DNA from: Planctomycetota bacterium
Lineage (GTDB): Bacteria > Planctomycetota > UBA1135 > UBA2386
Length of the DNA stretch: 64,000 nt
NCBI GenBank assembly: GCA_965223545.1
Contig: OZ245006.1
Coordinates: 6,176,001 to 6,240,000 of the forward strand
Direction: 5' to 3'
The notes under the pieces were generated by a model, which saw nothing but the letters and a program-made list of their open reading frames with translations, ran no database searches and had not been told where the DNA came from. Numbering within the stretch: position 1 is the stretch's first letter; every line of letters starts with the position of its first letter. Both the position numbers and the translations under genes were made by a program. Shown here one piece after another: positions 1 to 64,000 of the stretch.

Positions 1-1
1 C

Positions 2-328
2 TTCGATCTCGCGGTGGTGGTGTGGGGTGGGCACCGCACCTACGACCGGATGAAGATCGTCGCCCTTTGCTGTGGTGCGCGCGCGCGCTTGGTCTACGTG
101 CGTCCGGCTGAGTCGTTCTACCTAGATGGGTTCACGTTGCGGGGGATTCGGCACGCGCGCTGGTATCCGCAGCTGTCGCGCGGCGACCACGCGTTGGTAA
201 CCACGTTCGCGGCGTGGTGTTACCGGTGGAGCATCGGTTGGCTCGTCGGTTGGGCGGGAGCGTGGAGCGCTTGGTGGCGCGCGAAGGCGCGGCAGCGGGC
301 GAGAACCGCCGATCGCCAGGGCACTTGA
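2..328 (+). CDS. Partial CDS (5' end outside window), hypothetical protein with hydrophobic C-terminus
   Basis: Open frame from the window edge (FDLAVVVWGGHRTYDRMKIVALCCGARARLVYV...) to TGA at 326-328; protein-like composition, no recognised motif. Confidence 0.45.
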   Translation, partial: FDLAVVVWGGHRTYDRMKIVALCCGARARLVYVRPAESFYLDGFTLRGIRHARWYPQLSRGDHALVTTFAAWCYRWSIGWLVGWAGAWSAWWRAKARQRARTADRQGT

Positions 329-409
329 CAGCCCGAGCGGGGCCTCTGAAGATCCGCCGCGCCACCCCTCTTCTCGTCACTGCGTTCGCAGCTTCAGACG
401 CACCTTCAT

Positions 410-1828
410 ATGCTCGAACGAATGCTCCCGACGGTCGTGCGTACGCGCACGCTCGGTTTGCTCGCAGGCGTAGTCGTCTCGGTCGCCGCCGGAATGGCGG
501 CGCAACCCGGGGCGCCCGACCGCGGCCAGTCGCGCTATTGGACCATGCCCAACGAGGTCATGATCCCGAGCTTGACCGTGGTGCGGCGCGAGACCATCAC
601 GCTGTCGCAGCCCGGCACCTTGTTGGTCGCCAGCGACGGCCACGTGCGGCCTGCATCATGGCCGAGCTGCGCCGCGGCTTGGATGTGGATTACGGTCGAT
701 GGTGTGCCCTTGTCCAACACGTCGACCGTGGACTGGTGGGGCGCGATCGCGCCGCAGCCGCACTCGATCAGCTGTCGCGGCGTGACGACTCTGTCCGCCG
801 GCCAGCACACGATCGAGCTCGTGGTCGATGCCCGTGGCGGATCGATTCGTCTCGCGCAAATGACCAACCTGTCGGTGTACGTCAATCCCGCCCGGTACGT
901 GGCGCAGCAACGACTCGCCGCCGATACCCCGCCGATCGTCACGCAGTTTCCGGTCAAGCCCGGGTCGTCGCGCTGTGTATGGGGCAACATCCCATTCGTC
1001 AGCGTGCTCGATTTGGAGATGCCGACCGAGGATCTGCCGGCGATCTTCTTCGGCTCGGGCAGGACGTTCGTGACGGCGAGCGCGGGCGACTCGATGGTCG
1101 GGTTCTTCCAAGATCAGGTCAACGAGGCCAACGAGGGGCAGCTGCAGTTCAAGGGGTCGTGGTCGGTGCAGGACCTGTTCCCTTCGGCGGAGCTGCACGC
1201 CGCCGTCTTCTGCCAGGGCGTGTTCACCGGCACGCCTCCGAGCGCGGAGTTCCGGCCGCGCGTGACCCTGGGGGCTTCCGAGTTTCCGCCCTCCAACCAC
1301 CCCAATCAGCTGCTCGGCTTCAAGGTCGGTGCCGACGCGACGCTGGTCGGGTTGGCGGGTGGACTGACGGTCACGGGCTCGGCGGGGACGGCCAGCGGCT
1401 TCAACTGCCAGCCCTTCTGCGTCGGCGGAACCGGCTCCGGGTGCGGTCCGCTGTCCAGTCTGACCCTGGTTTCTCGCGCGGTGATCGACATCCCCGCCGG
1501 GCACGACGGGATCGTGTTCTTCTCGGCCGCCGTCCGCTGTCAGGGCGACCCGGGTGACGAAGCCTCCAACATCACGCTGTTCCTGCAAGTCGACGGTCAG
1601 TCCAAGAGCTCGATCGGCCGCCAGGGAATCGGTGGTTGGCTCGGCGGCTGGGATGCCGCCCAGAGCCAGCGCACCTTGGGCGCCTCGTTTCTGGCGACCG
1701 GGGCCGATGCCCTGGCGCCGGGCCAGCACGTCGTCGAGGTCTACGCGCGCGCGTTCGCCACGACCGTTCCTGCGCGCGTGCAGCGCATGTCGATCTGGGA
1801 CGACGATCCCTTCCTGGTTTGGTTCTGA
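410..1828 (+). CDS. Secreted beta-rich hypothetical protein with internal duplication
   Basis: 472 aa; signal-peptide-like N-terminus (RTRTLGLLAGVVVSVAAGMAAQ); similar segments WITVDGVPLS...LSAGQHTIEL and FLQVDGQSKS...LAPGQHVVEV. Confidence 0.75.
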   Translation: MLERMLPTVVRTRTLGLLAGVVVSVAAGMAAQPGAPDRGQSRYWTMPNEVMIPSLTVVRRETITLSQPGTLLVASDGHVRPASWPSCAAAWMWITVDGVPLSNTSTVDWWGAIAPQPHSISCRGVTTLSAGQHTIELVVDARGGSIRLAQMTNLSVYVNPARYVAQQRLAADTPPIVTQFPVKPGSSRCVWGNIPFVSVLDLEMPTEDLPAIFFGSGRTFVTASAGDSMVGFFQDQVNEANEGQLQFKGSWSVQDLFPSAELHAAVFCQGVFTGTPPSAEFRPRVTLGASEFPPSNHPNQLLGFKVGADATLVGLAGGLTVTGSAGTASGFNCQPFCVGGTGSGCGPLSSLTLVSRAVIDIPAGHDGIVFFSAAVRCQGDPGDEASNITLFLQVDGQSKSSIGRQGIGGWLGGWDAAQSQRTLGASFLATGADALAPGQHVVEVYARAFATTVPARVQRMSIWDDDPFLVWF

Positions 1829-1854
1829 ACCGTCCGGCCGCAAGGAGCTTTGCC

Positions 1855-3534
1855 ATGAGTCGCTGGAAACCCTGCTGTTGGTCGGTGCTGCTCGCGCTGT
1901 TGGCGCCGGCCGTGTCGGCCCAAAACATCCTCTACACCCTGACCGGCGAGCGGCCCGGCGATCACTTCGGTTGGGCGATTGCCAACTTGGGTGATCTGAA
2001 CGGCGACGGCGACGGCGACTTTGCGGTCGGCGCCCCGTACGCGGACTACGCCGGCTCCGACTCGGGCGCGGTGTTCGTGATCTCTGGTGGCACCGGCACG
2101 CCCTTGTTCCGCATCAACGGTCCGGCGGCGATGTCGTTCTTCGGGCACTCGGTGGCGGCCGCCGGCGACGTCAACGGCGACGGCACCATGGACATCATCG
2201 CGGGAGCCCCGGGCCATGACGGAGCCGGCACCAACGCCGGCTACGCGGGCATCTACTCGGGGACCAACGGTGCGCGTTTGCGGCAGATGCGTGGGCTGAG
2301 TGCCGACGACTTCTTCGGTTGGTCCGTCACCGGCAACCGGGATTTCGATGGCGACGGCAACGCGCGTGACGTCGCGGTTGGCGCACCGGGCGACCTCGAC
2401 ACCTTGGCGGTGGCCGGAACCGTGCGTGTGTTCAACGGCGCCAGTGGAGCGGTGATCCGCTCGCTCAGTGGTTCGCAAGCCGGCGAGCGCTTCGGCATGA
2501 CCGTGCTCGGTGTCTCCGACATCGACCAGGACGGCAGCGAAGACGTGGTGGTGGGGTCTCCGTTCTGGGATCGCGTAGGCGCGATGGACGCCGGCGCCAG
2601 CCACGCGTTTTCGACGGCGACCGGAGTGCTCCTGCACCAGAACTCGGGCGCGATCCGCAGCTCGCACTTCGGCATCTCGATGGCGACCGTGACCGACCTC
2701 ACTGGCGGGCCCGCCGAGGAGTACGTGGTCGGTGCGCGTTTCGAGCTGGATCGCGGTCGCGCGCACATCCTCAATGGCAACACCGGTGACACGTTCCGCA
2801 CTCACTGGGGGTTCGTGCGTTCGGTCTGGTTCGGTCAAGCCGTTGGCAACGCGGGCGATGTCGATGCCGACGGGGTCAGCGATGTGGTGTTCGGTGCGCC
2901 CCTGCACGGCGTGGTGCCCGGAGACTTGACCAACATCAGGGGGCAAGTGCGGGTCGTCTCGGGCGCCACCGGCCACACCCTGTTCAGCCAGGACGGGATC
3001 ACACACCAGGACTGGTTCGGCTTCTCGGTGAGCGGCGTCGGCAACGTCGACAGTGCGGCGGGGCCCTACGACGACTACGCCGCCGGCGCACCGCTCGCGT
3101 CGGGTGGGCGCGGTGAGGTCCGGGTCTTCGCCGGCGGCCAATCTTCGCTGTCCGCGTTGATCCTGGGACTGTCGACCGCCAACGGCGGGCGTCAGGACAT
3201 GAACCTCGACGCGGGACCGACCTACGGCGGCAGGACCTATCTGCTCGTCGGCACCGCCAGCTGGACCCGGCCCGGGTTCCAGTACGGCAGTGTGCTGGTG
3301 CCGCTGAACCCGGACCCCTACTTCTTGTTCACGGTCGGCTCGCCGGGCGCGGGGTTCATCACCCCCCAGCTCGGCACCTTGGATGCCTCGGGACGGGCCA
3401 CCGCGCAGTTCGTGCTGCCCAGCGGCATGAGCCCCAACCTCATCGGGCTGACGCTCAACCACGCGTTCGTCGTGCTCCAGGGCTCCCAGGCGCTGTTCGC
3501 GAGCAACCCGCTGCCGGTCTTCATGGAGTTCTAG
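1855..3534 (+). CDS. FG-GAP / integrin-alpha-like beta-propeller repeat protein, secreted
   Basis: AAGGAG RBS before ATG 1855; signal peptide; about 7 repeats of FG.sv...GD.ngDG..D..vGAP; C-terminal module LDASGRATAQFVLP...ASNPLPV. Confidence 0.9.
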   Translation: MSRWKPCCWSVLLALLAPAVSAQNILYTLTGERPGDHFGWAIANLGDLNGDGDGDFAVGAPYADYAGSDSGAVFVISGGTGTPLFRINGPAAMSFFGHSVAAAGDVNGDGTMDIIAGAPGHDGAGTNAGYAGIYSGTNGARLRQMRGLSADDFFGWSVTGNRDFDGDGNARDVAVGAPGDLDTLAVAGTVRVFNGASGAVIRSLSGSQAGERFGMTVLGVSDIDQDGSEDVVVGSPFWDRVGAMDAGASHAFSTATGVLLHQNSGAIRSSHFGISMATVTDLTGGPAEEYVVGARFELDRGRAHILNGNTGDTFRTHWGFVRSVWFGQAVGNAGDVDADGVSDVVFGAPLHGVVPGDLTNIRGQVRVVSGATGHTLFSQDGITHQDWFGFSVSGVGNVDSAAGPYDDYAAGAPLASGGRGEVRVFAGGQSSLSALILGLSTANGGRQDMNLDAGPTYGGRTYLLVGTASWTRPGFQYGSVLVPLNPDPYFLFTVGSPGAGFITPQLGTLDASGRATAQFVLPSGMSPNLIGLTLNHAFVVLQGSQALFASNPLPVFMEF

Positions 3535-3727
3535 CGGTCCTCCGCGCTCCGCCGCGGTGCTCGTGCCGCGGATTCTCCCTTGCCACCGGCGTTGCTGGTC
3601 GGGGTTGCGGGACCTGGCGGCGCGTTCCGGTCCAGTGCGGCACGGCGCAAGCCAGCCGGTATCCTTCTCGGGGCATGCGGCTGCCTTCATCGAGGCATCT
3701 CCGCCGCCCCTGAGGCCCGCTTCGAGC

Positions 3728-5200
3728 ATGACCACCGTCACCATTCAGCCCACTGCCAGCCCCTCGCGCCCGACGTGGCCCGTGGTCTTGGCGGTGGCGT
3801 TCATGGCGGGGCCGGGCCTCTTCGACACCTACTCGGTGATGGCGCCGCCGGGCCGCTTCGGCCACAACTTCGCCAAGATCGTCGAAGGCGCTGCCTTGGT
3901 CCTGCTCGGCGTGTGGATGGTCTTTCGCGGCTGGTGGCCGCGCCTCAACCTGCCGGTGGCGATGGCGACGCTGTATCTCGGCCAGGCCCTGATGATGGGC
4001 TTCAACACCGAGTACGAAGAAGGCTACCGCTTCGCGGCGCTGAAGATCGTGCGCGTCGCGGCGGCGATGTACGTCATGTTCGCTTGCTGCCGTACGCGGC
4101 GCGATCTCGAGCACATTATCGTCGGCCTGAAAGCGATCTCGTTCTTGGCGGCCATCCTGGTCGCCATCGAGGTGATGATCCCGGGTTGGCGCTTGGATCA
4201 GGTGTTCGGCTCTTGGGGCCGCGGCGGTCGCGTCAAGGCGATGGTCCAGTACGAGGAAGTGCTGCAGGAGAGCTTTGTCCGTGCGCGAGGGCCGATGTCG
4301 CACCCCAACTGGCTCGGCTACTACTACGGGGTCACGCTGCTGCTGCCGCTCTATCTGTGGTCGCGCTACACCTCCGTCACGGCACGGGTCTTGATCGCGG
4401 CGACCACTGCGGTCGAAGTGCTGGCGTTGATCTTCGGCTTCGTCCGGCTCGGCGTGCTCGGATTCGGCATCGGAACGTTGTGGCTGATTCTGCGCGGCGC
4501 GGTGCGTTACCGCGGTCTCGCCCTCGGCGGAATCGCTGTCTCGATCGTCGTGATCTGGCCGTTTCTACCGAGCACTTGGATCTCCCGCGTCACCGACCCC
4601 GACCATTGGGCCAAGGACAAGTCGCTCGAAATCCGCCTCTCACAGCAGTTCGCCAATCTCGATGTCGTCAACCGGCACGGTGGCATGGGGGTCGGCTTCG
4701 GTGGCTACGGTGATGTCTTCTTCGACGAGGCGACGGGCGCGGTCGCAGAGCACTACCGGCAGCTCGACTTCTGGTTTGGCGAGAAGTTCAACCGCACCAA
4801 TCTCGGTAGCCACAACGTCTACCTGGAGATCTTCATCGAGCAGGGGTTGCTGGGGCTGGTGCTGTTCATGGCGATCTACATCGTCATGTTCCACCAGCTC
4901 CTCGGCAGCTACGCGCGCAACCGGGGCGACCCGGTCGCGCACCAGTTGGCGCGGACATTCGAGGCCATTCTGGTTTCGCTTGCCGTGATGAACGGCCTGA
5001 TCCACACCCAGGAGCGACGGATCCAGTGGTTGGTCTTCGGGCTGGTGGCTGCCTTCATCAGTCTGACCCACGCGGGATTGATGCAGCCCGGTCAGGCAAA
5101 GCCGGGGGCCATCCCGGCATCCGAGCGGGTCTGGGCGAAGCTGCGGCTCGTGGTGGTCCTGTTGCTACTCACGCTCTCCGCCTATCTGGCGGCGATCTGA
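3728..5200 (+). CDS. O-antigen ligase / Wzy-like polysaccharide polymerase family membrane protein
   Basis: Many hydrophobic helices; RARGPMSHPNWLG, GVGFGGY and SHNVYLEIFIEQGLLG motifs. Start chosen at ATG 3728 within ORF 3557..5200. Confidence 0.8.
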   Translation: MTTVTIQPTASPSRPTWPVVLAVAFMAGPGLFDTYSVMAPPGRFGHNFAKIVEGAALVLLGVWMVFRGWWPRLNLPVAMATLYLGQALMMGFNTEYEEGYRFAALKIVRVAAAMYVMFACCRTRRDLEHIIVGLKAISFLAAILVAIEVMIPGWRLDQVFGSWGRGGRVKAMVQYEEVLQESFVRARGPMSHPNWLGYYYGVTLLLPLYLWSRYTSVTARVLIAATTAVEVLALIFGFVRLGVLGFGIGTLWLILRGAVRYRGLALGGIAVSIVVIWPFLPSTWISRVTDPDHWAKDKSLEIRLSQQFANLDVVNRHGGMGVGFGGYGDVFFDEATGAVAEHYRQLDFWFGEKFNRTNLGSHNVYLEIFIEQGLLGLVLFMAIYIVMFHQLLGSYARNRGDPVAHQLARTFEAILVSLAVMNGLIHTQERRIQWLVFGLVAAFISLTHAGLMQPGQAKPGAIPASERVWAKLRLVVVLLLLTLSAYLAAI

Positions 5201-5367
5201 ACGCGCTACGCCCGGGTGGGCGGGCCGAGCCACCAATTACGGCTCGCGGTGTGGGGCGCGGCAGACTTCATCGTCCCTTTCACGCAGCTTCGCGGGTGGC
5301 GATTGCCGGGCGTGGTAAGGTGCCGGTCTCCCACAGGCAAGATCGAACCCTACAGAGGAGCTACACC

Positions 5368-6360
5368 ATGCAGACACGACACTTTCTCCCCGGCGTTCTC
5401 GCGTGCGCACTCGCGGGCACCCTTTCCGCGCAGGTCGTCATCAACGAAGTGGCCTACGACGGCGTCGGCAGTGACGACGGTCAGGTCTTCGTCGAGCTTT
5501 GGGGGCCGCCCGGCATGGACATCAGTGGGTGGGTCATCCAAGGGATCGAGGGGCGGCCCGGAAGCGCTGGTACTTGCAACAGCCAGAGCTTCTCGTTCCC
5601 CGCGGGCGCGACGATCCCCGCGGATGGTCTGGTGGTGGTCGCCGATTCGGATGCGGCGGGGGTGACGCTGGTGGCGAATGCCGACTACACCGACCCCAAC
5701 ATGGATCTCGAGAACGGCGAGGACGCCGTGCAGCTGATCGACAACAACGGCCGTGTGGTCGACGCGGTGGCCTATGGACCGGTCGACACCAGCGTGGGGC
5801 CGATGTCGGCCTGCAACGGTGGGGTCTGGTTCGAGGGCAATCCGGCGCGCGATGTGTTCGCTCCACTGTCGATCGAACGCTGCCCGGCGGGCGCGGACAC
5901 GAACGACAACGACACCGACTTCACGCCGAACTTTCCGAGCCCTGGCGTCGCGGAGAGCTGCTGCACGGCGATCGAGTATGTCAACCGGGGTGTGTTCAAC
6001 ACCTTGACGACGTCCAACGGTGACTCGGTCGGCTTGGACGCTTGGTTCAGCTGTGGCGCCAACCAGCCCTACCTGTTCCTGGCTTCCTTCACCGACCCCA
6101 CGGTGGTCGCTCCGCCGGCGCCGTTCCCGGTGTTCGATGCGTCGACTTCCACCATCGCCGGTTTCGCCAACGTGCCGCCGTTCGTCGCCTGGGGCGGAGT
6201 CCTCGACGGCAACGGTCGCGTGCTGGGCACCGCGGCGCTCGACTTCAGCACGATTCCGATCGTGCTGGGGATGCCCGCCACGACCTACATCGGCGCCGTC
6301 GCCTTCAGCAACGGCGGTGGAATCGTCGGCACCAACTCGGTGGAGATCAATCTGCAGTAG
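5368..6360 (+). CDS. Lamin-tail-domain secreted protein
   Basis: AGAGGAG RBS, signal peptide, VVINEVAYD...FVELW...DISGWVI...L.N..D.V.L.D..G.VVD.V.Y lamin-tail pattern. Confidence 0.85.
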   Translation: MQTRHFLPGVLACALAGTLSAQVVINEVAYDGVGSDDGQVFVELWGPPGMDISGWVIQGIEGRPGSAGTCNSQSFSFPAGATIPADGLVVVADSDAAGVTLVANADYTDPNMDLENGEDAVQLIDNNGRVVDAVAYGPVDTSVGPMSACNGGVWFEGNPARDVFAPLSIERCPAGADTNDNDTDFTPNFPSPGVAESCCTAIEYVNRGVFNTLTTSNGDSVGLDAWFSCGANQPYLFLASFTDPTVVAPPAPFPVFDASTSTIAGFANVPPFVAWGGVLDGNGRVLGTAALDFSTIPIVLGMPATTYIGAVAFSNGGGIVGTNSVEINLQ

Positions 6361-6363
6361 CGA

Positions 6364-7911
6364 TCAGCCGTCGGCTGCCGTCGGCGACGCCGTCCGCAGC
6401 TCGTCGGGGAGGACGAAGGCGGGCGCGTCCTGGTAGCAGACCGGGCGCGTGAAGCGCTCGATCGCGCTGTCTCCGACGGACGTGGTGCGCGCGTCGGTGG
6501 TGGCCGGATACGGGCCGCCGTGCTGCATCGCCGCACAGACCTCCACGCCGGTCGGGTAGCCGTTGAACACGAGGCGGCCGGCGACTTCTTCCAGGGCTGC
6601 GGCGAGGGCGGAGACGAGCGCGTCTTCGCCGTCGTCGAAGTGGATGCTGGCGGTGAGCTGGCCCTGCAGCTCGGCGGCGATGGCGGGAAGCGAGTCAGCG
6701 GCCTCGCACGCCACCAGCGTGGTGCTCGGTCCGAACAGCTCCTCGGCGAGCAGCGGCTGCTGCCGCCAACGCGCGAGCGAAGTGGTGAACAGGGCCGGCA
6801 CCATGCCGCACCCCTGGTCCTCCTGCGGTCGGCCGATGTAGTCGGCCCCGGCCGCTTGCCGCGCGGCAACTCCGTTCCGATAGGCATTGGCGATCGCGGC
6901 GTGCAGGGCGGTCCCGGCGTCGACCTCCTGCAAGCATCGGCCCAGCGCTGCGGCGAAGCGCGTCGCGTCGTCGTTGTCGACGACGAACACCAGCCCGGGG
7001 TTGGTGCAGAACTGACCGACCCCCAAGCTGACCGAGGCCGCCAGTTGCGCGGCGATCTCCTCGCCGCGGGCCGCCACCGCGCCGGGAGTGATGAATGTCG
7101 GGTTGACGCTGCCCATCTCCGCGAACACGGGGATTGGTGGTCGGCGTGATTGCGCGATCTCGAGCAGTGCCAGGCCCCCCGCCTGCGAACCGGTGAACGC
7201 CACCGCGCACGTGCGGCGGTGGCGCACCATCTCCTCACCGACCGCGTGCTGCGTGCCGTGCAGCATCGAGAACGTGCCGAGAGGCAACGCGGCGCCCCTG
7301 ACCGCCTCGGCGATGGCCTCGCCGACGAGCTCGGAGGTGCCGGGATGAGCGGGGTGCGCCTTGACCACGACCGGGCAACCCGCCGCCAGTGCGGAGGCGG
7401 TGTCGCCGCCCGCCACCGAGAAGGCGAGCGGAAAGTTGCTGGCGCCGAACACTGCCACCGGGCCCACCGGCACCAGCATGCGGCGTAGATCGGGCTTCGG
7501 TGGCTGCCGATCCGGGATCGCCGGCTCGGAGCGGCAGCCGAGGAAGGCGCCGTCGCGAACGATCGACGCGAAGCGGCGCAGCTGGCCAGTGGTGCGACCG
7601 CGCTCGGCGACCAGCCGCGCCTTGGGCAGGCCGGTCTCGGCGCCGGCTCGCTCCACCAGCGCGTCCCCCAGTGCCTCGATGCCGGCCGCAATTTGCTCGA
7701 GCAGCTCGGCGCGCGCGTGCCGCGGCAGCTGGCGCAGTTCTCGGTGCGCGTGGTGGGCAGCCTCGAACGCCTGGTCGATCTCGGCCAACGTCGCTTCGCC
7801 GAACGCCGTCGGCAGAACGGCCCCCGTGCTGGGATCGTGGGCCGAGAACTCGGCGCCCGCGGGAGAGACCCGTTCGCCGGCGATCAAGTGGTTGCCGTGG
7901 AGTGGTGCCAT
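6364..7911 (-). CDS. NADP-dependent aldehyde dehydrogenase (alpha-ketoglutaric semialdehyde dehydrogenase-like)
   Basis: VFGASNFPLAFSVAGGDTASALAAGCPVVVKAHPAHPGTS, FTGS, EMGSVNP, GQFCTNPG, EELFGP, NGYPTGVEV, HGGPYPAT. Start set at MAPLHGNHLI. Confidence 0.93.
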   Translation of the reverse strand: MAPLHGNHLIAGERVSPAGAEFSAHDPSTGAVLPTAFGEATLAEIDQAFEAAHHAHRELRQLPRHARAELLEQIAAGIEALGDALVERAGAETGLPKARLVAERGRTTGQLRRFASIVRDGAFLGCRSEPAIPDRQPPKPDLRRMLVPVGPVAVFGASNFPLAFSVAGGDTASALAAGCPVVVKAHPAHPGTSELVGEAIAEAVRGAALPLGTFSMLHGTQHAVGEEMVRHRRTCAVAFTGSQAGGLALLEIAQSRRPPIPVFAEMGSVNPTFITPGAVAARGEEIAAQLAASVSLGVGQFCTNPGLVFVVDNDDATRFAAALGRCLQEVDAGTALHAAIANAYRNGVAARQAAGADYIGRPQEDQGCGMVPALFTTSLARWRQQPLLAEELFGPSTTLVACEAADSLPAIAAELQGQLTASIHFDDGEDALVSALAAALEEVAGRLVFNGYPTGVEVCAAMQHGGPYPATTDARTTSVGDSAIERFTRPVCYQDAPAFVLPDELRTASPTAADG

Positions 7912-8057
7912 CGGCGGCGCACTGTATCGCTCGGTGGCCACTGGGCGAAGGCGCCAATCGCGGCACTCGGCGCGGCGGCAATTGCGAAAACGGCAGTCTT
8001 GGTCCTTCGTCGCCTTCGTCAGAGGACACGAACAACACGAGGGCTGCCGCTGCCAAG

Positions 8058-8825
8058 TCAGTCGCGGCGTGCCAGTCGGAGCGCGGTGAAGGTGGAGCCA
8101 TCGAGGCGGTCGGCGGTGGGCAGCGTGGCGCACCGCAGGATCGCGGCGACCTCGGCGTGCCGCATTCCCGACAGCAGCAGGGCCCCGGTGCGGTTCCAGG
8201 TCGCGACCAACGAGGGCAGCGCCGCCATCAGTTCGGCGGCGGTCATGTTGGCGACCACGTGGTCGTGCGCCGCCCTCGGGAGCGCGGTGGGATCGCCGGC
8301 CCGAACGTCGGCGTCGGGAACCAGGTCTCTTGCGGCCCGCACGGCGTCGGGGTCGATGTCGCAGGCGCGCACGGGGCGGCAGCCGAGCTCGACGGCGAGC
8401 AGCGCGAGAATGCCGGAGCCGGTGCCGGCATCCGCCAGGCTGCCGCCGCGGACGTGGCGTTGCATCAGGCGCATGGCGAGCTGGGTGCTCTCGTGCTCGC
8501 CGCTGCCGAACGCCATGCCGCGCGGCACCACGAGCTCCACACCGGCGAAATCGGGCGCCGCCGGTACCCACGGTGGCCGCACGCGTAGAGTCGGCGAGAT
8601 CTCGACGAGGGAGTCGTCCCGCCGCCAGTCCGTCGTGCCGGTCGGTTGGCGGAGAGCGAGCACCTGCACACCGAGCTCGGAGGGTGGTTCTGGCGATGAG
8701 TCCGCCAGCCACACCTCGATCTCCGCTTCGCGCTCGGCCACACCGCTCACTTCGCAGTGCAAGAGCACTCGCTCCAGCGCGCGCGCGAGATGGTCCGGGC
8801 TACCACGCATGAGCAAGCCGCGCAT
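8058..8825 (-). CDS. prmA: Ribosomal protein L11 methyltransferase-like SAM-dependent methyltransferase
   Basis: PRGMAFGSGEHESTQL, DAGTGSGILA, DIDPDAV, VVANM, LLLSGM motifs. Confidence 0.8.
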   Translation of the reverse strand: MRGLLMRGSPDHLARALERVLLHCEVSGVAEREAEIEVWLADSSPEPPSELGVQVLALRQPTGTTDWRRDDSLVEISPTLRVRPPWVPAAPDFAGVELVVPRGMAFGSGEHESTQLAMRLMQRHVRGGSLADAGTGSGILALLAVELGCRPVRACDIDPDAVRAARDLVPDADVRAGDPTALPRAAHDHVVANMTAAELMAALPSLVATWNRTGALLLSGMRHAEVAAILRCATLPTADRLDGSTFTALRLARRD

Positions 8826-8846
8826 CGCGGCACTATAGGTCCGTGG

Positions 8847-10223
8847 CTACGAGCAACGCGATGGCTGGGAGATGAACGTCCGGTAGTCGAGCTCCCGCAG
8901 GGCGCGGGTCACCAGGTGGAGGGTGAGGAGCAGAGCCAGCAAGGATGCCAACGCATAGCCGGCGCCGTACGAGCGGACGCCGAGCTGCAGGCTGACCCAC
9001 GCGAAGACGCCGTTGAGACAGAGGAAAGTGGCCGCACAGGTGAGCGCGTCCTTGCGCAGGTCGAAGTACATGAGGATCAGGATGCCGATCAGGGTGAAGA
9101 CGTGCAGGCCAGAGCCGACGCAGGCGAGCTGGAAGACCCGCACCGCTGCCGCGGGCATCGCGATCTGCTCGATGATCCAGGGCGCGAAGACGACGCACGC
9201 CCCGGTGATCGCACCCTGCACGCGCAGCAAGCGCACGCCACCCTCGCGCAGCGCCTCGGCCATGGCTGCGCGCTTCTCGCGGATCTCGCCGAGGCGCGCT
9301 CCCCCGAGCACCGAGGCGTAGTAGTCGCGGTAGCGCTCGTAGAACGAGGTCTCGACCTGAATCAGGTTGAGCGCCAGTGCCGGCAGAACGGTGATGTAGG
9401 CGAGAAAGCTGCAAGTGTCGTACAGCGGGTGATAGCGGACGAACGGGTGGTTGCCGATTCCGTCGGCGAACCAGAACACGATCTTGTCGATCCAGATCGC
9501 CCCGCTGTAGGCCAGGCCGACGAGCACCAGCGAGGGGTAGCGTGTCAGGCTCTTGAAGATCGAGGCGTCGCGGCGCCCCGGGGCTTCGGTGCCGCGCACG
9601 ATGGCGGCGACCAGCAGCACCAGCGCGATCGCCTGACCCAGGGCGTAGGCGCCGATCGCGCCGGTCACGCCCAGCTTGGCGTCGACCGTCCACATGGCGG
9701 CATAGGAGACCAGCAGGCCGAGGCCGTAGGCAGTCAGGACCGCGTCGAACTTGCGGATGCAGGTCAGCCAGACCAGAGCGATCCACGACATGCCGACGAC
9801 GACGAACAGCGCGCAGAACACGAAGGTCAGCCGGACGTCGAACCCGCACGCGAACGCGTAGGCCCCGCCGACCGCGAGCTGGATCAGGCCGACGGCCAAG
9901 AGTGCACTGACGAAGGCCGGCAACACCGCGTCGTACTGCTGCCGGAACAGGAGGTCGGCGAGCCCGCGCGTGAGCGGCATCTGCAGCGATCCGACCACGA
10001 GCAGGCTGAACGCGAAACAGTACGTGACCAGTGCGCGGAACTCGTCGAAGTCGCTGCGATGGCCGATCGAGTCCTGGAACAGCGTGGCGACCCACAGGCT
10101 CGCCATCGTCATCACCCACGGGCCCGACGAGACCAGCGTGGCGGCGGCGTAGCCGCGCAGCGTGCCGATCAGGGACCGTTCGCCGTCAACGAGGTGGCGT
10201 AGATTGAAGCCGATGCCGGCCAT
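8847..10223 (-). CDS. pelG: Pel exopolysaccharide export protein PelG
   Basis: MAGIGFNLR start, SSGPW, IWIDKIVFW, LYDTCSFLAY, VETSFYERY, LMYFDLR; about 12 transmembrane segments. Confidence 0.93.
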   Translation of the reverse strand: MAGIGFNLRHLVDGERSLIGTLRGYAAATLVSSGPWVMTMASLWVATLFQDSIGHRSDFDEFRALVTYCFAFSLLVVGSLQMPLTRGLADLLFRQQYDAVLPAFVSALLAVGLIQLAVGGAYAFACGFDVRLTFVFCALFVVVGMSWIALVWLTCIRKFDAVLTAYGLGLLVSYAAMWTVDAKLGVTGAIGAYALGQAIALVLLVAAIVRGTEAPGRRDASIFKSLTRYPSLVLVGLAYSGAIWIDKIVFWFADGIGNHPFVRYHPLYDTCSFLAYITVLPALALNLIQVETSFYERYRDYYASVLGGARLGEIREKRAAMAEALREGGVRLLRVQGAITGACVVFAPWIIEQIAMPAAAVRVFQLACVGSGLHVFTLIGILILMYFDLRKDALTCAATFLCLNGVFAWVSLQLGVRSYGAGYALASLLALLLTLHLVTRALRELDYRTFISQPSRCS

Positions 10224-11797
10224 CAGACGGGTTCTCCCGCGTTCAGATGGCGCTGATAGATGTCGGAGTACGCCGTGATCATGTCCTGCTGCGCATAGAA
10301 CCGGCGCACCCGTTGCTGCAGGTTGCGGCCCATCTGTGCGCGCAGGTCGGGGTCTCCGTGCAAGCGGAGCAGCGCCGCGGCGGTTTCCCCCGGGGACGAG
10401 ATCGCCGTGGTGATGCCGCCGACTCCCAAGCTCTTGTCCTCCGGGTTCTTGCCGAACAGGAGGTCTCGACAGCAGCCGACGTCGGTGGTCACCACCGGCA
10501 GACCGACCGCGCCCGCTTCCAACACCGCCAACGGCTGCGCCTCCGAGATGCTGGTCAGAACCAGGACGTCGAGATCGGGCAGGTGCTCGGCGACGTTGAC
10601 GCGACCCTCGAAGCGGACGTTGTCCTGCAGGCCGAACTCGGCGGTGAGCCGGCGGCAGTCAGCGGCGTAGTCGGGGTCTTCCTCGGTCGGTCCCATGATC
10701 CGCACCAAGACGTCGGGGACCTTTCTCGCCACCAGTCTGGTCGCGGCAATCAGGGTGCGCACATCCTTGATGGGGCAGACACGGCCGACGAAGCCCACGG
10801 TGAAACGCTCGTTCTGCGCTCGCTGCGCCAGACGCTCGGCCGCGTCGTTCATGCGCAAGAGATCGATCCCGTTGGGGATGACGCGGATCCGGCCCGGGTC
10901 GGCTCCGTCGCTCACCTGCGCGTGCGCGTTGCCGTGATACAGAGTGAAGATCTCGTCGGCGTGCTCGTAGCAGATCTTGCTCATCACTTGGAAGTGCTGG
11001 TTCCAGAACTGCTTGAAGTAGGGCGGGCTGTTCTCGACGAAGACGCTCCCGCTGGTCGAGCTCTGCGGGATCCAGTCGGCGGAGTGGATCTCGATCCGGC
11101 GCTCCTTGGTGTAGATCCCGTGTTCGGTCAGGATGACGTCGCGCCCGTGCGCCAGCTTGGCAGCGGCGGCACACACGCCGGCATAGCCGGTGGATACCGT
11201 GTGGTACGCGCTGGCGACGGGCAGGGGATAGGCCAGCACGTTGAGCAGGGGTTGGTAGGCGAAGTGCCACGTCCAGAAGAAGTTCAGGAAGCTCTCGTTG
11301 CTGGCCTCCCGGCGGTAGGTCGAGACCAGGACGTTCCAGCTCTCGCGCGTGTTGAGGAACTCGCCCGCCGCCGGGATGGCATCTCCAGGTAGCTGTTGGA
11401 TTCGGCGGACGAAGTCCGCGAACCCGCCGCTGTTGCCGCGCCGCACACCGGCCGCAAAGCGCCAGAACTCACGCACTGCTTCGCGCGGGACCGAGCGACC
11501 GAGTCGCACGCCGGAATGGCGGGCGCGTCGGAGGGGCAGCTCCTCCAGCAGGACGACGTTCTCGGGCAGCTCGTACGCGAGCTTGGCGTAGAAGTTCGCG
11601 CTCGGGCTGAGGTGAACGATGCCGAAACGCAGCTCCGGCATCTGCGAAATCAGCTGGTGGACCCACGACGACACGCCGCCGGCGACATAGGGGTAGGTGC
11701 CCTCGAGGATGAAGCAGATATCGGGACGCACGCCCTGCCGGCGGCGGATCACCCGCGCCGGGTTGAGGCGATCGAGAATTGCGCTGAGCCGCGCCAT
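10223..11797 (-). CDS. pelF: GT4 glycosyltransferase PelF (DUF3492 + GT4)
   Basis: EGTYPYVAGGVSSWVHQLI, STGYAG, LTEHGIYTKER, GRVCPIKD, LTSISEAQPL, TDVG motifs; stop overlaps the pelG start. Confidence 0.95.
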   Translation of the reverse strand: MARLSAILDRLNPARVIRRRQGVRPDICFILEGTYPYVAGGVSSWVHQLISQMPELRFGIVHLSPSANFYAKLAYELPENVVLLEELPLRRARHSGVRLGRSVPREAVREFWRFAAGVRRGNSGGFADFVRRIQQLPGDAIPAAGEFLNTRESWNVLVSTYRREASNESFLNFFWTWHFAYQPLLNVLAYPLPVASAYHTVSTGYAGVCAAAAKLAHGRDVILTEHGIYTKERRIEIHSADWIPQSSTSGSVFVENSPPYFKQFWNQHFQVMSKICYEHADEIFTLYHGNAHAQVSDGADPGRIRVIPNGIDLLRMNDAAERLAQRAQNERFTVGFVGRVCPIKDVRTLIAATRLVARKVPDVLVRIMGPTEEDPDYAADCRRLTAEFGLQDNVRFEGRVNVAEHLPDLDVLVLTSISEAQPLAVLEAGAVGLPVVTTDVGCCRDLLFGKNPEDKSLGVGGITTAISSPGETAAALLRLHGDPDLRAQMGRNLQQRVRRFYAQQDMITAYSDIYQRHLNAGEPV

Positions 11798-11798
11798 G

Positions 11799-12833
11799 TC
11801 AGCGACCGGCCCCCCACAGAGACTCGTTCAACGCGGCGGTGCGGCCGTCACCGATCGCGGTGATCCAGTCGGGAACCTCGTGGCCGGCGGCCTCCAGCGC
11901 GAGGCCGTGCTGGCGGACGGTTTGTAGGTCGCGCTGCGCGAATGCGGTCTCGGCCAGCGTGAGCAGGAGGTCCGCACTGGTGTCGGCTTCCGTCAATGGC
12001 GCCAGGATGCGGCGGGCGGCGTCGTGTTCGCCGAGCGCGGCGTGCGCCGCGCCGACGATGCGAGTCGCCCGGACCTGACTGCTCTGGTCGTACCGCAGTG
12101 GGTCGGCCGCCTTGATCGCTTCGTGAGCCCAGTAGCGCGCCATCTCCGAGTCCAGCACTCCGCTGCGGGCGAACTCGAGCTGGATCGACGCCAGCTCGAG
12201 CCGGGATTCGCTGTCCGCTTCACCGGTGTCTTCGGCGATGACCGGCAGGAGAGCGGCGATGCGCGCCTCGAAGCCTTGTGCCAACCGGTCGAGTTCGGCG
12301 TGCGCGCACAGCCGGATCTCGTGATCGTCGTCGCGCAAGCACCGGCGCATCATCTCGACGTGGCGCCGTTCGCCGCGCCGCCCCAGGCTGCGGAGGAGGT
12401 TGCGCTTTTGGTCGAGCGTGCCGCGGTGCAAGACCTCGCGGTAGGTGACCGCGTTCAGCTCGCGCGACAGGTCGTAGTCGAGGTCTCCCGACAGCGAGCG
12501 TGCCTTGCGTTCCTCCTGTCGCGCGTCCTGCGCGGCTTCGAAGTCCGCATGCGCGTTGATCCGCGTCCCGTCATCGGCGGGGGCGATCAGCCAGGCGAGC
12601 ATTGGGCCGAGCATCGGGACCAGCGCCGCCGTGACCCACGCCGCGTCGAAGTCGACGCCGCCCCGGCCGGCGCGCAACCGGGCGGCGGCGGCGCAGGCGC
12701 CGGCGCCGGCGCAGTGCAGAATCAGACCTACCCACGGCGGTAGAGCCGTCGACAGCCGCAGCAGGGTGGCGGTCGATGCCAGCGCGCTGGCGGTCGCGGC
12801 GACGACCAGGATGCCGATCCACGCGATCCTCAC
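11799..12833 (-). CDS. pelE: PelE-like membrane protein with HEAT/TPR-like helical repeats
   Basis: N-terminal transmembrane helices (ALVPMLGPMLAWL), CLRDDDHEIRLCAHAEL, LEFARSGVLD; lies between pelD and pelF; GTGA overlap with pelD. Confidence 0.75.
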   Translation of the reverse strand: MRIAWIGILVVAATASALASTATLLRLSTALPPWVGLILHCAGAGACAAAARLRAGRGGVDFDAAWVTAALVPMLGPMLAWLIAPADDGTRINAHADFEAAQDARQEERKARSLSGDLDYDLSRELNAVTYREVLHRGTLDQKRNLLRSLGRRGERRHVEMMRRCLRDDDHEIRLCAHAELDRLAQGFEARIAALLPVIAEDTGEADSESRLELASIQLEFARSGVLDSEMARYWAHEAIKAADPLRYDQSSQVRATRIVGAAHAALGEHDAARRILAPLTEADTSADLLLTLAETAFAQRDLQTVRQHGLALEAAGHEVPDWITAIGDGRTAALNESLWGAGR

Positions 12834-15514
12834 CCTTCGCCTCCTTGTTCCTCGACCCCTCGATCGTCGAAGTTGGCAAACGGGGTGCCGTCAGCCAGGT
12901 CACCGGGCGCGCTTTCCGCCCTGGCAGGGCTGTGGCCTTCGGCGTCGTCCTTGCCGCCCGCCAGCAGTCCATCGATGAGCTCTTGTCCCAAGCCGGGGAT
13001 GAGCGCGCGCAGCTGGCCGCTCACTTCGGCCAATGAGCTCTCCGGGATGCGTGACCGCAACGCATCCAACAGCCTGCGCATGACGATGCCGGCGTGCTCG
13101 GAGCGTGCGCCGGGAAGCACGATCGCGCAGCGATCGGGCGGCAGCGTGTAGATGCCGTCGGTGGTCCGCAAGAGTTGGTTGGCGACGTGTTCACAGTGGC
13201 GCGCCAGCACGCCGCAGCTCTCCTCCGTGTCCGAGGGCGCGCGGAGTTCGATGGCGTGCAGGTCGGTGCCGAACCGCTGCGCCAGCGAGATCTCGATGCG
13301 CAGTCGATCGACCAGGGCCCCGGCCACATCGGCGGTCAGAGCCGATGGGAGCTCGAAGGGGCAGCGCGGATCGAGGGCGATCGGCGCGTTCTCGCAGAAG
13401 TGATCGGTGAGCCGCGGTAGCAGCGTGGCCAGGTCGGGCGCGGTCTCGTCCGGCACGAAGACGGTCAACTCGACATCGCCGACGGCGTCGGTGCGCAGGA
13501 ACTCGAGCCGCCGCTGCAAGCGCCGGCGCACGACTTCGGCGCCGTGTGCGGGAGTGCCACCCAGCACCAGGACGAATGCGCCGGGGTAACCGAATCGGTA
13601 CAGCGTGTCGGACGCCCGCAAGCCCTGCGCGAAGGTATCGGCGACGTAGCGCTCGACGCGCTCGTTCTCCGCCGCAGTGCGTGGTGTGCGCTGGATGGTC
13701 TGCAGGGTGATCAGGCTCGCCCCGATACCGAGCCGGCTGCAGCGCGAGTCCTCGAGAAGCAGGCGGACCGCCAGCTGGCGGGGAGATCGAAGCTGTGGTG
13801 CACTGGGTGCGAGCGCGGGGGCTGGCCCACCGAATGCTGTTTGAGTGCGCTCCGCCCGCCGCAAGGTCGCGGTGATCCACTCGGCGATACCGAAGAAGAT
13901 CGAGACGGTCGCGTCGTTCAGGCGCCGAACCGGGATGTCGTCCAGGCACAGGACCGCGCAAACCGTGCCGTCGTTGCCCGAGATCGGCGCGACCGCCAGC
14001 GGACCGTCGGCCGACAGCGACTCGGTCGGATCGAGGCCGTTGATCGGACGGGCTTGCTGCAGGGCGCGCTGCACTTGGCTCGCCCCCGCCACGGCTTCGA
14101 GAGTCTCGCGCGTGGTGTCCTCCGACCAACCGATCTGAGCCGCGAGGTCGACTCCGCCACTCCCGAGTGGGGTCAGCACCGAAGCCCGGCTGGCTCCGCA
14201 CTGATCGGCGACCATCTGCAGGGCGAGCTCGTAGATCGAGTCGCGGGAGGCCGACTCGACCATGGCGGCCGTGTCGATCATGTTGCCGAACATCGTCGTG
14301 TGGTCGACGAAGCGGCGCTTGAGCTCCAGGTTGGCCTGGGTCAGGAGGTCGTTCTCGTGAAACAGTCCGTGCAGCTGTTCTTGCAGTCGCTCGTATCGCC
14401 GCCAGAGCTTGGTGTGGCGTTGGGCTTGGTCGTCGCGGAAGTCGCCGATCAGAAAGCCCACCGCGGTGAACATGATCGGCTCCTTCATGAACTCGAACCG
14501 CAGCAGCTCGGTCAGGCCAGCACCGGCGTGCGCTTGCCAAAGGCCGGTCACGTGCAGAATGCTGGCCACTACCGCCGCGACCAGCGCCGCGACCGCGCCG
14601 CGTGCTGCGGCCATCGGCAACACGATGAGCCAGTACGGGTGTGGTTCGAAGCCGACGAAGCCGACTTGGCCGTTTCTCCAGTAGAGCTCGGCGATTGTCG
14701 CCAGCCCGAACAGCGCGGTGACCTCGATGCACACCGTGCGCCACCAGTGCGGCAGAGCGGCCTTGGGTGCGACTCCCGGCTCGCTGGCAACCGGCTGGTC
14801 GAGTGTGTCGCTCGCGACGTCGTCGTCGAGGTCCGCGTCGAGGTCGAGTTCCACGTCGGCCGCTGTAGGCGGCGCCGCCTTCAGCGGGGGTGGGCTCGTG
14901 GGCGCCTCGGGTTCACCGGTGTGGTAGACGTCCTCGATGAAGGCCATGAAGCTGGCCAACGCCTCGGGGTCGTCCTCCGCATCGTCGCCTGCGTCCAGCG
15001 GAGCCGCCGGCCCGTCCGGTGCCGGGACCTGCGCCGCCGCGTCCGCGCCGACCGCGTCGAGGCCGCCTGCGAAGCTGTCCTCGTCGGCTTCGCGGTCGGC
15101 TTCGGGGAACAGCGGATTGGACGCCGCCGCTGGCGGGTCTTCGATCGCCGCAGAGTCAGGCTCGGAGTGGGGTGGCCCGAAGCCCGGCTCCCCCAGGTCC
15201 CAGCCACCGGACTCCGGCAGGTCATCCTCCGGCCCTTCAGGCTGTGGGTCTTCCGCCGCGGTGGGGAGCACCGGCTCGAGATCTGGGAACAGCGGATTGG
15301 GTGCGGGCGTCGCCGCGTCCGACTCCGGCGCTTCCGCTTCGCGTGGCTCGGTGTCGGGAAACAGCGGGTTGGGTGCGGCCGGACGGCGTGGCAGCTCGAA
15401 ATCGTGCAGCGGCGGTGGCTCGGGGAACGCCGAGGAGCCCGCGGCGTCATCGCACACATCGTGCTCGCGCCGCCGCCCCCTGTCGTCGCCCGGTGTCCCC
15501 ATCGGCTTCACCAC
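12830..15514 (-). CDS. pelD: PelD-like c-di-GMP receptor (acidic disordered N-terminus, TM, coiled coil, GAF, two degenerate GGDEF-like domains)
   Basis: PHPYWLIVLPMAAARG transmembrane region, coiled coil, GAF-like segment, LRASDTLYRFGYPGAF and LRTTDGIYTL (RxxD) segments; position in the pel locus. Confidence 0.8.
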   Translation of the reverse strand: MVKPMGTPGDDRGRRREHDVCDDAAGSSAFPEPPPLHDFELPRRPAAPNPLFPDTEPREAEAPESDAATPAPNPLFPDLEPVLPTAAEDPQPEGPEDDLPESGGWDLGEPGFGPPHSEPDSAAIEDPPAAASNPLFPEADREADEDSFAGGLDAVGADAAAQVPAPDGPAAPLDAGDDAEDDPEALASFMAFIEDVYHTGEPEAPTSPPPLKAAPPTAADVELDLDADLDDDVASDTLDQPVASEPGVAPKAALPHWWRTVCIEVTALFGLATIAELYWRNGQVGFVGFEPHPYWLIVLPMAAARGAVAALVAAVVASILHVTGLWQAHAGAGLTELLRFEFMKEPIMFTAVGFLIGDFRDDQAQRHTKLWRRYERLQEQLHGLFHENDLLTQANLELKRRFVDHTTMFGNMIDTAAMVESASRDSIYELALQMVADQCGASRASVLTPLGSGGVDLAAQIGWSEDTTRETLEAVAGASQVQRALQQARPINGLDPTESLSADGPLAVAPISGNDGTVCAVLCLDDIPVRRLNDATVSIFFGIAEWITATLRRAERTQTAFGGPAPALAPSAPQLRSPRQLAVRLLLEDSRCSRLGIGASLITLQTIQRTPRTAAENERVERYVADTFAQGLRASDTLYRFGYPGAFVLVLGGTPAHGAEVVRRRLQRRLEFLRTDAVGDVELTVFVPDETAPDLATLLPRLTDHFCENAPIALDPRCPFELPSALTADVAGALVDRLRIEISLAQRFGTDLHAIELRAPSDTEESCGVLARHCEHVANQLLRTTDGIYTLPPDRCAIVLPGARSEHAGIVMRRLLDALRSRIPESSLAEVSGQLRALIPGLGQELIDGLLAGGKDDAEGHSPARAESAPGDLADGTPFANFDDRGVEEQGGEG

Positions 15515-18500
15515 CTGGTGACCAGCTGCGCCTGTACACCGTACAGGCTGGAGTCATCGGTGCGACCCAGGGCCTCGCCGATCGAGGCGCGCAGGGTGAG
15601 CTCCCATGCCGGGCGTGGCCGCCACGTCATGCCCCAGTCGACGCCCCAGATGCTGGTGCCCTCGCGCAGCTCGTGGCCGACGTGCGCCAGCAGGCTCGTG
15701 CCGAGCCCCTCACAGAGCTGGCGATCCGCGCGTCCGGCGACGATGGCGTAGTGATAGCGCGCGGAGATCGGCATCTGGTGCTGGAGGCGGCGCTCCAGCA
15801 GCCAAGCGGATTGCAGGCTGCCCCATGCTTGCAGCAACCAGGGCTCGTCGTAATCGGGGCTGTCGAGCAGCACCGGACTCACCGGACCGCTGTGCACGCG
15901 CGTCGGCGTGAAGCCGGAGGCGATCGCCTGCTCGCTCGGCCGGATCGTGTGGCCCAAGCTCAGCTCGAGCTGGGCGTTGCCGTCGTGCACGGTGCCCTGC
16001 TGCGGGGTGTCGATCTGCAGGGCCTCGAGCTTGGTGTCGGCGCCGGCCCACCAGCCCGCAGTGAACTCGTCGTATGCCTGCAGCTGTGCGCCGTGCCTTC
16101 GACCCGCCAGGGCGATGGCGGCGCCGGGGCCGTCGATCAACTCGTTCGCGTACAGCCGCAGCGAGTAGCTCGGTTGTGGCGGGGTGTGACGGGCAGTGAC
16201 CTCTAGCCAGCCGCTGACGGGAAGGTCCCCCGGCGCGTCGAGCAGGAACGAGAGTCCGCCGCCGAACCGGCGCACGCGGTCGACGGGGCCGTCCAGCGCC
16301 ACGTCGAGCACGCCGATGTCGCTTGTCGCGACGCGCGTGGCGTCGTCGATCGCCGCGGCGCGCCCCTCGAAGTGCAGCGCGCTCAGCCGCAGCTCGGCGC
16401 GGTGATCGTCCTCGGTGCGCAGAGACGTGCCGACGCTGAACCACGCATGGCGGTCGTCGCCGACCGCGCGCCATCCCGTGCTGGCAATGCCGACGTCGGC
16501 CGCCAGATCGCCGACCCGTTGCGCCGCCGCCGCCGCGTGCAAGCTGTCGGGCTGCAGCCGCAGCCAGTCTTGGTAGGCGCGCAGTGCACGCGGCCAGTCC
16601 GCCAGCTTCTCGTGGCTAGCGCCGAGCTGGGCGAACGCGCCGGCGTCGGGTCCGTGGAGCTCGAGTCGTCGCGTGAGCACCGCGCACGCCTGGCCGTGTG
16701 CCTTGGTGCGGCTGAAGAAGGCCGCGGCGATGCGCAGCGCGCGCGCATCGTCCGGCGCATCCGCCAGCGCGCGTTCGACGTGCGGCGCGGCTTCCTCGGT
16801 GCGCTCGAGGTCGAGTAGCAGCTCGGCCAGGTCGAGGCGCAGCCCGATTGCGTCGGGCGAAGCTTCGACCAGCCGCTCGCGAATCGGCACCGCCTCGTCC
16901 GCGCGGCCGACGCGCGCCAGCGCGTGGGCGACCATGCTCTGCAGCTCGTCGGTCTGTGGCGTGATCGCACGCAAGCCGACGATCGACCGCCGAAAGTGAT
17001 GGCGTGCCCGTTGCAGTCGCTCGGTGGCCCACAGGGCCTCCGCCAGCAGGTGCTCCCCTCGGGCGTCTCCGGGGTTGGCCGTCAGATGCTGCTGCAGCAG
17101 CGCCACGGCGCGGTGCGGCGCGCCGTTCCAAGACAGGATCTGACCCTGGCGCAGTCTGGCGGTCGGATGCGCCGGATCGCGGACCAGAACCTGCTGGAAG
17201 AACAGCGCGGCCTGATCGAACCGCGCCATGCCGAACAGCTGTTCGCCGACCTGTGCGATCTCCTCCACCGGAGCGTCCGGGTGCGCTGCCCTGGCCTCGG
17301 TCCAGGCCATCGCGCGGTCGATGTCCTCGACTGCGTACAGGGCGGTGATGAGACGGGAGGTCGCCGTGGAGCGCAGCCCGTCCTTCTCTGCCAGGAAGCG
17401 CCAGTGTGGCAACGCGGCATCGTACCGTTCGCTCGCCTCCAGCAGCTCCGCGAGCCGCGCTCGGTTGGCGTCGTCTTGGGGTGCGCGCTCGAGCAGCGCG
17501 CCACGGGCCTCGGACTCGGCGTCGCTGTCGCCCGCCCAGGCGGCGCGATCGATCCATGCCCGCAGCAGCTGCTGATCCTCGGGGAACGCGTAGAACAGCT
17601 CGCGCGCGGCGACGGCGCGTTCGGGCGCGGTCGGCAGGGCGTCGACGAGCTCCAACCGGAAGCCGCGAGACGCACCGTCGTAACCATGCCGGTCGAGCAG
17701 CTCCTGCGCGATGGTGCGGAAGCGCTCGCGGCGCAGGAACGGGCGCAGCTGATCGAGGACGTCGGCGACGATGGTGTCCGGCATGTCGCCGGTGCGCGCC
17801 ATCTCCAGCGCGCGTTCGCCCAGCCCAGGAACGCCGGCCCGCTCGAACTGGCGGAAGCGCTCGAAGAACTGCTCAGGGGCCAGGTCCAGGCCACCGAGCC
17901 GCACCAGCAGCTGCTGTACGCGCGCGTCCTGGCGCAAGCCGGTGCGGAGTTGCAGCAGCTCGACCCACGTGCCCTTGTCGTATGGCAGTCGTTGGAGCCG
18001 CGCCTCGAGCAGATCCGCCAAGTCCTCGACCCGATTGGTCATCCGGTACAGGTGCTCGAGGCGCTCCTCGTAGACGACGTCCGCCTCCAGCGTGTGCAGG
18101 CTGCGCAGCTCGGCGATGGCCCGGTCCAAACGCAGGTCTTGCAGAGCGAGGTCGACTGCCATCTCGCGCCAGCGGACGGTGTCGGGTTGCTCCTGAATCA
18201 AGTAGTCGAGCAGCTCGAAGGCCTGGTCGGGCATGCCGCTGGTCAACGCCAGGTGGATCGCCCGCTCCGTCTCGGCGGTCTCGCCCGCGCGCTCTGCCAT
18301 GACGAGTGCATGGGGTACCGCGCGTCCGGGTTCGCCGATGAAGTCGTACAGCGCCAGCAGGCGGTGCCGAATCGAATCGTCATCGTCGATGGCGCGCGCC
18401 AAGATCTGCTCCAGGGCGTTGGCCTCGGCGGCGGGCTTGCCCAGCCAGCCGGCCAACGTCGCCCGCCTCTTCCAGTAGTCGGGATCCGTCGGCTTGAAGC

Positions 18501-19299
18501 GCAGCGAGTGCTGGGACACCGCCCACGCCGCGGGGAGCTGCCCGTCGCCGATCAGCACCCGTGTCAGGTGCCGACCGATCTGCGCTGCCCCGGGATAGCG
18601 GCGCAGCCCGCGCAGCAGCCAGCGCACTCGGGCGCGGCCACGGCCCGCGTCCTCGAACTTCTGCGCGACGTCGACGAAACGTCGCAGGTCGGTGCGGCCG
18701 CCGGCGATCGCGTGGCGCTCCTGGTCTGCCATCGCGTCGGCGGGCGGCGCGAGCGCGGTGCGCATGGCCGCTGGCCACTCGTCGCGCTGGAAGAACTGCT
18801 CGGTGGCGCGGGCGATGCCGTCGTCGCCATACAGCGAGACGATGGTGTCGGTCAAGGCGACGACGTCGAGCGCCTCACCCAGCAAACGCTGGTTGCGCGG
18901 GTCGTCGAGGGGGGCCGGAGCCGGCGTCGAGAGCTCCGCTTCGAGGGTGCGGATCGGTCCGCTCAGCTGCCGGGCGTCGGGGTAGCTGACGGCCAGCTGT
19001 CGCAAGCGTTCGAGGGACAGCCGCGCGTCGCCGAGGAGGCGGGCTTCGTCGAGCAGCTCGAGCGGCGAGCGAATGCGCTCGCCGGTGTGTCGATCGATCC
19101 GCGCCGCGGTATCGGGGATGTCGCGGTCCGCCGCGCTGGTGGTGCCGCGCGCGGCCGGTCCCTCTGGCCCGCGCGGCAGCTCGGTGATGGTGCGCCGGCG
19201 CGGTTCCAGCGCCAGGGTGCTGGGCACGGCCAGCAGCGCCGCGATCAACGCGCAGTTGGCCATGGCAAACAGCGCCACTTTCGACCGCTGGAAGATCAC
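15508..19299 (-). CDS. pelB: PelB-like TPR-rich protein with C-terminal outer-membrane beta-barrel
   Basis: GTG start overlapping the pelA stop (GTGA 19296-19299); hydrophobic N-terminus; long TPR-like array; alternating beta-strand C-terminus ending LVTRW. Confidence 0.75.
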   Translation of the reverse strand: MIFQRSKVALFAMANCALIAALLAVPSTLALEPRRRTITELPRGPEGPAARGTTSAADRDIPDTAARIDRHTGERIRSPLELLDEARLLGDARLSLERLRQLAVSYPDARQLSGPIRTLEAELSTPAPAPLDDPRNQRLLGEALDVVALTDTIVSLYGDDGIARATEQFFQRDEWPAAMRTALAPPADAMADQERHAIAGGRTDLRRFVDVAQKFEDAGRGRARVRWLLRGLRRYPGAAQIGRHLTRVLIGDGQLPAAWAVSQHSLRFKPTDPDYWKRRATLAGWLGKPAAEANALEQILARAIDDDDSIRHRLLALYDFIGEPGRAVPHALVMAERAGETAETERAIHLALTSGMPDQAFELLDYLIQEQPDTVRWREMAVDLALQDLRLDRAIAELRSLHTLEADVVYEERLEHLYRMTNRVEDLADLLEARLQRLPYDKGTWVELLQLRTGLRQDARVQQLLVRLGGLDLAPEQFFERFRQFERAGVPGLGERALEMARTGDMPDTIVADVLDQLRPFLRRERFRTIAQELLDRHGYDGASRGFRLELVDALPTAPERAVAARELFYAFPEDQQLLRAWIDRAAWAGDSDAESEARGALLERAPQDDANRARLAELLEASERYDAALPHWRFLAEKDGLRSTATSRLITALYAVEDIDRAMAWTEARAAHPDAPVEEIAQVGEQLFGMARFDQAALFFQQVLVRDPAHPTARLRQGQILSWNGAPHRAVALLQQHLTANPGDARGEHLLAEALWATERLQRARHHFRRSIVGLRAITPQTDELQSMVAHALARVGRADEAVPIRERLVEASPDAIGLRLDLAELLLDLERTEEAAPHVERALADAPDDARALRIAAAFFSRTKAHGQACAVLTRRLELHGPDAGAFAQLGASHEKLADWPRALRAYQDWLRLQPDSLHAAAAAQRVGDLAADVGIASTGWRAVGDDRHAWFSVGTSLRTEDDHRAELRLSALHFEGRAAAIDDATRVATSDIGVLDVALDGPVDRVRRFGGGLSFLLDAPGDLPVSGWLEVTARHTPPQPSYSLRLYANELIDGPGAAIALAGRRHGAQLQAYDEFTAGWWAGADTKLEALQIDTPQQGTVHDGNAQLELSLGHTIRPSEQAIASGFTPTRVHSGPVSPVLLDSPDYDEPWLLQAWGSLQSAWLLERRLQHQMPISARYHYAIVAGRADRQLCEGLGTSLLAHVGHELREGTSIWGVDWGMTWRPRPAWELTLRASIGEALGRTDDSSLYGVQAQLVTRW

Positions 19300-21395
19300 G
19301 GCAGGCGCACCTCGATGTGGCCCGCGGTGCTGGGCGGCAGTTGTAGACGCAGTCGACCGAGGTTGTCGGCCGGCAGCCGTCGGCGTTGACCGTCGACCAG
19401 CACCCGCAGCGACGCCGACGGAGGGAAACCGCCGAGCAAAAGCTCGCGTGGCAGCTGTGAAGGCGCTTCCAGCGCGAGGAACCGCGCGTCGCGGGTCGCG
19501 GCCAAGATTCTCGTGTTGCTCTCGACCAGGTGCGGCGCCGGGGCCGGGCCATCGGACCACACCAGCTCGGCGTCGGGGTCCGAGAGGTGCAGGTAGAGCG
19601 AGTCGTGGATGCGCTGCGCGCCGAGGATGCCCGTGCTCGCTGGCCAATCGATGCGCCGCGTCACGCCGTCGATGCGGACCGAACGGCACGCCCGGAAGCC
19701 TCGGAAGGCGTAGCCGCGCGTCGTGCGCAGGACGTCGCAGCCGGAGCATGCGTCGAGCACTGCGGCGGCGTAGGTCGACGCGTGCACCGGGATGGTCGGT
19801 TCTTCGAGGGCCCAGCGCTGGATCAGGTCGTGCAGGGCTTGCAGACGCGCCGGCCGTTCGGCGGCGTAGAAGTGGACGTAGATGTTCGCTGGCTTGAGGA
19901 TGCGTCCGCGCCCGGTGTTGGCCAGCGTGATGCCGGCGTGCCCGTGCGCGCCCGGCATCGTGTCGAAGTAGCCGCGGTACACGTTCTCGTTGGGACCGCC
20001 GCAGTAGACCTGGAAGCGATCGCCGACTTGCTTGCCCCAGGGGGCGACGAAGCCGACCGAGTCGTGCATCGGGTCCCAGCGAAACACCCCACCGTTGAGG
20101 TTGAGGCAGCCGGCGTCCTCCGCTGCGGCAATGGTGGCGGCGTCCGGGTTGGCAGCACCGCTCCACAGCATCACCTTGCAGCTCTTGTCAGGAGGCGCCA
20201 AGTAGCGGTTGATGAACGCGATCGAGCCCGTGACCTCGCGGTGTGCGGCGGGCTCGAAGCCCTCGAGCTCTTCGTAGGAACGCTGCAGGCGGGGCGACGA
20301 ACGCAGCCGGGGCGGCCGCCGCCAATCCAGTGGGTGCAGTACGGAGTGGCTCGCGATCTCGACGAACGGTCGCTCGAAGATCTCGGTCGCCAGCTCCATC
20401 GCCGCGCTCGGGGTGGACGGTGAGAAGGTTTCCGTCAGGCTCGCGATGACGACGCTGACCGTCGCCGGCAACCGATACCGGTCGAGAACGTCGGTGAGCA
20501 TGACGCGCGCGGATGGCTCGCCGCGACGCACCGTCGACTCGCTCTCGAAACCGTCGCCGTCGATGTGCAGGAAGAACATCCGGCGGCCCAGCAGCACGCA
20601 TGGCGCGGGGGCGGGTACACCTTCGAGGCCGAGCGCCGCGGAGAAGTAGGCGAATGGATCGACGTACCAGCGCCGTTCGCCGGCGGTGTGGCCCTCGTGC
20701 AGCATCCAGGGGTGAAGCCCGATGCCGCCCCAGCGACCGGTGACGATCGGCGTCGCCGGAGCCGCGAACGTCTCGCGATCTCGGGTGCGCAGCCAGACGC
20801 GGTTGTCCGCCGACGTGTTGCGCGGGCCGTGGTGGACCCGCACGTGAACCGGCTGGGATTCGTATCCGTAGTGCTGCGTTTCCAGCACGTCGGTGGCGAC
20901 GCGCACGGGGTCGTTGGTGCCGGCTTCGTCGAGCGCCAGACCGAACGGGTGCAGCCAGCGGCGCAATCGATCGGGGTCTTCTCCCCGCAGCGGGCCGAAG
21001 TCGCCGAAGTGGACGACCCGCACTCCGTAGTGGTCGCGTGCCGTCTGCAGCCACGGCCACAGCCAGTCCGGCAGCTCCTCGTGACCGTGGAAGTAGGTCA
21101 GCACCGCCCGCGTGCGCTGGGCCTGCAACGGCGGTGGGCCCTCGGACAGGTCGTGGATGCGCACCACCATGCCGAGGTGGTTGAGCGGCATCTGCAGCAG
21201 CTCGTGCACGTGGTCGAAGCGGTTGCCACCACGGTCCTCGACCTTGGTGCTGGTCAACGCCACCACTTCACGCGCTACCAGCTCGTGCACCCCGTGCACC
21301 GCAACGCCGCCTTGGGCGGGGGCTCGAGCGCATTGCCCGAACGCCGCTGCGATGAACATGAGGAGCACGAGGCCTCGCTGTCGCCCCGTTCTCAA
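19296..21395 (-). CDS. pelA: PelA-like polysaccharide deacetylase (CE4-like), lacking the N-terminal hydrolase domain
   Basis: HIDGDGF, EIASHSVLHP, KVMLWSG, LNLNGG, NENVY, YVHFY motifs typical of the PelA deacetylase half. Start (TTG 21395 or ATG 21359) uncertain. Confidence 0.85.
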   Translation of the reverse strand: MRTGRQRGLVLLMFIAAAFGQCARAPAQGGVAVHGVHELVAREVVALTSTKVEDRGGNRFDHVHELLQMPLNHLGMVVRIHDLSEGPPPLQAQRTRAVLTYFHGHEELPDWLWPWLQTARDHYGVRVVHFGDFGPLRGEDPDRLRRWLHPFGLALDEAGTNDPVRVATDVLETQHYGYESQPVHVRVHHGPRNTSADNRVWLRTRDRETFAAPATPIVTGRWGGIGLHPWMLHEGHTAGERRWYVDPFAYFSAALGLEGVPAPAPCVLLGRRMFFLHIDGDGFESESTVRRGEPSARVMLTDVLDRYRLPATVSVVIASLTETFSPSTPSAAMELATEIFERPFVEIASHSVLHPLDWRRPPRLRSSPRLQRSYEELEGFEPAAHREVTGSIAFINRYLAPPDKSCKVMLWSGAANPDAATIAAAEDAGCLNLNGGVFRWDPMHDSVGFVAPWGKQVGDRFQVYCGGPNENVYRGYFDTMPGAHGHAGITLANTGRGRILKPANIYVHFYAAERPARLQALHDLIQRWALEEPTIPVHASTYAAAVLDACSGCDVLRTTRGYAFRGFRACRSVRIDGVTRRIDWPASTGILGAQRIHDSLYLHLSDPDAELVWSDGPAPAPHLVESNTRILAATRDARFLALEAPSQLPRELLLGGFPPSASLRVLVDGQRRRLPADNLGRLRLQLPPSTAGHIEVRLP

Positions 21396-21592
21396 AGAAG
21401 TACAACCCGGTTGTCTGCATCAGTCTTCGGGATGCGGTGAGAGCTGGCTTGATCGATGCGCGCGGCCCCGGGCCCGCGCCTCGTTGCCACCGAGGGTTCG
21501 GCTCCCGCCGAGTCCTGCCCGAGTCACCGGGCGGCGGGGTGCGCCGCGAGATCCACTCCAACCCCGGTCGGGCGCTGACCGACCAGAGGGAC

Positions 21593-22702
21593 ATGGCCAT
21601 GGGCAGTGGGGTTCGGTCTTGCGGCGCGGCCTTCCGGGTGGTGCCAGTGATCGCGTTGACGAGCGTCACGGCGTGCTGGTCAGCGCGCGGAGTGGAGCCG
21701 CCCGCGGAGACGCCCGCCGCGGCGGGCGCGAACCTGGTGCCCGACGATCCGTCCACCGCGAAGCTGGCCGCGGTCGAGCGGTGGGTGATTCAGCTGCAGG
21801 GGTTGGAGGACGTCGGCGCGATCGGCCGCCTCGCCGGCGTTCCGGCGGACCTGGTCGTCGTCGAGCCGATGCGCTCGCAGCGTGGGTTCGAAGAGTTCCC
21901 GATGGCCGAGGCCGTGGCGCGGATTCAGGCGCCGAGATTCACGACCGGCCGCCGGCGAGTCTGTTTGGCATACCTCAACGTCGGTCAAGCCGAGGACTAT
22001 CGCACCTACTGGACCGAGGGCTGGCGCGCGCCGACCGAAGATGCGCCCGGTCTGCCCAGCTTCCTGCTCACGGTCGACCCGGACGGGTGGGTGGGCAACT
22101 ACCCGGTCGCCTACTGGGACGCCCGCTGGCGCGGTGAGCTGCTGGGGCATCCCGGCGCCCCGTTGGACCAGATCTTGGCCGATGGGTTCGACGGTGTGTA
22201 CCTGGACTGGGTCTTGGGCTACGGCGATCCGGCGGTCGTCGCCGCGGCCCGCGATGCCGCGATCGATCCCGAGGAAGCCATGGTGGACTGGCTCACCGAA
22301 GTCCGCGACTACGCCCGGCGTCGCAACCCGGCGTTCGTCCTGATCGCGCAGAACGCGATCGCGCTGGTCGAGCGCCACCCGCGGATGCTGGCGGTCATCG
22401 ACGGTCTCGTGCAGGAAGATCTCTCGTTCCGCGGCCGTGCCGACGCGGCCTGGGACGACGACCACTCGGGTGGCATCGCGGGGGTCGATCACGGCCCATG
22501 GTCGACCGCGGTCCTGGGCCGCCGGCTGGCGGCGGCGCGCGAAGCCGGGCTGACCGTTTTGACCCTCGACTACGCCGTGGATCCGGCGGATGTGCTGTTG
22601 GCGGAGCGCGTCAGCCGCGGCTTCGGCTTGCTGCCAGCAGTCAGCCGCACGCCCCTCGACCGCCTGCCGGAGCACATCTGGAACGCCGTCCCGGCGCGTT
22701 GA
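21593..22702 (+). CDS. Endo-alpha-1,4-polygalactosaminidase-like glycoside hydrolase (GH114/GH166, MJ1477/TM1410-like), probable lipoprotein
   Basis: WVIQLQ, AYLNVGQAEDYRTYW, GFDGVYLD, LIAQN, QEDL, LTLDY motifs; lipobox-like VTAC; divergent from pelA. Start uncertain. Confidence 0.85.
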   Translation: MAMGSGVRSCGAAFRVVPVIALTSVTACWSARGVEPPAETPAAAGANLVPDDPSTAKLAAVERWVIQLQGLEDVGAIGRLAGVPADLVVVEPMRSQRGFEEFPMAEAVARIQAPRFTTGRRRVCLAYLNVGQAEDYRTYWTEGWRAPTEDAPGLPSFLLTVDPDGWVGNYPVAYWDARWRGELLGHPGAPLDQILADGFDGVYLDWVLGYGDPAVVAAARDAAIDPEEAMVDWLTEVRDYARRRNPAFVLIAQNAIALVERHPRMLAVIDGLVQEDLSFRGRADAAWDDDHSGGIAGVDHGPWSTAVLGRRLAAAREAGLTVLTLDYAVDPADVLLAERVSRGFGLLPAVSRTPLDRLPEHIWNAVPAR

Positions 22703-22735
22703 TCAACGCCGCTCCCGAGGCATCGTGCCCGGTAG

Positions 22736-23137
22736 TCAGCGTTCGCGGTCGTCGAGGTCGGGCAGCGAGGCTTCGTCGAGGGTCCAAGTGCCGGCTTCGA
22801 TCAAGTCCTCGCGGCCGCTGGCCAAGACGAAGGCAACGGCCGCCATCGGGCGGACGTCGCCGGCAATCACCTGTACGGCCTCGCGTCGGTAGAGCGCGCC
22901 TTCGTACTCGTCGAGGCGGGCCCAGTCCGCGGTGGTCAAATCGAGCACCAACCGCCCGGTCGTGCTGGCGCCGGCGGTGGCCACGATCGCAGGGTAGGCG
23001 CGGCCGCGCAGGCGCACGCGACGGTAGCCGGCAAGGGTTGCCGCGCGAGTGTGCGTCGCGCGGCCGAGCACACACTGGCGCAGGTGGTCGGACAGCAGCG
23101 TGCCGTAGGCAAACAGTGGGTGTGGGTGCGGAGTCAT
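22736..23137 (-). CDS. Gamma-glutamylcyclotransferase (AIG2-like) family protein
   Basis: LFAYGTL, YPAI, LDEYEGALYRR motifs. Confidence 0.85.
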   Translation of the reverse strand: MTPHPHPLFAYGTLLSDHLRQCVLGRATHTRAATLAGYRRVRLRGRAYPAIVATAGASTTGRLVLDLTTADWARLDEYEGALYRREAVQVIAGDVRPMAAVAFVLASGREDLIEAGTWTLDEASLPDLDDRER

Positions 23138-23141
23138 GCCC

Positions 23142-24740
23142 TCATTCGCCGACCAGCGGCGCGCCCATCGCTGCACAATCCCGCTGCAGCTCGGCCGGTG
23201 ACCGGTGCTTCTTCTGTCGCCGGATGTGCGCCAGCAGCTCCGCGGCGTGCTCGCGGTACAGGTCGCGCGCGTCGATGCCGTAGGTGGCCAGCTGCGCCGC
23301 TTGACGCGGAGAGCACAGGCCCACCGCGCGCCGGTCGAGCAGGTGCTCGTGGAGCTCGTATGCCTGCCGTCGCGTCAGATCGGCGAGCGCCGCTTTGGGC
23401 AGCCCCGCGCGCTGCAGGGTGCGGATCTGGTCCGGCGAAGCGCGCCCGTCGCCGCGCACGGCGGCGGGGCGTTGGAAGCCGACCGCGGCAAACGGGTCGC
23501 GGTGGACCAGCTGGTAGCGGACGTCGGTGGCGCGGGCTTCGCATTCTTGCCGGGCGAGCTCGAGTGCTTCTTCGATCGCGAGCGCGCGCCCTTCCTCGGT
23601 GGCATCGGCGGTGATGCGGCGCGCGGCTTCGCCGACCGCCTCGTCCGGGGCGAACAGATCGACGGCCGACACCAGACTGTGCCGGCAGTTCGCCGGTGAG
23701 AAGTCCAAGACCACCAGGTCGCGCTTGCCGTTGGCGATGCGCGTGCCGCGACCGACCATCTGGGCGTAGAAGGCGCGCGAGAGTACCGGTCGCGCGATGG
23801 CGACCAGCGAGATCTGCGGCACGTCGAACCCCTCGGTGAACAGCGCGCAGTTGACCAGCACGGCGATCTCGCCGCGCTTGAAGCGATCGACGATCGCGCG
23901 GCGTTCGGCGGCATCACTGGTGCCGTCGAGGGCGGCGGCGAACAGCGGATCGCCCGCGGTCGCGCACAGCACGCGCGCCAGCGCATGCGCGTGCGCGACC
24001 GAGACCGCGAACACGATCGCCGGGCGGCCGCGGCGTTCGCGCACGACGGGGACGGCGATCTCCGCCAAGTGCGGGGCTTGGCCGAGGATGCGCTCGACGT
24101 CGCCCGTGGCCAGCTCACCGGCGACCTTGGCCACGGCGGAGAAATCGGCTTGCGTGCGCACCAGGTAGGAGCGGATCGGGCACAGCCAGCCGTCATCGAT
24201 CGCGGCGCGCAGCTCGTACTCGAACGCGACGTCCGAGTAGATGGTGGCGAGCGAGCTGCGGTCGCTGCGGTCGGGCGTCGCGGTGACGCCGACGACGAAG
24301 CAGCCGAAGTGATCGAGGATGCGGCGGTAGGTCGCCGCGGTGCTGTGGTGGGCCTCGTCGACGACGATCAGCGAGAACGCGTCGGCGGAGAACTTCGCCA
24401 GGCGTCGGTGTACGGACTGGACGCTGGCGACGGTGATGCGGGCGCGGGTGCCGCCGCTCGGCTGCGTCGACTGGCGCTGCAGGCCCATCTCGACGGCGAT
24501 GTGGTCGCGGCACCAGGCCCGCAGCTTGTCGCGTGCCTGCTCGACCAGCTCCTGGCGGTGTGCCAGGACCAGGACCCCGCCCCGCGCCAGGCGCGCCATC
24601 TCCGCGAACAGCACCGTCTTGCCGGTGCCGGTGGGCATCACCACCAGGGTGCGGCGATGGCCGTGGCGGAACGAATCCCGCACCGCCTCTAGGGCGCGCT
24701 GTTGGTAGGGACGCAGCTTCTGCCCGGACCCGCTGGACAT
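23142..24740 (-). CDS. Superfamily II DEAH-box helicase (ResIII/RadD/Irc3-like)
   Basis: LRPYQ, MPTGTGKT, DEAHH, TATPDRSD, TEGFDVP, QMVGRGTR. Confidence 0.92.
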   Translation of the reverse strand: MSSGSGQKLRPYQQRALEAVRDSFRHGHRRTLVVMPTGTGKTVLFAEMARLARGGVLVLAHRQELVEQARDKLRAWCRDHIAVEMGLQRQSTQPSGGTRARITVASVQSVHRRLAKFSADAFSLIVVDEAHHSTAATYRRILDHFGCFVVGVTATPDRSDRSSLATIYSDVAFEYELRAAIDDGWLCPIRSYLVRTQADFSAVAKVAGELATGDVERILGQAPHLAEIAVPVVRERRGRPAIVFAVSVAHAHALARVLCATAGDPLFAAALDGTSDAAERRAIVDRFKRGEIAVLVNCALFTEGFDVPQISLVAIARPVLSRAFYAQMVGRGTRIANGKRDLVVLDFSPANCRHSLVSAVDLFAPDEAVGEAARRITADATEEGRALAIEEALELARQECEARATDVRYQLVHRDPFAAVGFQRPAAVRGDGRASPDQIRTLQRAGLPKAALADLTRRQAYELHEHLLDRRAVGLCSPRQAAQLATYGIDARDLYREHAAELLAHIRRQKKHRSPAELQRDCAAMGAPLVGE

Positions 24741-24829
24741 CGCCGACCAAGGGTATCGGCGCGGCACCCTGGCCGCGATTGCCGAGCCCGGTCCTTGTGC
24801 GGCCGGCGCGCGGTGCCAAGATCGCTCGG

Positions 24830-25123
24830 GTGTCGTCCAGCGTCGAGCTCGAACGGCGGTCGTTCCGCGTGCATGGTCGCGTGCAGGGGGTGGCGTTTCG
24901 CGCCTACACCGTGCGCGCGGCGGAGCGCATCGGTGTCACCGGCTTCGTGCAGAACTGTGCCGATGGCACCGTCGCCGGCGAGGTGCAGGGAGCGCCACAG
25001 GCGGTGGCGGAGTTCGTCGAGTGGCTGGACGAGGGTTCACCCTGGGCGGCCGTCGAGGCGGTGGACGCGGCGCTGATCCAGGTGGCCGAGGGCGACGGTG
25101 GCTTCCGCGTGCGCCGCAGCTGA
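24830..25123 (+). CDS. acyP: Acylphosphatase
   Basis: VHGRVQGVAFR, GFVQNCADGTV, GSPWAAV. Confidence 0.9.
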   Translation: MSSSVELERRSFRVHGRVQGVAFRAYTVRAAERIGVTGFVQNCADGTVAGEVQGAPQAVAEFVEWLDEGSPWAAVEAVDAALIQVAEGDGGFRVRRS

Positions 25124-25166
25124 CAAGTGCATCGATCCCGAAAGACCGAGCCGGCACCATGAACGC

Positions 25167-26240
25167 ATGCTCCGCATTCTCTTTCTGTCCACGTTGGCTG
25201 GCGCCACGGCCGGCCAGGATCCCGGCATGACGCCGGAGGTGGTCGAGCGTTTCGCGCGGCTGGCACTGGATTGTGTCGAGCGCGAGTACCCCAACAAGGT
25301 GGCGCACGTCTTGGCCTCCGACGACGACGTCCGTCCGCCGCGCGCCCTGACCCCGGTGTTCTACGGTTGCTTCGACTGGCACAGCGCCGTGCACGGCCAT
25401 TGGCTGCTGGTGCGCTTGGCCCGGCTGTTTCCCGACGCCGCCGCCGCCGCTCCGGCGCGCGCTGTATTGGATCGGCACCTGACCCGGCCCCGCGTCGCCG
25501 CCGAGGTCGCCTACATGGTGGCCGAGGGCCGGACCTCTTGGGAGCGGCCCTACGGCCTGGCCTGGCTGCTGCAGCTGGCGGCCGAGCTGCGCGAGTGGGA
25601 CGACAGCCAGGCGCGGCAGTGGAGTCAGGCGCTCGAGCCGTTGGAGGCCGAGGTGGCGCGGCGCATGGTCGAGTGGCTGCCCAAGCTCAGCCATCCGATC
25701 CGCACGGGCGAGCACAGCCAGTCGGCGTTCGCGATGGGCCTCATGCTCGACTGGGCACGGGGTGCCGGCGAGACCGAGGCCGAGCGGCTCGTCGTCGCCC
25801 GGGCGATCGAATTCCACGGCGACGACGAGGGCTGGCCGCTGCGCTTCGAGCCCGGCGGCCAGGACTTCCTGTCGCCCGGCTTGGCCGTCGCCGACCTGAT
25901 GCGTCGGGTCTACGAGCCGGAGGAGTTCGCGCGCTGGCTCTCGCGCGCGCTGCCCGACATCCGCGCCGACGCTGGTGACGGCTGGCTGCCGCCGGCGGTG
26001 GTGACCGACAAGGCGGACGGCAAACTGGCCCATTTGGACGGCCTCAACCTGTCGCGCGCGTGGATGCTCGAGGGCATCGCCGCCGGCCTACCGGAGGGCG
26101 ACGCGCGCCGGCCGGTGGTGCTGGCGTCCGCCGCGGCACACCGGGAGGCGGGGATCGCGTCGGTCACCGGCGAGCACTATGCGGGTGGCCACTGGTTGGG
26201 GAGCTTCGCGACGTACCTGGTGACGCGGCGTGGGTTGTAG
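25167..26240 (+). CDS. DUF2891 family protein
   Basis: EYPNK, FYGCFDWHSAVHGHW, WERPYGLAWLL, DFLSP, HLDGLNLSRAW, YAGGHWL. Confidence 0.88.
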   Translation: MLRILFLSTLAGATAGQDPGMTPEVVERFARLALDCVEREYPNKVAHVLASDDDVRPPRALTPVFYGCFDWHSAVHGHWLLVRLARLFPDAAAAAPARAVLDRHLTRPRVAAEVAYMVAEGRTSWERPYGLAWLLQLAAELREWDDSQARQWSQALEPLEAEVARRMVEWLPKLSHPIRTGEHSQSAFAMGLMLDWARGAGETEAERLVVARAIEFHGDDEGWPLRFEPGGQDFLSPGLAVADLMRRVYEPEEFARWLSRALPDIRADAGDGWLPPAVVTDKADGKLAHLDGLNLSRAWMLEGIAAGLPEGDARRPVVLASAAAHREAGIASVTGEHYAGGHWLGSFATYLVTRRGL

Positions 26241-26369
26241 CGCCGGCGTCGGCGTCGCCGGGATTTGATCGGTCAACCCTGGCGTAGGCCGCTGGGCTCA
26301 GCGCTGCCACCCCCGCAACCAAACTCGGATGCCGCTCTCGCCGGAGCGGGTTGGAAGGTCGGTCACATC

Positions 26370-26418
26370 CGCCGCCGCGCCGGAGGCACTGTCTCTCCGA
26401 GCCTCCGGCGCGGCGGCG
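26370..26418. repeat. Perfect 18-bp inverted repeat with 13-nt spacer (hairpin between convergent genes)
   Basis: cgccgccgcgccggaggc (26370-26387) / gcctccggcgcggcggcg (26401-26418). Confidence 0.8.
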
Positions 26419-26484
26419 TTGTCGCCATGGCAGCGGCGTCGCCTCGAAAATGTTGTCGAAGCTCGAAGGTTCGAGGCGCCGGAG
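26404..26484 (-). repeat. 81-bp dispersed intergenic repeat, copy A
   Basis: 69/81 identical without gaps to the reverse complement of 47467..47547; begins 2 nt after the stop of CDS 26487..28418. Confidence 0.85.
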
Positions 26485-26486
26485 CC

Positions 26487-28418
26487 TCAGTGTGTGCTGT
26501 ACGGGCCCGCCGTCCACGGATCTTGCGAACTGACCGATCGGGCGCCGAGGTCGGTGTGCATACCCGGAAGGGATCCGGCCGGGCTGGGACTGGTCCAGGC
26601 GACGCCGATCGCCGGCGAAGCGGCGACGAGGTTCAGGTCGAGGTCTTCGACCCAGGCGGACGGGGATTGTCCAGCGCATGAAGACGGATACTGGGACAGG
26701 TCGTATGGGGCCGACGCCAGGTAGTCGCCGAGGAACTGTTGAGCGTTGGTCATCACGAAGTTGGTTCCGGGTAGGCCCGTCCAGTTGGACTCACCGAGCC
26801 CGTGGCAGTTGAGCGTGTCTCCTCCTTGAAACCGCAGGCCAGTTGAAACGTATCCGTTCCACGCTGCTGATAGGTCTGTCGTGTTGCCGTTGTCCGGAAC
26901 GATGTTCAACATGTACCGGCCCCACGAATTTGGACACTGGTTTACCGGGCAGGGCGTCGCCGTAGTGGCGGCTTCGGTGACCACTTGCCCCGCGATTGTC
27001 GTTCCACCGGTCAAATTGTTGAAGACGCTGCTGTTCGTCGCGGCGTTCGTCACGACGATGCTGCCGTTAGAACTTCCGGTCGCCATCGCTGCAACGACAG
27101 TGTTGTGATAGACGTGCAATGCAGTCATGATTGATGGTGGGAGAGTCGATGCACTGCAAGTCTGGGTAACAATAGGGCAGAGAGGCGAGTTGCAACGCTT
27201 GGCCTTCTCCCAACGACTGAAGACGAGGATTCCGGCACCCCGGACCCAGTAGATCTCGTTGTTGTGAATGTACAGCTGTGAGAGTGTTCCCGTGTCGTAC
27301 CACTTGTCGTTTCCCGCACAGAGATCTCCTACGGCGGCGACGATGCCCGAATGAGACCCACCGGGCACGGATGCGGGTTGCCATTGGGTGTCCACCCAGC
27401 ATGTGGACAGATGGTGCACGGGCGATCCCGATGCAACGGCCTCTTGATAGAAGCCGATGTAACGGACCACGTTGTGGTAAACCTCCACGTTGGGACCACA
27501 TTCGTTCAGGTAGATCGCCGAGCTCTTGCAGAACTCCACAACGTTGTTGTGGATCGATCCCGTAGTCCCGACTTTGAAGTCGATCCCCTGGTTGAGGCAG
27601 TTGCCGACACGGTTGTCGAAGACGTGGCAGTTCGCCGTCGTGGCGACTGTGAGCGCCTCGGTACCGAATCGCACCGTGGGCTCCTGCGGGTTGCTCAGGT
27701 CGAACTTTCCCAGATTGGTTTGATCGAGCCAGCAGTTGCAGATCGTGAGGTCGTTGTTGAGGGGGCCGCGAATGAACGGTTGGCATTCGCCGGTCTCCGA
27801 GCGGACTGGGCCGGGAGGTTGGTTCGGTGAGACTTTGATTCCCGAATTGGTGACCCACTGCACTCTGACGCCGTTGACGACGACGTTGTTGCAGTTCTTG
27901 ATCTCGATCCCGTCCCCCGCGATTCCTTCGATCACAAAGTGCCATGGGCCAACCGCGCCCGGGAGCAGGCCGTCGATCGTGACGTTGTCGACGTTTTCGA
28001 GGTAGATGCCGTGTGTTAGGGTCCCGGTCCCCTGCGGCAATGGGAACAGTGCTGAAGTTCCGAATTGCGGGTCGGTGGTGATCGCCGGATCACTGATGTT
28101 GACGTTCTGAACGTTCGAGCCAATGACTTGCGGCTTGATGAGGATCGACGCGAACGAATACGTCGTCGTGCCTCCACTCGCGATCTTGATCGTCTCACCG
28201 AATGTGCCACGCAGGTGAAACGTGATGTGGTCGCTGGGGTAGTTGGCGTGGGCTTGTGCAAGTGCGTGCTGGAAGCAGTTATAGGGAGAGCCCTTCGTGC
28301 CCTTTCCGGTCTGGGGACACCCGGAGGTTCCGCTCACGTAGATGTCTTGTTGTGCGGGCTGGGCGGCGGTGCATAGGCTGGGTAGGAGGGAGAGGGCGGC
28401 GACGAATCGATTCAGCAT
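26487..28418 (-). CDS. Secreted right-handed parallel beta-helix (pectin-lyase fold) protein
   Basis: Signal peptide; IYVS...G.G.KGSPY, repeated GI.I.n..N..I..N patterns, IHNN/VYHN turns, C-terminal L...SPAIG...DLGA. Confidence 0.8.
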   Translation of the reverse strand: MLNRFVAALSLLPSLCTAAQPAQQDIYVSGTSGCPQTGKGTKGSPYNCFQHALAQAHANYPSDHITFHLRGTFGETIKIASGGTTTYSFASILIKPQVIGSNVQNVNISDPAITTDPQFGTSALFPLPQGTGTLTHGIYLENVDNVTIDGLLPGAVGPWHFVIEGIAGDGIEIKNCNNVVVNGVRVQWVTNSGIKVSPNQPPGPVRSETGECQPFIRGPLNNDLTICNCWLDQTNLGKFDLSNPQEPTVRFGTEALTVATTANCHVFDNRVGNCLNQGIDFKVGTTGSIHNNVVEFCKSSAIYLNECGPNVEVYHNVVRYIGFYQEAVASGSPVHHLSTCWVDTQWQPASVPGGSHSGIVAAVGDLCAGNDKWYDTGTLSQLYIHNNEIYWVRGAGILVFSRWEKAKRCNSPLCPIVTQTCSASTLPPSIMTALHVYHNTVVAAMATGSSNGSIVVTNAATNSSVFNNLTGGTTIAGQVVTEAATTATPCPVNQCPNSWGRYMLNIVPDNGNTTDLSAAWNGYVSTGLRFQGGDTLNCHGLGESNWTGLPGTNFVMTNAQQFLGDYLASAPYDLSQYPSSCAGQSPSAWVEDLDLNLVAASPAIGVAWTSPSPAGSLPGMHTDLGARSVSSQDPWTAGPYSTH

Positions 28419-28589
28419 GATGTGTACGTCAATCGTTGTGGAGGAAAGGGGCGGTTGCGTTTGCTCCCGGTGGTCTCCTCGATCCGTGGGCGACTCGCCA
28501 CCAGGCTGCGAGGATGCACGCCGGCTCGCCGTGGGGCCGCGGGAAACAGGGCGCTTCCCCCCTTGGTCATTCGAGCCCCGCCCGCCGTC

Positions 28590-29843
28590 TCACTCGTCTT
28601 GGGATTTGTCGGACGGGTCGTCGGATCGTCGGGTTTGTGATCGATCCGGGAGCCGCTTGTTGCCGTGCCTCGCACTTGGCGGAGGACCGTCGTACTCGGC
28701 AGCCGGCCGGAACAGTACCCCGCGCTCGGCCTGCTCGATGGCGTGGGCCGTCCAACCGAGGAGCCGCGCGCACGCGAACATCGGCGTGCAGAGTTCGGGC
28801 CCCAGTCCGCAGGCCTCGAGCACTACGGCGGCGTAGTACTCGACATTGGTCGCTAGAATGCGGTCTGGCTTCGCGGCGCGGAGGGCGGCGAGTAGCGCGG
28901 TTTCGATCGCTTTGGCCTGCTGGGTGCGCTCGGGAGCGATCCGGCGCGCCACCGCGTGCAGCGTCTCGGAGCGCGGGTCGGTCGTGCGGTAGACCGCGTG
29001 ACCGAAACCCATCAGCCGGCGACCGCCGGCAAGTGCGTCGGCGGCGAAGGCCGGCGCGTTGGCCGGATCGCCGATAGCGTCCAGCATCTCGAGAACGCGG
29101 GAGGGAGCTCCGCCATGCAGGGGCCCCGCGAGCGCGGACAGCCCGGCGAGGACGCAGGACACCAGATCGGTGCCGGTGCTGGCGGCGACGCGGGCCGCGA
29201 AGGTGGATGCGTTGAGGCCGTGGTCGACAGTGAGCGCGAGGTAGGTGTCCAGCGCAGCCGCGTGGTCTCTTGATGGAGTGTTGCCGGAGAGTGCCCACAG
29301 CGCGGTGGCCGCATGCCCGAGGTTGCCGGGCGGCGATGCGGGCAGCGCCGGCAGACCGCGACCGTGGCGCCACGCGGCGCCGACCAGCAGCGGCCACAGC
29401 GCACCGATTCTCAAGGCGGTGCGCCTGCGCTCGGCGGGGGGCTGGTCGAGGAGTGGCGCGCAGTCGCCGTCGCTGGCCAGCGTCGCCAGCAGGGCGCGCG
29501 CCCCGTCGAGCGGCGGCGTGGTCTTCGGCAGTGCCGCCACCAACGGGCGCAATGAGTCGGGCAGCATGCGCTGGTTGGCGACCTCCGCGCAGAACCGTTC
29601 ATGGCTCGCGCGATCGTCCGGCGCGCTGTCGTCGAGGAGCACGCGCCAGACCGTGTCCGCGCCGTGGGCGCATGCCAGCTCGCGGGCGTCGTATTGGCGG
29701 TAGTGGAAGAAGCCCTCTTGGCCGCGGACCGCGCCGAGCGCGGTCTGCAGCACGGCTACCCCCTTCAGGCCGGGCGGCGTTCGGCGGCGGGTGTCGTTGG
29801 GCTCGGGTGCGCGGGGCGGGCAGGCGTTGTCGTGGACGGTCAT
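28590..29843 (-). CDS. Citrate synthase family protein (citrate/2-methylcitrate synthase-like)
   Basis: PPGLKGV, YRQY, DHGLNASTFAAR, GPLHGGA, MGFGHAVYRTTDPR, NVEYY. Confidence 0.9.
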   Translation of the reverse strand: MTVHDNACPPRAPEPNDTRRRTPPGLKGVAVLQTALGAVRGQEGFFHYRQYDARELACAHGADTVWRVLLDDSAPDDRASHERFCAEVANQRMLPDSLRPLVAALPKTTPPLDGARALLATLASDGDCAPLLDQPPAERRRTALRIGALWPLLVGAAWRHGRGLPALPASPPGNLGHAATALWALSGNTPSRDHAAALDTYLALTVDHGLNASTFAARVAASTGTDLVSCVLAGLSALAGPLHGGAPSRVLEMLDAIGDPANAPAFAADALAGGRRLMGFGHAVYRTTDPRSETLHAVARRIAPERTQQAKAIETALLAALRAAKPDRILATNVEYYAAVVLEACGLGPELCTPMFACARLLGWTAHAIEQAERGVLFRPAAEYDGPPPSARHGNKRLPDRSQTRRSDDPSDKSQDE

Positions 29844-29880
29844 CGTGGAGCACCATCGCGCCGTTGCTCCGCATGGACTA

Positions 29881-29907
29881 GATTGATCCAGGTGACATGG
29901 ATCAATC
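29881..29907. promoter_or_regulatory. Candidate operator: 10-bp inverted repeat with 7-nt spacer between the divergent citrate synthase genes
   Basis: gattgatcca-ggtgaca-tggatcaatc; AT-rich relative to the flanks; overlaps the ATG of the HTH-containing gene. Confidence 0.65.
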
Positions 29908-31135
29908 AATAGATCCCTCGCAGTGGTTGAGCAGCGCCGACGCCGCCGCCCGACTGGGCGTGCGGCGAGAGACTCTGTACTCCTACGTCAGCCGCGGCTT
30001 CCTCCACCCGAGGCGCGTCGGCCGCACCAGCGTCTTCGATCCCGCCGAGGTCGAGGCGCTGCGCGTCCACCACGCCCGGCGGCGGCGCGGTGGGCGCGGA
30101 GGCATGGACGTGCCCATCCCCAGCCGGATCACTCGGATCGAGGGAGAGTTGTTGTGGTTTCGCGGCTACCGGGCCGATGACCTGGTCCGCGCGGGGTGTT
30201 GCTACGAGCAGGTGGCCGAGCTGCTGTGGAGTGGCGCGCTGCCGGAGCGGGTGCGCTGGTCGGCGGACCCGGAGCTGACCCCACTCGTCGAACGCGCGCA
30301 GGCGCGGTTGCCGCCCCGCACTCCGGTGATCGACCGCCTGCGATTGACCGCGACCTTGGCCTCCGCCACCGACGCGACGCGCGCCGATCTGAGCGCGGAC
30401 GCCGTGGCGCAGAAGGGGCGGCGCTTGCTGTGTGCGTTGGTGACCGGTTTGCCGGTGGTCGCCAGCTCCGCGCCGCGTGACAGCCGGGGGTTGGCGGCGC
30501 GGCTCTGGCCGCGGCTCGCGTCCCGCCGCCGCACGCCCGGGTTGGTGGCGGTGTTGGATGCCGCCATGGTGCTGCTGGCGGACCACGAGCTGGCGACAGC
30601 CACGGTCGGCGCCCGCGTCGCCGCGTCGACCCGCGCCGACCCGTACTCGGTGGTGCAGGCCGGGCTGGGGGTCGCCGCGGGAGCTCTGCACGGCACCGCG
30701 CCGATCCTCGCCTACGAGCTCTTGCACCGCGTCGCCGTCGAAGGCGTGCCACCCGCTGATGCTCTCGCGCGCTACGAGATCCTCGGGGAATCGGTACCGG
30801 GGTTCGGGCACGTCGTCTACCAGCGTGATCCACGGGCTCCGCTCTTGCTGGAGCGGTTGGCGGCGGCGGCTCCGGCGGCGCCGCTGCGCGCGGCGCACGC
30901 CTTGCGGGAGGCCGTTCTCCGCCGGACCGGCCTCGAGCCCAACGTCGACTTCGGCCTGGCCGCGCTGGCGGTGGCGGCCGGCATGGACCGCGAATCGGGC
31001 AGCGCGGTCTTCACCATCTCCCGGTGCGCGGGTTGGCTGGCGCACGCGATGGAGGAGTGGACCGAAGCGCCGTTGCGGTTTCGCCTCAGCGCGCGCTACC
31101 TCGGCCCGCGCGGCACCCGTGTTCCGGGTCGATGA
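29897..31135 (+). CDS. HTH (MerR/excisionase-like) fused citrate synthase-like protein, probable regulator
   Basis: WLSSADAAARLGVRRETLYSYVSRG N-terminus, then LADHEL, LHG, GFGHVVY, DPR, NVDF. Confidence 0.88.
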   Translation: MDQSIDPSQWLSSADAAARLGVRRETLYSYVSRGFLHPRRVGRTSVFDPAEVEALRVHHARRRRGGRGGMDVPIPSRITRIEGELLWFRGYRADDLVRAGCCYEQVAELLWSGALPERVRWSADPELTPLVERAQARLPPRTPVIDRLRLTATLASATDATRADLSADAVAQKGRRLLCALVTGLPVVASSAPRDSRGLAARLWPRLASRRRTPGLVAVLDAAMVLLADHELATATVGARVAASTRADPYSVVQAGLGVAAGALHGTAPILAYELLHRVAVEGVPPADALARYEILGESVPGFGHVVYQRDPRAPLLLERLAAAAPAAPLRAAHALREAVLRRTGLEPNVDFGLAALAVAAGMDRESGSAVFTISRCAGWLAHAMEEWTEAPLRFRLSARYLGPRGTRVPGR

Positions 31136-31174
31136 CGCGATCCACACCGAGCGACCCGAGCGCGAATCGCGCGG

Positions 31175-32248
31175 CTACGCGGAGCCGTCGCCAGGCGCCG
31201 CGTCGGGGTCGAACGGTGGACCCCAGTGGGCGTAGAACTCGCGGTTGGGGCAGTAGTCGACGCTCGTCAGGCAGCTCTGGCAGGTCGGGTTGTGGATCTC
31301 GGCAGCCAACGTCTCGTTCCGCACCCGGTCGATGGCGGCATGCCGGAGCCAGAGATCGCGCAGCGGTGTCTCCCAGATCTCGCCCGGCTCCGTGTACGCC
31401 GTGGCGCCGGTGAGGTCCACGCAGCAGTACGACACGCGCCCGTCGGCGAGGATCGCCAGCGTCTTCCAGGCCGAGTCGCAGAACCCGTGGCGCGACGGGG
31501 CGAGGTCGCCGTCGTCCGCCTTTCCGTACACCCCGCCGCGCGCGATCGCGGACTGCCGGATCGACATCGAGTAGCCGTCCGGCTTGCGGTGGAGATAGCG
31601 CGCAACGGGTTTGCTCGACGGCGCGTCGGGGTCGAGCCCGCAGCGCTCGAGGAAGCCGCGCAAGAACTCACTGCGGTACTCGTTGCGCGCGACGGCGCCG
31701 GCGTCCTCCTGCTCGTAGTACAGAAACAAGCCGATGTACTGTGGACTGTCGGCCTCGGTCCAGGCGCGGACGTAGTCGCTGAGCTTGGTGATGTAGGTCT
31801 CGAAGGGAAGGTTGGACCGGGTGGCGAGCTCGGCGGGGCTGGTCGAGAGGTGGATGCGGAGATTGAGCTCCAAGCCGAGGTAATCCGGCTTCAGCGCCGT
31901 ACCGTTCGTCGCCAGTGCAATGCGGTGACCGCGCGCGTTGGCTTGCCGCGCGAACTCATGGAAGTGGGGGTGCAGCGTCGGCTCGCCGTCGATGTGGAAG
32001 CGCAGCGGCTCGGTCGTCAATCCGTCTAGCTGCGGTAGGATGTGCGCGAACAGCTCCGGTGCCATGAACTCCTTGGTGCGCGGGGAGTGCGGACTGATGC
32101 AGTAGTCGCAACGGAAGTTGCACTTCGAGGTGATCTCGACGTGCACCACCGGCCGCGGCAGGTGCTCGGCGAGGTAGTCCCGATACGCGGGATGCCGCAT
32201 CGGACCGTGGAACTCGAACGGTGGAGACGCCGGTGCCTTGCGTCGCAT
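31175..32248 (-). CDS. Radical SAM protein with SPASM/twitch domain
   Basis: EITSKCNFRCDYC, GEPTLHP, TNG, C-terminal CDSAW...DGRVSYCCVD...CQSC. Confidence 0.9.
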   Translation of the reverse strand: MRRKAPASPPFEFHGPMRHPAYRDYLAEHLPRPVVHVEITSKCNFRCDYCISPHSPRTKEFMAPELFAHILPQLDGLTTEPLRFHIDGEPTLHPHFHEFARQANARGHRIALATNGTALKPDYLGLELNLRIHLSTSPAELATRSNLPFETYITKLSDYVRAWTEADSPQYIGLFLYYEQEDAGAVARNEYRSEFLRGFLERCGLDPDAPSSKPVARYLHRKPDGYSMSIRQSAIARGGVYGKADDGDLAPSRHGFCDSAWKTLAILADGRVSYCCVDLTGATAYTEPGEIWETPLRDLWLRHAAIDRVRNETLAAEIHNPTCQSCLTSVDYCPNREFYAHWGPPFDPDAAPGDGSA

Positions 32249-32253
32249 CGGGC

Positions 32254-34293
32254 TCAACCGCCGATGCCGATGTCGAGGGCCTCGGTGAGCGAGATCTGAC
32301 CGAGGCCGGCCCCCTGCGGATCGATCGCGCCGCCGTGGATGCGCAGCGTCACGCCGATCAGGATCGGATCCCACGGCAGGGGCAGATCGAGGTCGGCGTC
32401 GCCGCTCGGCGAGCTGGTTCCGTACAGGACCAGCGGAAATGGAAACACCGAGCGCACCACGCAGAAGCCGAAGATGACCACGCTCGTCGTCGGCGTGGAG
32501 ACCCCGGCGAACACGGGGGCGCTGGCGCGCAGCGAGGACAGCGAGATTCCGAACGCGCTGTTACCGGCCAACGGGATGCCGCGGTGCGCGATCTGCGGAA
32601 TGCCGGCGCTGCCGGCGCAGCCGACGGCGAAGGGCACCACGCTGGGCAGCGCCAACGGGATCGTGTCGGTAGGCAGGGCGGGAGTGTTGGCGACCGGCGC
32701 CTGGCGTTGGCCGGCGAGCTGTTCGAATGCGAAGGCGAGTGCGATCAGTCGAGGTTCGCTGAAGGCCGGTCCGGAGAACGTCACCCCGAAGGGCGTCGAC
32801 GGCAGGCCGGTCCGCGGGATGAAGCCGGCCGGCACGCAGATGCTGGGGTAGCCGGCGCGCGCGTTGATGTTGGCGCCGTTGGTGCCGGCGTACAGGATCG
32901 CGTCGAAATCGTCGGCGTTGCCGGGCACGCCGTCCGGACCGGCGTAGACCGCGTCGAGCGCCATCCGCGACTGCGTCAGGTCGCGCTGGCGGTCGGCGAG
33001 GTAGCGCTGCTCGTCGGCGCTGCCGGGAGTCGTGTCATACTGATCGCACGCGGTCAAGATCGACTGGCCGTAGACCAGGGCTGCGGCCGGGTTCTGGGCG
33101 TTGGAGGCGATGATCTGTGCCAGGCTCTGCATCGGCGCGGTCGGACCGAGGCTGGCCAAGTAGGCGTTGAGGTCGCGCTTCATGCCGAAGATCAGCACGG
33201 TCGACTGATTGCTTTGCGGCGGATACGAGACGGCGATCGGGCCGAGGCTTGCCCGCGGCGGGTTGTAGTCGCTGACCACGGTGGCGCCGGCGGCGCGCAT
33301 CGTGTTGACCGCCGCGGTGACGATCCGATTCTGCTCGGTGCCGGCGCGCAGGGTCGGCACCGCGATGCGCGCACCGCGCAGGGCGCCGCGATCCAGAAAC
33401 TGGGTGTAGTCCGAGAAGCAATTGCCCGGCGTGAGGCAGGCCGCGGTGGCCGGGTCGTTGGCATCGTGGCCCGCGATCACGCCGAGCACCGCGGCGGCGT
33501 CGGCCACCGTCCGCGCCATCGGCCCGGCGGTGTCCTGATCGGCGGTGATCGGCACGATCCCGTCGCGGCTGACGAGGCCGAGGGTCGGTTTGATGCCGAC
33601 GATTCCGTTGGCGTTGCTCGGCGACAAGATCGATCCCGAGGTCTCGGTGCCGATGGCGACGGCCGCCAGGTTGGCCGACACCGAGATGCCCGAGCCAGAG
33701 CTGGAGCCGCCGGTGTTGGTGATCGACGCGCCGCTGGGGCGCCGCCGTGGGTCGTACGGGTTGGCGCCGTGGCCGCCCAAGGCGCTGTAGCCGTTCGGCA
33801 TGCCGAGGGCCATGAAGTTCGCCATCTCGGTCAGCGTGGTCTTGCCGACGATCACCGCGCCCGCGGCGCGCAGCTTCTGCGTCAGGAACGCGTCGTCGGG
33901 TGGAAACGACTGCTGCAGCGCGAGCGAGCCGGCGGTCGTCGGCTGTGGCAAGGCGTCGATGTTGTCCTTGAGCAGCACCGGGATGCCGAACAGCGGACCG
34001 GGAGGCGCGCCGCCCTGACTCGCACGGTCGAGGGCCTGCGCCTCGTCCAGTGCCGCCGGGTTGAGCGCGAGGATCGAGTTCAGTACCGGACCGGTCTGAT
34101 CGTAGGCCGCGATCCGCGCCAAATAGCGTCCGAGCAGGCCCTCGGCGGTCAGCAGTCCGCTCGCCATCTGCGCGTGGAGCTCGGCGATGGAAGCCTCCAC
34201 CAGCGGCAGCGGTGCGCTCTCGGCCGGCGATTGCGCGCCAGCCGGCAAGCAGGAGAGTACGGTGGCCAGTGGGGCGATGGTGAGTCGATGCAT
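32254..34293 (-). CDS. Secreted amidase-signature family enzyme with extra C-terminal module
   Basis: Signal peptide; GIPVLLKDNI, GGSSSGSG, IGTETSGSILSP, GIKPT, QDTAGPM. Confidence 0.92.
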   Translation of the reverse strand: MHRLTIAPLATVLSCLPAGAQSPAESAPLPLVEASIAELHAQMASGLLTAEGLLGRYLARIAAYDQTGPVLNSILALNPAALDEAQALDRASQGGAPPGPLFGIPVLLKDNIDALPQPTTAGSLALQQSFPPDDAFLTQKLRAAGAVIVGKTTLTEMANFMALGMPNGYSALGGHGANPYDPRRRPSGASITNTGGSSSGSGISVSANLAAVAIGTETSGSILSPSNANGIVGIKPTLGLVSRDGIVPITADQDTAGPMARTVADAAAVLGVIAGHDANDPATAACLTPGNCFSDYTQFLDRGALRGARIAVPTLRAGTEQNRIVTAAVNTMRAAGATVVSDYNPPRASLGPIAVSYPPQSNQSTVLIFGMKRDLNAYLASLGPTAPMQSLAQIIASNAQNPAAALVYGQSILTACDQYDTTPGSADEQRYLADRQRDLTQSRMALDAVYAGPDGVPGNADDFDAILYAGTNGANINARAGYPSICVPAGFIPRTGLPSTPFGVTFSGPAFSEPRLIALAFAFEQLAGQRQAPVANTPALPTDTIPLALPSVVPFAVGCAGSAGIPQIAHRGIPLAGNSAFGISLSSLRASAPVFAGVSTPTTSVVIFGFCVVRSVFPFPLVLYGTSSPSGDADLDLPLPWDPILIGVTLRIHGGAIDPQGAGLGQISLTEALDIGIGG

Positions 34294-34471
34294 GGCGGTC
34301 TCGGTCGGAGGTGTCTCCAGCTATCGTAAGAGTTGGGCACCCGCCGTCGAGGCGCGGTCTCGGTCGCGCGCTCGCCTCCCTGCCACGGGATCGTGGAGCA
34401 GCCAAGCGCGGGGTGGATCGCGCGGTGGCCGGTGGGTAAACCGGCGAGGACTGCAGCTACGAGGTCGCCGC

Positions 34472-34906
34472 ATGCTGGTGAAGAGCGCCCTGGTGCGCAA
34501 ACCCCTGACCGTCGGTCCCGACACGTCGTTGACCGAGTTCATCGATGCCGTGCTCGACTCCAACCAAACCACCGCCGCCGTCATCGAGGGGGAGCGGCTG
34601 GTCGGCATGGTGTCGGCGATGGACGTGTTCCGGCGCATCGTGCCGCCGTATCTCGAGCGCGACACGCACCTGCTGACCGCGGTGCGCGACAGCTACTTCG
34701 ACGAGAAGTTCGAGAAGTTTCGCCACGTCGCGGTGCGTGAGATCATGGTCAGCGCCCCCGATGTCCTGGCGCCGGAGGAGTCGGTGGCGCGTGCGGTGGC
34801 CCTGTTCGTCCACAAGGGCCGCAAGTCGCTCGCCGTCGTCGACGACGGGCGTTACGTCGGCACCATCACGCGGCGCAGCATCCTGCGCACTCTGCGGCGG
34901 CGTTGA
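34472..34906 (+). CDS. CBS-domain pair protein
   Basis: Two CBS motifs (PLTVGPD...LVGMVS; VREIM...VVDDGRYVGTITR); GAGG RBS. Confidence 0.85.
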   Translation: MLVKSALVRKPLTVGPDTSLTEFIDAVLDSNQTTAAVIEGERLVGMVSAMDVFRRIVPPYLERDTHLLTAVRDSYFDEKFEKFRHVAVREIMVSAPDVLAPEESVARAVALFVHKGRKSLAVVDDGRYVGTITRRSILRTLRRR

Positions 34907-34912
34907 TTCGCG

Positions 34913-36259
34913 ATGCTGGGTTCGGCGGACTACTACTGGCTGACGGCCGCGATCTTCGTCCTGGCCTTCGTCGCGATCCTCTCCGAGCGCATCCACAAGA
35001 CCAAGGTGGCGCTGTTCGGCGGCGCGTTGATGGTGGCTCTGCCGATCCTCAGCCAGGACGAGGCGTTCTACTCGGAGCGCTACGGCATCGACTACAACGT
35101 CGTGTTCCTGCTGATCTCGATGATGATCATCGTCAAGATCGTCAGTCTGAGCGGCATCTTCGAGTGGGCGGCAATCCGCGCCGCCAAGTTGGCCGGCGGC
35201 CGTCCGCTCAACATCCTGGTGATCTTCGTCCTGCTCACCGCGGTCGCCTCGGCGTTTCTGGACAATGTCACCACGGTCCTGTTCATCGCGCCGATCACCC
35301 TGCTGATCGCCGATGAGCTCGACGTCGACCCGATTCCGTTTCTGCTGGCCGAGGCGTTGGCGTCGAACATCGGCGGCACCGCGACGCTGATCGGCGACCC
35401 GCCCAACATCATCATCGCCTCGCGCGCCGGTCTGTCGTTCATGGACTTCCTGGTGCACGTCGCGCCCGCCGTGCTGGTGATGATGGCCGCGTTCGTGGTC
35501 GCCATCGTGTTGCTGTTCGGAGGGCGATTGACCGTCGAGGAGAGCAAGCGCCAGCGCATCCTGGCGATGGACGAGCGCACCGTGATCAAGGACGCCTCGT
35601 TGGCGCGGCGCTCATTGGTCGTGCTGGCGCTGACGATCGCCGGCTTCGCGCTGCACGGGGTGCTGCACTACGAGCCGGCGACGATCGCGCTGATGGGGGC
35701 CGGCGCCCTTCTGCTGATCAGCCGGCGCGATCCGCACGAGATCCTGGCCGATGTCGAGTGGCCGACCATCTTCTTCTTCATCGGCTTGTTCTTGATGGTC
35801 GGTGGCGTCGCCAAGGTGGGGTTGATCGAGGACGTCTCGCAGCTGGTGATGGAGGTCACCAAGCCGACGCCCGAGGACACCTACGGCACGAGCATGGTGA
35901 TCTTGTGGTTCTCGGCGGTCGCTTCCGCCGTGGTCGACAACATTCCGTACGTCGCCACGATGGCGCCGCTCGTCGTCGACATGGCCAACAACGTGTTTCA
36001 CAACGGCGAGCTCGAGCAGGTGCCGGCCGAAACCTTGTTGAGCGCGCCGATGCAACCGGTGTGGTGGGCGTTGTCGCTGGGCTCGTGTCTGGGCGGCAAC
36101 GGCACGCCGATCGGTGCCTCGGCAAACGTGATCGTGCTCGGCATCGCGGAGAAGTCCGGGATCATGATCAGCTTCTTGCGCTTCGTGGCCTACGGCGTGC
36201 CCACCGTGCTGGTGACTCTGGCGATCAGCCACGTCTACCTCACGCTGCGCTACTTCTGA
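34913..36259 (+). CDS. ArsB/NhaD (ion transporter superfamily) permease
   Basis: SAFLDNVTT, SNIGGTATLIGDPPNII, SAVVDNIP, GGNGTPIGASAN; many transmembrane helices. Confidence 0.9.
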   Translation: MLGSADYYWLTAAIFVLAFVAILSERIHKTKVALFGGALMVALPILSQDEAFYSERYGIDYNVVFLLISMMIIVKIVSLSGIFEWAAIRAAKLAGGRPLNILVIFVLLTAVASAFLDNVTTVLFIAPITLLIADELDVDPIPFLLAEALASNIGGTATLIGDPPNIIIASRAGLSFMDFLVHVAPAVLVMMAAFVVAIVLLFGGRLTVEESKRQRILAMDERTVIKDASLARRSLVVLALTIAGFALHGVLHYEPATIALMGAGALLLISRRDPHEILADVEWPTIFFFIGLFLMVGGVAKVGLIEDVSQLVMEVTKPTPEDTYGTSMVILWFSAVASAVVDNIPYVATMAPLVVDMANNVFHNGELEQVPAETLLSAPMQPVWWALSLGSCLGGNGTPIGASANVIVLGIAEKSGIMISFLRFVAYGVPTVLVTLAISHVYLTLRYF

Positions 36260-36285
36260 GGCCGGGCGGCGCGCGCCGCCCGGCC
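36260..36285. terminator. Perfect 26-bp GC palindrome between convergent genes (possible bidirectional terminator/stabiliser hairpin)
   Basis: ggccgggcggcgc|gcgccgcccggcc directly after the transporter stop; no U-tract, so terminator function is uncertain. Confidence 0.5.
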
Positions 36286-36295
36286 GCGCTGTCGC

Positions 36296-39280
36296 TCAGC
36301 GCCGGTGGTGGTTGTGCGCGGTCTCGACGCTCAGGTCGTTGCCGTCGCCGTGGCAGATGGCGCAGCTCTCCAGCCCCAGCGCGCTGTTGGCGGCCATGTG
36401 CGCCAAAGCCGTGCGGCCGTCGTGGCAGGAGCCACACACCATTCGCCATTCGAGATGGGGCGCGGTGCTGGCCTCGTCCGGGTGCAGCCGCAGTGTTGGC
36501 GCGTGCCAGGCAGTGTTTCCGGTGCCGTGGCAGGCCTCGCAATTGGCGGTGCCGCCCTTGAACGACGGGAAGCCCACGTGCTCGTAGCTGTGCGGGTTGC
36601 CGCGAAAGCCGATCACTTGATAGTTGGCGCCGGCCGCCAGATCCAAGCCGTGGTGGATCTTGTGGATCATGCCGCGGAACTCGATGGTGACGCCAGGCGT
36701 CGGCAGGCTGCTCAGGCCACTGGTCTTGTAGATCGGCCAGTCCTCGGCGCCGGCGACCCCGTGGCACAATGTGCAGTTGTCGTAGCCGCGGCGATGGGCG
36801 CCGTGGAACTGCAGGTCGCGGTGGCAGGCGTAGCATGAAGCCGCGCTCTCGATGCGGGTATTGGCTTCCAACGGGCCGCTGCTGCCCAGCCGGAACGCCG
36901 CCACCGTGTTGCCTTCGGCCCCCTCGGTGTACGACGTGATCTGGCTGTTGCCGCCACCGCTGACGGTGACGTCGAAGCTGACTTCGCCGTAGATGCCGAG
37001 GCGGTAGGTGCCGTCGACCAGGTCCATTCCGGTCCATTCGCCGATCGTCGCGTCCAGCGCCGGGGCGTTGGGGTCGGTTGACGGGCTGTTGTTGATCGCA
37101 CCGCGGTAGCGCTGCGGAACGGCGAAGTCGGTCGTGTAGGTCACCAGCACGCGGCCGCTCGGCGCTGCGCCGAAGGTGATCGTGCCGGTCGCCTCATCCA
37201 GGGTGAACCCGGTCTCGGCGGTGGCGGTCACGGCGACGACTTCGACGCTCGCACTGGCCAGGTGCTGGTTTCTCGGAACGCTGCCGACCACGTCGATCGG
37301 CGCGGCGAACCACAGCCGATCGTCCTGCACGGCCAGCACCTCGACGTACTCTCGGGACGCGGTGGCTTCGTCGATGACGATGATGTCGCCGGCGGCAAAG
37401 CCCGAGCCATCGGTCACGTCCAGATAGTTCTGGTGGGGCGCGACGTCGGCCGTCAAGAAGACTCCCGAGCTCACGCCGGTCGGCACTGTCCAGACCAGGG
37501 TCTGGCCATGTGTGCCGAAGCGCGTGTCGTAGTGCGGCGTGCGCGCGGTGTTGAACACCGTCGCGGAGACTGGCGTCGCCTCCTCCAGCGGGACCCTCTC
37601 GGGCAGGATGAAGGTGTGGCTGCTGCCGGCGCCGGTCAGGATCGATGTCGGCGACGGCGCGCGGGACGGGTTGCTGTTGAAGCCGGTGAAGTAGAGCGAG
37701 TTGGGATTCTCCACCGGTCCCGTGGCGATGATCTCGACGCGCTCCAGCGCGGCGGGGTCGACCCGCGCGCCCTGGCCGTCGACCAGGTCGACCGCGACCT
37801 CGATCCCCTCGCCGACCTCGATCAAACCGTCGCCGTCACCGTTGACCTCGTTGATCGCGGTGACGTTGAACTGCAGCCCGCGGGCGCCGGCGCCGGCACC
37901 CCACAACGGGGTGGGGCTGGTGTCCAGCAGCGGGTGGGTGTGCGCCTTGCGCACGTTGATCGCGGCGTTCGGGTTGGTCGGCGCCTCGCCGTGGCACGCC
38001 GTGCAGGTGGTGTCGTCCAGCGACGCCGGCATCGTGCGGCCGTTCGCGGTGTAGGGTTTGCTCGGGTCCCAGTCGTCGTGGCAGGCGATGCAGGCCCGGG
38101 TCACGATCGTGTTGCTGAAGATCGCGTCGCCGTCGGCGGGAGGCTGTTGCGGGCCGGTGCCGTCCGGGTCGCCGTGGCAGGCGGCGCAGTTGGTCGGGCC
38201 GCCCAGGATCGCGTCCTCGATGTCCTGCTCGTTGCCCGCCAGGGCGTCGTAGCCGACGTCGCGCGGCATGCCTTGCGACAGGTGCGGCCACTGCGGGAAC
38301 GCGACGTGGGAGAAGTCGAACTCGCCGCGCGAACGCACGATGACGTACGGAGTCGGGCTCCCGTACACCGGGTCGCCGGCGCCGTCCACCGACTTTCCGT
38401 TGACGCTCGGCAGGTGCCGGCCGGAGTGGATCTTGTGGATCATCGTCTGGAACGAGATGCTCAAGCCCAGGGTCTCGCCGGCCACCGCGTTGGGGTCGTT
38501 GAGGTCTTCGGCGCCGTTGGTGTGACACAACACGCACATCGCGACGCCGTAGCGGTTGTCGCCGTGCGCGCGCAGCGTCGTGTGGCAGCTCTGGCAGTTG
38601 GCATCGGTCACCAGCTCGGGATGGTCGATCTGCGTCGCGCTGCCGAACAAGACATCGATGGTCGTCGACGTGGCATCGCGGAAGGTGGTCCCCTCGATCT
38701 CGATGTTCTGCCGCATCGATATGCCGATCGTGTAGGTGCCGTCGGGCAGCGGCTGGCCGGCCAGGGTGCCGGAGTCGTAGGGGATGGTGTTGGCCTGGTT
38801 GATCTGGTCCGGCACCGTCACCGGGATCGGGTCGGGCCAGGTGAACGTCCAGCTGCCATCCGCGTTCTGCGTGGCGTTGTCGGCGATGTCGCGCGTGCTC
38901 AGCATGAGCTGGTAGTTGTTGGCCGGGCCGGCGAACAGCGCTTCCTGGAACGCCCAGTTGGCGGACGGAATCGGATCGCCCGGCGGGTTGCTGCCCTGCG
39001 CGCCCTCGGTCGCGGTGAAGGTGACCGCGATGCGATCGCCCGCGCGGAAGTTGCCGTTGGGCCCGGAGCCGCCGTCGACGTCGACGATCTGCAGGTTGAA
39101 GCCGGGCAGTGCACTGCTACGGGTCAGCGTGGGGGTGTTGCCGCCGGGGGGGCCGGGCGGACCCTGAGCGCCGTCGTCCCCGCTGCACGCTACGCCGAGC
39201 AGTGTCAGAGCCAAGATGGCGCTGGTCCGGCGGTGCGCGTTCACCGGGGGCGGGAAGGCGGAAGTACGGATCGGTGACAT
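36296..39280 (-). CDS. MtrC/OmcA-like decaheme c-type cytochrome lipoprotein (paralog 1, about 994 aa)
   Basis: Lipobox LGVAC then SGDDGAQGPPG; 10 CxxCH in 5+5 layout (CQSCH, CVLCH, CAACH, CIACH, CTACH / CYACH, CTLCH, CEACH, CGSCH, CAICH) separated by beta-rich domains; MIHKIH twice. Confidence 0.9.
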   Translation of the reverse strand: MSPIRTSAFPPPVNAHRRTSAILALTLLGVACSGDDGAQGPPGPPGGNTPTLTRSSALPGFNLQIVDVDGGSGPNGNFRAGDRIAVTFTATEGAQGSNPPGDPIPSANWAFQEALFAGPANNYQLMLSTRDIADNATQNADGSWTFTWPDPIPVTVPDQINQANTIPYDSGTLAGQPLPDGTYTIGISMRQNIEIEGTTFRDATSTTIDVLFGSATQIDHPELVTDANCQSCHTTLRAHGDNRYGVAMCVLCHTNGAEDLNDPNAVAGETLGLSISFQTMIHKIHSGRHLPSVNGKSVDGAGDPVYGSPTPYVIVRSRGEFDFSHVAFPQWPHLSQGMPRDVGYDALAGNEQDIEDAILGGPTNCAACHGDPDGTGPQQPPADGDAIFSNTIVTRACIACHDDWDPSKPYTANGRTMPASLDDTTCTACHGEAPTNPNAAINVRKAHTHPLLDTSPTPLWGAGAGARGLQFNVTAINEVNGDGDGLIEVGEGIEVAVDLVDGQGARVDPAALERVEIIATGPVENPNSLYFTGFNSNPSRAPSPTSILTGAGSSHTFILPERVPLEEATPVSATVFNTARTPHYDTRFGTHGQTLVWTVPTGVSSGVFLTADVAPHQNYLDVTDGSGFAAGDIIVIDEATASREYVEVLAVQDDRLWFAAPIDVVGSVPRNQHLASASVEVVAVTATAETGFTLDEATGTITFGAAPSGRVLVTYTTDFAVPQRYRGAINNSPSTDPNAPALDATIGEWTGMDLVDGTYRLGIYGEVSFDVTVSGGGNSQITSYTEGAEGNTVAAFRLGSSGPLEANTRIESAASCYACHRDLQFHGAHRRGYDNCTLCHGVAGAEDWPIYKTSGLSSLPTPGVTIEFRGMIHKIHHGLDLAAGANYQVIGFRGNPHSYEHVGFPSFKGGTANCEACHGTGNTAWHAPTLRLHPDEASTAPHLEWRMVCGSCHDGRTALAHMAANSALGLESCAICHGDGNDLSVETAHNHHRR

Positions 39281-39370
39281 CGTCGGCTCCGGGTTTCGGG
39301 GGATGAAGGCAGGAGACCTGCATCCTCGAGACGCGCGCGCCAACGTTGCAATTTCCGCCGAGCATCCGGC

Positions 39371-40453
39371 GTGGTGCAGATAGCCGTGCGCTGGAAACCT
39401 CTGTTGCTCTTGGTGGTGTTGGTCGCGATGGCCGGGCTCTTCTTCGGCGTCCGGCGAGCGGCCGATGCCGAGCCCGCCTCCGTTGCGCGCGGTTCGACCC
39501 CGCGCGCGATGCCGATACCGCGTGTGGCGGAGACGATCACGGTCCGCAGCCCGGTCGGCAGCGCGGGGGAGGTCGCCGGCGTCGCCAACCCGATGTCCGA
39601 CGCGGTCGCATCGGCCGGGTTCGGCACCGTGGTGCTGCACGTGCGGTCCACCGGCGAAGAGCCGGCACTTGTTGCGCAGTGGCGGCTCGTGGAGGCCGTT
39701 GCGGGCATGCCGCTGGGCGGTGAGCTCACCGGAGGATTCGCACAGCTCCGGGTCCCGCGCGGTCGCTCGGTGCAGGTCGTGCTCGTGGCCGCCGGTCATC
39801 AGCCGTCGCTACCGGTCGACGTCTCGCTCGCGATCGATGAGCGATCGCGCGCGCTGGTGGTTCCACTGGTTCCGCGTCGCGGTTCTGCCATCGTGCTGCG
39901 GGTCGCCGACCGGCACGGGCGCGCCGTACCCGCCATTCGCGTCCTCGCCGAGCGCCGCGTCGGCTGGCACCAGTGGCAGGCGCGGCCGCCGCGGATTCTG
40001 GCTGCGCACGCGGGATCGTTTTCAGTGCCCGTCCCCCAGGACGGGGCACATCGCTTGAAGGTCGTCGGCTTGGATGCTGCCCATCGCCCCTGGCCGGCTT
40101 TGGCGGTGACCGCCAGTCTTCGCGTGCCGGCCGACGCGGAGGACGCGCTCGACCTGCGGCTGCCGGCGGGCGGGACGGTCGAGCTGTGTGCCGCGGCCGC
40201 GTTGCCGGCGGGGACCACCGCCGAGATCTCCGCGCGCGACGGGCTCGTGCGCGGTCGGCGTTGGTTGCGGCTCGGCGGCGGCGATGCGGTGCCGTGCACC
40301 GTGCTCACCGGCCACCGGCGTTGGGTTTGCGAGCACCCATTCCCGCCCGGTGAGTACACCGTGTTCGTCCATTGGCCGAGCGACGGGCAGAGCTATCCGG
40401 TGCGGGTGCACGCCGACCGTCGCGTGAAAGTCCGGCTCGGACCCCGGAGTTGA
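39371..40453 (+). CDS. Membrane-anchored hypothetical protein with Ig/carboxypeptidase-regulatory-like beta domains
   Basis: N-terminal hydrophobic anchor; LRVADRHGRAVP, PPGEYTVFV patterns; first gene of the cytochrome operon. Confidence 0.65.
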   Translation: MVQIAVRWKPLLLLVVLVAMAGLFFGVRRAADAEPASVARGSTPRAMPIPRVAETITVRSPVGSAGEVAGVANPMSDAVASAGFGTVVLHVRSTGEEPALVAQWRLVEAVAGMPLGGELTGGFAQLRVPRGRSVQVVLVAAGHQPSLPVDVSLAIDERSRALVVPLVPRRGSAIVLRVADRHGRAVPAIRVLAERRVGWHQWQARPPRILAAHAGSFSVPVPQDGAHRLKVVGLDAAHRPWPALAVTASLRVPADAEDALDLRLPAGGTVELCAAAALPAGTTAEISARDGLVRGRRWLRLGGGDAVPCTVLTGHRRWVCEHPFPPGEYTVFVHWPSDGQSYPVRVHADRRVKVRLGPRS

Positions 40454-40498
40454 GTTCTCCCGTGAGCTGCCGACTGGGCGCTGCACGAAGAGCCAGCC

Positions 40499-41917
40499 AT
40501 GAGCCATGAACCGAGGACCGCACCCACCGGCGGCACGCTGGACCGGATCCATCGGCTGATCCGCTCGAACTGGCTGTCGTCGAGCGGGGCCGCGATCGCC
40601 ACGCTGGGGTTGCTCGGCACGGTGACCGGGCTTTCGCTGCACGCCGCCGGTGCTTGGAGTGGCCCCTACGTCGGCATTCTGACGGTGATCGTCCTGCCGG
40701 CGCTGTTCGTCTTCGGCCTGCTGCTCGTGCCGCTCGGCTTGCTGGTCTACCGGCGGCAGCTGCACGACCGCGTGCGGCGCCTCGCCGACCGGCCGATGTA
40801 CCTGGCGCGCGCAGTGGCCGCGCTGACCATCGTCAACTTCGCAGGGGTCGCCACCGTCGGCTACACCGGCGTCAGCTACATGAGCTCGACGCAGTTCTGC
40901 GGCACCGCCTGCCACCAGGCGATGGAGCCGGAGTACCTGGCCTATCAGCACTCACCCCACGCCAACGTCGGCTGTGTCGCGTGCCACGTCGGCGAGGGTG
41001 CCCAGGCGTTCGTCGAGTCCAAGCTCAACGGCGTCAGCCAGCTGATCGGCTACTTGACCGACGACTACAGCCGGCCGATCCCAACGCCGGTGCACAACCT
41101 GCGGCCGGCGGACGAGACCTGCGAGAATTGCCATTGGCCGGAGAAATACCTCGGCACCAAGCTGATGGTGCGGCCGCACTACCGCGAGGACGAGGCGGTC
41201 TCCGCCTACGTCAACGTGCTGTTGATGCGCACCGGCGGGACGCGCGCCGATGGCGCGTCGACCGGTATCCACTGGCATGCCCATCCGGACGTGACGGTCG
41301 AGTACGTCGCCACCGATCCGCACCGCGAGAAGATCCCGTGGGTGAGGGTGCGCGACCGCGACGGCAGCGAGCGCGTGTTCACCGAAGAAGGCGTCGACCC
41401 AAGCACACCGCCACCCGGTGCGCTGCGGCGGATGGACTGCACCGACTGCCACAACCGTGCCGCGCACGCCTTCGAGCGCCCCGAGGACGCGGTCGACGCC
41501 GCGATCGCGGCCGGCATGATCGACCGCAGGCTTCCCTTCGTGCGCAAGCACGCCGTCGAGGTCCTGCGCATGGGGCACACCCGCGAGGGCGCGGCGGCCG
41601 CGATCCGCCGCGCCATGCACGCGGCGTACAACGCCGATGGCGTGCTCGATGCCGACACCCGGCCGGCGCTGGAACCGGCGATCGAGGCCTTGATCGAGAT
41701 CTGGCAGCGCAACGTCTACCCCGATCGCAAGCTGTTCTGGGACTCGTATCCCGACCTCAGCGCCCACTACGGCTGCATGCGCTGCCATGAAGGCAATCAC
41801 CGCGACGCCGCGGGCGCGGTGATCCCGTCCAAGTGCAACGTCTGCCACGTCGTCTTGAGCGACGAGGAGGAGGACCCCGCGATCTTGAATGCGTTGGGGT
41901 TGCAGTTGCCGCGGTGA
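40499..41917 (+). CDS. NapC/NirT-domain inner-membrane multiheme cytochrome, ImcH-like
   Basis: Three N-terminal transmembrane helices (PYVGIL...), FCGTACH..M.PEY (CxxxCH) plus CVACH, CENCH, CTDCH, CMRCH, CNVCH; GIHWH. Confidence 0.85.
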   Translation: MSHEPRTAPTGGTLDRIHRLIRSNWLSSSGAAIATLGLLGTVTGLSLHAAGAWSGPYVGILTVIVLPALFVFGLLLVPLGLLVYRRQLHDRVRRLADRPMYLARAVAALTIVNFAGVATVGYTGVSYMSSTQFCGTACHQAMEPEYLAYQHSPHANVGCVACHVGEGAQAFVESKLNGVSQLIGYLTDDYSRPIPTPVHNLRPADETCENCHWPEKYLGTKLMVRPHYREDEAVSAYVNVLLMRTGGTRADGASTGIHWHAHPDVTVEYVATDPHREKIPWVRVRDRDGSERVFTEEGVDPSTPPPGALRRMDCTDCHNRAAHAFERPEDAVDAAIAAGMIDRRLPFVRKHAVEVLRMGHTREGAAAAIRRAMHAAYNADGVLDADTRPALEPAIEALIEIWQRNVYPDRKLFWDSYPDLSAHYGCMRCHEGNHRDAAGAVIPSKCNVCHVVLSDEEEDPAILNALGLQLPR

Positions 41918-43668
41918 GGGTGAAGCGGCAGTTCTGGCGGCACTCCTGGCTCGCCGCTGTCGTCGCGGTGACGGCACCGGTGCCGGCACAGGACCCCCGC
42001 CCCCCGCGGCGGCCGCCGCCACTGGACGAAACCGAGGCGGCGGCGCGCGCGTTGGAGAAGCTGCTCGGCAAGGGTGTGCAGCGAGTGGACGAGAGCAATC
42101 GCGCCGAGCTGCTACCGCAGGGGCCGCCGCCGCGGGCAGTGACCGAAGCGCAGGGTGTGGGTCCGCCGGGTGTCGGTGGACCGCCGCCGTACGGGCCGCC
42201 GGCCGCGGGGCCGCGGGGAGCCCCGCCGCAGGACCCCCGCGCCCCGCCGCGCGCCGAGCCGCTGCGCGAGCCCGAGGCCGCTGCCGAGGCCTTGCGTCAG
42301 TTGTTGCCGCAGGCACAGCCTGTGACCGAGCGGCCGACCGAGCCGCTTCGCCCGACGGGCGATCCTCCGCCCGGTCCGGCGATACCGCCGCCGTTGCCGC
42401 CGCGCGAGGTCCCCGCCGGCGCCGCGGCCGCTCCCGCTCCGCCGGCGCTGGGTGTGCGCGGCACTCTGTCGCTGCGCTACCTCGGGCGCTGGGCCGATGA
42501 CCGCGACCAAGACCTGCGCGGCGTGTTGGCGTTCGACGTGGGTGAGGCCGACGCGCACCCGCTGACGTTCCACTTCGTGGGCCGCGGCCAGCTCGATCTC
42601 GACGGCCGCCAGCAGGCGAACGGGTTCAACGGTCTCGAGGAGTCCTTTGGCCGGGCGCAGACCGGTCGGATCTACGACGCCTATCTCGACGTGCACGCGG
42701 TCGAGGGCCTGGGCATCGCGCGCCTGGGGCGGCAGTCGATCTACGATACTCCCGAGCTCGCGTTCTTCGACGGCGTGCGAGTGCAGAGTGAGGAGCTCGG
42801 CACGCTCCGCGCCTGGGTCGGTGGCTACGGCGGCGTCCCGGTGCACCTGTTCGAGGCGTCGGCGCGCGGCGATTGGCTCGGCGGCGTCTGCGCGGGCGCT
42901 CGCCCATGGCGCGGCGGGCGTGTGCGGCTCGACGGCATGTACGCCCGGGACCGGACCACTGGGGGAACGCTCGACGACGATCTGTGGGCGGTGTCGGTGT
43001 GGCAGTCGATGTCCGACGCAGTGTCTTTGCACGGCAGTCACTCGTGGCTCGGCGGGGCGGCCCGAGACCTGCGCTTGACGCTGGACGCGGCCGCGTCCGA
43101 GGGGCTCGACGTGCGCGCCCGATACTTCGAGCTGTTGCGCACGCAACACTGGCGTGCCCTCGAGTTCGACCCGTTCTCCAGCGCGACGATCGCCTACCGG
43201 CCCTACCGGCAGCTCGACCTGTCGGTGGCGCAGGCGCTGGGCGAGGTCGCCGAGGTCGCGGTCGGTTACGACCTGCGGCGGCTGGCGGATCGCAGCGCGG
43301 AGGCGGCGTTCAACCGTGAGTTCGACCGCGCCTACGCGACGTTGGCGATCGACGGAGTGGGCGGGATGGACTTCGGTGGCGACGTCACCGCCGAGCATTG
43401 GGACAGCTCGGGCGAGGACGTGTTCGCCATCGACGCTTCGGTGCGCGCCGCGTTGTCGGCGCAGTGGCGTGCGACGGTGGGGACCGCGTACTGGCACTAC
43501 AAGATGGACCACCTGCGCGGTCGCGAGCAGGAACGCGTCCGCGCGTACTTCTTGCGCTTCGACGGCCGCCTTGGCGATCGCTTGCGCTTCGACTTGGACT
43601 ACTCCTACGAGGATGGCGAGTTCGACCGCTACCACTCGCTGCGAGGAGGCTTGACATGGCAGTTCTGA
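41914..43668 (+). CDS. Outer-membrane beta-barrel porin with proline-rich N-terminal extension
   Basis: Signal peptide, about 150 aa Pro-rich segment, then alternating beta-strands (ARLGRQ, FFDGVRV) ending LRGGLTWQF; GTGA overlap with the upstream stop (alternative GTG 41920). Confidence 0.8.
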   Translation: MRVKRQFWRHSWLAAVVAVTAPVPAQDPRPPRRPPPLDETEAAARALEKLLGKGVQRVDESNRAELLPQGPPPRAVTEAQGVGPPGVGGPPPYGPPAAGPRGAPPQDPRAPPRAEPLREPEAAAEALRQLLPQAQPVTERPTEPLRPTGDPPPGPAIPPPLPPREVPAGAAAAPAPPALGVRGTLSLRYLGRWADDRDQDLRGVLAFDVGEADAHPLTFHFVGRGQLDLDGRQQANGFNGLEESFGRAQTGRIYDAYLDVHAVEGLGIARLGRQSIYDTPELAFFDGVRVQSEELGTLRAWVGGYGGVPVHLFEASARGDWLGGVCAGARPWRGGRVRLDGMYARDRTTGGTLDDDLWAVSVWQSMSDAVSLHGSHSWLGGAARDLRLTLDAAASEGLDVRARYFELLRTQHWRALEFDPFSSATIAYRPYRQLDLSVAQALGEVAEVAVGYDLRRLADRSAEAAFNREFDRAYATLAIDGVGGMDFGGDVTAEHWDSSGEDVFAIDASVRAALSAQWRATVGTAYWHYKMDHLRGREQERVRAYFLRFDGRLGDRLRFDLDYSYEDGEFDRYHSLRGGLTWQF

Positions 43669-44666
43669 AGCGTCGCGGGGCGCGCTGGTGGCTTGTTCTC
43701 GGGCTCCTGGTCGGCACCGCCGCGTGTTTCGTCGCCGGGTGGCGCGGACGGGAAGAGCCGCGGTTCTCCCACGCGGTGCACGGCGAGGACCAGGGCCTGA
43801 CCTGTGTGCAGTGCCATTCCGGCGCGCGCTTGGCCGCGGGCGCCGGAATGCCGGGGCCGCAGCTGTGCCAACCCTGCCACGAGCGCTTCGATGCGGACAA
43901 GCCGCCGGATCGCCGCCTGGCGGCGTACTTCGACGCCAGCGGCCGGTTTCTTCGCACGCCCCGGTCGCCGCTGTCGGTCGAGGTGGCGTTCTCGCACGCG
44001 GCGCACGCGCTGCGGGATGTCGGCTGCCGCGACTGCCACGCGGACCTGGACGGCGGCGCCGCGGTGCCGCCGACTCCGGCGGCGCGCAAGGATCAGTGCA
44101 TGCAGTGCCACCAGCGTGCCGGCAGGAGCAACGAGTGCGCCGAGTGCCACCGCGAGGTCGACCGCGACTGGGTGCCCGCGACGCATTCGCTGCAGTGGGA
44201 GCACCGGCACGGCGACTGGCTGCGCGCCGATCCGGGTGGATTGGCCGCGCGGTGCGACCTCTGCCACCAGCAGTCCAGCTGTCAGACGTGCCACCGCGAG
44301 CAGCTGCCCCGCGACCACACGCACCATTGGCGGCGGCGTGGTCACGGCTTGGCGGCGTCGATCGACCGCAGTCGCTGCAGTACCTGCCACCGCTCGGACG
44401 CGTGCGATCGCTGCCACGAGTCGACGCGGCCGATGAGCCACGGCGGCACCTTCGGCGCGCCGCGCAGCAGACACTGCACTTCGTGCCATCTGCCGGTCTC
44501 CGCCACCGGCTGCTTCACCTGCCACAAGCACACGCCGAGCCACACGCTGGCGGCGCCGTTGCCGCCCGGCCACTCGCCGGCAATGAACTGCCGCCAGTGC
44601 CATGGCGCCGGTGCGTCGATGCCACACCCCGACGGAGGTCACGCATGCACGGCCTGCCATCGATGA
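43656..44666 (+). CDS. 13-heme c-type cytochrome (exported, cytochrome c3/c7-like N-half)
   Basis: GGAGG RBS; hydrophobic N-terminus; 13 CxxCH motifs in 336 aa; FSH..H motifs. Confidence 0.92.
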   Translation: MAVLKRRGARWWLVLGLLVGTAACFVAGWRGREEPRFSHAVHGEDQGLTCVQCHSGARLAAGAGMPGPQLCQPCHERFDADKPPDRRLAAYFDASGRFLRTPRSPLSVEVAFSHAAHALRDVGCRDCHADLDGGAAVPPTPAARKDQCMQCHQRAGRSNECAECHREVDRDWVPATHSLQWEHRHGDWLRADPGGLAARCDLCHQQSSCQTCHREQLPRDHTHHWRRRGHGLAASIDRSRCSTCHRSDACDRCHESTRPMSHGGTFGAPRSRHCTSCHLPVSATGCFTCHKHTPSHTLAAPLPPGHSPAMNCRQCHGAGASMPHPDGGHACTACHR

Positions 44667-47464
44667 AACTACAGCTCGCGACCATCGTCTTGGCCGGATG
44701 TGGCCTCGGTTGTGATGGCGACCGCGGTCCACCGGGCGTGTCCGGTCCGAGCGGAAGCCCGCGTCCGCAGGGGCTGGTCGTGCGCATCGATCGGCTGGGC
44801 GGCGCGACCGGAGGCGACGGCTCGTTCCGCGTCGGCGATCGCGTGGTCGTCGAGTTCACCGTCACCGATGGCAATGGCCAGCCACTGTCGATGGCGGACT
44901 TGGCGCACGGCGCGGCGATGCTCTCGGGCCCGACCTTCAACTACCAGCGCGTGCTGGGGCGCAGCGGCGACGTTCGCGCGACGGCGACGGCACTGGGGGC
45001 GGGCGCGTTCCGCTATCGCTTTGCGGCTGGAATTCCCGCCACCTACCTGCCGCCCCTCAACGACAGTGCGCGGTTCACCATCGGGGAGTTGCGCGGCCAG
45101 CCGCTGTTGGCCGGCACCTACACCGTGGGACTCGTGCTGGCGCGCGACGAGGACGACGGAGGGCAAGTCGTCCGCACGGCGATCAACGCGACCGCGGACC
45201 TGCGCTTCGGCGGCGCCGCGGCGATCGAGCCGCGCGACGTGGCCTCCGCTGCCAGCTGCCGCCAATGCCACGGCAGCCTGCGCGCGCACGGCGAGAGCCA
45301 CGCTTCGCTGACGAGCTGTCTGTTGTGCCACACGGCCGGTGCCGAGGACCACGCCGACCCGGCCATCGCCGGCGGCACCCCCGACGTCACCATCGACCTC
45401 GACGTACTGATCCACAAGATCCACGCCGGGCGGCATCTGCCGTCAGTGGCGGGCGTCGGCACCGCGGCCGACGGCAGTCGCACCTACGGGCCGGGGCGGC
45501 CCTATCGCGTGGTCGGTGCGGGCGGCGTCGTGCACGACTATTCGGCGATCGGCAATCCCGTCTGGCCGGCCGCCGCAGCACCGATGCCGCGCGATGTCGG
45601 TTGGGCATCGCTGGGCGCCGCCGAGCGCGCGGCAGAGGACGCCGTCCGCAGCGGGCCGGTGGATTGCGCGGCGTGCCACGGCGACCCGGACGGCGCGGGG
45701 CCCGCGCCGGCGCCACGCCAGGCGGCGTTGATCTACGCCCAGCCTTCGCGCATGGCGTGTGGCTCCTGCCACGACGACTGGGCGTTCGACGCACCCTACA
45801 CCGCGAACCGGCAGACGATGCCACCGCAAACCGACGACGCGACGTGTATCCAGTGCCACAAGCCAGCCGGGGGACCGCTCGACGTCGCCGACGCGCACCG
45901 CCACCCGCTGTCGGACCCCGCGGTCGTGGCCGGCGTTCGCTTGGAGTTGACCGCGGCGCGGCCGGCGGGAGCACACAATGGCGACGCGAGCCTCGACCTC
46001 GGCGAGGGCATCGAGATCGAGTTCCACCTGCGCGACGCGAACGGGCGCGATCTGGATCCGGCCTTGCTGGACGACATGGACGTGGTGCTGACGGGTCCGT
46101 CCCACAACCCGAACCTGGTGCTGGCCTCGGAGATCCCGATCGCCGCCTTGACGTCGGGCTCCGCGCAACGCATCCAGGTGCCCGAACGGATCGCGCTCGA
46201 GCGCGTTGGACAGGCGACCGCGACGCCAGGGGAGACCTTCGTCACCGCTCGTAGCCCCCATTGGCACGTGGTGGGTGGCGAGACGAGGGTCTGGGCGACC
46301 CGCGCGCTCGGCCCGGCCTCCGCGTTGGCGGGGCCGGCGCCGGTGGGGCAGAACTACGTCGACCTCGTCGCCGGGGGCGGTGCGGCGTTCGGGCGGGACG
46401 ACTGGGTCGTCTTGGATGCCGGTACGGTTGCCGCCGAATACCGCATCGTGCAGTGGGTCGATGGCGACCGGCTTTGGTTCTCGTCGCCGGCGACCCCGCA
46501 GTACCCCGCGGCGCTCCAGGTGGCGCACGCGCCGTCGGCGCCGATCGCCGTCGCATCGGTCACCTTGTTGCAGGCCGGGGTCGACTACTCGTTGGATCCA
46601 AGCAGGGGAGCGATCACCGAGCTCCGTGAGTTCGGCGCCGGGAGCGACGTGTTGGCGTCGTACACCACGGACTTCGTCATGCCGCCGGCATACGGGCCGA
46701 CGTGGCATGACTCGCCGGCGTTCGGCGAGAGCGCCGGTGAGTGGTCGGGCAAGCCGATCGTCGCGGGCACGTACGGGTTGGCGTTGTCGGCTTCCCGCGG
46801 CGTCACCGTCGATGTGCTGGGCGAGGCCTCGCCGTACACCGACGCGGCGCCGGCTGCCGTGGTCGATCTGCCGGTCGGCGGGGTCGGTCCGCTGCTGCCC
46901 CGCGCCGTGCTGGAGTCGGTGCAGGTGTGCGGGCGCTGCCACGGCGAGGTGACCGGCCACGGCGGCGCGCGGCGGGGGGTGGCCGGCTGCATCACCTGCC
47001 ACGCGGCCGGCGGTGCCGAGGACCTCGCGCGCTACGTCGCCGCCAATGCTCCGGCCAATCAGGTCACCGTCGATTTCCGCGCGCTGATGCACCGCGTGCA
47101 CGCCGGCGCCGGCCTGCAGGGCAGCCCCGGCCCCGTGGTCGGCGCCGGAAGTGCTCCCTACCCCGACAACTTCACCCTGCGCAGCTTCGCCGGTGTCGTC
47201 TTCCCTTGGCATGCCGGCGTCGCCGACTGCCGCGTGTGCCACGGCGATGCGCCGGCCTGGCAGGTGCCGTTGGGCCGTGACCATCCCACCGCGCAGGGGA
47301 CGGCGGTGGGGGCTTGGCGCGTCGTCTGTGCCTCGTGCCACGATGGGCGGGCCGCCACCGGGCACATCGCCGCCAACACAGCGGTCACCACCGGAGTCGA
47401 GACCTGTGCCCAGTGCCACGGTCCCGGCCGCGTCCACGCCGTCGAGGCCGTGCACCGGCGGTAA
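44663..47464 (+). CDS. MtrC/OmcA-like decaheme c-type cytochrome lipoprotein (paralog 2, about 933 aa)
   Basis: ATGA overlap; lipobox LAGC/GLGC then DGDRGPPG; 10 CxxCH in 5+5 layout (CRQCH, CLLCH, CAACH, CGSCH, CIQCH / CGRCH, CITCH, CRVCH, CASCH, CAQCH). Confidence 0.9.
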   Translation: MKLQLATIVLAGCGLGCDGDRGPPGVSGPSGSPRPQGLVVRIDRLGGATGGDGSFRVGDRVVVEFTVTDGNGQPLSMADLAHGAAMLSGPTFNYQRVLGRSGDVRATATALGAGAFRYRFAAGIPATYLPPLNDSARFTIGELRGQPLLAGTYTVGLVLARDEDDGGQVVRTAINATADLRFGGAAAIEPRDVASAASCRQCHGSLRAHGESHASLTSCLLCHTAGAEDHADPAIAGGTPDVTIDLDVLIHKIHAGRHLPSVAGVGTAADGSRTYGPGRPYRVVGAGGVVHDYSAIGNPVWPAAAAPMPRDVGWASLGAAERAAEDAVRSGPVDCAACHGDPDGAGPAPAPRQAALIYAQPSRMACGSCHDDWAFDAPYTANRQTMPPQTDDATCIQCHKPAGGPLDVADAHRHPLSDPAVVAGVRLELTAARPAGAHNGDASLDLGEGIEIEFHLRDANGRDLDPALLDDMDVVLTGPSHNPNLVLASEIPIAALTSGSAQRIQVPERIALERVGQATATPGETFVTARSPHWHVVGGETRVWATRALGPASALAGPAPVGQNYVDLVAGGGAAFGRDDWVVLDAGTVAAEYRIVQWVDGDRLWFSSPATPQYPAALQVAHAPSAPIAVASVTLLQAGVDYSLDPSRGAITELREFGAGSDVLASYTTDFVMPPAYGPTWHDSPAFGESAGEWSGKPIVAGTYGLALSASRGVTVDVLGEASPYTDAAPAAVVDLPVGGVGPLLPRAVLESVQVCGRCHGEVTGHGGARRGVAGCITCHAAGGAEDLARYVAANAPANQVTVDFRALMHRVHAGAGLQGSPGPVVGAGSAPYPDNFTLRSFAGVVFPWHAGVADCRVCHGDAPAWQVPLGRDHPTAQGTAVGAWRVVCASCHDGRAATGHIAANTAVTTGVETCAQCHGPGRVHAVEAVHRR

Positions 47465-47466
47465 GC

Positions 47467-47547
47467 CTCCGGCGCCGCGATTCGTCGAGCTGCGACAGCA
47501 TTCTCGAGGCGACGTCGCTGCCATGGCAACGGCGCCGCGGCGCCGGA
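47467..47547 (+). repeat. 81-bp dispersed intergenic repeat, copy B, with 12-bp terminal inverted repeats
   Basis: tccggcgccgcg (47468-47479) / cgcggcgccgga (47536-47547); 85% identical to copy A; fills the gap between convergent stops. Confidence 0.85.
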
Positions 47548-49248
47548 TCAGTACCAGTAGTAGTGGAAGTCGTAGTCGAGCTCGACCTGCGCACCCGGCT
47601 GCAGCTCGACGTCCCAATCGATGCGCGCGATGCCGTTGACGTGGTGCCACCACCAGGGCCAGGGATACCCGCGCCACCAGCTGGCGGCGCCGGTCTCGCC
47701 GGGCGGGGTCTCGAACACGTGGCGTGCGCTGATCGCCCCATCGCCACTCGCGCGGTCGGCGTAGCCGAGGACGTGGCGCCGCACTTCGACGGTCACCGGC
47801 TCGCTCGAGTGGCTGGTCAGCACCAGCCGGCCGTGCACGTCGATGCGCAGGTAGTCGTGGTCGGCGAACCGCTTCTCGCGCGCCGTCCGCTTGGTCTCGC
47901 CCTCGTGCTTGGCGACCGCGATGTTGACTGCGGTGGTGATCGTCAGGTCGGAGCGGCCACCGATGGGGGTGTAGGTCATCATGCTCTGCGCCAGCACGCG
48001 GCCGTCGGCACCGAGCAGCAACGCCGGTGCAGTCGTCAGCGGCGCCGCGCTGGTGTTGTGCAGGCGGACCGCGTGCATTGCCTTGGGCGCGTGCTGCAGC
48101 GCGACCAGGTTGGAAAGGCGCCGCTGGTCCAGCTGTTGCCACACTTGGGGTGGTGGCGTGATCGGCACATCGAGGCGGTAGACGTCGCGATACGGGATCT
48201 CGAACGAGGTCAGCGGCACGACCATGCGCTCGCCCTCTCGCAGGGTCACCCCGTCGACGGTGAATACGAAGAGGTCTTCGGCGGCGCTGTCGGTGGCCAG
48301 CGATGTCGTGTCTTCGGCCGCCGCCGCACGCTGTACCGTCGAGGGCTGCTGGGTCATGATGGCGTTGCTGAACGCGTAGGCCGTCTGCGAGTCTTGGCGG
48401 AAGTGCGACGACAGCGCTGCCGCGGTCTCTTGCAGCGCCATGGGGTCCAGGGTGTCGGCGAAGCGAAACTGAGGCACGCCGATGACCAGGTTCGCGGTCG
48501 CGTCTTCGAGGTCGGCGAGCTCGTTGACCAAGGTCGCCTGCAGCGCGACGCGCGCTTTGCCGTCGTCACCCAGCTCGACGCGGTAGCTCGGAATCCACCG
48601 CAGGCCCTTCTGCACGTATGCCATGCCGACCTCTGCTTCGGCGGCGGGTGCGCCGTCCCAGTCTAGGCGCAGCTCGAGCCGGCCGCGCACCTCCTCCACG
48701 GCTTCGGTTGCCTCGTAGTCACCCCGGAAGGTGAGCTGCCGGATCTGGTCGATGCGCGCGACACGCACGCCGTCGGCGGTGCGGAGCAGCACGATCTCTC
48801 CCGGCTGCGAGGGCTCGGTGCGGGTCGCGGGGCCGCGGGGGATTGCCTCGATGCGTGCCGCGTAGCGCTCGCCGTTGTCGTTGACGATGACCTCGGCGCC
48901 GACGTTGGCCTCGATGAGGGCGCGCACGCCAACGGCGGGTCTTCGCGTTGGTTCGACCCGTTTGCCGGCGACCACCGCGGCCAAGCGCGCGCCGCCCGCC
49001 GCGAATGGCCACAGCGTGCCCATGAGTGGCTGTGGCAGCTCTTCGAGGACCGCGTGGCCGCGCGCGTCGACCGCGGCGCGGCCGCGGCGGACGACGAACG
49101 AGTGGCCGTCCTTGAAGACGGTGACCTCGGTGATCGGCAGCTTCGACGCCGGGGTCGGGGGCTGCGCGGGGAGGGCGTTGGCCAAAACGAGACCGAACGC
49201 GATGCGACGGAGTGAGCAGAAGAGTGCGAGGATCGAGTGGTTTTGCAT
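47548..49248 (-). CDS. DUF4139/DUF4140-like secreted protein
   Basis: Signal peptide; ITEVTVFKDG, GLRWIPSYRVEL, ATLVNE, LHNTS..PLTTAP, WDVELQPG. Confidence 0.7.
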   Translation of the reverse strand: MQNHSILALFCSLRRIAFGLVLANALPAQPPTPASKLPITEVTVFKDGHSFVVRRGRAAVDARGHAVLEELPQPLMGTLWPFAAGGARLAAVVAGKRVEPTRRPAVGVRALIEANVGAEVIVNDNGERYAARIEAIPRGPATRTEPSQPGEIVLLRTADGVRVARIDQIRQLTFRGDYEATEAVEEVRGRLELRLDWDGAPAAEAEVGMAYVQKGLRWIPSYRVELGDDGKARVALQATLVNELADLEDATANLVIGVPQFRFADTLDPMALQETAAALSSHFRQDSQTAYAFSNAIMTQQPSTVQRAAAAEDTTSLATDSAAEDLFVFTVDGVTLREGERMVVPLTSFEIPYRDVYRLDVPITPPPQVWQQLDQRRLSNLVALQHAPKAMHAVRLHNTSAAPLTTAPALLLGADGRVLAQSMMTYTPIGGRSDLTITTAVNIAVAKHEGETKRTAREKRFADHDYLRIDVHGRLVLTSHSSEPVTVEVRRHVLGYADRASGDGAISARHVFETPPGETGAASWWRGYPWPWWWHHVNGIARIDWDVELQPGAQVELDYDFHYYWY

Positions 49249-49458
49249 GATTGGCGTGTTGGATCGCCCCGCTAGACGGCTCGAGTGGCGGTCGGCTTCG
49301 TCACGCGCAGGTAACGAGCTGCCCCGCGCGCCTCGCCGCGCGGCGGCCGGGGGATTCCTCCCCGCCATGGCACCGCGCCTCGCACCTCACGCCAAAACCT
49401 GCCATGATTCGGGAGACGGAATCCCCTTCGTCTGTTTTCTACGAACCCAAGGACCGGC

Positions 49459-50607
49459 ATGAACAGATACGTCCTCCCGGCGGCGTTGGCACTCGCCATC
49501 GCGCCACCCCTGCTCGCGCAGGACGAGGCGGCTGCCAAGCTGAAAGCGATGCAGGCGTCGTTCGACGCGGCCGTCGCCGCCTACTCCAAGGCGGCGCGCG
49601 AGCTGGCGCAGACGGAAGCCTACAAGCAGGCAGTTGCCGAGCGCGATCGCGACAAGATCACCGAGTTGCGCGCATCCATCGATCCGATCGACTTCGACGG
49701 CTTCATCGAGAAGTTCCAGGCGGCCGCCACCGAGCACGCCGGCACCGACGATGCGGTCGGCTTTCTGGTGTGGATCACCAAGAACGGTGGTCGGAGCAAC
49801 CCGGAAGCCGCCGTCGCCGCGACCAAGACCCTGCTCGCCGATCACGGCGAGAACGAGCAGCTGATCCAGCTGGTCGAGAACCCGTACATGCTTGCTTCGG
49901 TGGCGCGCGACGACGCGGCCGCGCTGTTGACGCAGCTCGCCGACGCCACGCCGCACGACACCGTGCTCGCGCACGCGCTCTACGCGCGCGCCACGCTCGC
50001 CCAGCGCGACCGCAACGCGAGCGAAGAAGACCAGCAGCGCGCCGCGACCGACTTGGTCCGCGCCCGCGAGCTGGCCGAGGGCACGTTGCTGGCAGACCGC
50101 ATCGATGCGCCGGAGTTCGAGGCCAACAACCTGCAGATCGGCATGGAGGCGCCGGACATCGTCGGTCACGACATCGACGGCGTGCCGTTCAAGCTGTCCG
50201 ACTACCGCGGCAAGGTCGTGGTGCTCGACTTCTGGGGCGATTGGTGAGGCCCTTGCCGGGCCATGTACCCCCACGAGCGGTCGCTCGTGAAGCGTTTGAA
50301 GAACAAGCCGTTCGCGTTGATCGGCGTCAACAGTGACAAGGACAAGGCCGTGCTCAAGGAGCGCATCCGCGAGGAGAACATCACCTGGCGCAGCTTCTGG
50401 AACGGCCCACTCGGCACCAGCGGACCGATCTCCACCAAGTGGAACGTCCGTGGTTGGCCGACCATCTACATCATCGATGAGAAGGGTGTCATCCGCTACA
50501 AGAACAAGCGTGGCCGTGCCATGGACGAGGCGGTCAACGAGCTTCTGGTGGCGATGGACGTCGACCTTGGCGAGCACCTCTACAGCGAAGAGGACGCCGG
50601 CAACTGA
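49459..50607 (+). CDS. TlpA/ResA-like thiol-disulfide oxidoreductase, probable selenoprotein (UGA at 50245-50247, UxxC)
   Basis: ORFs 49459..50247 and 50263..50607 are in frame: [43 protein letters not shown]...IGVNSD...WNVRGWPTIYIID..G.IR; signal peptide and helical N-domain. Confidence 0.9.
50248..50289 (+). promoter_or_regulatory. Candidate bacterial SECIS element
   Basis: Hairpin CACGAGC-GGUC-GCUCGUG (50272-50289), loop starting 31 nt after the UGA; small hairpin GGCCC-UUGCC-GGGCC (50248-50262) directly after the UGA. Confidence 0.7.
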
Positions 50608-50677
50608 CGCCGGCTGCTCGACGGCGAGGCAGCGCGGGGTGCCGTTGAGGCGGTGATCCCGCGCGCCGCGCTCGCGT

Positions 50678-51454
50678 TCACCAGCGGGCGCCCACCGAGA
50701 CAAAGCCGCCGTCGAAGCGGAACTCGGTCTCGCCGACGACCGTTCCGTTGACGACGTCCGACTCGTCGTAAGTCGTCGAGCGGTGCAGATAGCCCACACC
50801 CAACAGCAGGCTGCCGAAGCGGTAGCGCACACCGATCTCCGCGCCGAGCAGCGTGGCATCGGTGGAACGGGACGCAATGGCGTCGCCGTCGACCTCGGCG
50901 GCCGTGATCCCGGCCTGCAGTCGGCCGTAGATCGATAGCAGCTGCTTGTCATCACCGAACACGTGGACCTCGGGTTCGATCTCGACTTGGCCGCCGAGGC
51001 CGAAGTAGTCGAGCGAAATACCGTCGATCTCCTGTGTGTGGGTTTGCGCCACCGGGCCGAGCCGGATCGGCATGCGGAACGCGTCTCCCCCGGTCCGCAC
51101 GCTCAGGTGTGGAAACAGCTCCACCGCCGCCGCGCTGGAGTCGGAGCCCGGTAGAGTGTCGGCGAACAGCTCGTCGTCGGTGGCGTAGGCGTCGACGCGG
51201 AGCCCACCGCCGAGGGACTCGCGCATCCCCTCGAACTCGACGCCGACCAGGCCCGCATTGGTCTCACCAGTGAGGCTGGCTCCAGCAATGGTCTCGACGT
51301 CGCTGTTGCCGGCGCCGAGCCGGGCGCTGGCGTGGAAGTGGGGTTCGTCGTGGGGCAAGCGCTGTGGGCCGCCGGCCCGGTAGGGGTGCGGCGCGCTGCA
51401 AGCGGGAGCGATCGACAAGAACATGCACAACAGGACGGAGTCGTGGCGCGGCAC
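50678..51454 (-). CDS. Outer-membrane beta-barrel protein
   Basis: Signal/lipobox-like APAC; alternating beta-strands (GAEIGVRYRF) ending GGFVSVGARW. Start uncertain (GTG 51454 or ATG 51424). Confidence 0.7.
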   Translation of the reverse strand: MPRHDSVLLCMFLSIAPACSAPHPYRAGGPQRLPHDEPHFHASARLGAGNSDVETIAGASLTGETNAGLVGVEFEGMRESLGGGLRVDAYATDDELFADTLPGSDSSAAAVELFPHLSVRTGGDAFRMPIRLGPVAQTHTQEIDGISLDYFGLGGQVEIEPEVHVFGDDKQLLSIYGRLQAGITAAEVDGDAIASRSTDATLLGAEIGVRYRFGSLLLGVGYLHRSTTYDESDVVNGTVVGETEFRFDGGFVSVGARW

Positions 51455-51486
51455 ACCGGGATGATAGCCGGTCTCGCTGTGCCGGC

Positions 51487-52392
51487 TCAGCGCTGCGTGC
51501 GCGGCGACGCCACTGCAGGGTCGGCGGCGTCGCTTGCCCACGCCCGCGCGCTGAGCGCGGCGAACAGTGGCTGCCACACCGTCCAGCGGTGTGCGCCGGG
51601 GGCGATCTCGACGCATTCCTCGGGCAGCACCGCGGCCACCAACTCGTTGGCGTGCCGCAGCCGGTCTTCGGTGCCGTAGCCCAGGTAGAGCGTCGGCCGG
51701 GGCTCCCCTGTGTCGGCAAACCCGCGGTACCACTCCCACAGTTGGTCGTACTTCGCTCGGCTGCCCTCGGGCATGGCGCGCCAATCGGGCGGGTTCCACG
51801 CCCGCAGTCCACCCGCCTTGCGAATCTCCTCGATCACGTCGGCGGACCCCATGAACGGGGCGAGGAGCACGAGACCAGTGATCGCACCCGGATGCTCGAG
51901 GGCGTAGGCCGCAGCACCGAGCCCGCCCATGGAGATGCCGACCAACCAGATTTCGTCGTAGCGTTCGCGCGCCGGCCCGATCACGTCGTGGTGCAGCCGA
52001 TCGACCACCGTGAACTCGCGGTAGTAGCCGTAGTGGGCGTCGGCGCACACCACGTCGGTCCGCGGCGCGATGGCGAGGATCCGGTCGACGAAGCCGTGCT
52101 CGAGATAGGCCTCCGGGCCGTCACCGAGTCCGGGCAACAGCACGACGAGACGGTTGGCAGGGGCCGTCGTTGCGGCGTGGTGCTCGACTGGCATCGGGAT
52201 TTTGGGCGCGCGCAGGAAGGCGCAGCCGGTGAGTCCGACGAACGCGGCGACCGCGGCCAGAGGGCGTCGTCCGGTTGGGTCCCGGTCGGGGGAGTCCGAA
52301 ACGCTGTAGCGACCCGACCGCTGTCTCGACTGATGGGTGTTCGCAACGGTTACGGAGATCCTTGGATCGATTCGAATCTTCCGGGGTGGCAA
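51487..52392 (-). CDS. Alpha/beta hydrolase, probable lipoprotein
   Basis: LVVLLPGLGD, GISMGG nucleophile elbow, GYGTEDR, GAHRW; lipobox LTGC. No good start codon near the signal peptide; TTG 52392 used provisionally. Confidence 0.8.
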   Translation of the reverse strand: MPPRKIRIDPRISVTVANTHQSRQRSGRYSVSDSPDRDPTGRRPLAAVAAFVGLTGCAFLRAPKIPMPVEHHAATTAPANRLVVLLPGLGDGPEAYLEHGFVDRILAIAPRTDVVCADAHYGYYREFTVVDRLHHDVIGPARERYDEIWLVGISMGGLGAAAYALEHPGAITGLVLLAPFMGSADVIEEIRKAGGLRAWNPPDWRAMPEGSRAKYDQLWEWYRGFADTGEPRPTLYLGYGTEDRLRHANELVAAVLPEECVEIAPGAHRWTVWQPLFAALSARAWASDAADPAVASPRTQR

Positions 52393-52517
52393 CCGTGAAG
52401 CCTTGGTGGACGCAACTTGGGTTACGGTCAGAGTTTGTGCCTCGAAGTATGGTGCCGGTGGGGCTGATCGGGCTCTGAAGGTTGATGGCTGCTTTTCCAA
52501 CAGTACTCTGGTGGATC

Positions 52518-52976
52518 ATGCGGATCGGACTTCTACCGGGTCAAGTCGAGGCGCTTCGCAGCCGTGTTCAAGAGATTCGCTCCGAGGAACGTCGCCGCGG
52601 ATCGCGGCGGGCACTCTTGGCAGCACTGGTTGCTGGCTCGAGCGGTATCGCATGTGGTCGTTACTTCGGCGTGTCGGGACCGTTGGAGACAGCTCGGGCA
52701 TCAAGCCGCCAGCGGGATGCCCTTTCCGAAGTCGCAACCGGGCCGATCGAACGCCTGATTGCGCAGTCTGGTCGATTCCTCGTCGATGTTTATCAGGCGG
52801 ATGAGGTCGCCGACGACACCTGGGTTGGAGTCTTCAGACTGGCGACCCTCTGCCTCGACCGCGACCAACGCATCAAGGCTGGAACCGAGCGTCTGCTTGG
52901 ACTCGTGGCTCGGCGAGAGAAGGCCCCTCGTCACGTTTCGCGTATCGTTCAGCTCGCGGTACGTCGATCCCGATGA
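52518..52976 (+). CDS. Hypothetical protein with one hydrophobic segment
   Basis: ORF coupled to the next gene by ATGA overlap; SRRALLAALVAG segment. Confidence 0.55.
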   Translation: MRIGLLPGQVEALRSRVQEIRSEERRRGSRRALLAALVAGSSGIACGRYFGVSGPLETARASSRQRDALSEVATGPIERLIAQSGRFLVDVYQADEVADDTWVGVFRLATLCLDRDQRIKAGTERLLGLVARREKAPRHVSRIVQLAVRRSR

Positions 52977-53251
52977 CACCCTTGAGGGTGATCATGGGTG
53001 CATCCGGGACAATCGAAGTCGACCCGAACCCAGTTCTCGAGGGCGAGGACGTGTCTATTCACTACGAGGGCACCGGTCCCCTTGCGGTCTCAGTGGACGG
53101 TGGTCCGTGGCAAGAGTTGCCGCTCGACAAGGATGGCGATGGCACCTTGACCGCTCCGGTGGGCTCGGGAGTCATTGTGATCGCGGATCAAAGTGATCCC
53201 GAAAACGAAGCCATCGTGCAGGTAGAAAGCCTGCAAGAAGAAAGCTCGTGA
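52973..53251 (+). CDS. Small acidic beta-rich hypothetical protein
   Basis: 92 aa; IEVDPNPVLEGEDVSIHY Ig-like pattern; overlaps both neighbours. Confidence 0.6.
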   Translation: MTPLRVIMGASGTIEVDPNPVLEGEDVSIHYEGTGPLAVSVDGGPWQELPLDKDGDGTLTAPVGSGVIVIADQSDPENEAIVQVESLQEESS

Positions 53252-53262
53252 AGGAAGCCGCC

Positions 53263-54387
53263 ATGCCACGTCGAACTGCACACTGCAATACCGTTCCACG
53301 ACAGATCGCCGCCGTGACCGTCCTCTTCGTGGCTGGTGGTCTCACAGGCCAGAGTTCGCACGTGGTTCCGGCGCACCTAGCCGTTACCGAGGGATCCTCT
53401 GCAGGTCTGATCGATGGTACGGAGAGGCGCGCGCGACAGCAGATTCTAGTCGGCGCGACCGAGCTCACCCCCATGCGCGGCAGCACCGTCGACGCGCTGT
53501 GGTTCCGGCGCGATCCGATGTTCGATCGGCAGTTGGATGCCTGGAGCGCGCAGCTGACCGTGCAGTTCAGCACTGCGGCTCGTTCCCCGTTCGCAGCGGC
53601 TGAGCAGTTCGCGTTGAATCGCGGGGCGTCTCCCACGACTGTCTTTCAGGGATCGCTTTCCGCGGCGACGTCGCCCGCCTCGCCGCCCAGTCCGGCGCCT
53701 TGGTCTGCGGCGTATGCGGTGAGAGTTCCGCTCTCGACGCCTTACGTCTATTCCGGCGGCGACCTGTGCATCGAGATCAGTGGCACTCCGGTCTCTGCGG
53801 GAGCACAGCGGTGGTGGTTCGACTATTACCAAGCGGACACGACCGCGATCGTGCAGCCTGTCGGGACGCCTTGCGGAGAGCCTGCGGTGCACTACCAGCG
53901 CACCGCGATGGCGTGGCATCGGAATCTCGCTCCGGGAGGCACGATCTCGATCACGACCGTCGGTCGCGCGCGGAGCATTGGTGGCCTGGCGTTTGGGCCG
54001 CCACTGGCGTCGCCGATCTCGCTGGAGTCAATCGGAGCGACCGGCTGCACGCTGCACATTCAGCCGGCCGTCATCGTGCCCACGATCTACCCCCAACTCG
54101 CATCGAGAGTGGCCACGCCGGACAGTACCGCACTGCAGATTCCCGCGCAGACCAACCTGTTGGGATCACCGTTTTGGTCCCAGGGCGTCAACCTTGAATC
54201 GGGGCCGCAGAGCAACCCCGCCGGGGTGACCACCACCAATGCGTTGAAGTTCACGATCGCCAGCGCGTTGCCCGCAGTCGCACTCACGACGGTGCGTTCG
54301 GACGCGGTCGTGATCGGCGCTCCGTTGCCCGATGCGGGGCGCGTTGATCTCGGGCGCGGGCCGGTGATGCGGTTCGACTTGCGGTAG
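53263..54387 (+). CDS. Secreted hypothetical protein carrying the shared C-terminal-type module
   Basis: AAGGA RBS (alternative GTG 53248); signal peptide; LSTPYVYSGGDLCIE; IGATGCTLHI...LQIP...LLG...SQ...TTNAL. Confidence 0.75.
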   Translation: MPRRTAHCNTVPRQIAAVTVLFVAGGLTGQSSHVVPAHLAVTEGSSAGLIDGTERRARQQILVGATELTPMRGSTVDALWFRRDPMFDRQLDAWSAQLTVQFSTAARSPFAAAEQFALNRGASPTTVFQGSLSAATSPASPPSPAPWSAAYAVRVPLSTPYVYSGGDLCIEISGTPVSAGAQRWWFDYYQADTTAIVQPVGTPCGEPAVHYQRTAMAWHRNLAPGGTISITTVGRARSIGGLAFGPPLASPISLESIGATGCTLHIQPAVIVPTIYPQLASRVATPDSTALQIPAQTNLLGSPFWSQGVNLESGPQSNPAGVTTTNALKFTIASALPAVALTTVRSDAVVIGAPLPDAGRVDLGRGPVMRFDLR

Positions 54388-54644
54388 AGAGGGGATGCAG
54401 TCCGCTGCAGGGCTGCTCCGCGCCAAGAGCCGGTCCTTTACGGCTCCTTAGGTCGAGCGTGGGGTCGCCGGCGGTGCGCCGGCTCCGGTGGCGGTCTCCC
54501 GACACCGGAGCCTAAGCGAACGGTCGAATCAGGCTGTGCTGCGGCTGTCGGGAGCGGTCCGATCGTGGCATCGGTTTTGCGCGTCGCCTGCCGGCGCGCG
54601 CGCGCGACCATTACCACTTCCTTACCTCTCGCCCCGACTTCGGT

Positions 54645-55667
54645 ATGCGCTGTTCCTTCTCCCTCACCTCGTTCTCTCTTCTGTTCTTGGCGGTCTCGAC
54701 TCCGGCGCAGCACTTCGTCGTCGCCAACCGCAACGCCGCCAACATCTCCGTGCACCGTGCCAGTGACGGCACGCGTGAGCGCGTCGTCGCCCTACCAGGG
54801 GGAGCCGCGACGCCGGAGCCGATGTACGTGCAACACGTCGGCGACGAAGTCCTCGTCGGTGACCGCGCCAACGACCGAGTCGTGCGCTTCGCCGCAGCCG
54901 ACTACAGCGTCCTCGGTACGGTCGCCGCCGGCCGCGGCGTCTTTCACATGTGGGCGGGCGATCGCCAGCTCTGGGTCAACAACGACATCGACAACACCGC
55001 GTCCGTGATCGACACGGCCTCCATGCAGAATGTGCGCACGGTGCCGATGCCGGCCGACCTCGTCGCGGCTGGCTACAAACCGCACGACGTCTTCGTGGGA
55101 CGGCGTTTCGCCTGGGTCAGCATGCTCGGTGGCAGCGGCGCCTCGGACTGGGTGGTCCAGTTCGACCAGCGGACCTTCGTCGAGCGACGGCGCGCCGCGG
55201 TCGGTGGTGATCCGCATCTGTGGTGGGACGAGCACGGGCGTCGCCTGTTCGTCGCGAGCCAGGCGAGCAGCGAGGTCGTGATGCTGCAGTCGGACACGCT
55301 GCGGCCGTTGAGCCAGCGCTCGGTCTCGGGCGCGCACGGGGTGTTCATGGCGGCGGGGACGCAGACGCTCCTGGTCACCGACATCACCGGCAACGGCCAA
55401 GGGGATCTCCTCGCGCTCGGCGGCGTCTTTGGGTTGCCCATCCAGGATCAGGTCGACACCGGGGTCGCCACCGCGCACAACATCGCGGCCAGCGAGCTGG
55501 GCACGCGCGTGATGGTCACCCACTCAGGCGCGACGAGCACGACGGTGACGCTCTACGCCATGCACAACGCCGTGCTGCCTTGGGTGCCGTTTGGCCTGCC
55601 GATGTTGGAGAAGCTGGCCACCGTCGCTGCGGACGCCAACCCGTTCGGCTTGGCGTACGTGCGTTGA
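54645..55667 (+). CDS. YncE/YVTN-like secreted beta-propeller protein
   Basis: Signal peptide; repeated VVANR, LWVNND..NTASVID, PHDVFV, GGDPHL, AHNIA, NPFGLA blades. Confidence 0.8.
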   Translation: MRCSFSLTSFSLLFLAVSTPAQHFVVANRNAANISVHRASDGTRERVVALPGGAATPEPMYVQHVGDEVLVGDRANDRVVRFAAADYSVLGTVAAGRGVFHMWAGDRQLWVNNDIDNTASVIDTASMQNVRTVPMPADLVAAGYKPHDVFVGRRFAWVSMLGGSGASDWVVQFDQRTFVERRRAAVGGDPHLWWDEHGRRLFVASQASSEVVMLQSDTLRPLSQRSVSGAHGVFMAAGTQTLLVTDITGNGQGDLLALGGVFGLPIQDQVDTGVATAHNIAASELGTRVMVTHSGATSTTVTLYAMHNAVLPWVPFGLPMLEKLATVAADANPFGLAYVR

Positions 55668-55779
55668 TCGCGGACGCCAGTGTTGCTCTTGAGCGTCCGG
55701 GAGTTGCGGTTCCGAAGCTCTTGCGGCAACGGGCCTTCGGAAACGTTGCCGCCGCGCGAAGATTCTCGGCCCCAGACGC

Positions 55780-56255
55780 AGTTCAGCACCACGTGCACCG
55801 CCGGGGCGAACGCGAGGTTGCCGCTCAGCAGCGTCGTGAGTGGTTGGAGGGTCACGACGCTGGCAGAGGGTACCGCGGGTAGCGTCAGCGACACCGACCG
55901 AGTGCCCGTTGGCGGCACGATTCCGCTGTCCAGGACTCTGCGGTCGACCGCAGCACGGCGACTCCCATCGGCGCCAAGCGCCCGAAGGCGATGGCGCCCT
56001 GATTGTCGGCAACGACGAGCGGCCGCGCGGCCGGAAACAAAGAGGAGATCGAGCCTCCGCGCATGCTGAAGACGCGGCCCGCGGGCACTCCCGCCACACC
56101 GAGGCCGGAGCCGTGACTGTCATCCGCGTGCAAGGCCGCACCGGGGTCGCACAGGACCGCGATGCCCTGATCGGTCACCACGTCGACGGAGTACGTGCCG
56201 GCCCGGACCACGAGCACGTCTCCGTGCTGCGCCGCCTGGACGGTATTGACGTCCC
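55780..56255 (-). pseudogene. Remnant of a secreted protein gene (N-terminal and C-terminal pieces joined out of frame)
   Basis: VNTVQAAQHGDVLVVRAGTY... in one frame; PPTGTRSVSLTLPAVP...VTLQPLTTLLSGNLAFAPAVHVVLN in another; no start/signal peptide, no stop at the expected end. Confidence 0.5.
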
Positions 56256-56491
56256 TTATCTCGCGCTTGCCATTGCAGATGCTTCGGCCAGAGGGTCGAT
56301 GGGGCGTCGGTTGGCGGCGTGCCGCGTGCCTCCCACTTCCGGTTCCCCGAACCCGGCTTTCCGATCGATGGCTTCGAAGTGTTCGGTGTGCAGAAACAAG
56401 CACATCGACCTCGGAAGAGTCAGCGGGTCATTGTGGCTCGACGGCTCCTGGTTGGAGGTCTCGGTTCGTGTGAAGTGCGCGAGCCCCCTGA

Positions 56492-57613
56492 ATGCCTGAG
56501 GACGCGCGACAATTGGCTGTTCCGCTTGACCTCGACCCGTACGCCGTGCATCGTCTCCGAGTCGTCTCCGGTGACCGCCGCGCAGTGATCCTCGACCTCA
56601 ATGACTGGAGAACCGATGGCCAGTTGGTTGTCCATCGGCTCGTAGACGCGGTGCTTGCCGAACCGGTCGTGTCGCCATGGCTACGATGGGTGGTGATCAT
56701 CGGGGGGGCTTTGCTCATCGCTATACTGCTCGTAGCGACGTGGCGAAGCCTCGGTCGGGGTCAGCTGCGTGGTTTCGCGTACGCGTCCTGTCTGGCGACG
56801 TTGTTGCTGGGGGGCTACTTCACCTTCGCGTCGTTGCAAGCGCTGCTCTTGGCTACCAGGGCGGAGGCCTTCCCGGCCGACCCGCCGTGGAGCGAAGCGA
56901 AAGCCCCTGCCAAGCCATTCGATTCCGAGGTCTTGAAGAGTGCAGTAGACGAGCTGCGCATACTGCTGCTTGGGCCTCTGGTGTGCGACGAGAACATGAC
57001 GCGGCGCCCGGTCCTCGAGAGGTTCCTGAAAGAGCTGCCGGACCGCATCACGCAGCGAGAGAGTCAAACAGCACGGCAGGCTGAGCAGGCCGAACCTCAG
57101 GACGCTGGGCTGGGCACGTTGGCACAGGCATCTCCGAGCGGCGGGGACTGGGTGTGTCTGTACGTAAGCCCGATTCGCGCCGCGTTCCAGCGGGCGGGAG
57201 TGTTCGGCCCGGAGGCTGAAGCGGCGGCGCTCGCGTATTTGCTATTGCATGAGATTTGCCACGTGCGCCCCTATTTGGGCGGATTCCTCGAGGTGCCGGT
57301 CCCGGGAGATCGTGAGGGTCGGACCCAACATGTGGGACTGCACTGCTGGACGGCCGTGGTCGCGGGGGCGATCGAGCGTTCCCTCGGCGAGGCAGATGCG
57401 GAGGATGATGCTCACGCGAGGGCGCAGTTGGCGGGTGCCTGCTTCGAGCTGCGGCGTGCGAACGAGCTGCTCGACCCCAGGGCCCCCAACGCGTACTCTG
57501 ATGTGTATTCTGAGTACCGCAAAACGATGGGGTTTTCCGCGCGCTTCCCGGGCCCAACTGCCTGGGCTCCGTCCCCGATTCCTCTTGTGCCAGCGCGCTG
57601 TGGCGGTTCCTGA
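56492..57613 (+). CDS. Membrane protein with HExxH motif (possible zinc metallopeptidase)
   Basis: Two transmembrane helices; LAYLLLHEICHV. Confidence 0.6.
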   Translation: MPEDARQLAVPLDLDPYAVHRLRVVSGDRRAVILDLNDWRTDGQLVVHRLVDAVLAEPVVSPWLRWVVIIGGALLIAILLVATWRSLGRGQLRGFAYASCLATLLLGGYFTFASLQALLLATRAEAFPADPPWSEAKAPAKPFDSEVLKSAVDELRILLLGPLVCDENMTRRPVLERFLKELPDRITQRESQTARQAEQAEPQDAGLGTLAQASPSGGDWVCLYVSPIRAAFQRAGVFGPEAEAAALAYLLLHEICHVRPYLGGFLEVPVPGDREGRTQHVGLHCWTAVVAGAIERSLGEADAEDDAHARAQLAGACFELRRANELLDPRAPNAYSDVYSEYRKTMGFSARFPGPTAWAPSPIPLVPARCGGS

Positions 57614-57634
57614 CGGTAAGGTAACGACCCAAGC

Positions 57635-58819
57635 ATGAGCGCAGCAGTTCCAGGGGATGAACGTCGAGTGTCCAATGCGACCTCCTCGATGCTGGCGGTG
57701 GTCGTGCTGACGGCACTGTTTGTCATCGTTTTGCTGTGGTTACCCGATCCGGCGGTGGTCGCGCACGCGAGTGACGATCAGTTGCAGCGGACGTCTAGCG
57801 GGGTCTTTCGACGAGTGTTGTCGTTGGATTCTCGAGGCCACCTCGTCGTCGAGTCGCGAAAGGGTGCTGAGTGGACTGTTGTACGCCACATGCCCGCGAC
57901 CGCCGGCGAGCTGCCGTCTTTCGTCAACCTCGAGTTGGGGGGCCACGTCACCGACTGCCGGGTCGAGGAGGTGGAACCCTTGGAGATCTCTCTCACCGTG
58001 CAACATCGGCGGCGAGGCTCGCTCGACCTGCGAGTGCGCGCAGCGTTGCCGTTGGCTGATGAGACTACGGAGGTCGAAGAACCGGATTCGTTCCGCCGCT
58101 GTGGTGGTGCACGCGACCAGGTTGAACGGGTGCGCGCGGAAGTACTGGCGATGGCGCACCGGGTTGGCGCGGAGCTGGAGCAGGGGTTGCCGCCACCTCA
58201 CAGCCCGGGCGTAACGGTTGAGAGTGTTCACGAGCGCCTTACGTACGAGGTGTTGCCGGAGATCTCGGAAGACGAATACGTCTGTGACGTGGAGAGTCGG
58301 CTCACGCTGCGCGGAAAGTCCGTCGGGGGCGACGGGATGTTCGTCAGTCTAGAGGTCGGGCAGCACCAGTCTCGCGAGTTGAGTTTTGCTGGAGAACTGC
58401 GATTTGCGGGAGCCGAGGTGCCCGTCACGCTGGCTGTTGGAGAGCCGGAGCCCGCGGTCGCAGGCAGGGGCGACCGATGGATCTACCACGTGCGCTGCGA
58501 CTTGCCCGAGACCCCTGGAGAGTTTGAGCTCGAAGTGCGATACGAGGAGCGGCTGCAGCTCGCGCCGGGAGTGCGGTCGTGGTACTTCGGTGCGCAAGAC
58601 TTTGGTCAGCAGGACACTCTCGCCGGTGGCTACGTTGCGGAGGTGACGTGGAACACGCCGATCGAGCTGGGCGAGGATGCACAGTGGACGATGCCGGCAC
58701 CGAGTGGCGACCTGCGGGTGGTTCCATTCAATCCAGAAGCGGAACGGCGCTATGGATTTCGTGTAGAGGTCTCGTCGTCGGTGCCGCGTGCGTCGGTGTT
58801 CTACCGCGTGATGCGGTAG
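57635..58819 (+). CDS. Membrane-anchored beta-rich hypothetical protein
   Basis: 394 aa; hydrophobic segment MLAVVVLTALFVIVLLWL; 21 bp after the previous gene. Confidence 0.65.
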   Translation: MSAAVPGDERRVSNATSSMLAVVVLTALFVIVLLWLPDPAVVAHASDDQLQRTSSGVFRRVLSLDSRGHLVVESRKGAEWTVVRHMPATAGELPSFVNLELGGHVTDCRVEEVEPLEISLTVQHRRRGSLDLRVRAALPLADETTEVEEPDSFRRCGGARDQVERVRAEVLAMAHRVGAELEQGLPPPHSPGVTVESVHERLTYEVLPEISEDEYVCDVESRLTLRGKSVGGDGMFVSLEVGQHQSRELSFAGELRFAGAEVPVTLAVGEPEPAVAGRGDRWIYHVRCDLPETPGEFELEVRYEERLQLAPGVRSWYFGAQDFGQQDTLAGGYVAEVTWNTPIELGEDAQWTMPAPSGDLRVVPFNPEAERRYGFRVEVSSSVPRASVFYRVMR

Positions 58820-58820
58820 C

Positions 58821-61100
58821 GTGTTGAGCTGGCTACGGGCACCATCACGTCGAGGTCGGCTGCACGCTGGAGTTCGGAGCGCTTACGGGCTTGGTTTCGC
58901 GAGAGGATTGGCACTCGTGGGTGCGTGCTGCGCGGGCGCTTGCGCTCCCGACGCGTCGTGCGTGGCCGTGCCGTCGGCTTCCTACGGCGGTGGGACGGGC
59001 TGGATTACCAACACCGGGTACTGGGTTGGGGGCGTCGACTACGGGTTGCGCTGCGGAGCCCTAGACGTTTTCGTCGACAATGGTGGGTGTTGGCTCGATC
59101 TGTCGTCACGCGGTGAGACCGCGGTGGCGGTTCGTCTGGACTTCGGCTCTGGGTTCTCCGATCCGCGCCCGGAAGGTCTCCGAGCGGCAGCTTGGTCTTC
59201 CGTTGCGCCAGGCGTGCCGCCGGCGGCGCACGAGCCACGGCCGACATGGGCCGCGGTACGCTTCGCTGGCGCAGAGGGCACTCAGCTGGCGCTTCGCGAG
59301 CGGGACCGCGGTCTTCTGCTGGAAGTCGAGGCGGCCGACGCGGCGGCACTAGCGCGCTGGTCGTTCGCAGTGCACGGTGCCGGTGCGCATGCGGCCGTCG
59401 CCGGTGGCGGTCTGGTGTGGCGTACCGCCGCGGGTGCGCTGCGACTGACGGTCGCGCGCCTGTGCCAGGAGACTGGGGCCGGAGAGCGCTGGCTCGGCGG
59501 CGCGCTGGTGGCGACCGCCAACGGGGTCGGTCTGCGCGCTGGCTCGACGCCGCGCGGATCGGGTGCGCTGCGGGCTGCGCTGGCGCTGCGCTGGGACGGC
59601 CAGGCGCCGGTCGCGATCGGGCTCGACGACGCGACCGCCATCGTCCACGACGTGGCGATCGACGAGAACGGTTGCGTATGGATCGCGGGGGCGGCGCGGC
59701 GCCTGCGTCCCCCGTTGGCACCGGGCCCATATGCACGCCTGAAGAACGAGCTGGATGCCTTGCTGTACACCGGCGGTGGTGCGGGGACACCGCCGACCAC
59801 GCTGTTGCTCGGCGGCGAAGGGGACGAGGTCGTGCATGGGTTGGACATCGTGGGCGACCGCATCGTGGTCGGTGGTTGGACGGCGTCGCTCCGGCTCCCC
59901 CTGGCGGAGTCGGCTGCCCCCGGTGCTGGCCGCGATGGCTTCGTCGCGCAGCTGTCGACCACGGCGCGGCTGCGCTCGCTCGTGCGCTTGGCGGGGGCGG
60001 GCGAAGACGTCGTGCACGGCGTCCGCGCGCGCGTCGATGGTTGCGTGGCGGTGGGCGCGACGGGCTCGGCGGGCTTTGCCGCCGGCAGCCCGTGGCCCGC
60101 GCCGCACGGCGCGGGCGCGGACGCGTTTGCGGTGGCGATCGCCACCGGCGCCGTCGAACGCGAGTGGCGCTGGGCTAGTGATGGCGAAGACATCGCGTAC
60201 GCGATCGACAGCACCGACAGCGGCCAGTACGTGGTTGTGGGCACATCTTCGTCCGCGGAACTCGGCGGAGCGCCATCGGCCGGAGGTTCCGATGGCTTCA
60301 TCGCCTGGCTGCAGCCGGACCACGACGCACACGTCGTGCGCCGCTTCGGTGGTCGTCGAGAGGACTCTGCGTTGGCCGTGGTCGCTGCCGACTCCGACGC
60401 GGTTTGGGTCGCCGGCTGGAGCCGCTCGACTGAGCTGCCCTTCGCGGTCGCGGCCGCGCCCGAGTGGGCGGAGGTCGAGGCGATTGCGTTTCGGTTCGAG
60501 GGCGTCGGTGGGGTCCCGATGCTCGCGGCCCGCCTCGGCGACGTCGCTGCGCTGGTGGCGGAGGGACGGGCGCGTCTGATGGCGGCGGTCATCGCCGAGC
60601 GCCAGGCGCGGGCTGCGGGCGGCGGCGCGGTCGAGGCGGCGCGGCTCGCGGCTCTCGGGAGTCGCCGGGCGCCGGCGGAGGTCGGCGGCCTGGAGGCCTC
60701 GGCATTGCGGCGGGTTCGGTCCACCTCGCCCCCGGGATGCCGTGGTGCGGTCTCGGCCGGTGCGCGCCATGCGCGTGCCGGGGAAGCGCCGGGCTTGCTG
60801 TTGAGCTCTGCCAATGCGCCCCCGTGGTGCCGGGGCGTTCTCGGCGTCGGGCGCGCATCGGCCAAACCGCACCTCTGGCACGGGGTGCCGGTCGGTCTCG
60901 ACCCGGGGACGATCTGGTCCCGTCCGGTCGTCACGGATGCCTCGGGACGCGCGGTGGTGCGTCTGCCGATGACGACGTTTCCGCCGGGAGCCGAGGTTTG
61001 CGCACAGTGGTTGTGGTTCGGGCCGTCGGAGCCCTACCCACCGTGCCCGCCGTCGGGCCTCGTCGCCTCACCGCTGATCGAGCTCGCGCCCGCGCAGTGA
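58821..61100 (+). CDS. SBBP/beta-propeller-repeat secreted protein (divergent) with C-terminal module
   Basis: WITNTG.W N-domain; repeats LGGEGDE...GWT.S, DGFVA, FGGRRED; C-terminal TDASGRAVVRLP...AQW...GLVASPLIEL. Confidence 0.7.
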   Translation: MLSWLRAPSRRGRLHAGVRSAYGLGFARGLALVGACCAGACAPDASCVAVPSASYGGGTGWITNTGYWVGGVDYGLRCGALDVFVDNGGCWLDLSSRGETAVAVRLDFGSGFSDPRPEGLRAAAWSSVAPGVPPAAHEPRPTWAAVRFAGAEGTQLALRERDRGLLLEVEAADAAALARWSFAVHGAGAHAAVAGGGLVWRTAAGALRLTVARLCQETGAGERWLGGALVATANGVGLRAGSTPRGSGALRAALALRWDGQAPVAIGLDDATAIVHDVAIDENGCVWIAGAARRLRPPLAPGPYARLKNELDALLYTGGGAGTPPTTLLLGGEGDEVVHGLDIVGDRIVVGGWTASLRLPLAESAAPGAGRDGFVAQLSTTARLRSLVRLAGAGEDVVHGVRARVDGCVAVGATGSAGFAAGSPWPAPHGAGADAFAVAIATGAVEREWRWASDGEDIAYAIDSTDSGQYVVVGTSSSAELGGAPSAGGSDGFIAWLQPDHDAHVVRRFGGRREDSALAVVAADSDAVWVAGWSRSTELPFAVAAAPEWAEVEAIAFRFEGVGGVPMLAARLGDVAALVAEGRARLMAAVIAERQARAAGGGAVEAARLAALGSRRAPAEVGGLEASALRRVRSTSPPGCRGAVSAGARHARAGEAPGLLLSSANAPPWCRGVLGVGRASAKPHLWHGVPVGLDPGTIWSRPVVTDASGRAVVRLPMTTFPPGAEVCAQWLWFGPSEPYPPCPPSGLVASPLIELAPAQ

Positions 61101-61124
61101 CTAGCCCCTTGAGACCCGCCTACG

Positions 61125-61988
61125 TCACGCGCGTCGGCCGGTCTGCACCGCGATGATTCCCAAGAGCATCATCGCGATCCCGACCCACTGGTGCGCTAGG
61201 AGGCGTTCGCCGAGCAGCGCGAACGCGAACACCGCCGTGTAGATGACACCGCCACTGGCCAGCACGCTGGCCTCGTACGAACGCAGCGTGCGGAGCGCGT
61301 AGTTGAACACGGTGGCGCCCACCGCGATCGTCACCAGCGCACTGAAGGCGACGACGACGGTGGCGCCGAAGTGCGGCAGCGGGGCGAGACCGTCGCGCCA
61401 GACGCCGGCCAACGCCACCGGGACCCCGCCGATCCACACTGTCAGCATGGAGATCATCGGGTCGGAGAGGTCGAAGCGCGGTGCTCGCGTCAGCCGGCGG
61501 ATCAGGTTGTTGGTCATCGCCAGCGCGACCACGCCGCCGCCGACGACGAGCACGCCGGCGGCCTCGTCGCCGGAGGGCACCGCGCGGAAGTAGACCGTCA
61601 GGCCGGCCAACGCCAACAGCGTGCCGGCCAGCTGTCTTCGCGTCGGGCGTTCGCCGAGCAGCGGGATGCTCAGGGCCAACGTGACGACGCCGACGAAGTT
61701 GACCAGGTACGCGTGCGTCGTCGCGGGCAAGTGCTGCAGCCCGACGATGAACAGCACGCGCGCCGCCGTGAAGTGGCACACGCCGATCGCGGCCAACAGC
61801 AGCCAAGTGCGCCGGTCGAGTGCGGGCACGCGCTCGCGGCGCAGCACCAGCGTGTGCACGGTCAGCAACCCGGCGCCAATCGCGATCTGCAGCCAGACGA
61901 ACGTGAACGCGTCGACCTCGACGAGCGTCCCCTTGGCGAGGACCGCCGCCAGCGCGGCCGCGGCGACCGCGGCCGAGAGAATCGCCAT
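61125..61988 (-). CDS. DMT/EamA family transporter
   Basis: About 10 transmembrane helices in two repeats, each with LLGER...G; start set at MAILSAAV. Confidence 0.88.
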   Translation of the reverse strand: MAILSAAVAAAALAAVLAKGTLVEVDAFTFVWLQIAIGAGLLTVHTLVLRRERVPALDRRTWLLLAAIGVCHFTAARVLFIVGLQHLPATTHAYLVNFVGVVTLALSIPLLGERPTRRQLAGTLLALAGLTVYFRAVPSGDEAAGVLVVGGGVVALAMTNNLIRRLTRAPRFDLSDPMISMLTVWIGGVPVALAGVWRDGLAPLPHFGATVVVAFSALVTIAVGATVFNYALRTLRSYEASVLASGGVIYTAVFAFALLGERLLAHQWVGIAMMLLGIIAVQTGRRA

Positions 61989-62101
61989 CGCGGCGGTGCG
62001 GCTCGGCGCGGCGGAGGGCGTAGGTCGATCGGACAACGAAAAGAGCGTGCAGTCCGGTTGGCCCGGGCGCAACGATGGGCTGCTCGCCTTAGACTCGCGG
62101 C

Positions 62102-62572
62102 ATGGAGTCGCCCAAAGTGGTCGTGTTGCGGCCGGTCGTCGATGCGGACCTGTCGGTTCTGTTCGAGCAGCAACGCGATCCGGAAGCCAACGCGATGGCG
62201 GCATTTCCCGCGCGCGAACGCGATGCGTTCGTCGAGCACTGGCAAACCGTGGTCAACGGGCGGGACGATGTCGTCGCGCGCGCGATCGAGGCGGATGGCG
62301 CGCTCGCCGGGCAGGTCGGGTGCTTCGTGCGCGACGGCCGGCGGTTGGTCGGCTACTGGCTGGGCCGGGAGTTCTGGGGGCGCGGGATCGCGACCCGAGC
62401 GTTGGCGCAGCTGGTGGCGGTCGTGCCCGAACGGCCACTCCACGCCTGGGTCGCTCTGCACAACAAGGGGTCTATCCGCGTGTTGGAAAAGTGCGGGTTC
62501 GAGCGGGTCGGGGAGCCTCAGCCGATCGAAGACTACGACGGCGTTCTCGAGCAGCGTTTCGTGTTGGAGTGA
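62102..62572 (+). CDS. GNAT acetyltransferase (RimJ/RimL-like)
   Basis: VGYWLGREFWGRGIATRAL, NKGSIRVLEKCGF. Confidence 0.9.
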   Translation: MESPKVVVLRPVVDADLSVLFEQQRDPEANAMAAFPARERDAFVEHWQTVVNGRDDVVARAIEADGALAGQVGCFVRDGRRLVGYWLGREFWGRGIATRALAQLVAVVPERPLHAWVALHNKGSIRVLEKCGFERVGEPQPIEDYDGVLEQRFVLE

Positions 62573-64000
62573 CCGGGGCGCCAGAAGCGCCGCGGGGCAA
62601 CGCGATGCGCGCCGCGCCACCGTCGCGCAGTTCGGGATAGGGCGCATCTCGGTCGTCGAGGTAGCGCACGAGGCGGGCCGCCAGAACCGCCAAGCGCGAA
62701 GGTTCGGTGGACGCGAGGTCGCGGCGTTCGCCGAGGTCGGAGCGCAGGTCGTACAGCTCCCAGCGGCCTGGCTCGTAGAAGTAGATCGCCTTCCAACCGC
62801 CGGCGTTGATCGCGCTGTGCGGCTCGTATCCCCCCTCGGGGTGCGCGCTGCGGATGCCGTTGCTCCAGACGTGCGGGTAGTGAAAGACCAGGGGGCGCTG
62901 CGTCGCGGCGGGGTCCGGGGGCTTGCCGCCCAGCAGCTGCGTGAGGTCGCGGCCGTCGACCGGGTGCGTGGTGGGGGCTGTGAGACCGGCCCACGACAGA
63001 ACCGTGGGGAAGATGTCTTCGCTGATCACCGGGGCATCGCAGCGTGCTCCGGCGCGCACCGCCAGCCGTGCCTGCAACGGGTGGTCGGCGTTCTGCGCTC
63101 CCCACGCGATGACCATGGGCACGCGTGTGCCGCCCTCGTAGGCGGAGCCCTTGCCGGCGCGTAGCGGATGGTTGAAGGCTCCGGCGGGGATGCCGTCCGG
63201 CAGCGTGCCGCGGCCGTGTGCCGCGAGTCCACCGTTGTCCGACGCGTAGACGATCAGCGTGCGGTCGGCGATGCCACGCCGCTCGAGGTGCGCGATCAGC
63301 GCGCCGAGGCTGTGATCGACGCCCTCGATCATCGAAGCGTAGCGCGCTTCGGTCTCATCCAGACCGCGCTCGCGGTAGCCCGCGGCAAACGGGTCATGGG
63401 GCGCGAGTGGGACGTGGACGGCGTAGTGTGCCAAGTGCAGATAGAACGGTCGATCGGCGTCGATCGCCGCGTCGACCGAGCGCAGCGCCTCGGCCGTCGT
63501 CGCGTCGGTCAGGTGGACCGGCAAGCCGTGGTAGCGCTCCAGGCCGGGCACGGCCCAGGGCGGCTTGGCTGCGCCGAAGCCGTCGAGGCCGGAGTAGCTG
63601 CCCGGGCCCCCGGCGGCGTGACCACCGATGTTGACGTCGAAGCCGAGAGTGCGCGGATCGCTGCCGGCCGTGCCGTTGGCGCCCCAGTGCGCCTTGCCGG
63701 CGTGGATCGTCGTGTAGCCGGCGTCGCGCAACAGCGCGGGCAGCGTCACGTCCTCGGGTTGAAGTCCGTCGGTGCGCCAGGAAGACGGGCTGGAGAGGTG
63801 CTCGGTGCGGCCCGATGGGTCGCGGCCGGCGTGCAGGGTCCACTGCGTCACCCGATGCCGCGCCGGGTGCTGGCCCGTGAGCAGGCTGGTGCGGGTCGGC
63901 GAGCACACACAATGGGCGTGAGCGTTGCCGAACCGCATGCCGCGCGCGGCAAGCGCGGCGAGGTGCGGGGTGCGATAGCGCGCGTGGAGCGCGTTGGGCG
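62472..64000 (-). CDS. Sulfatase (formylglycine-dependent), 5' end outside window
   Basis: TPHLAALAARGMRF, CSPTRTSLLTG, GKAHWG, HYAVH, SDNGG, GKGSAYEGGTRVP, ELYDLRSDLGE. Confidence 0.93.
   Translation of the reverse strand, partial: PNALHARYRTPHLAALAARGMRFGNAHAHCVCSPTRTSLLTGQHPARHRVTQWTLHAGRDPSGRTEHLSSPSSWRTDGLQPEDVTLPALLRDAGYTTIHAGKAHWGANGTAGSDPRTLGFDVNIGGHAAGGPGSYSGLDGFGAAKPPWAVPGLERYHGLPVHLTDATTAEALRSVDAAIDADRPFYLHLAHYAVHVPLAPHDPFAAGYRERGLDETEARYASMIEGVDHSLGALIAHLERRGIADRTLIVYASDNGGLAAHGRGTLPDGIPAGAFNHPLRAGKGSAYEGGTRVPMVIAWGAQNADHPLQARLAVRAGARCDAPVISEDIFPTVLSWAGLTAPTTHPVDGRDLTQLLGGKPPDPAATQRPLVFHYPHVWSNGIRSAHPEGGYEPHSAINAGGWKAIYFYEPGRWELYDLRSDLGERRDLASTEPSRLAVLAARLVRYLDDRDAPYPELRDGGAARIALPRGASGAPVTPTRNAARERRRSLRSAEAPRPARTRTFPTRG

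What the first reader, a model, noticed from the sequence alone, without database searches (positions are those of the whole stretch)
36296..47464. Complete, mosaic extracellular electron transfer conduit (39 heme-binding motifs) in a probable planctomycete
Seen: an operon with overlapping stop/start codons encoding a 3-TM NapC/NirT-type cytochrome (6 motifs), a beta-barrel porin, a 13-heme cytochrome and a decaheme lipoprotein, plus a divergent second decaheme lipoprotein. Established: porin-cytochrome complexes (Shewanella MtrCAB, Geobacter Pcc) move electrons across the outer membrane and are fed by quinol oxidases such as CymA or ImcH, which are normally encoded elsewhere. Inference: this one locus encodes the whole path from the quinone pool to the cell surface, mixing Geobacter-like parts (ImcH-like cytochrome, short porin) with Shewanella-like MtrC/OmcA terminals and a non-MtrA core. 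I do not recognise this arrangement as a described system. It would imply metal or electrode respiration, or electron uptake, in this lineage.
Basis: partly seen in the sequence, partly recalled or inferred. Interest (0 to 1): 0.9.

Follow-up and report, generated by a model that had tools for sequence, protein, structure and literature searches.

The report
Planctomycete anammox-type electron export conduit
Four adjacent genes in an uncultured planctomycete, conserved in dozens of relatives, encode a predicted heme-protein wire that likely carries respiratory electrons out of the cell, joining a membrane-crossing core shared with anammox bacteria to a Geobacter-type input protein and a Shewanella-type surface protein.

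Summary
In detail: 38 CxxCH plus one CX3CH motif in four cytochrome genes around a porin gene. The porin models as an empty 22-strand barrel. The 13-heme protein is a lipoprotein, not MtrA; a complex model places it inside the barrel (score 0.63, best control 0.00). Both decahemes carry MtrC domains; one was modelled and has the OmcA/MtrC fold. The NapC-type protein keeps four of five named ImcH quinol-site residues. The porin plus 13-heme core is not new: it is homologous to the two-gene porin-cytochrome pair of anammox bacteria, described in 2014. What I did not find in print is this core wired to an MtrC-type surface cytochrome and an ImcH-type input, which co-occur in 20 of 22 porin-bearing genomes of the family. 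'Complete path' is overstated: no periplasmic shuttle gene lies here, and function, direction and expression are untested. The scan had already noted the three-gene module in another genome (e1-1116609). Verdict: new variant of a known kind.

The parts
36296..39280 (-). Gene A: second MtrC/OmcA-type decaheme lipoprotein (994 aa), divergent from the operon, 37% identical to gene D; no cysteine besides the lipobox and heme motifs
   Evidence: PF22113 E 4e-38; TIGR03507 207.5 bits, cut-off 209.3
39371..40453 (+). 360-aa protein with an N-terminal hydrophobic stretch and no family; probably accessory, a weak homologue in 1 of 33 related loci
   Evidence: L014, 48 bits
40499..41917 (+). Gene N: ImcH-type inner-membrane cytochrome (472 aa, 3 hydrophobic stretches, CX3CH + 5 CxxCH); predicted menaquinol oxidase
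   Evidence: PF03264; NrfH
41914..43668 (+). Porin: about 170-residue Pro-rich N-terminal part, then a predicted 22-strand plug-less beta-barrel ending in Phe; homologue of the anammox porin
   Evidence: (pLDDT 92.9)
43656..44666 (+). C13: 13-heme lipoprotein with 13 conserved distal His candidates, c7/ActA-like head; predicted to sit in the barrel; homologue of the anammox 13-14-heme cytochrome
44663..47464 (+). Gene D: MtrC/OmcA-fold decaheme lipoprotein (933 aa) with an extra beta-rich insert in domain III and no CX8C pair

Best explanation
The operon encodes a predicted porin-cytochrome conduit that likely moves electrons from the menaquinol pool across the outer membrane to acceptors outside the cell. 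Step 1 (inferred from ImcH homology): gene N oxidises menaquinol at its His/Gln heme and passes electrons along six hemes to the periplasm. Step 2 (inferred, weakest link): they reach the lipid-anchored c7-like head of C13 (hemes 1-4), directly or through a shuttle encoded elsewhere. Step 3 (modelled): the middle of C13 fills the 22-strand barrel, with an invariant barrel Arg against an invariant C13 Asp; its last hemes likely emerge at the outer face. Step 4 (inferred): decaheme D, and probably A, are exported by type II secretion, take electrons from C13 and reduce Fe(III)/Mn(IV) oxides, humic matter or similar acceptors. The host also respires oxygen, so this would be its low-oxygen outlet.
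For: Barrel model pLDDT 92.9 with 22 strands and no plug; closest solved folds are 22-strand barrels (Z 18.8, rmsd 4.2, 352 aligned). Complex model: score 0.63, best of 3 controls 0.00; the mark was reached by 116 of 157 solved complexes and 2 of 215 mismatched pairs; runs agree in at least 77% of contacts, partner pLDDT at least 66. Contacts alternate along strands round the barrel, are polar (mean hydropathy -1.07 against +0.54 for neighbours) and include R281 (56 of 56 rows) with D210 (31 of 31; Glu in anammox) (alignment numbering). Porin is directly followed by C13 in 32 of 33 stretches and 77 of 79 loci. D matches OmcA (Z 21.6, rmsd 4.7, 564 aligned), UndA (19.0) and MtrC (18.0). N has H139, K175, Q181, Y190 at the spacing of ImcH H137, K173, Q179, Y188. 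In the family, 22 of 22 porin-bearing genomes have the MtrC-like gene and 20 of 22 the ImcH-like gene, against 1 (half gene) and 0 of 14 porin-negative genomes. The genome has menD, CcsA/CcsB heme maturation and gspDEFG. ImcH has so far been implicated only in quinol oxidation. The anammox orthologue was reported as expressed during electrode respiration.
Against: No experiment on any member. No small periplasmic shuttle in the locus, whereas many relatives carry tetraheme genes beside the conduit. Binding of D to the porin/C13 pair and of N to C13 was not modelled. MtrC-like genes occur without this porin in 5 of 27 genomes, and the porin pair occurs without MtrC in all 12 anammox genomes and in 7 of 9 porin-bearing genomes of other families in the order, so the partners are interchangeable. 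ImcH E127 is not kept (Ser/Asp/Gly). The CX8C pair that protects Shewanella from peroxide is absent although the host has four heme-copper oxidase-family genes. The anammox evidence is expression only; I found no row labelled as this pair among the differentially expressed genes. Genomes are related, so co-occurrence overstates. The complex score may partly reflect likeness to the solved MtrAB arrangement.
Confidence: 0.68

Rival explanations
1. The same conduit runs inward: it takes electrons from Fe(II), reduced humics or a cathode and feeds the quinone pool for oxygen or nitrate respiration.
For: Mtr-type conduits are reversible. The genome has alternative complex III next to an aa3-type oxidase and a periplasmic nitrate reductase-like cluster. 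The decahemes lack the CX8C switch.
Against: ImcH has been implicated only in quinol oxidation, and an MtrC-like part is reported as lacking or unidentified in oxidative systems.
Confidence: 0.12
2. The conduit exports electrons, but not for mineral respiration: it serves redox balancing or electron storage during oxic/anoxic swings, transfer to partner cells, or reduction of soluble extracellular compounds.
For: The core is kept in all 12 listed anammox genomes of the phylum sample and in many unrelated families, not only in known metal reducers. Porin-cytochrome clusters occur in non-metal reducers. Peat systems with similar layout are proposed to target organic matter.
Against: A dedicated ImcH-type input and MtrC-fold terminals are the parts used for solid acceptors in Geobacter and Shewanella.
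Confidence: 0.14
3. The genes are neighbours but not one chain: porin + C13 work alone as in anammox, the decahemes act separately, and N feeds periplasmic reductases.
For: Gene order varies; N is adjacent in 17 of 66 loci. Stand-alone MtrC-like genes occur in four genomes of family f42, and two-gene loci in anammox.
Against: Overlapping reading frames here; MtrC-like gene directly behind C13 in 54 of 73 loci; near-perfect genome-level co-occurrence in the family.
Confidence: 0.06

Closest known systems
Two-gene porin-cytochrome (Pcc) pair of Ca. Kuenenia stuttgartiensis, kuste4024/kuste4025 (PMC4245776; bioRxiv 10.1101/855817)
   Same: Full-length homology: porin 24% (E 6e-27), cytochrome 30% (E 7e-50); same gene order, 13-14 motifs, lipobox, conserved interface Arg and acidic residue. 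That CAJ74787/CAJ74788 are kuste4024/4025 is my inference from size (338 aa), motif number and adjacency.
   Different: The anammox pair has no surface cytochrome or quinol oxidase beside it, and none of 12 anammox genomes matched the MtrC-like profile. Here both flank the pair.
Shewanella MtrCAB / OmcA / UndA
   Same: D models with the four-domain OmcA/MtrC fold; A and D have lipoboxes and 5+5 hemes; type II secretion is present.
   Different: No MtrA (TIGR03508 16 bits against cut-off 192) and no MtrB in the genome. Barrel has 22 strands, not about 28 predicted for MtrB. Decahemes are 930-1100 aa with an insert in domain III and lack CX8C.
Geobacter ImcH and Pcc conduits (OmaB-OmbB-OmcB, ExtABCD)
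   Same: 3 membrane helices, CX3CH, and H/K/Q/Y quinol-site residues of ImcH; barrel size within the 18-22 strands of Pcc porins.
   Different: Six hemes rather than seven, no E127. ImcH hands electrons to soluble PpcA, which has no counterpart in this locus. A 2018 survey found no ImcH in Planctomycetes and none next to mtrAB. Homology to OmbB/OmaB/ExtA was not tested.
EET1-EET4 clusters of peat Acidobacteriota and Verrucomicrobiota (bioRxiv 10.64898/2026.05.27.727921)
   Same: Sequence-divergent porin-cytochrome clusters with MtrC-like and 8-13-heme proteins in uncultured lineages. Look-alikes of C13 exist in clusters dominated by Verrucomicrobiota, Hydrogenedentota and Myxococcota.
   Different: Different phyla, and ImcH is not mentioned in the main text. 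Whether EET3/EET4 are homologous to this system could not be checked; the supplements were not seen.

Membership tests
Pcc porin-cytochrome clusters (PMC4245776) | Porin gene with 18-22 strands adjacent to a 5-14-heme cytochrome gene | tested here: met
   22 strands, 13 motifs, adjacent in 32 of 33 stretches; ranges
Pcc porin-cytochrome clusters (PMC4245776) | Sequence homology to a listed member (Kuenenia pair) | tested here: met
   identity of the accessions with kuste4024/4025 is inferred
Pcc porin-cytochrome clusters (PMC4245776) | Homology to Geobacter OmbB/OmaB or ExtB/ExtA | not tested
   no such sequence was returned by a call
Pcc porin-cytochrome clusters (PMC4245776) | Cytochrome inserted in the barrel | tested here: met
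   model only: score 0.63, best control 0.00; mark reached by 116 of 157 solved and 2 of 215 mismatched pairs
Pcc porin-cytochrome clusters (PMC4245776) | Electron transfer across a bilayer | not testable with these tools
   needs proteoliposomes
MtrCAB | MtrA/DmsE decaheme core | tested here: not met
   TIGR03508 16.1 bits against cut-off 192.2; 13 hemes and c7/ActA-like head
MtrCAB | MtrB/PioB porin | tested here: not met
   PF11854: no match in the protein or the genome; 22 strands
MtrC/OmcA surface cytochromes | Four-domain fold with two pentaheme domains, lipoprotein | tested here: met
   PF22113 twice in A and D; model of D matches OmcA Z 21.6, rmsd 4.7, 564 aligned; A not modelled
MtrC/OmcA surface cytochromes | TIGR03507 curated cut-off | tested here: inconclusive
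   207.5 and 208.8 bits against 209.3
MtrC/OmcA surface cytochromes | CX8C disulfide in domain III | tested here: not met
   no non-heme Cys in mature A or D; 63 of 71 homologues have 0-1; feature
MtrC/OmcA surface cytochromes | Cell-surface location | not testable with these tools
   lipobox and type II secretion genes only
ImcH | 3 membrane helices, CX3CH next to them, 5-9 CX2CH | tested here: met
   definition
ImcH | Heme-1 His/Gln, Lys and Tyr of the quinol site | tested here: met
   H139, K175, Q181 in 13 of 13 rows, Y190 in 11 of 13, same spacing as H137/K173/Q179/Y188; matched by spacing, no direct alignment to ImcH
ImcH | Glu127 in helix 3 | tested here: not met
   Ser129; Ser 7, Asp 3, Gly 2, Asn 1 of 13 rows

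The most novel reading that the evidence does not exclude
Planctomycetota have their own phylum-wide electron conduit, an empty 22-strand barrel with a 13-heme lipoprotein wire whose c7-like head replaces a soluble shuttle. It takes interchangeable ends: none in anammox bacteria, and a disulfide-less MtrC-fold terminal plus an ImcH input in this uncultured, oxygen-respiring family. That would be the first MtrC-fold cytochrome working without MtrAB on a Pcc-type core, would give the structural basis of anammox electrode respiration, and would make a common uncultured lineage electroactive.
Probability: 0.35. Interest if true: 0.8.

Novelty: new variant of a known kind. Interest (0 to 1): 0.6.

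Why it matters
Mtr and Pcc conduits are described as independently evolved systems. This locus joins an MtrC-fold terminal to a Pcc-type core in one operon, and the join recurs in dozens of genomes. It extends candidate extracellular electron transfer to a large uncultured part of Planctomycetota: the porin profile matched 63 of 301 sampled genomes, and standard MtrA/MtrB models miss it. It also gives a concrete, testable model (barrel, inserted wire, conserved Arg-acid contact) for the untested conduit proposed for anammox electrode respiration, and four overlapping genes that could be expressed as one unit.

Tried and rejected
Sequence searches of solved structures found nothing for the porin and no MtrA for C13. 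MtrB was not among the listed fold matches, which does not exclude it. Pfam and NCBIfam have no model for the porin or the 360-aa gene. The futalosine menaquinone route was not found; menD was. No RNA holder was listed, so expression is unknown; low-share runs X5 and X6 were laid but gave only short pieces, and no habitat is inferred. The promoter/terminator scan gave nothing above chance inside the locus. Ten distant porin representatives gave no named non-planctomycete, and all named hits of the C13 profile were Planctomycetota (best 120 of 235 shown), so spread outside the phylum rests on the Atlas look-alikes alone. The porin tree is only the quick tree with unresolved deep forks; no donor or order of events is claimed. 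A TonB-receptor reading of the barrel was rejected: no plug domain, and strict linkage to C13. A supplement search for a named relative in PMC10732223 found nothing (file cut when stored). A look-up of earlier scan findings by place showed nothing. Only one complex job was available, so porin-D, C13-D and N-C13 were not modelled.
Full report
Observation. The window is part of an 8.1 Mb, two-contig genome, 70% GC, 91% complete. One search gives gene A (36296-39280, minus, 10 CxxCH), a 360-aa gene without family, then on the plus strand N (40499-41917, 5 CxxCH + CX3CH), the porin (41914-43668), C13 (43656-44666, 13 CxxCH) and D (44663-47464, 10 CxxCH). That is 39 motifs with the atypical one. 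The four plus-strand frames overlap by 4, 13 and 4 bases. Only 19 open frames of the genome carry three or more motifs. One public contig matches 35500-47545 letter for letter (it may be the source sample). Named relatives are Planctomycetota.

Porin. It has no Pfam, NCBIfam or PDB sequence match. With a 56-row alignment, residues 175-584 model at pLDDT 92.9 as 22 long strands without a plug. The best structural matches are barrels of TonB receptors and ushers (Z 18.8, rmsd 4.2, 352 aligned), which shows a barrel of that size and no function. The family is large: 1005 clusters at 50% identity with E up to 0.001.

C13. It is not MtrA (TIGR03508 16 bits against 192). Its first 150 residues resemble ActA, QrcA and c7/PpcA. 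Eleven non-motif His are invariant in 31 rows and two more are kept in 30 and 25, enough to give each of 13 hemes a second ligand. A lipobox pattern precedes the heme region in 98 of 106 distinct homologues. The porin + C13 model scored 0.63 against a best control of 0.00; the mark was reached by 116 of 157 solved complexes and 2 of 215 mismatched pairs, runs agree in at least 77% of contacts and partner pLDDT is at least 66. This supports binding and does not show it, and a barrel-held cytochrome (MtrAB) is already solved. Contacts cover C13 residues 132-264 (alignment numbering; hemes 5-9 and 11) and alternate along strands round the barrel; they are polar lumen-type residues. Barrel R281 (56 of 56) touches C13 D210 (31 of 31). 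By strand parity the best contacts lie at the outer rim, so hemes 1-4 with the lipid anchor would be periplasmic and the last hemes outside; this orientation is my inference.

Decahemes. A and D are 37% identical, match PF22113 twice and fall just under the TIGR03507 cut-off (207.5 and 208.8 against 209.3). The model of D (pLDDT 82.5) matches OmcA (Z 21.6, rmsd 4.7, 564 aligned), UndA (19.0) and MtrC (18.0), well above the next fold (11.0), which covers an extra beta-rich insert. A was not modelled. Neither has a cysteine outside the signal and heme motifs; 44 of 71 homologues have none, 19 have one and 8 have two or more. In Shewanella the CX8C pair limits flavin-driven peroxide in air (PMC9973256, passages).

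Gene N. It fits the ImcH definition of PMC6295460 (section read): three membrane helices, CX3CH, 5-9 CX2CH. H139, K175, Q181 and Y190 sit at the spacing of ImcH H137, K173, Q179 and Y188 (bioRxiv 10.1101/2023.05.03.539133, passages). E127 is not kept. No direct alignment to Geobacter ImcH was possible.

Conservation. The porin matched 32 of 61 related genomes including the own, and 22 of 36 others in the family (a strict first look). Of those 22, all have the MtrC-like gene and 20 the ImcH-like gene; of the 14 without, one has half an MtrC-like gene and none the ImcH-like gene. C13 follows the porin in 32 of 33 fetched stretches; the other is a 2.5 kb contig. In the best 80 of 100 loci found with a C13 pattern: porin directly upstream in 77 of 79 with room (one miss is a script artefact), MtrC-like directly downstream in 54 of 73, ImcH-like directly upstream in 17 of 66, the full order in 14 of 61, and all four within the locus in 20 of 45 long loci. 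These sets overlap and the genomes are kin. In a phylum sample the porin profile matched 63 of 301 genomes and the MtrC-like profile 27, of which 22 have the porin. Against a fixed partnership: four genomes of family f42 have the MtrC-like gene with no conduit in the contig stretch fetched, and 7 of 9 porin-bearing genomes from other families of the order lack it and carry other multiheme genes.

The core is known. Twelve porin-positive genomes belong to family f40; the 4 tested carry hydrazine synthase, the window's genome does not. The five f40 loci fetched hold only porin + 13-14-heme gene, and their proteins cluster with named Kuenenia, Brocadia and Jettenia proteins. The window's proteins align over full length with Kuenenia CAJ74788 (30%, E 7e-50) and CAJ74787 (24%, E 6e-27). 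PMC4245776 (passages, section 8 and supplement head rows) lists a two-gene Kuenenia cluster, porin plus 14-heme cytochrome of 338-344 aa, as a distant Pcc member; I infer this is the same pair. The anammox electrode study (preprint passages; supplements of PMC7188810) reports the orthologue as expressed; I found no row labelled as this pair among its differentially expressed genes.

Genome context. menD, CcsA/CcsB and a gspDEFG cluster 5 kb apart, no MtrB, four heme-copper oxidase-family genes, alternative complex III and two further large multiheme clusters. No small triheme or tetraheme shuttle lies in the locus; relatives often have tetraheme genes beside the conduit (55 and 20 loci for two families), with only distant matches elsewhere in this genome.

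Mechanism. Most likely (0.68): menaquinol to N, to the c7-like head of C13, through the barrel, to D or A at the surface, to an external acceptor. Shown: genes, motifs, linkage, homologies. Modelled: barrel, insertion, MtrC fold. Inferred: quinol oxidation, the N-to-C13 step, export and docking of D, direction, acceptor. Rivals: non-respiratory or non-mineral export (0.14), inward flow (0.12), unlinked parts (0.06).

Literature. Nine searches found no description of this four-gene arrangement; the library lacks most subscription papers. A word search of the MtrCAB survey PMC8805035 found no 'Planctomyc', 'ImcH' or 'Pcc' in its main text (supplements not searched). PMC6295460 counted no ImcH in Planctomycetes, while PMC4251993 mentions homologues in the wider group (one passage). 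Prior hints exist: unnamed multiheme clusters in lake Planctomycetota (passages); PCC genes in Planctomycetota MAGs (PMC10732223, part of the text and passages; PMC13264449, passages, which also reports ImcH/NapC-like genes beside larger porins); MtrC outside mtrAB operons (PMC12133095 and PMC11492766, passages); and peat EET1-4 clusters (passages and section 9), whose unseen supplements could hold a homologous system. This scan noted the porin, 13-heme and MtrC module in another genome (e1-1116609, read after my own result).

Verdict. Real and well conserved. It works like a Pcc conduit with an MtrC-type terminal; it is a member of the anammox-type Pcc family and not of MtrCAB. New variant of a known kind, interest 0.6.

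Noticed in passing
window 49459-50607 (+): A thioredoxin-like (TlpA/ResA) frame is interrupted by an in-frame TGA exactly at the first Cys of the CxxC site and continues in frame: a likely selenocysteine protein.
   Followed up: partly
window 47464-47547: An 84-bp palindromic repeat right after gene D, with 88 BLAST hits in the genome and a folding energy of -46.6 kcal/mol; REP-like, may act as terminator.
   Followed up: partly
window 8850-22700: A pel-like exopolysaccharide locus (PelG, PelF-type glycosyltransferase, large TPR protein, GH114 hydrolase) about 14 kb from the conduit.
   Followed up: no
L146:5563-9542 (G000:C1 about 201.5-205.6 kb): An 18-heme cytochrome followed by an 808-aa protein with 3 heme motifs and a weak DUF6850 match: possibly a second porin-cytochrome system.
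   Followed up: partly
L147:6147-15821 (G000:C1 about 4761-4771 kb): FAD/4Fe-4S oxidoreductase followed by 23-, 7- and 11-heme proteins: a third large multiheme cluster.
   Followed up: partly
L168:10314-18519 and L169:3937-7127: Type II secretion genes gspDEFG lie about 5 kb from the only ccsB/ccsA heme-maturation pair.
   Followed up: partly
L157-L160 (family f42), L161, L162: MtrC-like genes with no porin or C13 in the fetched stretch in four genomes; a half gene in G032 and a gene split into two pentaheme halves in G044.
   Followed up: partly
L059, L060, L064, L065: C13 homologues expanded to 15, 17 and 23 heme motifs behind the same porin, suggesting a wire of adjustable length.
   Followed up: no
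L032-L036, L038, L039: In other families of the order the porin + C13 pair is followed by 4-, 8-, 11- or 16/17-heme genes instead of MtrC.
   Followed up: no
window 47548-49368 (-): A 606-aa secreted-looking protein without any Pfam or NCBIfam match, convergent with gene D; no homologue in 33 related loci.
   Followed up: partly
window 34187-36259 (+): CBS-domain gene and an ArsB/NhaD/CitMHS-type transporter convergent with gene A; not conserved near the conduit in relatives.
   Followed up: partly
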